A stretch of 30,118 bases of DNA, taken from the NCBI GenBank assembly GCA_041639695.1, contig JBEQBQ010000014.1:1-30118 (forward strand). Direction: 5' to 3'. The translations under genes were made by a program, and so were the position numbers. This document shows positions 1-30,118 of the stretch, piece by piece. The notes beneath the pieces were generated by a model, which worked only from the letters and a program-made list of their open reading frames with translations, made no database searches and was not told where the DNA came from. How positions within the stretch are numbered: position 1 is the first letter of the stretch; the number at the start of each line of letters is the position of its first letter. This DNA is from Candidatus Nanohaloarchaea archaeon (lineage in GTDB: Archaea; Nanohalarchaeota; Nanosalinia; Nanosalinales; Nanosalinaceae).

Positions 1-2
1 AA

Positions 3-686
3 GAGACAGAATACTTCCACGACGTCCTCGAAATGTCGAAAGAGACTACAATTAACAGAGGGCAGCGCTCGATGGCAGAAGTCGCTTCAGGTGAAGAAGA
101 CAGTCAGAGCATTTCACAGATCGTCTACCCGTTGATGCAAGCCTTAGATATCGAATATCTTGACGTCGATCTATCGATGGGTGCGACCGATCAGAGAAAG
201 ATCCACATGCTAGCCAGGGAAGCACTGCCGAAAGTAGGGTACGACAAACCGGCATGCCTGCACCACCCGCTGGTTGTGTCTCTACAGGGAACCGAGAAGA
301 TGAGTAGCTCTAAGCCAGGCACCATGTTCCCCTTGCACGCTTCCGAGGAAACAGTGAAGGAAAGAATCAAGGACGCTTACTGTCCTCAAGGCGAAGTCGA
401 GGAAAACCCGATTATCCAGATCACCCAGTTCCACATCTTCGGCGACGACGAAGAACTTGAGATAGAAAGGCCGGAGGAGTACGGCGGAAACATCCACTAC
501 TCAAGCCAGAAAGAGCTTGAGGAAGACTTCGAATCCGGCGAACTACACCCTCAGGACCTGAAAAACAGCGTTGCTGACCACATCGCCGAGAAACTGGAAC
601 CGGTAAGGCAGAAGTTTAAGGACAATCCAGAGCTTCTGGACTGTCTGGAGGAGATCGGGCACGAGAAGCCGGATTACGTCAAATAG
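3..686 (+). CDS. tyrS: Tyrosyl-tRNA synthetase, archaeal type (C-terminal part; 5' end lies outside the window)
   Basis: Frame is open from the window start (ETEYFHDVLEMSK...). Motifs IVYPLMQALDI, GATDQRKIHMLARE, KMSSS (class I KMSKS variant) and LHPQDLKN match archaeal/eukaryotic TyrRS. Confidence 0.95.
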   Translation, partial: ETEYFHDVLEMSKETTINRGQRSMAEVASGEEDSQSISQIVYPLMQALDIEYLDVDLSMGATDQRKIHMLAREALPKVGYDKPACLHHPLVVSLQGTEKMSSSKPGTMFPLHASEETVKERIKDAYCPQGEVEENPIIQITQFHIFGDDEELEIERPEEYGGNIHYSSQKELEEDFESGELHPQDLKNSVADHIAEKLEPVRQKFKDNPELLDCLEEIGHEKPDYVK

Positions 687-692
687 TCCGGT

Positions 693-755
693 TTTTCTCC
701 TATTTTTGAAAAGGAATGTTCTCCCGAGGACTCAGTTAGAAAAAATAGGAGAAAA
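693..755. terminator. Paired oligo-U terminators forming a 15-bp perfect inverted repeat between convergent genes
   Basis: TTTTCTCCTATTTTT at 693-707 and its exact reverse complement AAAAATAGGAGAAAA at 741-755, each 7-12 nt after a stop codon. Confidence 0.7.
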
Positions 756-766
756 TATCGAAAATA

Positions 767-1336
767 TTACTGATTTTCCTGATACTCTTCAACTGCTTCT
801 TCTAACATTTGCTTATTTTCTTCAAACAAATCATCAGCATTTTTCTTTGATTCTGCTCTTTGAGATTCATAGTTAACTAGATTCAATAAGCCCTGTGAAT
901 CTTCGTCCCCCATCAGTGCTTCAGCATAGTTGTCCGATCTTTGTTCTGATGAAAAAATGACATCGTGAATGGCACCATCACTTTGCTCGTAGATAGTGGC
1001 TATTGAATCCACAACAGCTCTACCCACACTTCTCCATTTATCTAGGGAATTATCTTGTGCATTCTCAACAGCGTTTGCGAAATGGACTGCGCCTCCATAT
1101 ACTGCTGAAGCTCCGTCTACTAGGCTGTGTTCTCCTTCTCCCTCAGCAACATCGTTCGCCATCTCATATAGTCTTTCAACATCCTCTATCTCGACACCCG
1201 GAGTCATGTCCGAGCCAAATTTCACAGTATCAAATCCGTACTCGAAGTGACCTTCGGTTTTCTCGGAAACTCCTGCGCCTTGTTCCAAAGCCTCATCAAG
1301 ATGTTGTTCGACCGTTTGTTGAAGTTCGTCTTTCAT
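767..1336 (-). CDS. Hypothetical acidic, probably all-alpha protein (189 aa)
   Basis: ATG start, acidic composition like the rest of the proteome, TTTATAA about 25 nt upstream (1360-1366), U-rich terminator downstream. No recognisable family motif. Confidence 0.75.
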   Translation of the reverse strand: MKDELQQTVEQHLDEALEQGAGVSEKTEGHFEYGFDTVKFGSDMTPGVEIEDVERLYEMANDVAEGEGEHSLVDGASAVYGGAVHFANAVENAQDNSLDKWRSVGRAVVDSIATIYEQSDGAIHDVIFSSEQRSDNYAEALMGDEDSQGLLNLVNYESQRAESKKNADDLFEENKQMLEEAVEEYQENQ

Positions 1337-1463
1337 ATGTAGTTATTTAAATCGAATACTTATAAATGTTACTGTGTAGTAGTTACACTTTTTTGTTGGA
1401 TTTAGGGATCCATCAACATTAACTTAACTTCTAAAACTAGAATCTATACGTGATCCACGAATG

Positions 1464-1478
1464 AAGGGTGGACGTTTT
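1464..1478 (+). promoter_or_regulatory. Copy 1 of the conserved AGGGTGGACG motif (upstream of serS)
   Basis: AAGGGTGGACGTTTT is the exact reverse complement of 3653-3667; the 10-nt core recurs at 10626-10635. Confidence 0.55.
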
Positions 1479-1546
1479 TCCAACAAAAGGTAGAATCGAA
1501 GCTGTAAAACCTGTTCTAGAAAAAGCTTTCTTCACAAGTGGTCTGT

Positions 1547-2815
1547 ATGCTTGATATCGAACTTTTCCGAAATAATCCCGAGAAGATTAAGGAGTCGGAG
1601 AAACGCCGCGATAAAGAACCGTCAAAGGTAGATGAGGTTGTAAAGACTGATGAAGAGTGGCGTGAAAAGCTCCAGAAACTCGATAAGCTAAGGCAGGAAA
1701 GAAATATCGTAGGCGATGAAATAGCTTCGCTTAAACAAGAGGGTGAGGACGCTTCCGACAAGATCGAAAGAATGCAGGAAGTGAAAGAGAAGATATCGGA
1801 ATTGGAGGAAGAAGTTGAAGAGCTCAAAGAGAAAAGAGACGAACTGAGATACGAGATAGGTAATATCCTCCACGAATCAGTTCCTAAAGGAATGGACGAA
1901 GAAGATAACGTAGAGGAGAAGACTTGGGTGCCCGAGAACGGAAAGGACGAGGATTCCAGGCTGGCAGCCGATATAATCGAAGAAAATGATTTAGTTGAGA
2001 CAGAAAAAGCTGCAGAACTGGCAGGAGAAAGAGCTTACTACCTGAAAAAAGACTTGTTCCGTTTGAACCAGGCCTTGATCCAGTTCTCGATGGACCTTTT
2101 GAGCGAAAAAGGTTTTACACCGATGCAGACACCTTACATGCTGAAGCACGAGCCTATGGCAGCGGCAGCAGAACTTGAGGACTTTGAGGAACAGCTATAC
2201 AAGATAGAAGATGAGGACAAGTACCTTATCGCGACCTCGGAACAGACTCTAGCCACATTCCACAAGGACGAGATCATGCTTCCGGACGAGTTCCCGAAAA
2301 AGTACGCCGGTTTCTCGACCAACTTCAGGCAGGAAGCCGGCAAACACGGCGAACAGACTCGAGGAATCTGGAGAGTCCACCAGTTCGAAAAAGTGGAGCA
2401 GTACATCTTCTGCAAACCAGAAAACTCATGGGAACTACACGAAGAACTTCTGGATAATGCAGAAGAGGTTATGCAGAAACTAGAGCTGCCTTACCGCGTT
2501 GTAAACGTTTGTACGGGCGACATGAACGACAACGCTGCGAAGAAGTACGATATCGAGGTATGGAGACCTCCAATTGGCGAGTACGGAGAAGTTGTTTCGT
2601 GCTCGAACTGCACCGACTTCCAGGCAAGAAAGGTGAGTGTCAGAATCCGTGGAAGCGATGAGAACTACGTAGCGCACACGTTGAACGCTACAGCGGTCGC
2701 AACCTCCAGGATCATGACCGCAATTATAGAAAACAATCAGGAAGAAAAAGGAATACGGATCCCTGAACCGCTCCAGAACTATATGGGCGGCCAAGAGTAC
2801 ATCGAGACCGTTTAA
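1547..2815 (+). CDS. serS: Seryl-tRNA synthetase (type 1)
   Basis: MLDIELFR N-terminus with coiled-coil arm, LIATSEQ, motif 2 FRQEAGKHG...RGIWRVHQFEKVEQ, KKYDIE, EVVSCSNCTDFQAR, HTLNATAVATSR. ATG at 1547 preferred over GTG at 1538. Confidence 0.97.
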   Translation: MLDIELFRNNPEKIKESEKRRDKEPSKVDEVVKTDEEWREKLQKLDKLRQERNIVGDEIASLKQEGEDASDKIERMQEVKEKISELEEEVEELKEKRDELRYEIGNILHESVPKGMDEEDNVEEKTWVPENGKDEDSRLAADIIEENDLVETEKAAELAGERAYYLKKDLFRLNQALIQFSMDLLSEKGFTPMQTPYMLKHEPMAAAAELEDFEEQLYKIEDEDKYLIATSEQTLATFHKDEIMLPDEFPKKYAGFSTNFRQEAGKHGEQTRGIWRVHQFEKVEQYIFCKPENSWELHEELLDNAEEVMQKLELPYRVVNVCTGDMNDNAAKKYDIEVWRPPIGEYGEVVSCSNCTDFQARKVSVRIRGSDENYVAHTLNATAVATSRIMTAIIENNQEEKGIRIPEPLQNYMGGQEYIETV

Positions 2816-3126
2816 GCACTGTGGGAAACTTCTCCCACTCTGCAATCCTCTTCTATATCTTCTTTACCGCAGTTTTCATTTTCAGGGGCCGAAAGCAACG
2901 CCATCAGCTGCGTATCCCTCAAACCTTCTCCGTTTGAATTATCTAGGGCGTTCAGCACATCTTCTCTTAGATCAATCTCCTCGTAGTGGCTAGTGTAAAA
3001 ACCTTTCAGCTCCTCCATCTCTTCTGCGGTATACTGGCCGCTCTGATACAGCTTTTGGCTGAACTCTTCATAGGTTTCTATGTTAGAGATGTGATCCGCC
3101 ATCCTGACGTATCTGCTTCGTTCCAA
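2812..3126 (-). CDS. Hypothetical acidic protein (start uncertain: TTG 3126 or ATG 3102)
   Basis: Acidic ORF 14 nt downstream of 3141..3434; stop overlaps the serS stop. Confidence 0.6.
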   Translation of the reverse strand: MERSRYVRMADHISNIETYEEFSQKLYQSGQYTAEEMEELKGFYTSHYEEIDLREDVLNALDNSNGEGLRDTQLMALLSAPENENCGKEDIEEDCRVGEVSHSA

Positions 3127-3140
3127 AGACTTAAAACAGG

Positions 3141-3434
3141 TTAGTTGCCCTCCCCGAAAGCTTCTAACGGTAGCTCGGAATCACTGAGATAGTCAAATGC
3201 CTGTTCATAGCTGTGGCCTCCGTCAGCCATAGGCTCCAATCCTTCAGCCTCCTGCAAACTTTCTGACTGGAAGCCATCAAGCCCAAGCTGTGCAAAGTAA
3301 TCAATACCCAGATGTTCAGGCTCATAAGACAGTTCTTCTGCCGGACTTTCTTCCATACCTGTTTGTGTATAGATCTCGGGGTCTTGGACCTCCGGAACTT
3401 CCGGATCTCGGCCTATATTCGGACAGTGATCCAT
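3141..3434 (-). CDS. Hypothetical acidic protein with ADGG motif (97 aa)
   Basis: GGAGGT Shine-Dalgarno upstream, TAATG coupling to the upstream micro-ORF, very acidic. Confidence 0.7.
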   Translation of the reverse strand: MDHCPNIGRDPEVPEVQDPEIYTQTGMEESPAEELSYEPEHLGIDYFAQLGLDGFQSESLQEAEGLEPMADGGHSYEQAFDYLSDSELPLEAFGEGN

Positions 3435-3508
3435 TATCTCTGACCTCCATTCGCTATCTTTGATTTTGCGGTGCGGTATAACGTTGTTGTGTGTTGTTGT
3501 ATTGTCAT
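3434..3508 (-). CDS. Putative leader peptide MTIQQHTTTLYRTAKSKIANGGQR (24 aa)
   Basis: Hand translation. GAGGT upstream, stop overlaps the next start (TAATG), positional paralog at 10353..10430. Confidence 0.55.
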   Translation of the reverse strand: MTIQQHTTTLYRTAKSKIANGGQR

Positions 3509-3540
3509 ATCGAGTTCGACCTCGAAAAGAGAATCAGGGT

Positions 3541-3663
3541 TTAATGCAGCACTGCCACAATCACTGCGGCAGCGGAAAACGAAAGTTTAATTGAATGTTT
3601 AACTGAAAGTTCGTGAGAAAAACTATAGCAGAACCTCTGAGGATTTAAACACAAAACGTCCAC
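3541..3663 (-). CDS. Putative micro-ORF (GTG) MDVLCLNPQRFCYSFSHELSVKHSIKLSFSAAAVIVAVLH (40 aa)
   Basis: Starts inside the AGG-GTG-GAC motif; shares V1, D2, C5, F15, S16, S20, K22, S24 ungapped with 10495..10632; hydrophobic tail. Confidence 0.45.
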   Translation of the reverse strand: MDVLCLNPQRFCYSFSHELSVKHSIKLSFSAAAVIVAVLH

Positions 3664-3699
3664 CCTTAGTTCTGCTCATAGCCCGCTTTTTGAAGCCGA

Positions 3700-3710
3700 G
3701 ATTTAAAAAT
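3700..3710 (-). promoter_or_regulatory. TATA box for cassette A
   Basis: TTTTTAAAT on the minus strand about 25 nt upstream of the ATG at 3679. Confidence 0.45.
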
Positions 3711-3744
3711 TAATCGTTGAGAAGGAGTGAAGAAAAGAGGGTTT

Positions 3745-4026
3745 TTAGCCCTGGAAGCCATAGTCTGTAGGATCCTTTACCACAGGATTGTCTTCTTCGT
3801 CATATGGGACTTCTCCTACTAAATCTCCATCACTTTCTTCTTCCCGACTATCCAAAACGCCATCAACTGTTCCTAGAGGCGAATCGTCTTCTGAATCAAC
3901 CAGCGTTGGAATAACATCATCATATTCTGTTTCGTCTTCGTATTCTTCAGTGTCTGCCTCCGGATCAACGAACATAGGAATCACAGGATCATAATCCTCC
4001 AGCCTTGCATCCTCATCGATCCTCAT
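3745..4026 (-). CDS. Hypothetical hyperacidic protein with internal repeat (93 aa)
   Basis: GAGGTG SD upstream; repeat YDPVIPMFVDPEAD / YDDVIPTLVDSEDD; pyrimidine-rich terminator at 3720-3744. Confidence 0.7.
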   Translation of the reverse strand: MRIDEDARLEDYDPVIPMFVDPEADTEEYEDETEYDDVIPTLVDSEDDSPLGTVDGVLDSREEESDGDLVGEVPYDEEDNPVVKDPTDYGFQG

Positions 4027-4094
4027 CTTTCCACCTCGAGTGTTTTTCCGGTTTTCGAATTTGTATTGATAGCCTCGTCTACTTCTAGGGCCAT
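4023..4094 (-). CDS. Putative leaderless micro-ORF MALEVDEAINTNSKTGKTLEVER (23 aa)
   Basis: TTATAAA (4119-4125) about 25 nt upstream of the ATG; ATGA overlap with 3745..4026; contains the SD for that gene. Confidence 0.55.
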   Translation of the reverse strand: MALEVDEAINTNSKTGKTLEVER

Positions 4095-4208
4095 AACAAA
4101 AGTCTTAATGTAACAGTCTTTATAAGGGATTTGGCTTTTTTGTCACGGCGTATCGACATATCCCGGAATAGTGTTTGATTTAAGTGAGTTTAGTCATGAA
4201 GGAAGGGT

Positions 4209-6257
4209 ATGGAAACAACGGTCATGGTCGGGGAGAAGCCCAAAGTCGCCTCCCGGATCGCCAACGCCCTCGGAAACTACGACACACAGACAAACCGAGG
4301 CGTCAAGAACTACGTGATAAAGACCGATGAAAGAAAGATTATAATCGCACCAGCCGTAGGACACATATTCAACCTTGACCAGATCGCCGACAACTGGGAC
4401 TACCCTGTATTCGACGTAGAATGGAAGCCCACCTTTGAGACTTCTGATTCCGCCGACTACATGAAGAAATACTACAACAACCTGAAAGACCAGCTGGAAA
4501 AAGCCGACACATACATTAACGCATGCGACTTCGATCTTGAAGGTTCTGTTATCGGATACAACGTTATCAAGCATCTTACAGACGCGGATGAAGAAAGAAT
4601 CGAGCGCATGAAGTTCTCTACACTGACTCCTTCCGACCTACAGGAAGCATTTGATAATCTAGAGGATTTCGATGCAGGGATGACAGAGGCCGGCATAACA
4701 AGACACATTCTTGACTATTACTACGGTATCAACGTTTCCCGTGCCTTGATGAAAGCCGTAAGGGACAACGACCGTTACAAGACTCTTTCTACAGGACGTG
4801 TTCAGGGTCCGACACTCAAGATTCTGGCTGACAGGGAGAAAGAGATCCAAGAGTTTGAACCGGATCCTTACTGGGAGCTTTACCTAAAACATGCGGAGTT
4901 TGACGCACAATGGGAGGAAGACGAGGACCGTATCTGGGACCAAGAAAAAGCCAACGACAAGTTCAACAAGGTCTACGGGGAGACAGAAGCAGAAGTCACG
5001 AACGTCAAAGTAAACAACTATACGCACAAGCCTCCGATCCCATTCAACCTGACAGGACTGCAGAGCGAGGCATCCTCACAGTTCCGTATAAGCCCGAAAA
5101 AGACACAATCTATTGCACAGACTTTGTACGAAAACGGCCTAATTTCTTATCCAAGAACCGAGTCACAGAAACTGCCGCCCAAGATCGGATACAAGAATAT
5201 TCTGAACAAGTTGAAAGGCCAAGAAAGTTATGATGATCTCGCGAAAAAAGTACTGAAGAAAGATAAAAACGATAACCTTTACACAACACAGGGAAGCAAG
5301 GAGGACGACGCACACCCTGCAATCTACCCTACAGGGGAGTCTCCGGGCGGAAAGCTTTCAAAGCAGGAGAAAAAGGTCTACGACCTGATTGTAAAGCGTT
5401 TCTTCGCTGTGTTCGGCAAACCGGCGAAAAGACAGTCCCTCACATTTACTTTAGACGTCAAAGACGAAGAATTTAAGGCCAAATCCAAAGTAACGAAGAA
5501 GAGGAACTGGTACGATCTCTACGACCCATACGTCAAAGTAGACTCAGCCGATCTTCCTGACATGGAGGAAGGCCAGACTCTTGATGTAGAGGACTTCGAA
5601 CTTGTTGATAAAGAAACTCAGCCACCTAACCGTTACAGCCAGTCAAAGATTGTCAACGAGCTTGAGAAAAGAGAACTAGGTACAAAAGCGACACGTGCCG
5701 ATACCGTAGACCGCCTTTACGACAGGAACTACATCGAAGAAGAACCTATCGAAGTAACTGATCTTGGTCTTGCAATTGTAAATACCTTAGAGGATTACTG
5801 TGGCAACATCGTCTCCGAGGAGCTTACACGTGAGTTCGAAGAGAAGATGCAGGAGATAAGAGAGCAGAAAAACACGAAAGAAGAAGTTCTGGAAGAGGCA
5901 AGGAACGAGCTAGGAGATATACTCGAGAAGTTCAAGGAGAAACAGAAACAGATTGGCTCAGAGCTTGTCGACACAATCGACTCCGAAAGAGAACGCAGAA
6001 GAAGACTAGGACCTTGTAACGTTGAAGACTGCGATGGAACTTTGAAGATGATTAAAGCAAACGGCTCAAATTTTGTGGGTTGTTCTAACTACCCTGACTG
6101 CGAAAACACATACCCCCTACCGAACAACGGCGATATCAAGTCCACGAACGAGATCTGCGAGGAATGTGGCACACCGAAGATCTTTGTAAGCAGAAAGAAA
6201 GGAAAAGATTATACGATGTGTATCGACCCGGACTGCCCTACAAAGGATGATTGGTAG
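4209..6257 (+). CDS. topA: DNA topoisomerase I (type IA) with C-terminal zinc ribbons
   Basis: Toprim EKP...GHI...ACDFDLEG, STGRVQGPTL, catalytic ISYPRTES, DAHPAIYPT, LGTKATRA, C-terminal Cys ribbons (FVGCSNYPDC, CEECG...CIDPDC). Confidence 0.97.
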   Translation: METTVMVGEKPKVASRIANALGNYDTQTNRGVKNYVIKTDERKIIIAPAVGHIFNLDQIADNWDYPVFDVEWKPTFETSDSADYMKKYYNNLKDQLEKADTYINACDFDLEGSVIGYNVIKHLTDADEERIERMKFSTLTPSDLQEAFDNLEDFDAGMTEAGITRHILDYYYGINVSRALMKAVRDNDRYKTLSTGRVQGPTLKILADREKEIQEFEPDPYWELYLKHAEFDAQWEEDEDRIWDQEKANDKFNKVYGETEAEVTNVKVNNYTHKPPIPFNLTGLQSEASSQFRISPKKTQSIAQTLYENGLISYPRTESQKLPPKIGYKNILNKLKGQESYDDLAKKVLKKDKNDNLYTTQGSKEDDAHPAIYPTGESPGGKLSKQEKKVYDLIVKRFFAVFGKPAKRQSLTFTLDVKDEEFKAKSKVTKKRNWYDLYDPYVKVDSADLPDMEEGQTLDVEDFELVDKETQPPNRYSQSKIVNELEKRELGTKATRADTVDRLYDRNYIEEEPIEVTDLGLAIVNTLEDYCGNIVSEELTREFEEKMQEIREQKNTKEEVLEEARNELGDILEKFKEKQKQIGSELVDTIDSERERRRRLGPCNVEDCDGTLKMIKANGSNFVGCSNYPDCENTYPLPNNGDIKSTNEICEECGTPKIFVSRKKGKDYTMCIDPDCPTKDDW

Positions 6258-6266
6258 AACTAGCCC

Positions 6267-7121
6267 CTAACGCACTTCATCACTTAGATGTTCTATAACC
6301 AAGTCTGTTCTTTCTTGGGCGCCTTCAAGATCGAATTCTTCACCCAGTTCCTCAAACTTTTCCGCGAACGCATCCTCATCTCCAATAATTTCCTGTATTT
6401 CTTCTGCCGACTCTTTGAAACGTTCACGTACCTTCTCATTCTCTGGATTTTCTGCCTGTATAGAGCCATAGAGCCCGGGTTTCTGGTTGAGCATTCTTGC
6501 TGTTAAGTCCGTTATCAACTGGTATACCGGGGAACTGTATTCGGACATTTCCGAGCCCGACATATCGGATTTCCGGATTGTTTCAGCAACCACAAGTTCG
6601 GAGAAGTGCATCAAACCTTGAACAAGGCTCATGGCTTTGTCGTGGGACTCGGGATCAGTAACATGGATGTGCGCATCGTTTCTATTCCAGAACTCCTCCA
6701 TCGCCGTCCACTTCTTACCGTTTACAGGTGTTAAAACAATTTTCTGGCCTTCAACCGAGTTCGAAGGTGCGTACATAGGATGCATTCCAAGCACTTCATC
6801 CGAGTACTGTTTCATGGCCTCTGTCGGCTTCTTCTTAACGCTAGTAATATCACATAGCAAGGCATCATCCTCAATATGCGGCCCGATCTCCTCGATAACA
6901 TCAACAGTTACTGCAATAGGTACAGCAACGATAACCACATCAGCATCCTTCACTATTTCCGTGTTTTCTCCTGCTTCCCAACCGTGCTTTTCCGCTACTT
7001 TTTCTGCCTCTTCGACTGTTTCTCCGGAGATAACGATTTCGTTGTGTTCTTCCAGCAGTTCTCCGAGGTACTGTCCGAACTGTCCTGTACCGCCGACTAT
7101 AGCGATTTTTTCGTCTATCAT
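6267..7121 (-). CDS. tyrA: Prephenate/arogenate dehydrogenase
   Basis: Rossmann KIAIVGGTGQFG, DITSVK, GMHPMYAP, HDKAMSLVQGLMH. ATG at 7121 overlaps the upstream stop (ATGA). Confidence 0.92.
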   Translation of the reverse strand: MIDEKIAIVGGTGQFGQYLGELLEEHNEIVISGETVEEAEKVAEKHGWEAGENTEIVKDADVVIVAVPIAVTVDVIEEIGPHIEDDALLCDITSVKKKPTEAMKQYSDEVLGMHPMYAPSNSVEGQKIVLTPVNGKKWTAMEEFWNRNDAHIHVTDPESHDKAMSLVQGLMHFSELVVAETIRKSDMSGSEMSEYSSPVYQLITDLTARMLNQKPGLYGSIQAENPENEKVRERFKESAEEIQEIIGDEDAFAEKFEELGEEFDLEGAQERTDLVIEHLSDEVR

Positions 7122-8230
7122 AGTTTTTCCTCCAGGATATCGAACGCTCGGTCGATTTCTTCTTTCGTAGTTGATCCAAAGCAAATCCTGACGTTTTGGT
7201 CACTTTCCGGCCCCATCGGCTCTCCGGGAACCATGGCAACACCCTCCTCAATCATTTCAAGGCAGAAATCCCAGGAATCTTCCTCAACCTTCGGGAATGC
7301 ATAGATTGCGCCTTCAGGGGCCTGGAAATCCCATCCAAGTTCGTTCATTCTTTCGACAAGCAGATCTCTTCTTTCCTCGTAAACCTGCCGCATTTCTTCG
7401 ACGTGAGAATCATTTTGAAGTGCTTCGAGAGCCGCTATTTGAGAAGGTTTAGGTGGACAGGCGGTTGCTCCTCTTGCCACCTTTGCAAAGTTCTCAATAT
7501 CGTTTTCTTTAGCTACTACCCAGCCGATTCTCCAGCCTGTCATCGCATGATTTTTGGAGACGGATCCGATAACGACAGAGTTTTCACAGTACGCTGCCGG
7601 CGAATAATGAGCCTTTCCATAAGTTAAGCGATGGTATACCTCATCTGAGAGAAGCATCACATCATTTTCTTCACAGAATTCGCCGATGTTCTTGGCTTGC
7701 TGTTCTGTTAGCATTCTGCCTGTTGGGTTCGAAGGCGTGTTTATCACGACAAGCTCTGCATCTTTCATTTCCTGTTTGGCTTCGTCTCTAAGTTTTGCGC
7801 CGTCAAAGTATTCTACTTGTGTCCACTGGTTGCCGTTAACCTCCGACATCAGTTTGTATGGCCCCCAGCAAGGATCGTTGAAGACCGCTTTCTTTTCTTC
7901 GTCAAGCATCGCTGCGAAGACAGAATAGATCGCTCCCATGCCGCCTGTGCCGACCATTACGTTCTCCTTCGAAAGTTCTACTCCTTTCGGCCCTGTCTCA
8001 GGCTTCAGTTTTTCTTCCTCAACTATAGCCTCTCTCAGCTCTTCAATCCCTGTAACCGCTGTATATCCCTGTTTCTGTTCTAGTATCCCGTCTGCCGCGG
8101 CCTCTTTGACATGTTCTGGTGTATCGAAGCTGGGCTGTCCGATGTCAAAACGGACGCATTCTTCCTGTTCTCTGGCTTTTTCCGAAATCTTCCTGATCGA
8201 AAGCTCTATGTTCTGAATTCTTTCACGCAT
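7118..8230 (-). CDS. PLP-dependent class I/II aminotransferase, probably the aromatic aminotransferase given its context
   Basis: IGQPSFDTP, NTPSNPTG, SDEVY, SVSKNHAMTGWRIG (PLP lysine), PEGAIYAF. ATG at 8230 overlaps the pheA stop. Confidence 0.9.
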   Translation of the reverse strand: MRERIQNIELSIRKISEKAREQEECVRFDIGQPSFDTPEHVKEAAADGILEQKQGYTAVTGIEELREAIVEEEKLKPETGPKGVELSKENVMVGTGGMGAIYSVFAAMLDEEKKAVFNDPCWGPYKLMSEVNGNQWTQVEYFDGAKLRDEAKQEMKDAELVVINTPSNPTGRMLTEQQAKNIGEFCEENDVMLLSDEVYHRLTYGKAHYSPAAYCENSVVIGSVSKNHAMTGWRIGWVVAKENDIENFAKVARGATACPPKPSQIAALEALQNDSHVEEMRQVYEERRDLLVERMNELGWDFQAPEGAIYAFPKVEEDSWDFCLEMIEEGVAMVPGEPMGPESDQNVRICFGSTTKEEIDRAFDILEEKL

Positions 8231-8999
8231 CTTTACCACCGAATGATCCAAGGACTTTAACCTCGGCGTAAGTTTCCAGACATTTTTTCGTGTTCTCGAA
8301 TTTCTCGGAGTTCTGGTCGGCCTCCGCCTCTATATAGAAGAAGTAGTTTCCAAGACCGTCTTTAGTCGGCCTTGACTGGATGTACGCCAGGTTGATCCCG
8401 TGTCCAGAAAAACAGGACAGCATCGAACCTAGTAGTCCGGGACGGTCCTCTCCCGGTTCTACGATTACAGAGGTTTTAGATCCCTCAGTTTGCTCTCCGT
8501 TAATTATGAAAAACCGTGTTGTATTTGATTCACGGTCCTGAACGCTTTCCTCAAGTATATTTAAATTGTTCAGTTCTGCTGCAAGCCTTGAGCAGATCGC
8601 GGCTTCGCCCTCTTCTATCTCTTCAGCTGCTTTAGCAGTACTAGATGATTCTTTCCTTTCCCACCCATTTTCTTCAATTATCTTTTTTGATTGAGCTAGT
8701 GCCTGCGGGTGCGAACGAACGACCTCAATATTATCCATTTTGTTTTCTTTAGAGGTCAGGACATGATCTATCTCTACTTTTACTTGTCCTGTAACATTCA
8801 CATCTTTCTCTCTCAATAGATCGATAGACTCAGTTACTCCGCCGCCGAGAGAGTTTTCAAAAGGTATAACTGCAGCTTCCGCCTTCGATTCAACCGCCTC
8901 AGTTATAGTTGAGACAGGCAGAGGTTCGTATTCTGAGAAGTATTTTTCCGCGGCCTGATGAGTGTACGTGCCTTCAGGGCCCAGGAAAGCAACCTTCAT
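8223..8999 (-). CDS. pheA: Prephenate dehydratase with C-terminal ACT domain
   Basis: VAFLGPEGTYTHQAA, PFENSLGG, SHPQALAQ, NTTRF, ACT DRPGLL...INLAYIQSRP. Confidence 0.95.
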   Translation of the reverse strand: MKVAFLGPEGTYTHQAAEKYFSEYEPLPVSTITEAVESKAEAAVIPFENSLGGGVTESIDLLREKDVNVTGQVKVEIDHVLTSKENKMDNIEVVRSHPQALAQSKKIIEENGWERKESSSTAKAAEEIEEGEAAICSRLAAELNNLNILEESVQDRESNTTRFFIINGEQTEGSKTSVIVEPGEDRPGLLGSMLSCFSGHGINLAYIQSRPTKDGLGNYFFYIEAEADQNSEKFENTKKCLETYAEVKVLGSFGGKDA

Positions 9000-9268
9000 T
9001 ATTTTTTGTCCTCTTTCTGGAGCTGGACAGCTGTTTCTATAAGGAGTTCAGCTAGTTCACGGCCTTTTTCTCGCGGAAGATCTTCTTTGTCGAACAGTTT
9101 CTCGAACTGGTCTTTAACCACTTCTTCACGTCCTTCATCTTTGATTTCCATGCCGTTCTGTTTCTTGTATTCGCCGATCTCCTCCACAACGTTCATCCTT
9201 CGGGAGACTGCGTCAACAATCTCGGCGTTGACCCTGTCGATCTCCTTACGGTAGTCCTCGAGATCCAT
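8999..9268 (-). CDS. Chorismate mutase type II (AroQ class)
   Basis: LEDYRKEIDRVNAEIV...RRMNVVEEIGEYKK...DEGREEVV pattern; TAATG coupling to pheA; TTTATAAA at 9293-9300 about 25 nt upstream. Confidence 0.92.
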   Translation of the reverse strand: MDLEDYRKEIDRVNAEIVDAVSRRMNVVEEIGEYKKQNGMEIKDEGREEVVKDQFEKLFDKEDLPREKGRELAELLIETAVQLQKEDKK

Positions 9269-9308
9269 GTAACTGAATCACTCTTGAAGTGTTTTATAAA
9301 TGGCGGAT

Positions 9309-9896
9309 TCAGGGCGTTGTAAACCGCCCCATGTAAGAGTCCCTGTTTTCAGATTCTACCTCACTTGTCTCGACGCTCCGGGAACCATCATAACTAGGGA
9401 ACCCGCCGTCCGCTAAAACTGCTTTTTCAGGCTCCTCAACCTCCGATACGTTCCAGGAAGACTTCTCTCCATACTCTCTGCCGAGCCCCTGTCTTGCTTC
9501 AAAAACTGTATCTCTGACAGCTGAACGTTCTCCTGCAATAACTACATCGCCATCATCAAACTCGAAGACCTCTACATCTCCTTCTGCCGCGTTAACAGCC
9601 TTATCGTACCCGGAGTCAAAGGCTCTCTGATAGCCAAATCTGCCCTGAAAAACTCTGGGAAACGCTGCCCGGAAGCCTTCGATTCCCGCACCCTGGTCGT
9701 AAACTTCCACATCGTCCTCGTACTCTACAACCTTTATCCTGCCGTTGTCGCTGTTGACATGGATATCTCTTCCATCCGCGTCACCGGGATAGTTCCAGGA
9801 GTTCGCTGTTTCAACGATCTCTTCCTCAAACTCTTCAGGCATCTCTATTTCCTTTCCAGCCTCTGTGGGCTGAAAGTCAAATCCTGTCGTAGACAT
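9309..9896 (-). CDS. Hypothetical acidic protein with ADGG motif (195 aa)
   Basis: TAATG coupling to 9896..10351; acidic; KAVLADGGFPSYD near the C-terminus. Confidence 0.75.
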   Translation of the reverse strand: MSTTGFDFQPTEAGKEIEMPEEFEEEIVETANSWNYPGDADGRDIHVNSDNGRIKVVEYEDDVEVYDQGAGIEGFRAAFPRVFQGRFGYQRAFDSGYDKAVNAAEGDVEVFEFDDGDVVIAGERSAVRDTVFEARQGLGREYGEKSSWNVSEVEEPEKAVLADGGFPSYDGSRSVETSEVESENRDSYMGRFTTP

Positions 9897-10351
9897 TACT
9901 CCATCACCGGATAGCCGTCACTTTCATCGAAGCTGTTAGGTTTGTATATTTCGCCGTTGAACCAGCGCTCGATCTGTTTCGACTGCTGAGGATGGACAAC
10001 GCTTTCAACAACATCATCGACAAACTCGGAGGTTTCATCATAGATCCGGTCGACCGCCGACTCTATATCCATCATCTCGTCGGTTCCGAAGGCGTACTCG
10101 CCCGGGATAGGTGCATCGCTGCCTTCGACAAATCTTTCGCCGGGAACTTCTACCGTTTCAAAGAACTCGACGTAGTTCTCTGAAGGTCTCTCTTGTTTGC
10201 CGACCATTTCGTCCCACCAGGTTCGGCGGTTTGAAGGATCAACATCGTAGGGATTTGAAGGATGCCCTTCAATATCCGGTATGTCGGAACGGGCTTTACC
10301 GAAGATTGCTTCTTCAGTAGACGTGGAAGCCTCCTGTCCTTCTCCGTACAT
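9896..10351 (-). CDS. Hypothetical acidic protein (151 aa)
   Basis: GAGAGGGT SD-like site upstream; starts 1 nt after the leader ORF stop; acidic. Confidence 0.75.
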   Translation of the reverse strand: MYGEGQEASTSTEEAIFGKARSDIPDIEGHPSNPYDVDPSNRRTWWDEMVGKQERPSENYVEFFETVEVPGERFVEGSDAPIPGEYAFGTDEMMDIESAVDRIYDETSEFVDDVVESVVHPQQSKQIERWFNGEIYKPNSFDESDGYPVME

Positions 10352-10352
10352 C

Positions 10353-10430
10353 TTACTCTACCCTCTCAAAGACGTTTTGTTCAGATTTTCTGGTCGTGTC
10401 GTGCGTTGTGTGGTGTGTGTTGTGTGTCAT
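10353..10430 (-). CDS. Putative Thr/His-rich leader peptide MTHNTHHTTHDTTRKSEQNVFERVE (25 aa)
   Basis: Hand translation. GTGAT upstream; TAA-G-ATG junction with the next gene; positional paralog of 3434..3508. Confidence 0.55.
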   Translation of the reverse strand: MTHNTHHTTHDTTRKSEQNVFERVE

Positions 10431-10494
10431 GTTGTATCACGAATAGGAAATGGCTTTTTCTCCGGTTTTACCGTGAGAAAAGCTCTTTTGAAGT

Positions 10495-10632
10495 TTACAG
10501 CAGAAGCAGTAGCAGCAGAAGTAGCAGTGAAATTGAAGATAATACGAAGTCAGTAGAAAGCGAAATTTTAGTTGAAAAGGTCTGCGAGAAAGCTGGGGCT
10601 CCGCCTATCTTAACGTTGCAGAACCCGTCCAC
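10495..10632 (-). CDS. Putative micro-ORF (GTG) MDGFCNVKIGGAPAFSQTFSTKISLSTDFVLSSISLLLLLLLLLL (45 aa)
   Basis: Starts in the AGG-GTG-GAC motif; ends in 10 consecutive CTN Leu codons followed by TAA; paralog of 3541..3663. Confidence 0.45.
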   Translation of the reverse strand: MDGFCNVKIGGAPAFSQTFSTKISLSTDFVLSSISLLLLLLLLLL

Positions 10633-10676
10633 CCTGAGTTGCGGACATCATCGTAGTTGGATTTTAAACAACAGAA

Positions 10677-10684
10677 TTTATAAA
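10677..10684 (-). promoter_or_regulatory. TATA box for cassette B
   Basis: TTTATAAA about 26 nt upstream of the ATG at 10651, the same spacing as in cassette A. Confidence 0.5.
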
Positions 10685-10739
10685 CGATATGTCTTTCTCT
10701 GTTCTAGGAACATTAATCGAAATTCAATCAGTTTATTGT

Positions 10740-11429
10740 CTATAATAGCCTATTAGTCTCTGCATCGACAAGACCGTCGTCGGTTATCTTGAAGTCGACC
10801 GATTTTCCTTCAGGCATCGATCGGTGTTTCTCTATCTCCATTCTTCGAATTCCCTGTTCGACCGTTGAAAGCTTCAGTAAACATTTTGACCAGTAACGCG
10901 GAACATCACGTCCAACAAGTTCAAGGTTGTCCTCGTCGAAGGATGTGTAGACCTGGTTCGTTACCAGTATAGGAATTTCTTCTTTGCGTGCAATCTTCGA
11001 TAATTGAGATAGAAGCTTCGAAAGCGTCTGGTTAACTTCCTGTACTTTGTCGCCTGTTGCCTGCAATCGGTAGAGCGATACCAGCGAATCGATCACGATA
11101 ACCTCGGGGTTGTGTTTTTCAACTATTGATTCGAGGGACATTATTGCGTCTACCTGTTCTTCGAACGTAACCGGTTCGTTTACAACTATGTTTTCCAGTG
11201 CTTCATCCGACGCGATCTGTGTAAATCTTTCGGGACTGAATCCTTTCTCTGTATCGATATAAACGGCTTTATCTCCGTTTTCGCAGACGTTTGCTGCTAC
11301 TTGTATGCAGAAGTTGGTTTTTCCTGAGCCGGATTCGCCGAATACGTTGGTGACGATTCCGCGCTCGATCCCCCCTTCTAGGAACGAGTCAATAGGCTCG
11401 CTCCCCGTTTCGAGCCTTTCAACTTTCAC
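10740..11429 (-). CDS. radB: DNA repair and recombination protein RadB
   Basis: Short RecA-family ATPase lacking the RadA N-domain: GESGSGKT, YIDTE, VIDS, VTNQVY and the RadB-specific KHR motif (EKHRS). GTG at 11429 is the likely start. Confidence 0.92.
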   Translation of the reverse strand: MKVERLETGSEPIDSFLEGGIERGIVTNVFGESGSGKTNFCIQVAANVCENGDKAVYIDTEKGFSPERFTQIASDEALENIVVNEPVTFEEQVDAIMSLESIVEKHNPEVIVIDSLVSLYRLQATGDKVQEVNQTLSKLLSQLSKIARKEEIPILVTNQVYTSFDEDNLELVGRDVPRYWSKCLLKLSTVEQGIRRMEIEKHRSMPEGKSVDFKITDDGLVDAETNRLL

Positions 11430-11533
11430 AGTACAGAGTTCTATCAAAAGCTTTTATCGTTGTCCGATGGCAAACATGTTTTTTACTGACGTCAACAAAA
11501 AACCGTTTAAATGTTGACCCTAATTGTAGCCTT

Positions 11534-11881
11534 ATGTCCGAGAAGGAAGCCGACCTACTAACATACAACACTCTGAAGGACCGTTTCGACTCAGTATACG
11601 AACGGAACAAGTTCTACAGAGGTCTATTCGGCTACAAACAGACCGTGAAGAAGAACGGCAAGAAGTATGAATACGAGAAGGACGGCCTGATGGACGAAAT
11701 ACCTAATGCAAGGATCGATGACTCAGTGTTTATAATCGCGAAGAAGAACACTGAAAGTGTGGTCGAATACTTCCAGGACTGGGGCAACAAGGTGTCCCAC
11801 CACGTCTTCACAGTACTGGTAGAAGACGAGGAAATAATCCAGCAGATCAAAGGTGATACTCATGACAGACAACGAAGATGA
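11534..11881 (+). CDS. Small hypothetical protein, possible Cas2/VapD-like ferredoxin fold
   Basis: TTTAAAT about 25 nt upstream; pattern LLTYN...[11 protein letters not shown]...RIDDSVFII; 3' end overlaps cdc48. Confidence 0.7.
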
Positions 11882-14150
11882 TAACGTAAAACTACGTGTA
11901 GGAGAAGTGCCGCCAAACGCCCAACAAGACATAGGAAGAGGAATCGTCAGAATCGATTCCAAGGTAATGGACGAACTCGGCGTAACCGAAGGCGACGCAG
12001 TATCAATAAAAGACGGTAGAAAAACAGTAGGAAGAGTAGCAAGAAGCTATCCCGCAGATAAAGGACTCGGAATTGCGAGAATGGACGGCTACATGAGGAA
12101 AAACGCTGGAACCTCACTAGGGCAGAAAGTAGATGTTTCTAAGGCTGAACTCGAAGAAGCAGATAAAATTACACTTGCGCCTGCCGAAGAAGGCGTAATG
12201 ATCCAAGTAAACAATCCTGATATATTCAAAAAAGCCCTTCTAGGACGCGCCGTGATGAAAGGCGACATAGTAGTTCCCGGAGAACCAAGCGACAGAAGAA
12301 AGTCTCTTTTCGACGAGTTCTCCCACGCATTTGACATGGACACAGACCACTTCAAGTTCTCATTCGGACAGGACACCAAGCTTGCAGTGGTCTCTACTAA
12401 ACCTAAAGGAGCTGTCAAGATAACAGAAAAAACGGAGATCGAAGTGAAACAGCAAGCAGTAGAATCAACCGACCAACAGGAAGTAAGAGTGCCTGAAGTA
12501 ACTTATGAAGACATCGGAGGACTCGAAGAAGAAATCCAACAGGTAAGAGAAATGATCGAACTCCCTCTAAAGCATCCTGAAGTATTCCAGCAGTTAGGTA
12601 TCGATGCACCTTCAGGAGTACTGCTTCACGGCCCTCCCGGCACAGGGAAGACGTTGCTAGCGAAAGCAGTCGCCAACGAAGCCGACGCAACCTTCATGTC
12701 CATCAACGGCCCGGAGATCATGTCAAAATACTACGGCGAATCCGAAAAACAGCTAAGAGAAAAATTCGAGGAAGCACAGGACAACGCTCCAGCCATAATC
12801 TTTATCGACGAAATCGATGCCATCGCATCCAAACGTTCAGAAGTAGGTGGAGAAGTAGAGAGAAGAGTCGTCGCACAGCTCCTAAGCTTAATGGACGGTC
12901 TTGAAGAACGTGAAAACGTTATTGTAATCGCCGCAACCAACCGTGTCGATGCGGTTGACGAAGCACTTAGAAGAGGAGGGAGATTCGACAGAGAGATAGA
13001 GATCGGTGTACCGAACAGGGAAGGAAGAAAGGAGATCATGCAGATCCACACAAGAAACATGCCTCTAACAGAAAACGTTGATCTAAGTGAGTTAGCGGAG
13101 AACACTCACGGATACGTTGGCGCAGATCTAGAAGCGGTCGCGAAGGAAGCCGCGATGTCCGTACTTCGAAATGTATTACCCGAGATAGATCTTGATGAAG
13201 AGATACCGAGCGAGGTAATGGAGAAACTTGTTGTAGACCGTGATGCGATGCTTGAAGGAATCAGAAAGGTTCAACCTTCAGCGATGCGAGAAGTCATGGT
13301 CGAAATCCCCTCAGTTACATGGAACGATGTCGGAGGACTTGAAGAAACCAAAGAAAACCTGAGAGAGATGGTTGAATGGCCTCAGAAGTACCCTGAACGT
13401 TTTGAGAAGATGGGGATAGAGGTTCCAAAAGGCATCCTACTCTATGGATTGCCCGGAACAGGAAAAACTCTCTTAGCTAAAGCAGTGGCGAACGAAGCTA
13501 ATGCCAACTTTATCTCGATCAAAGGACCTGAGATCTTCTCCAAATACGTCGGGGAATCCGAGGAAGCTGTCAGAGAGGTTTTCCAGAAAGCCCGGCAAGT
13601 CGCGCCTTGTATCCTGTTCATCGACGAGATAGACTCAATTGCGACAAAGAGGGGTTCGAGAAGCGACTCCGGTGTAGGAGACCGAGTTGTCAATCAGCTA
13701 CTTACCGAACTGGACGGAATAGAGAACCTTGAAGGGGTTACAGTTATAGCGGCCACGAACAGGCCGGATCTTATTGACCCTGCCATCCTGAGACCTGGAA
13801 GAATCGATAGAAATATAGAGGTAGAAGTACCGGATCTGGAAGCGAGAAGGAGAATTCTCGAGGTCCATTCGGGCGACATGCCTCTCTCAGATGACGTGGA
13901 TCTAGATGAGCTTGCCGAAAAGCTTGAAGGATATGTCGGAAGCGACATCGAGTCCCTGGCAAGAGAGGCCGGCATGAAAGCTCTTCGTGAGGACACAGAG
14001 TCAGAAGAGGTCAAGATGAAGCATTTTGAGGAGGCGCTGGACGAAACCAGTCCTACAGCCACCGAGGAAAACATGGAGCACTACAAGGCGATGATGAAGA
14101 AGATGGACAAGGTCGAGGAACCTGATGACGGTCCGGACTACTACGCCTAA
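11862..14150 (+). CDS. cdc48: CDC48/VAT/p97-family AAA+ ATPase
   Basis: N-domain ([10 protein letters not shown]), two AAA modules (GPPGTGKT / [19 protein letters not shown]...RGGRFDR / RPGRIDR), C-terminal HbYX (YYA); SD AGGTGA at 11851-11856. Confidence 0.97.
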
Positions 14151-14152
14151 AA

Positions 14153-14176
14153 ACCTCTCTTTTTTCTCTTTAATTT
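14153..14176 (+). terminator. Oligo-U terminator after cdc48
   Basis: CCTCTCTTTTTTCTCTTTAATTT directly after the stop. Confidence 0.55.
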
Positions 14177-14227
14177 CGGACCGGCAACCAAGTGGTATAA
14201 TAAACGGTTCAATAAAATTGTTTGAAC

Positions 14228-15214
14228 ATGACAGACGAGTTCAAGTGTGAGGAGTGCGGCGATTCTTTCGACTCCGAGAGAGGGCTTAAAGTTCACGCAG
14301 CCCAGATGCACAACGAAGAAACTTCAGAAGACTCTAAAAACGTAGATACTTCTACTGAACAAACTCAAACAAATCCTAAATCAAAGATCTCTATCTCTAC
14401 CAAAAACTTTGCATCCGGTATATTCATTCTTGGATTAGCACTAGGATTTATAGGCGGAATCTATGCTCCTGTCCCGGGAAATGCTGCGGAGTCACTGCAA
14501 CTAACAGGAGATACTGCGCCAAGTCCAGAATCTGATGATTCTCAGAACGCTGATCCTAATACTGGTTCGGAGGTGGTAAGTCTCGAACAGACAAAGTATC
14601 CTTACGGCGACCTTAACTATGGTGTAGGCTCCGGTATGATAACCAAGGGCAACAAGACCTTTGATGTAGAAGGAGAGCCTTATATTGGAAGCGAAGATGC
14701 CGAAGTAAGTATGGTTGCATTCGAGGACTTTGAATGTCCTTTCTGCAACCGTTTCAACAACAACGCGTTCCCTCAGATAAAGGACAACCACGTTAAGAAC
14801 GGCGAAGCACGTTATTACTGGAAAAACTTCGCTCTAACAAGGCTTCACCCTTGGGCAGAATCTGCAGGAGTTGCTGCAGAATGCGCATTAAACCAAGATG
14901 CTGCAGCTTTCTGGACCTACAAGAACGGGTTCTTCAACAACCAAGACGCCTTGAAAAACGTCTATAAATCCGATCAGGCGAAATTCGATCAGTCCATGAA
15001 GAAGTGGGCCTCACAGATCGGAATTGACACGAAGAAGTTCAACCAGTGCTACGACAACCAAGAGGAGCTTGACGAAGTCCAAGAAGACCAGCAACAAGGA
15101 TCCGAACTTGGAGTAAGTGGAACACCTACCGTGTTCGTTAACGACCGGAAGCTTGTTGGCGCTCAGCCGTACTCCAAGTACAAGTCGGCGATCAGCTCAG
15201 AACTAGGACAGTGA
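14228..15214 (+). CDS. Membrane-anchored DsbA/thioredoxin-fold oxidoreductase with N-terminal C2H2 zinc finger
   Basis: CEECGDSFDSERGLKVHAAQMH; TM helix FASGIFILGLALGFIGGIY; FEDFECPFC active site; GVSGTPT cis-Pro loop; GAQPY. Confidence 0.9.
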   Translation: MTDEFKCEECGDSFDSERGLKVHAAQMHNEETSEDSKNVDTSTEQTQTNPKSKISISTKNFASGIFILGLALGFIGGIYAPVPGNAAESLQLTGDTAPSPESDDSQNADPNTGSEVVSLEQTKYPYGDLNYGVGSGMITKGNKTFDVEGEPYIGSEDAEVSMVAFEDFECPFCNRFNNNAFPQIKDNHVKNGEARYYWKNFALTRLHPWAESAGVAAECALNQDAAAFWTYKNGFFNNQDALKNVYKSDQAKFDQSMKKWASQIGIDTKKFNQCYDNQEELDEVQEDQQQGSELGVSGTPTVFVNDRKLVGAQPYSKYKSAISSELGQ

Positions 15215-15717
15215 TCAAAGAAAAAACTGGAAGAATCAGAGAGGCTTTCAGAGCAAGCGCGAGAACAAGGAAAAAAGCGCTTGCAACCCTCCTCTCCATA
15301 ATTACTATCTTCTCACTTATGGTATTAAGCGCACGACCTGTCTACTCGTACCAGATGATAAATTCGGGTCCTCAGAACATCCTGATAGCAGTAAAGGACC
15401 TTTACCTTTACAACACTCCCGGAAGCCTTAGTATGATACTTACAGCTGTTTACTCTATTCTTGGAGGCATCACCTTCGTAACAGCCTACCTACAGCTGAA
15501 GGCCCAAGGCCTAAACCTGAAAGGTATCTCGAGCGTAGCCCCTGGTTTTCTGGTAAGTGGCTGTGCGGGTTGCGGGGTCGGCATAATAGGCCTGATGGGT
15601 TTTACAGGCGCACTCGCAGCCCTGCCTTTCGGCGGCAATCTTGTCATGTTAGGCGGTATAGCACTTCTTCTGCTCTACCTCATTAGAACCGGCAATCCAG
15701 AAACTTGCGATATATAA
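15211..15717 (+). CDS. Polytopic membrane protein with CxxC motif (SGCAGCG)
   Basis: About 4 hydrophobic segments; GTGA overlap with the DsbA-like gene; CAGC motif plus a C-terminal Cys. Confidence 0.8.
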   Translation: MIKEKTGRIREAFRASARTRKKALATLLSIITIFSLMVLSARPVYSYQMINSGPQNILIAVKDLYLYNTPGSLSMILTAVYSILGGITFVTAYLQLKAQGLNLKGISSVAPGFLVSGCAGCGVGIIGLMGFTGALAALPFGGNLVMLGGIALLLLYLIRTGNPETCDI

Positions 15718-16608
15718 TTAGCGACGGGTTGTGACGATGTTCTCGCCATCATCCGCCCCTACAAGAACTGTATGCTCTGCCTGAGCCACGATAGAACCTT
15801 CACGATCCTTCAAAACATCGTAAGACTTAACCACACCTTGCTGAACCAGTTTATTTAAAGCCATTTTGTACCGACCGCCATAATTTTTAAGCCACCGGGA
15901 AGTAAACGGCAGACCGTTAAAATCCTTTATTTCCCCCATAAGCTTTCTTTCAGCTCTACCTCTGACGCTTCTGTTTGATTCAAGCATGTAGATATTGCCA
16001 GGTTTACCGTTCATCATTTTACCTGAACCTGTTGAAATGAAAGGTTCAATAGCCACAGCATCCCCTTTTTTGAATTCGTGAGTGGAGGCATTATCACAGT
16101 TCGGAACGGAAACTCCCGCATGCTGCGTATAACGATCGAGATAATGTCCTGTAAGATTTGTAACCACATTATATTCGTCAGGTACCTGTTTTTCTACATG
16201 TCTGCCGAACTCTCCAATAGTCTTACCCGGTTCAACGAAGTCCAAAGCGCTTTCAAGAACCTCTTCCACCGTATCTATTATCTCCTGATGTTTACCGGAC
16301 GGGTTAACTGTTAAGGCCGTGTCAGCTATAAAACCATCCGAATGAGCTCCTATATCTATCTTAAGCACATCATCAGACCTTAATTTTCTGTCTCCGCCCG
16401 GAGGAGGTGTATAATGCGCTGCCTGTTCATTAATCGATAGATTTACCGGGAAGGCAGGTTCTAGACCTTCGCCCCTTATAGATTTTTCAACCTTCTCTGC
16501 TATATCAGCTAGCTTAACGCCCGGTTCTGCCTGCTCTCTGGCTATCTTTCTTGCTTTCTGAACTGTCTTCCCAGATTGGATATAACTATCTTTTTCTGAC
16601 TGATCCAT
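15718..16608 (-). CDS. map: Methionine aminopeptidase type II
   Basis: AFPVNLSINEQAAHYTP, KIDIGAHSDGFIADTA, NLTGH, AIEPF, AQAEHT. The ATG at 16608 gives a typical length of 296 aa. Confidence 0.95.
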   Translation of the reverse strand: MDQSEKDSYIQSGKTVQKARKIAREQAEPGVKLADIAEKVEKSIRGEGLEPAFPVNLSINEQAAHYTPPPGGDRKLRSDDVLKIDIGAHSDGFIADTALTVNPSGKHQEIIDTVEEVLESALDFVEPGKTIGEFGRHVEKQVPDEYNVVTNLTGHYLDRYTQHAGVSVPNCDNASTHEFKKGDAVAIEPFISTGSGKMMNGKPGNIYMLESNRSVRGRAERKLMGEIKDFNGLPFTSRWLKNYGGRYKMALNKLVQQGVVKSYDVLKDREGSIVAQAEHTVLVGADDGENIVTTRR

Positions 16609-16699
16609 GGTGTTGTCGGGCATGAAGAACGTTAAAACTCCTTCGGAGACCTTACCAAAATTCGTTTTCTTTATATTCAATCTCTGTTATGCACATATT

Positions 16700-17851
16700 A
16701 TGGGTCTCGGCTTCTTTGGATCCGGCGACACCGAAGAGAAATCGGTCGGAGATGTAATAGAAGAGAACAAGGACAAAGTTGAAGAAGAACTGAAGGACCC
16801 GGACGACCAGTGGTCCCCCTCTGAAGAACAATCTGATTCTGATGTAACCGATTCAAAAACCAATCTTGAAGCCGAGGTGCAGAAACTGTCCTCCAAAGTA
16901 GAGATGTTACAGGAAAGACAGGAAGGAAATACGGAACGCTTCCAGAACCTTTCCGAACGCATAGGTTCTATGCAGGAATCGATCAAAGAGAACGAAAAAG
17001 AATTGTCAAAAGCAAGCTCGAAAGCAGATAAGGCAGAACAGATAGTTGAAGACTTAGAGCCGGAGAAGCTAGAAGCCGAACTGGAGAAGAAAGATGCTAA
17101 GATAGAAGAAGCCGAGCAGAAAGTCAGCCAGTCGATGGACCAGATTGAGGAGCTGAGAAACCAGCTACAGGACATGAGGCAGAAAGTTAGAGAGTTCCAG
17201 GGCGTAGACCGTTTCAAGGAGATGAAAGAAGAGGTTGAGAAAGATCTCGAGACCTCGAAACAGCTTCAAGAAAAGATGGATATGCACGCCAACAAGGTCG
17301 AGGACATGTTCCTCGAGGTCGAAGAAAAGTATTCAAGCGTCGAAGAATTAAGAGATCAGGTCCAAGAGCTTGAAGGATCTTTTCAGGATATCAGGAAAAG
17401 ATTTGACGATGTACAAGTAGAGGTAGAAGACTTACCGGACAACAAAGACTTTGAAGAGCTTGACAGAGAGCTAAAAGATCGGCTTGAGAGAGCGGACGAA
17501 ATTTTGCCGGCGATTGAAGCCGCCTTCGACGAACTGGCAGAAGAGGAAGGCGCAGATCCTAGAGAGAAGTTCAGAGAGTTAGGCGAAAAACTGAGTGAAG
17601 CAGAACAAATATTCGAGCGTGTAGATCAACTTTCCGCGGGCCTAAAAGATCTGTCCGAGGAAAAAGTTGAGGTAGACGAGTTAAGAAACGATGTTAACAC
17701 AATCGCGGAAAACATGTCACAGCTTGAAAGAGCTGTTGGGAACGCAGCCGATCAGAGAGAGCTCAGAAAGTTCGAGAAAAATGTTTACCAGGCGCTCGAA
17801 TCTCTTGAAAACATGCTAGAAGAAAAAAGTAAGAAACAACCTACGAGATAA
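16700..17851 (+). CDS. Long coiled-coil protein (383 aa), first gene of the giant-protein operon
   Basis: TTTATAT at about 16670-16676 supports the ATG at 16700 (MGLGFFG...); continuous E/K/L/Q-rich heptads; ends 3 nt before the giant ORF. Confidence 0.85.
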   Translation: MGLGFFGSGDTEEKSVGDVIEENKDKVEEELKDPDDQWSPSEEQSDSDVTDSKTNLEAEVQKLSSKVEMLQERQEGNTERFQNLSERIGSMQESIKENEKELSKASSKADKAEQIVEDLEPEKLEAELEKKDAKIEEAEQKVSQSMDQIEELRNQLQDMRQKVREFQGVDRFKEMKEEVEKDLETSKQLQEKMDMHANKVEDMFLEVEEKYSSVEELRDQVQELEGSFQDIRKRFDDVQVEVEDLPDNKDFEELDRELKDRLERADEILPAIEAAFDELAEEEGADPREKFRELGEKLSEAEQIFERVDQLSAGLKDLSEEKVEVDELRNDVNTIAENMSQLERAVGNAADQRELRKFEKNVYQALESLENMLEEKSKKQPTR

Positions 17852-17854
17852 AAG

Positions 17855-20800
17855 ATGAAAGACCGTATTCTAAAGACAGCGCTACTCCTGACAATAGTTT
17901 GTTTTCTCAGCGGTTCAGCTCTAGGCCAAGAGTTAATTGTTGAAGCCGAAACCACGACCATTTCCGGAGATAAATCATACGATGAAGTCCGAGTGATCAA
18001 CGGCGGAACACTTAGGGTTAGAGACTACGATGGCTCGAACTACGGTAAACTCAACCTGGATACAGAATACCTCTATGTCGACTCTACCTCCACAATCAGT
18101 GCCATCGGAAGCGGATACAGGGGAGGAAGCTCTTACTCGAACGGAGAAGGTCCAGGAGGCGGCGAAGAAGACTCTCAATCAGGTACCGTAGGTGCTGAAA
18201 CAGGAGCTGGAGGCGGAGCTTATGGCGGTGACGGCGGTACCGGAAAGTCCTCTGGGGACAACGGCGGCACCAGCTACGGAAAGATTCTTTACCCTACTAA
18301 GATGGGTAGTGGCGGAGGAGCCTATGAGGATATTGTAGGACGAGACGGCGGAGGAGCTATATCAATAAAAGCCGACTCAATTGATCTGAACGGTTCTATC
18401 TCGGCCTCTGGAAGTACAGAAGGCGGAGCGGGGGGAGGTGCAGGAGGATCAATCAGTATAATCTCGGAAAAGTTTTCAGGATCTGGAACTGTTGAGTCAG
18501 ACGGCTCAAACGGGGGAGGCGCCGGTTACGGGAGCGGAGGAGGGGGAGGAGGACGAATACATATCATAGCAGATCAGTTATCTGATCAGCTGAGCTACTC
18601 GGTAGCAGGCGGAGGTGGATATCAAAGCGGACAAGCAGGATCTCTCAGAACATACCAGATCAATATCACATTACTTGACAGTTCCGGAACTGCGATATCC
18701 GGTTCAAATGTAGAGTTGAGAGGTTCAAGCAACGGCAACACTCTATGTTCAGGTTCTACCGACGCTAACGGAGATTTACAGTGTTCAATGAACCCCAAAG
18801 ATTTCTCAGGAGAGTACGACATCATCGTCGACGGAACAACCTACGTTTCTAACGAAGACAATCCGAGCATGGATATAACCTTAAACAAAGGGTTAAGAGG
18901 TTCCGGAGACCTGAAAGTCAACCTGGAGGACAGGAAGGGAAACAAGCTAAAGCAGAAAAAAGTAACCGTCTACGAATCAGGCACCAATACTGTTGCCTGC
19001 GAGAAAGAGACACACACTGAAGGATTTATTGAATGCGATCTCGATTCAAGCAACAAATACGACGTTGAGATACATGATTCTACACCTACTACGTCGCTTT
19101 CAGGTAGAATCGAATCTGTTTCTCCTGAAGAGATAACCGTGGAGGAAAACACCGATATTGAACTAGTTGACACCTCCGAAAGTCCTGTTTCAAACCAGCA
19201 AGTAGATGTTTACACTTCGAACAACAATCTTGCCTGCCAAGGTACGACAAACTCTACAGGTCATGTAACCTGTCTTCTACAGGAAGAAAGGCACAGACTG
19301 GAGGTCTCAAGCTCCAATTATTTTGATGTCTCAAAAGATATCAGAAGACCTGATGACACTGAAATCGAACTAAAAGAAAATCCAGCAAATAACTACGATA
19401 CTGTTTGTGGGCAGCAAGGAGACGTAAACATTCAGAGCGACTGTACGATAAGCGCCGGAACTTACAACGTGGAATCCTTCAGCGTTGCTTCAGGAGCAAC
19501 TGTGAAGATGAAAGGAGACCCCTCACAGGACTCAAGCTCCAGCTACGGCGGAGTTAAAATCAACTCAGTGGAACCTATAGACATAGATGGAACACTTAAC
19601 GCAAACAAAGAAGGCTACGCAGGAGGTTACAGGAAAGGTAACAGCCATGATGACGGCTATGGGCCGGGCGGCGGCTATGCTGGCGACCAACAAGGTAGTG
19701 CTGGAGGATATGGAGGTCAGGGCGGAACCCCCAGCACCTCTATAAACGGAGGTCAGACTTATGGGTCGAAAAGCTCCGCTACCCGATTAGGTAGCGGTGG
19801 TGCAAGAACATATGGTCTCGACTATCAAGGAGGATATGGCGGAGGGGGAATATGGCTTACATCAAACAGCAAGGTAACCATCAGCGGTTCAATTAAAGCT
19901 AACGGCGGGCAGGGAAGTGAAGGTTCAGCGGGCTCAGGCGGATCTATCCGGATCGAAGGCCCCCATATTGAAGGCTCAGGAGATCTAGTAGCTAAAGGAG
20001 CTAAAATTATAGAAGACGGAGCTGATAACACGGGAGGCTCAGGTGGCGGAGGTAGAATTGCAGTGTACTCAAAAGACGGCATAAATCCTTTCAATACAAA
20101 TGTGGACGGGGGAGACGAAACAGATAGCTACGATAATGGCGGAGAAACGGGAACTGTATATACTGGCTCAACAGGAAACTACCTAGATATCACTCTGAAT
20201 GGTGACCCCGGAGATATCAGAGTCTACCGAGAAGGCAAATATCTAGATGGATATCCTGACTCTAAGAAACTGTGCGAAATAAGTTTATCGGCCGGTGAAA
20301 CCGGAAGCTGTAGCGTTTCAGGAACTGTTGATATATACACAAATGCCTGGAACGGAAAATGGAAGAAGGTGAAGGATAGTGTATCAGCAACCGGATCCTA
20401 CACCTTAGAAAACAACTTTGATGTAAAGCTTGTTGACTCGGCCTCAAACCCCATAGTTGAAGATGTATTTGTTCGAGAATCTGAATCCGGAAATCTTGTC
20501 TGTGCAGGCGAAACAAGTTCCGGTAATTTAAGCTGCTCACTGGACAGTTCGAAGACGTACGATATCTCAGTCGAGAACCCTAATTGGAGGACCCAATTAG
20601 GCGTGCAGGCTCCAGGAGGAACCACGATAACGAACTACGATAACCTCAACGTTCTCCTATCCGAGGAGCGAGCAGCCCTCAACAGATACCCGGCAGATCT
20701 GAAGGTAGATGTATACAAGACAGACGGAGGTGAAAAAGTCTGCAGCGGGGTTTCGAACTCAATAGGACGTATCTCATGTAGCCTTCCTTCTGCTGATCTT

Positions 20801-23800
20801 TACGATATAGCTATATCCTCCTACAATATCTCGGAGGACGAAGAGTCCTTCAGACCTTACTCAGTTATCAAGGAAGGCGTTGCACTTCCGACATCTAGAG
20901 ATTTCAAGGTTAAGAACTTTCTTCTTCAGAAGAAGGTAATCGGCCCTACTGACTCGGCTGAAGCAGAGGCAAACCTAAACTTGGACATCAAGAACAAAGA
21001 AAATCTGGCCTGTCAGGGAGCGACCGATGATTCGGGTATGCTCTTCTGCATGCTGGACGATGATAGAAGCTACAACATCAGTTCTTCCTCAGGTATAGAA
21101 AGAAATTACGTACCTGTCCCTGAATCCGGTATGCTCCAGTACTCCTCTCTGAACGAGAAGCTGGATGTTCAAATCGTTGACACTGATGGAGATAGACACG
21201 AAGGAATAGACTTCGTTCTCGAGAAGTGGAGCGGCACCGATGCCTGCTACGGGTCCACAGATGGTACGGGCAAAGTGAGCTGTGGGTTGTTCCCTAACGC
21301 CAACTACACATTAAAACTGGGCGAAAGCACTGCTAAGACAGGTTTAGATACAGGTCAAAGCTACACTCTTGAGAGACACTTTGCTCACGAACTCAACACA
21401 ACGGCAGTAAGCTCAACCGAAGCTCTTCAGATCAGCGGATCAGTCGGCTACGGAGATAAGATAGATCTTGATAACGAAAAGATCAGCGTCTACCTCGACG
21501 GAAACAAAATCGGAACTACAACGACTAACGGTAAAGGAGACTACTCCTACAGCCTCAACCCCTCAAACCCTGGAACTCATACTATAACTCTTAATTACAC
21601 CGACCGTTACGGAGCTTTTGATGAAAGAAAGGCCACGTTCGCCGTAATCGATGAACAGAACGGCATTCACGAGATAAATCTAACTCTTGAGGACGGGAAT
21701 CAGAAGGTCTCGACGAAGGTCTGGACGAACAGCGAGACTGGTTACTCCGATTCGAACGGACGGATGGCGTTTGGGCTGGATAACTCTTCGACCTACAGCC
21801 TTTACTCCTCACTTCAGAACGTTTCTGGTATCAGACCTCCCGATTCGGTGACCCTTTCGCCCTACATCAGAGTGAGGATGTTGTCGGAGAATGGAAATCC
21901 TGCGGAAGGAGAACAAATAGTGGTCACGGAGCTAAACTCCCAAACAAATGAGGTATGTACCCCTCTTACCGACTCGCAGGGTGTAGCAGAGTGCAAGATA
22001 GATTCGAAGCAGGGATACGATGTCTACCACGAGAACAGTCAGGGCGATGTTTTAATTGCTAAAGGTAGATCGCCTTTGACCATAACAACCGTGAACGATA
22101 CTAACTACCGTTCGAACATGAAGTTCAGCTTCTACACTAAATCTAATGATTATGCAGTAAACAAGGACTTCAGATACTATTCTTCAACAGGTGAACAGCT
22201 CTGCAGAGGTAAAACAACGAAGGACGGACGCCTCGGATGTGTTCTTCCTTCCTCTGACGGCCCCTACAAGATCGGCACAGATGCCTATACCGGAAGAATA
22301 CAGAACATCAGAACAAATGTAAACTGGTACTCGATAGACTCTCAAAGCACCTACCCAGGTCTCAGCCCTAACTTCGTAGTACGCACACTGAACGTCGATG
22401 GTTCAAGTGCCATAGGAGAGAACACACAAATCTACAACGCCGACAGCTCGACCCGGAAATGTGAAGGACCTACCAACTCCACCGGCTTCCTAGTATGTGC
22501 TGTGGAAAACGGAGCTGAGTACGATATCAAGACCGGTTCGGACGTCGAGAGATACAAGGTTCTGGCCCCTGAAAGAACCGTAGTTCAGGCAGGGAACCAG
22601 TTCAACAACGAGATGCTCAACATCACCCTGAAAGGACCTGACGAAGGCCTGCTTAACAGCACCCCTGTCAGGATAATGAACAACAGGAACGGCCAGCTCG
22701 CATGTGAGGGGGAGACGAACTCCGAAGGAAAGATAATGTGCGGCCTCAACCTAAACGATAACTACAACATCTTCTCCGAAGGCCAGACCCTTCTACAGGA
22801 CGTCGAGGTACCTAACTCCCTTGTGCTGGGAAGAAACCTTGAAGCCAAGCTCGTGAACCCTGAAGGAAACCCTGTGATCGATACGGAGATTCGGGCTTAC
22901 GAGGCCGGTTCCGGCAGTATCGCATGCCAGGGCAAGACCAACGATCAAGGAATCCTAAGATGTGGTCTGGAGGAAGGAGCAGTCTACAACCTGAAAACCG
23001 CGGAAGGACTCGAACGCTTCAACGTCGAGCTCCCAGAGGAAACCACTTTACAGCACTCTGACAGCAACAGAATGCTTAACCTGACCGTGCTGAACGCAAC
23101 AGGTCACGAGGTCGGTGAAGGAAAGAGACTCTCAATCCGGAACTCGGATGAAGCGGTGATGTGCAGCGGAGAGACAGGACCTCAGAGCATGATAAGATGT
23201 GGTCTAGACTCTTCGAAGAGCTACCAGATCGCAACAAGTATCTACTCCACAGAAAAACAGGTAGTCCGAGCCGGACTTTCCACACCAGACGTGATCGATC
23301 TCCAGCCTAACACCGAGGTAAGACTTCTCAACTTTACAGGAGCTCCCGCAGAGAACACCTCTGTAAGTATCAGGGAAAACGTTACCGGGAATAGGGCTTG
23401 CTACGGAAAGCTCTCCTCAGGCAACCTCACATGTGCACTAGAGGAAGGAAAGCAGTACAGGGCAACAGGATACACCGGACAGGTCGACTCCGGCTATACT
23501 ACAGTGTTCAAACCCGGAAACCTATTGCTTGAAACTCTGAGGATCGAAAGCTTCTCTTCAGGAGTCGAAAGTGACAGAAACTACACAGTCCGATCAGATC
23601 ACAAAGTATGTGAAGGTGCTTCAGGGGAGGACGGGCTTCTATACTGCAGCGTGATATCAGGCGAAACATATGACATCAAGAATAGTTTCCTCAACGTCAC
23701 AGGAATCCTTCCAAACCGTTCAATCAGGCTGGGCGACGGAGCAGCCAACCTGAAGCTTACAGCTTTCAGCGAAGTGCGTAACTTCGGTATAACCGATGGA

Positions 23801-26800
23801 AACTTCAGCTTCCCAGTCCAAGTCGAAAACACCGGAAGCTACGCTTACAACCCTGTGATTGAGGCTAAAGCGACCGAATCAGGCTGGAAAGGATACAGCT
23901 CAGAGATCAGAAGCGTTGCACCAGGTGAAAAGGTTAACTTCACCGTAGACGTGTACGTTCCGGATGGTGCTTCCGGTACACATAACGTTGACATAGACTT
24001 CAACTGGACGGATCCTGACGGAACTGAACACATGCTAGAAGACCCTGGCAGTATCAGAGTAGTCAGCACCGGAAGGCTTGAATCAGATTCAAGCATAGAT
24101 GCTACGGTCGAAGAAGGTTCGGACTTCGTGGAGATCGGTGATATCAACATCTCAAACATCGGTAACGCGCCGGCCTCCGCCAACTACACCGTTACAGGAT
24201 TGAACTGGTCATTCGGCTTCGATCCGTTCCCACCTACAGACATACCCATAGGAGAATCCAGAAACGTGACCGTGTTCGTCCAAGTACCAGAGAACACTCT
24301 TGCAGGAACATATGAAACCAAGATAGATCTTATCGAGGAAGGTAGAAAGGATGATGAAGTAAATCTATCCATAAACGTCCCAGAATCAAGGGAGTACACC
24401 CGAACACCTACTGACTTCGGCTCATTAGAAGCACCGATCGGTTCAGAGGAGAAGATCGACGATCTCGAAGTAGTGAACGCCGGTAACCAGAACCTGTCCT
24501 TCACCTTAAACAAGGAGGGAGAGAACCCGAGCTGGATCGAGAGAGGTCCTAACGATGACCAAGTGACATTCACTCTTTCCCCCGGCGGAAACAAGACGGT
24601 GCCCGTGAGGTACGATGTTCCTCCAACAGGTTCAGGAGGCGAGTACAACTACAACCTCACACTTGACTGTTCCGGATGTCAGGAAAAGAAGGCCTCCCTA
24701 ACCCTAGATGTCGTCGATGTGCCACCGACAATCGAATCATACAACTACGGTCCAAAGTACCTAGAGCCAGGAGAAACGATCAACTGGACGGTCGATCCTG
24801 ACGACAACGACGAAGTTAACTCCACTTGGATCGACATAATCGGCGGACAGAACATTACTGCTAATGAAACAACCGACTTCGGCTCGCAGGAGACCATCTA
24901 CGAAGCTGGATACACGCCGGAAGTAGAGGAGGGCCGGTTCGAGTTCCGGATATACGTAAACGACTCAGCAGGCCTCAAGACAAGAACAGACATCCTTGAG
25001 TTCGAGGTGGTTCCATCCACAACTATAGATACAGAGCTGAACCAGACGGTTTTCCAACTAAAGAACGTAAACGCCTTCTCGGGCGAATCCAAGAGGTTCA
25101 TCGCCGAGTTCTCGAACACCGGATCACAGACAGCGAACTCGGCCAGCTTCAGCCTGGAGAACCTCGGAACAGGGTGGAGCACCACTACCAATAGCACAAG
25201 CCTTGGAAGCTTTGATCTCGACGAAACTAAGTACAGAGAGGTAGAACTAACCGTTCCAGCAGGAACATCGCCAGGCACATACCTTCCAACAATCAACACC
25301 AACTGGGAGAACGCCGATGAAACCTCAGAGAACACCATCAGAAACTTCAAAGTCGAAGTACTAGAGAACGCCGACATGGAGGCGGAGAGCGCCAAGACAG
25401 TTGAACTTAATGATGGAAGCTCAACAAGCACACAGATAGAGATCGAATCAGTCGGCAACAAGGATATACAAAACCTTGAAGCCAGCTGTATCTCAAGCGA
25501 GGCATGTAACGAGCTAAACTTCGGTTATGAGACGCCAGATACAATCAAATCCGGTAATAAAGGTCTTGTAAACGTAACAGTTTCAGCCCCCGAAGGTTCT
25601 CCCGACAGGGTCTACACACCGGCAATAGAGTTTAACTCGGACGAGGCAACAGCAGAGACAGATCTATCGGCCACAGTAAGGAAGAACCTCAACCTGACGC
25701 TATCCCCGAAGAACTACACGGTCGGCGCAGGACCGAACACAGAGCTTACTCTCGACGACCTGATAATCGAAAACACCGGCAACCAGGAGCTGGAGGTAGG
25801 ATTCCCGACCACCAGCACAATCTCGTTCTCACCCTCCGAAGCCCAGTTGGATATCTCCGAGTCTGGAAGCTTCACTCCCGTAATCAGTACTAACAGCTCC
25901 GCAGGCAACTACACCCTGAACCTAACGGTCTCAGGCTATGACCAGGAAACGTTCGAGAGGGAGTCCAGAAATCTCAAGATCAACCTGACAGTTTACGACT
26001 ACAAAGCATACCTTGAGTCAGGAGGCGCCAATAACGTTGAAGCAGGCGAAACACTGGATATCCAGGCTTCAGCCGGGTTCAGAGGCTCCCCCGTAACCTC
26101 AGGCCTCAAATGGAACATCTACATAGGCGGGAAGAAAGCAAATGTCGAATCAGAGTCCTACGATACGAACTGGAATATAGCGGCCGAGGCACCACAGCTT
26201 AAGGACGGAAAAGTATACGACATGAAGATCGAAGCCGAGTACCCAGATATCGGAGCCTCAACCACTCAGACAACACAAGACCACGTAAGCTACACTGATC
26301 TTTCGCCTCCGGTATTCGAGAGCGTTTCTGCCTCCGACTCCGGAAGCAGCACTTCCTCAACGCTTTCAGCTGACGTCTCAGATATCGGTTCAGTGGAGGA
26401 TGTAAGGTCGGTCAACGCAACAGTCCTCACGCCTGAGGGAACCAACTTCACGGAGGAGCTGGAGTACAGCGGAGGCTCATGGACCGGAGACGTCAACTTC
26501 GAAAACGAGGGTTATTACGATGTCTGGTTCAGGGCTGAAGATACAGCAGGAAACATTAATACGACAAAGACCTTCTTCCAGGTCTACGAGCTCAAACAGG
26601 TATCAGGAAACATAAATGATCCTTCCGGGAACGGGGTCGAGGTCGATATGGATCTGAAGCGTCCAGGTTCATCCTCAGTAGTGGATAGGATCTCGGCACC
26701 GGAGGGAAGCTATGACCAACAGGTAAGATCGGGAAGGTACGATGTAAGCTTCGATATCAACAACTCAAAACGGGTGATCGAGCTTCAGGACGTGAACAAC

Positions 26801-29196
26801 TCGGAGCTTGAGGACCCTATGGAGATAGACCCGGATATCAAGCCATCCTACGTCAGCATAGATCCGGTAGCTGATGAGAACGAGCTTTCCGGATTCGCGG
26901 TAAGGACCTCAAAGCTTCAGAACAAACAGGGTTCGGTCTCCATAGACTACTCAGAGTTCGAGAACGAGCTAGGTAACGTCAACGACCTTGAAATATACAG
27001 GTGCGGCGACTGGTCGTTCGAGAACAAGGCGGACGGCTGTAACTCGAACTGGACCAAGCAGGCAACAGGTGTGAACGCAGATACTATGATGGCGACAGCC
27101 GAGATAGACTCATTCTCCGCCTATTATATGACCGAGGACACCGGAGAGACATCAGATGGAAGCGATAGCGGTAACTCATCCGACGGATCAGGTGATGGTT
27201 CGGGCGACGGTTCAGGTACCGGTTCCGGCTCTGGCGGAGGTGGAGGCGGAGGAGGAGGTGGAAGCTTCGATGGAGGTATAGATGAGGACGAGTTCCAGGA
27301 AGGAATCCAAGACCTACTTGACGCACTCCAAGACAATAGAACCAGTTCACTTCTACAGTTCGGAAGCCAGAGTATCGAAGCCTCGATCAAACCCGGAGAA
27401 GAACAGACAGCAGTTGTATCAATAAGCAACTCGGTCAACGTATCCCAGAACCTCGAAGTTTTCATGAGCGATAACATAAGACAGTTCCTGGAGACCGACA
27501 GAAGCTTTACGATAGAAGGCGGTGAAAGAAAAGACCTCTCCGTGCTTATATCTGCCTCTCAATCTGCTGAGCCTAACTCATACTCAGGTTACCTAGAAAT
27601 CACGGGCGAAGCCGTGGACAAGCAGCTACCTGTCAATATCCAGATCGTTCCACAGGACAAGAAACTGCTCGATCTTACGGTCAACCCTGTGCTTGATACT
27701 GTTAGACCGGGAGATGATCTAAGGGTTGAAACCTCGCTTTCAAACCAGGGATACAGTGAAAACGTAGATGTCGATGTAACGCTCGAACTTGTCGACACGG
27801 AGACACTGGAAACTGTTGCAAGAACTTCAAAGACTGTTGCAGTATCTACAACTCTCGACAAGGTATTCACGCTTAACGTTCCGGAAGGCACCAAGTTAGG
27901 AACCTATGAGATACAGGCCTCGGCCAACTACTCGAACAAAGAGGTTCCTTTCCAGGCACAGGCAATCAAAACCGTGAACATAGATATTCCTTTCTGGGAG
28001 AGAACACTGCTCGGAATAACCTACTCAACAATTGGACAAGGTACAGGAATGCTTGTCTTCCTCTCAATACTGGGATACACAGGATTCATCTACATAAGAA
28101 AGAAGGAGCTGGAGAAGCAGCGTTACGAGGAGAAACTAGATATAGAGACTCTGCCTTCCGGCGGTTCAAGACAGGCGTTCCTCGGAAAGCTGGCTGAAAG
28201 AGGTTCCCGTTCGTTCCTCGAGCTGGAAGAGATGACCACTCACGCCTTAATCGCTGGTGCAACCGGCTCCGGTAAGACAGTAACAGGACAGGTAATGGTC
28301 GAAGAAGCCCTCAAGGAAGGAACCAACGTAATCGTATTAGACCCAACCGCTCAGTGGTCCGGCTTCCTCAGAGAATGCGACGACAAAGAGATGCTCTCAA
28401 AGTACGATGACTTCGGGATGTCGAAAAGCCAGAGAACCGGGTTTGACGGAAATATTAGAGCTATCGAACCCGGCGAAGAGATCGATATCAAGCCTTACCT
28501 CCAGCAGGACGATGATGGACAGATTATAGTGTTCTCGCTGCACAAACTGGACTCCAAGAACATCGACGAATTTGTGGATAAAACAATACAGCAAGTGTTT
28601 GATGCAAATCTGCCGGAAAGCAACGAGCTAGATACCGTAATCGTCTATGACGAGGTCCACAGACTGCTGGAGAAGTTCGGTGGTTCAGGAGAAGGATTGA
28701 AACAGCTTGAGAGAGGAGCAAGAGAATTCAGAAAATGGGGGGTCGGAATGGTACTGCTCTCACAAGTCATAAGCGACTTCAGCGGTGAAATCAGAGCCAA
28801 CATCGGAACAACGGTACAGATGCGTACACAGTACGAAAATGACCTAGATAGAATCCAGAACAAGTTCGGTATGGACACAGTCAAGTCTATTGTCAAGGCA
28901 AATATTGTTCCGGTATGCTACAGAACTCGGAGTACAACCGTGGACGGCCATACTTCGTTAACTTCAGACCTCTACTACACAGCCCTCACAGATTAAGTGA
29001 TGAGAAGCTAGAGAAGTACGAGGAGTACAACAAGAAGATCAGCAAGCTCGAGGACAGGATTGAGGAGCTGGAAGAGCATGATGAGGATGTGTTCGACTTG
29101 AGAAGCGAGCTACGGTTAGCGAAGAAGAACCTGCGTAAAGGCTCATTCAACCTTGTTGAGATCTATGTTGAAGAAGTGAAAGAGAAGATGAAGTAG
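17855..29196 (+). CDS. Giant secreted single-pass surface protein with cytoplasmic HerA/FtsK/VirB4-like (DUF87-type) ATPase; about 3780 aa once the frameshift near 28907 is corrected
   Basis: Signal peptide MKDRILKTALLLTIVCFLSGSALG; Gly-rich and Cys repeats; Ig-like domains; TM MLVFLSILGYTGFIYI-RKK (28049-28105); HALIAGATGSGKT, VIVLDP, IVYDEVHRL, REFRKWG, LLSQ. The domain continues in another frame to 29196. Confidence 0.9.
18655..23735 (+). repeat. Array of ~75-90-aa prealbumin/carboxypeptidase-regulatory-like repeats with C-x10/11-C
   Basis: 16 copies of C-x-G-x-T-xxx-G-xxx-C-x-L-xxxxx-Y (one degenerate) plus one Cys-less copy, counted by eye. Confidence 0.85.
27136..27270 (+). repeat. Gly/Ser/Asp low-complexity linker in the giant protein
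   Basis: SDGSDSGNSSDGSGDGSGDGSGTGSGSGGGGGGGGGGS. Confidence 0.85.
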
Positions 29197-30117
29197 TTAG
29201 GCTACGTCTCTAACTTTTTCAGCTATCTCTTCTGCCAGCTTGGAGTCAAGTGCTTCCGGTACGATTCTGTCTTTTCTCGGTTCGACGAAGCTCCTTATTG
29301 CTTCAGAAGCAGCCAATTTCATTTCTTCATCGATCTCGGTCGATCGGGCATCTAAAGCTCCTCTGAATATGCCAGGAAATGCAAGAGAGTTATTGACCTG
29401 GTTGTCGAAATCAGATCTGCCTGTGGCAACGATCTCCGCTCCTGCCTCTTTAGCTTCGTCAGGCATTATCTCCGGTTCAGGGTTGGCGCAGGCGAAGACG
29501 ATCGAGTCATCGCTCATCCTTGAAACCATTTCTTTAGATACAATTCCGCCTGTAGAGAGACCGATTAAAACATCTGCATCCTGTACCGCGTCTTCCAGAC
29601 TTCCTGATTCTTCGGAAGCTAGTGTTCTCTCTGCCAGCTCTTTCTTGTACCTGTTTCCTTCATCAGTTCTCAGAATGCCGGAGGAGTCGACAGGCACAAT
29701 ATTTTCGGCTCCCGCATCCAGCAAGATGTTTGAGACAGCTATTCCTGATGCGCCGGCACCCAGCACAACGATTCTGGAGCCCTGCAGCTCCTTTTCGACA
29801 AGCTCGAGGGCGTTTCTCAGGGCCGCCAAAACCACTATGGCCGTCCCATGTTGATCATCATGAAAAACAGGGACATCCAGCATGTCCTTCAGCTCTTCTT
29901 CTATCCGGAAACATTCAGGCGAACTGATATCCTCAAGATTTACACCTCCCAGAGTAGGTGCAATATTTTCAACCGTATCGATCACGTCCTCAGGACTGTT
30001 CGAGTCAAGAACTAAAGGGAATGCATCAACCTCTCCGAACTTCTTGAAGAGATTGCATTTTCCTTCCATCACCGGCATCGAAGCCTCAGGCCCTATATCT
30101 CCAAGACCTAGTACCGC
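29197..30117 (-). CDS. NAD(P)-dependent malic enzyme (5' end outside the window)
   Basis: AVLGLGDIGPEASMPVMEGK, GGVNLEDI, PVFHDDQHGTAIV, GAGASG, ACANPEPEI, ATGRSDFDNQVNNSLAFPGIFRGALD. Confidence 0.95.
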   Translation of the reverse strand, partial: AVLGLGDIGPEASMPVMEGKCNLFKKFGEVDAFPLVLDSNSPEDVIDTVENIAPTLGGVNLEDISSPECFRIEEELKDMLDVPVFHDDQHGTAIVVLAALRNALELVEKELQGSRIVVLGAGASGIAVSNILLDAGAENIVPVDSSGILRTDEGNRYKKELAERTLASEESGSLEDAVQDADVLIGLSTGGIVSKEMVSRMSDDSIVFACANPEPEIMPDEAKEAGAEIVATGRSDFDNQVNNSLAFPGIFRGALDARSTEIDEEMKLAASEAIRSFVEPRKDRIVPEALDSKLAEEIAEKVRDVA

Positions 30118-30118
30118 T

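Follow-up and report, generated by a model that had tools for sequence, protein, structure and literature searches.

What do tiny open reading frames, stacked behind a shared promoter-like element, do for the genes that follow them? The question arises from two cassettes, A and B, on a 30,118-nucleotide stretch of Candidatus Nanohaloarchaea archaeon DNA (contig JBEQBQ010000014.1, positions 1 to 30,118; hereafter, the window). The original prediction, made from the sequence without database searches, described in both a TATA box, an ATG, a common motif, two micro-ORFs in the same order, and acidic orphan genes. All of these elements were found on the minus strand, in A and in B:

3710-3434, minus strand: cassette A leader
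3701-3710, minus strand: AT-rich, TATA-like box of A, putatively the promoter element of the leader, with the uORF1 ATG about 26 nt downstream
3623-3679, minus strand: sensor uORF1 of A, frame 0 (ATG at 3679-3677), MSRTKGGRF-V-FKSSEVLL, then stop
3671-3657, minus strand: shared motif AACTAAGGGTGGACG of A
3650-3667, minus strand: sensor core AAGGGTGGACGTTTT of A plus the specifier codon GTG (Val)
3541-3663, minus strand: GTG ORF of A, 40 codons, in the +1 frame relative to uORF1 and open from the sensor
3434-3508, minus strand: CA-rich uORF2 of A, 24 codons (MTIQQHTTT...), its TAA overlapping the cargo ATG (TAATG)
3141-3434, minus strand: cargo 1 of A, 97 aa, pI 4.05, ADGGH motif
2812-3102, minus strand: cargo 2 of A, 96 aa from the ATG at 3102
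10684-10353, minus strand: cassette B leader
10677-10684, minus strand: TATA-like box TTTATAAA of B, about 30 nt ahead of the uORF1 ATG
10610-10651, minus strand: sensor uORF1 of B, frame 0 (ATG at 10651-10649), MMSATQGGRV-L-QR, then stop
10640-10626, minus strand: shared motif AACTCAGGGTGGACG of B
10619-10636, minus strand: sensor core CAGGGTGGACGGGTT of B plus the specifier codon CTG (Leu)
10495-10632, minus strand: GTG ORF of B, 45 codons, in the +1 frame
10353-10430, minus strand: CA-rich uORF2 of B, 25 codons (MTHNTHHTTH...), its stop 1 nt ahead of the cargo ATG (TAAGATG)
9896-10351, minus strand: cargo 1 of B, 151 aa, pI 4.06
9309-9896, minus strand: cargo 2 of B, 195 aa, ADGGFPSYDG motif

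The finer claims also stand. The GTG ORFs of 40 and 45 codons end in hydrophobic tails: AAAVIVAVLH in A, a Val-rich run at 3573-3544, and ten Leu codons in B, with the run at 10530-10498. The MT-starting ORFs of 24 and 25 codons are coupled to the cargo as described; each cassette has one ADGG gene (the 97-aa ORF in A, the 195-aa ORF in B); and the micro-ORFs were missing from the ORF list because all fall below its 60-aa limit. The cargo of A and that of B are indeed not obviously homologous, giving no BLASTP cross-hits at E≤1e-3. They are acidic (pI 4.05-4.31), but this is not special in a genome where the median is 4.69 (602 ORFs of at least 200 aa). A profile search assigned no Pfam family to either cargo protein of A or to cargo 1 of B; cargo 2 of B matches acVLRF1 only below threshold (E 9.5e-5, 23.1 bits versus a cut-off of 27.1), has three or four relatives in two large protein searches, and gives a mean AlphaFold2 pLDDT of 45.

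Comparison with a genome of the same genus (G002) separates what is kept from what drifts. The counterpart of uORF1 of A reads MSGIKGGRF-V-LESRKLLL, and the +1 ORF ends in AAAVNVAVLH. uORF2 of A retains its 24 codons and the overlap, and its C-terminal half differs. The box of B is identical in G002; the first ten codons of uORF2 are identical too, and the remainder has diverged and is still open. The cargo proteins have orthologues there: cargo 1 of A (56% identity, with the same leader ahead), cargo 2 of A (76%), and cargo 1 of B (53%). Counterparts of uORF2 also occur in other genera, and in one of these (L047) a relative of cargo 2 of A, with 40% identity, lies behind a Val sensor.

The repeat is not a product of chance. 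The 21-nt block TTCAAYTAAAMTTTCGYTTTC has two matches at up to three mismatches, and none of 100 shuffles has any. The exact AGGGTGGACG occurs three times in the 971-kb genome, all inside the window; at one mismatch the 10-mer is not unusual there (three found versus 1.42 expected; 16 of 100 shuffles have at least three). A and B share a genus-specific block that is absent from other leaders, and are thus true paralogues. The third copy, beyond the coordinates considered originally, precedes a gene of recognizable function, serS (1547-2815), identified through Pfam and NCBIfam. Its core lies at 1464, with AGGGTGGACG at 1465-1474 on the plus strand:

1461-1493, plus strand: third member of the window, a Ser sensor uORF ahead of serS, MKGGRF-S-NKR, then stop
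1468-1554, plus strand: +1-frame ORF of the serS leader, its TGA lying inside ATGCTTGA of the serS start; row L160 is the same-genus orthologue

The repeated leader is also not a private duplication. The exact 15-mer core has 49 occurrences, spread over 26 of the phylum's 70 genomes analyzed (reversed control, 0); allowing one mismatch gives 154 places in 47 genomes (control, 9), and a degenerate pattern matches 53 of the 70, including 46 of the 49 in the window's family. The shared unit is a micro-ORF, M(x0-6)-K-G-G-R-F-X, whose ATG follows a TATA-like box by about 26-31 nt; across 77 leaders, starts of AT-rich octamers peak at -35/-34 from that ATG, placing the box about 31 nt ahead. An in-frame ATG without a stop within 25 codons is found for 164 of 171 sensors (23 and 7 in the other frames). 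N-terminal extensions come as whole codons, and one-mismatch variants of the 15-mer fall mostly at synonymous third positions (AAA, CGC, GGC). No single-mismatch variant touches motif positions 4-7 (GGTG). The fourth codon encodes R, C, Y, H, or D; the GG[RC]V-Leu form of cassette B is also that of Leu sensors in other genomes; and a single ORF may carry two sensors in the same frame, as in KGGRF-I...KGGRV-L. The leaders measure about 80-220 nt. The family is large and, since searches of the literature turned up no account of such leaders, apparently undescribed.

This distribution bears on the suggestion of a small-peptide system. If the micro-ORF peptides acted in trans, or if A and B were merely a local duplication retained by chance, one would point to their paralogy and to the DGG-aromatic motif common to cargo proteins of several complex leaders. 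Such accounts have hardly any probability left, given a family found in 53 genomes. The peptide sequence beyond X varies even among species within a genus, and if every leader made the same KGGRF peptide, amino acids could not be told apart in trans; the peptide reading is disfavored on both grounds.

What the leaders do distinguish is codon X. Scored on the first downstream ORF of at least 200 aa, sensors for six amino acids precede the cognate tRNA ligase in 79 of 80 cases: Ser, serS (20/20); Gly, glyS (18/18); Thr, thrS (16/17, the exception being a 91-aa stub where a contig ends); Val, valS (16/16); Tyr, tyrS (5/5); and Cys, cysS (4/4). Phe sensors precede pheS in 3 of 5; Trp sensors precede trpS (4), trpB (4), trpC (1), trpE (1), and a trpD-type gene (1); and Ile sensors precede ilvA in 3 of 12. 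Sensors for His and Leu complete the set. Conversely, an unbiased serS sample has a K-G-[G/E]-x-x-Ser uORF in 19 of 25 assessable upstream regions. The cargo was originally taken to be lineage-specific; A and B do lack Pfam families, but across the phylum the leader is found mainly ahead of genes for aminoacyl-tRNA ligases and amino-acid biosynthesis. Each copy of the module is specific for an amino acid, and in both cassettes the X codon and the codon run agree on it, Val for A and Leu for B.

The second regularity lies in the reading frames. Relative to the first micro-ORF, the GTG ORF occupies the +1 frame. Among 77 simple leaders, frame 0 terminates 42-158 nt upstream of the gene and so reaches it in none, whereas the +1 frame is open to the gene start in all 77, staying open for 25-65 codons whatever the phase between sensor and gene. 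No +1 stop precedes the start codon by more than 14 nt: 62 leaders have it within 12 nt, 2 have it 13-14 nt upstream, and 13 have it 13-166 nt beyond that codon. Frame +2, as control, gets that far in 10 of 77. Among all sensors, 91 of 167 have a +1 stop directly adjoining an ATG ORF of 60 aa or more, against 10 for +2 and 0 for frame 0; this survey of +1 stops found no such ORF for any of the 3 His or 15 Ile sensors. In the genome to which the window belongs, thrS and glyS have their ATG overlapped by the +1 stop (ATGA in both), serS likewise has an overlap, and the stop lies 2 nt ahead of valS; the +1 ORFs of the first Trp sensor and of a Lys-type sensor end at nothing recognizable.

Complex leaders (A, B, and 21 related) differ from simple ones, which have no codon run, in carrying a run in the +1 frame in 23 of 23. 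The amino acid of the run agrees with X: within the last 12 codons of the +1 ORF, Ile leaders have 52 Ile of 108 codons (Leu 9, Val 7); Leu leaders, 37 Leu of 96 (Ile 11, Val 2); Ile plus Leu double sensors, 24 Ile and 22 Leu of 72; and Val plus Leu double sensors, 9 Val and 7 Leu of 24. In 4 of 8 Leu leaders, no Leu run is seen within those last 12 codons.

Together, these regularities suggest a model that we consider reasonably probable: A and B would be the Val and Leu members of a phylum-wide family of cis-acting amino-acid sensors read by the ribosome, with a +1 shift at the starved codon. The promoter would yield an mRNA beginning at or beside the ATG of the tiny ORF M(x0-6)-[K/Q]-G-G-[R/C/..]-[F/V]-X, X being the codon for the amino acid whose supply the downstream gene serves. 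With matching charged tRNA plentiful, X would be read, frame 0 kept, and translation ended a few codons on, far from the gene. With charged tRNA scarce, the ribosome would pause while UUU (or GUU) occupies the P site and X, in the A site, stays unread. A GGGUGG stretch located 4 nt upstream may pair with the 16S rRNA 3' end (GGAUCACCUCC in 5 of 5 relatives) and thereby aid the shift. In simple leaders (serS at 1464; thrS, glyS, valS, tyrS, and cysS elsewhere), the +1 frame would serve as an open relay; since it ends on or beside the gene's start codon, we propose termination-reinitiation as the way in which the gene comes to be translated. In the two cassettes, the +1 frame would enter a run of codons for the same amino acid, an attenuator-type second check, and a ribosome held there would free the CA-rich uORF2 and the cargo start region. 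The family, its reading frame, the agreement of codon and gene, the open +1 frame with its end points, and the codon runs are observed; the frameshift itself, the direction of regulation, and the part played by rRNA pairing are what we infer here. The originally proposed translational-control module, a uORF relay or attenuator, thus gains support from micro-ORF counterparts in many genera and from the frame and stop-start linkage.

Several observations weigh against this model. Some +1 ORFs end at no recognizable gene, as noted above for His, Ile, the first Trp, and the Lys-type sensors; half of the Leu leaders show no Leu run in their last 12 codons; and in the thermodynamic modeling described below a stalled ribosome unmasks no main start region. 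Perfect re-pairing of tRNA-Phe at +1 is possible only if the first base of X is U or C (Ser, Cys, Trp, Tyr, Phe, His); re-pairing is imperfect for Gly, Val, Thr, and Ile, and Leu sensors use GUU. Moreover, leaders contain a second, conserved promoter-like box, AAAACC plus an AT-rich octamer, centered about 26 nt ahead of the main ATG, which may transcribe the genes independently of the leader.

Could the +1 ORF be entered without a shift? It might start independently at the GTG in GGGTGGA and carry ribosomes to the gene; in A and B it would then work like any attenuator peptide, through its tandem Val or Leu codons, and the frame-0 micro-ORF would merely compete or block. The GTG at motif position +4 is the first possible +1 start in every complex leader, so independent initiation is compatible with the sequence, and the invariance of GGTG could reflect a start codon just as well as pairing with rRNA. 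Behind the second Trp sensor, the +1 ORF of 98 codons may be a real protein with its own start, since weakly similar proteins exist in another genus (31% identity, E 2.6e-4). We nevertheless judge this account unlikely. The only amino-acid-specific element of simple leaders is the frame-0 codon X; in +1, other codons are read. The GTG lies 8 nt upstream of X and would be hidden under a ribosome paused there, so starvation would lower expression, presumably the wrong direction by comparison with bacterial regulation of tRNA ligase and biosynthesis genes. Finally, the GTG lies merely 7-20 nt from the mRNA end, leaving no room for a Shine-Dalgarno-like sequence.

Alternatively, KGGRF might act as a nascent peptide that arrests the ribosome at X, the open +1 frame being a side effect. 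The stall would then exert its effect by way of mRNA structure, by shielding the 5' end from exonucleases, by attenuating transcription, or by relieving promoter occlusion. In favor of this, the motif is conserved as a peptide, and most sensors place the stall site 6-12 codons from the 5' end of the mRNA; several sensor classes have a hairpin immediately after X, and the leaders contain the second promoter-like box. In minimum free energy folds of A and B, the codon-run region pairs with the cargo start region. However, thermodynamic modeling found that a stalled ribosome unmasks no main start region (mean unpaired probability 0.447 in both states, n=77), a side effect fails to explain a +1 frame ending at the start in 77 of 77, and a variable fourth residue is unusual in an arrest peptide. 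This reading is accordingly quite unlikely; the conserved signal is best read as acting at the RNA level.

The sensor-and-shift model has several relatives among known systems. Bacterial T-box leaders likewise precede aminoacyl-tRNA ligase, biosynthesis, and salvage genes, carry one specifier codon, and re-use a single scaffold for many amino acids. This position and the single matching codon, along with GGGUGGA, which we take to resemble part of the T-box sequence, could imply a protein-free RNA that binds uncharged tRNA through the specifier and GGGUGGA, the ORFs being incidental. That is very improbable. Unlike T-boxes, these leaders are archaeal and match no Rfam T-box model; indeed, no Rfam family matched at gathering threshold or E≤1, save a chance miRNA match (E 0.4). 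The in-frame ATG, whole-codon extensions, and synonymous variation all speak for translation, and a specifier in a translated frame is read by the ribosome, not by folded RNA. The specifier is 6 nt from GGUGG, too near for the anticodon and acceptor end of one tRNA, given its shape.

Leader-peptide attenuation (trp, his, ilv, leu, pheST) resembles A, B, and the 21 related leaders in ending a short ORF in codons for the regulated amino acid. Here, in contrast, the run is in the +1 frame of an upstream single-codon sensor, and simple leaders have none. No terminator-antiterminator pair is evident in the leaders; we know of no use of such pairs by archaeal RNA polymerase. In ermC and cat attenuation, a ribosome held in the leader ORF frees a downstream start, and the folds of A and B agree with such an arrangement; the trigger here would be missing charged tRNA rather than an antibiotic, and the modeling of simple leaders gave no support.

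Programmed frameshifting supplies the remaining parallels. The autoregulatory +1 frameshift of bacterial prfB (release factor 2) combines a stretch complementary to the 16S rRNA 3' end, a shift-prone P-site codon a few nucleotides further on, and a slow A-site codon. Antizyme provides a +1 frameshift in eukaryotes (PMC8211752). In both, as the leader sequences suggest here, frame 0 ends early, +1 is productive, and the shift is at once sensor and effector. They differ from the leaders, in which the slow codon is a sense codon that varies with the gene, and the +1 frame would yield, instead of the regulated protein, a relay ORF or codon-run peptide to which a separate gene is coupled. Translation of an overlapping uORF in Caenorhabditis elegans zip-2 is likewise proposed (PMC11831180) to shift +1 into the main frame upon slowed elongation; zip-2 senses general elongation defects and makes a fused protein, in a eukaryote, whereas each archaeal leader would respond to one amino acid.

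The sensor, a frame-0 micro-ORF of the form M(x0-6)-K-G-G-R-F-X in which X is the specifier codon, recurs far outside the window. Its 15-mer in leader A, AAGGGTGGACGTTTT, is present at 100% identity in many genomes (BLAST against 40 relatives). Pattern searches covered the 70 genomes of the order, which make up the entire phylum. The original prediction held that a repeated module should have further copies in this and related genomes, and by these counts copies are indeed conserved phylum-wide.

Pattern searches in 70 genomes
Exact 15-mer: 49 places; 26/70 genomes; reversed control, 0
15-mer with at most 1 mismatch: 154 places; 47/70 genomes; reversed control, 9
Degenerate pattern AARGGTGGMYGYTTT: 174 places; 53/70 genomes (46/49 in the window's family); reversed control, 5

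ATGAARGGTGGACGTTTT matched 54 loci across 185,579 species genomes. About 37 of these are titled Nanohaloarchaea, Nanohalarchaeota, Nanohalobium, Nanosalina, Asbonarchaeaceae, or "uncultured archaeon"; the remainder are scattered bacteria, in about the number expected by chance. The window's own genome holds nine sensors: Ser (serS), Thr (thrS), Gly (glyS), Val (valS), Val (cassette A), Leu (cassette B), two Trp, and one Lys-type. Both Trp sensors sit before a trpS-like gene.

Features of the window
1465-1474, plus strand: third exact copy of AGGGTGGACG, ahead of serS
1500-1546, plus strand: inner promoter-like box
3141-3434, minus strand: cargo ORF of cassette A, with a D-G-G-aromatic motif
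3710-3434, minus strand: leader A (X=Val)
6267-9268, minus strand: chorismate mutase, prephenate dehydratase, aminotransferase, and prephenate dehydrogenase in a row, directly downstream of cassette B
9309-9896, minus strand: B2, the second cargo ORF of cassette B, with a D-G-G-aromatic motif
10684-10353, minus strand: leader B (X=Leu)
17855-28996, plus strand: one ORF of 3713 codons

The identity of X is tied to the gene that follows. The target was taken as the first downstream ORF of at least 200 aa (at least 90 aa where the end of the locus cuts it), named by NCBIfam and Pfam; 172 sensors led to 137 distinct target ORFs, with 22 sensors lacking any. Of the 80 first large ORFs that follow a Ser, Gly, Thr, Val, Tyr, or Cys sensor, 79 are the cognate ligase.

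Specifier codon X and the downstream gene
Ser: serS, 20/20
Gly: glyS, 18/18
Thr: thrS, 16/17; the remaining one is a 91-aa stub
Val: valS, 16/16
Tyr: tyrS, 5/5
Cys: cysS, 4/4
Phe: pheS, 3/5
His: three sensors at a single locus, followed by an ORF of no named family and then hisS
Trp: trpS, 4; trpB, 4; trpC, 1; trpE, 1; trpD-type, 1; M20 deacylases, 4; GNAT, 3; the rest unnamed
Ile: ilvA, 3/12; the others a helicase, an aminotransferase, a prephenate dehydratase, and six unnamed
Leu: 6/8 without a family name

In an unbiased sample of 30 serS loci picked by enzyme rather than by motif, 25 upstream regions could be assessed, and 19 of them contain a K-G-[G/E]-x-x-Ser micro-ORF. Five of the other six, all from family f3, have a different conserved micro-ORF, and one has none.

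Several Trp sensors (L118, L138, L102, L037, L133, L141, and L056 among the fetched loci) stand before a GNAT acetyltransferase paired with an M20 (ArgE/DapE-type) deacylase, not before trp genes; these pairs may represent an amino-acid salvage route. In the window's genome, the Trp sensors lie in tandem at G000:C10:30999-31280 (minus strand). The second continues directly in the +1 frame as a 98-codon acidic ORF (beginning VDVFGK), which overlaps the next ORF by 11 nt and is followed by the trpS-like gene. The Lys-type sensor (G000:C18:2667, minus strand) is a sensor-like micro-ORF, MQGGCF-K-H, ahead of a 246-aa ORF without known family; its +1 ORF stops 59 nt short of that gene.

Start codons, promoters, and substitutions point to frame 0 as the translated one. 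In 31 contexts of the exact motif, an in-frame ATG stands 0-6 codons upstream, and a stop-free in-frame ATG lies within 25 codons of 164/171 fetched sensors, versus 23 and 7 in the other two frames. AT-rich octamers peak with their starts at 35-34 nt before the sensor ATG. Such box-to-ATG spacing is expected for leaderless or near-leaderless mRNA in archaeal promoters, and we infer that sensor mRNAs are probably of this kind. One-mismatch variants of the motif are chiefly synonymous third-position changes (AAG to AAA, CGT to CGC, GGA to GGC); the others are K to Q, R to C, and F to V, and no variant touches positions 4-7, 11, 14, or 15. In some cases, a single ORF contains two in-frame sensors.

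Simple leaders, in which the +1 frame is open to the main gene, separate the frames clearly. In none of 77 simple leaders does frame 0 reach the gene; its stop always falls 42-158 nt short of it. The +1 frame has no stop more than 14 nt before the start codon in any of the 77; it ends within 14 nt of that codon or past it, typically through an ATGA overlap (thrS, glyS, and cysS leaders), ATGCTTGA (serS), or a stop 3-4 nt before the ATG (valS and tyrS). Whatever the relative phase of sensor and gene, the +1 frame is open in this way. Of all 167 sensors that could be assessed, 91 have a frame +1 stop that abuts an ATG ORF of at least 60 aa; the number is 10 for frame +2 and none for frame 0. The GTG-initiated ORF of the original prediction corresponds to the sensor ORF read in frame +1. 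For the main family, a −1 shift was discarded: the gene is reached through frame +2 in just 10/77 simple leaders.

The f3 serS loci (L224, L232, L234, L239, and L249) carry their own conserved leaderless micro-ORF, M-[T/Q]-G-F-[S/Y/C]-R-Q-S, before serS. In 5/5, the +2 (−1) frame is open from the start of the micro-ORF to 4-8 nt beyond the serS ATG, and frames 0 and +1 are closed. This family seems to have a second version of the relay, one that would use the other alternative frame.

A conserved box (AAAACC plus an AT-rich octamer) also lies inside leaders, with the centre of its AT-rich part about 26 nt ahead of the main ATG. In make-up it is similar to the promoter of the leader itself, and it may act as a second promoter, from which the ligase gene would have basal, leaderless expression.

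A frame-0 specifier and a +1 relay would be linked most simply by a +1 shift at the starved codon, with the shifted ribosome relayed into the cognate gene for a tRNA ligase, biosynthesis, or salvage. The general model, to which we give an even chance, is that Nanohaloarchaeota gauge the supply of single amino acids with a portable, codon-programmable switch: a leaderless micro-ORF; a +1 shift at a starved sense codon; and a relay into the cognate gene. It would be a ribosome-based counterpart of the bacterial T-box; in Archaea, no amino-acid-specific cis-regulator and no regulatory frameshift would have been described before it.

The sensor contains GGGUGG 4 nt upstream of a UUU codon, and X follows UUU. 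GGGUGG could form four Watson-Crick and two G-U pairs with the 16S rRNA 3' end GGAUCACCUCC, which is present in 5/5 relatives; this end was not found in the window's own assembly. After a +1 shift, re-pairing (UUU, then U or C) would be perfect for Ser, Cys, Trp, Tyr, Phe, and His, and would involve a wobble mismatch for Gly, Val, Thr, and Ile; Leu sensors have GUU.

Two other ways for a ribosome to act at X were weighed. KGGRF might be an arrest peptide. The spacer codon varies freely (R, C, Y, H, or D), however, which favours an RNA signal over such a peptide. Alternatively, a ribosome stalled at X might unmask the start of the main gene, in the manner of ermC. Modelling of the stalled state in simple leaders (n=77) gave a mean unpaired probability of 0.447 for that start region in both states (Wilcoxon p 0.24), and the ermC-like reading of these leaders was dropped for this reason.

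Cassettes A and B have complex leaders, in which the +1 frame ends in a codon run and a CA-rich uORF2 precedes the cargo. The order of elements described beforehand for the minus strand is present in both. They belong to a set of 23 leaders, drawn from many genera, whose cargo is not a ligase (Ile, Leu, Val, and double sensors) and whose +1 ORF closes with a run of the amino acid or acids that X specifies. Examples are AAAVIVAVLH in A, ten Leu in B, and IISIIGIIAIIG and similar runs in Ile leaders; double sensors have mixed runs (Ile and Leu behind Ile+Leu; Val and Leu behind Val+Leu). The last 12 codons include 3 Val in A and 10 Leu in B. After the run comes a CA-rich ORF that begins with MT or MK and has about 24-29 codons; its stop lies at most 7 nt from the cargo ATG. 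In the same-genus genome G002, the opening codons and the end point of both uORF2s (A and B) are preserved and the C-terminal sequence is not, as should be the case for a coupling ORF. In predicted minimum-free-energy folds of both cassettes, the run region or its flank would pair with the cargo start.

The 21-nt block shared by the two leaders is above chance, with 2 matches in the window and none in any of 100 shuffles. Among 249 fetched loci (664 kb), with at most 4 substitutions allowed, it occurs in A, B, and the B orthologue of G002; two further 4-substitution matches lie at unrelated sites. This confinement indicates that A and B are true paralogues at genus level. The exact AGGGTGGACG has 3 copies in the 971-kb assembly, all within the window.

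The cargo was described beforehand as not obviously homologous between the cassettes, and BLASTP found no cross-hits; no Pfam family was found for the A or B cargo ORFs. Six small ORFs behind sensors in the window's genome have pI values of 4.05-4.36 (genome median, 4.69), and the acidity of the cargo is that of the whole proteome. For B2, a word-indexed search found 3 relatives and an exhaustive search 2, an Atlas search gave no usable match, the AlphaFold2 model has a mean pLDDT of 45, and a sub-threshold acVLRF1 match is a hint only.

Motif inspection found [A/P/T]-D-G-G-[F/H/Y/W] within the C-terminal part of small acidic cargo proteins whose sensors specify Ile, Val, Leu, or Val+Leu: 7 distinct ORFs in 6 genomes, 2 of them the orthologous B2 pair (the two window ORFs listed, and others at L053, L085, L153, and L060). 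Homology of these proteins was not accepted; a six-protein alignment was unconvincing beyond the motif itself. Control of the chorismate mutase and prephenate dehydratase operon by A and B found no support: a TATA-like box of the operon itself stands about 30 nt ahead of its first ATG, and Leu is mismatched to Phe/Tyr synthesis.

Together, these results describe one short scaffold, used for at least 11 amino acids, whose codon identity is tied to the regulated gene throughout a phylum of archaea that depend on hosts and have small genomes. They offer a testable answer to how such symbionts detect which amino acid the host fails to provide, and flag the A and B cargo, together with the M20 deacylase/GNAT pairs that follow Trp sensors, as candidate components of the response to amino-acid starvation. 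Gene callers overlook a layer of functional ORFs that are 10-45 codons long. If the shift is real, it makes a compact switch whose specificity is set by a single codon, useful for synthetic biology.

The likeness to the T-box is one of logic: X matches the amino acid of the regulated gene, as the T-box specifier does. Neither a T-box, whose covariance model comprises Stem I, a specifier loop, and an antiterminator with the T-box sequence, nor any other Rfam family scored at gathering threshold across the whole window, and at E<=1 the sole match over 1300-10800 was a miRNA family (E 0.4). The frame evidence at the sensors argues for probable reading by the ribosome, not for direct binding of uncharged tRNA.

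The prfB frameshift site comprises an rRNA-complementary stretch, a short spacer, and the shift codon, a layout matched in the sensor by GGGUGG, 4 nt, UUU, and X. In both, the complementary stretch lies a few nucleotides before the shift codon, frame 0 ends early, and the productive frame is +1 (for the sensor, in 77 simple leaders), the shift at the sensor itself being putative. Leader-peptide transcription attenuators share with A and B their tandem codons for the regulated amino acid; the simple tRNA-ligase leaders differ, with one codon each. The A and B folds contain hairpins and long-range pairing to the cargo start and no clear terminator, and T-runs are not universal in the leaders.

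Full-text literature searches found no description of the sensor family (the term KGGRF appeared only in two unrelated papers), and no cis-acting single-amino-acid sensor is described for Archaea in the searchable literature. For cellular archaea, a 2021 review lists a single programmed frameshift, of the −1 kind (PMC8211752). A conceptually similar +1 shift from an upstream ORF is described for C. elegans (PMC11831180). The parts are of known kinds (frameshift sensors, leader peptides, and specifier logic); what is new is how they are combined, the domain of life that hosts them, and their modular use.
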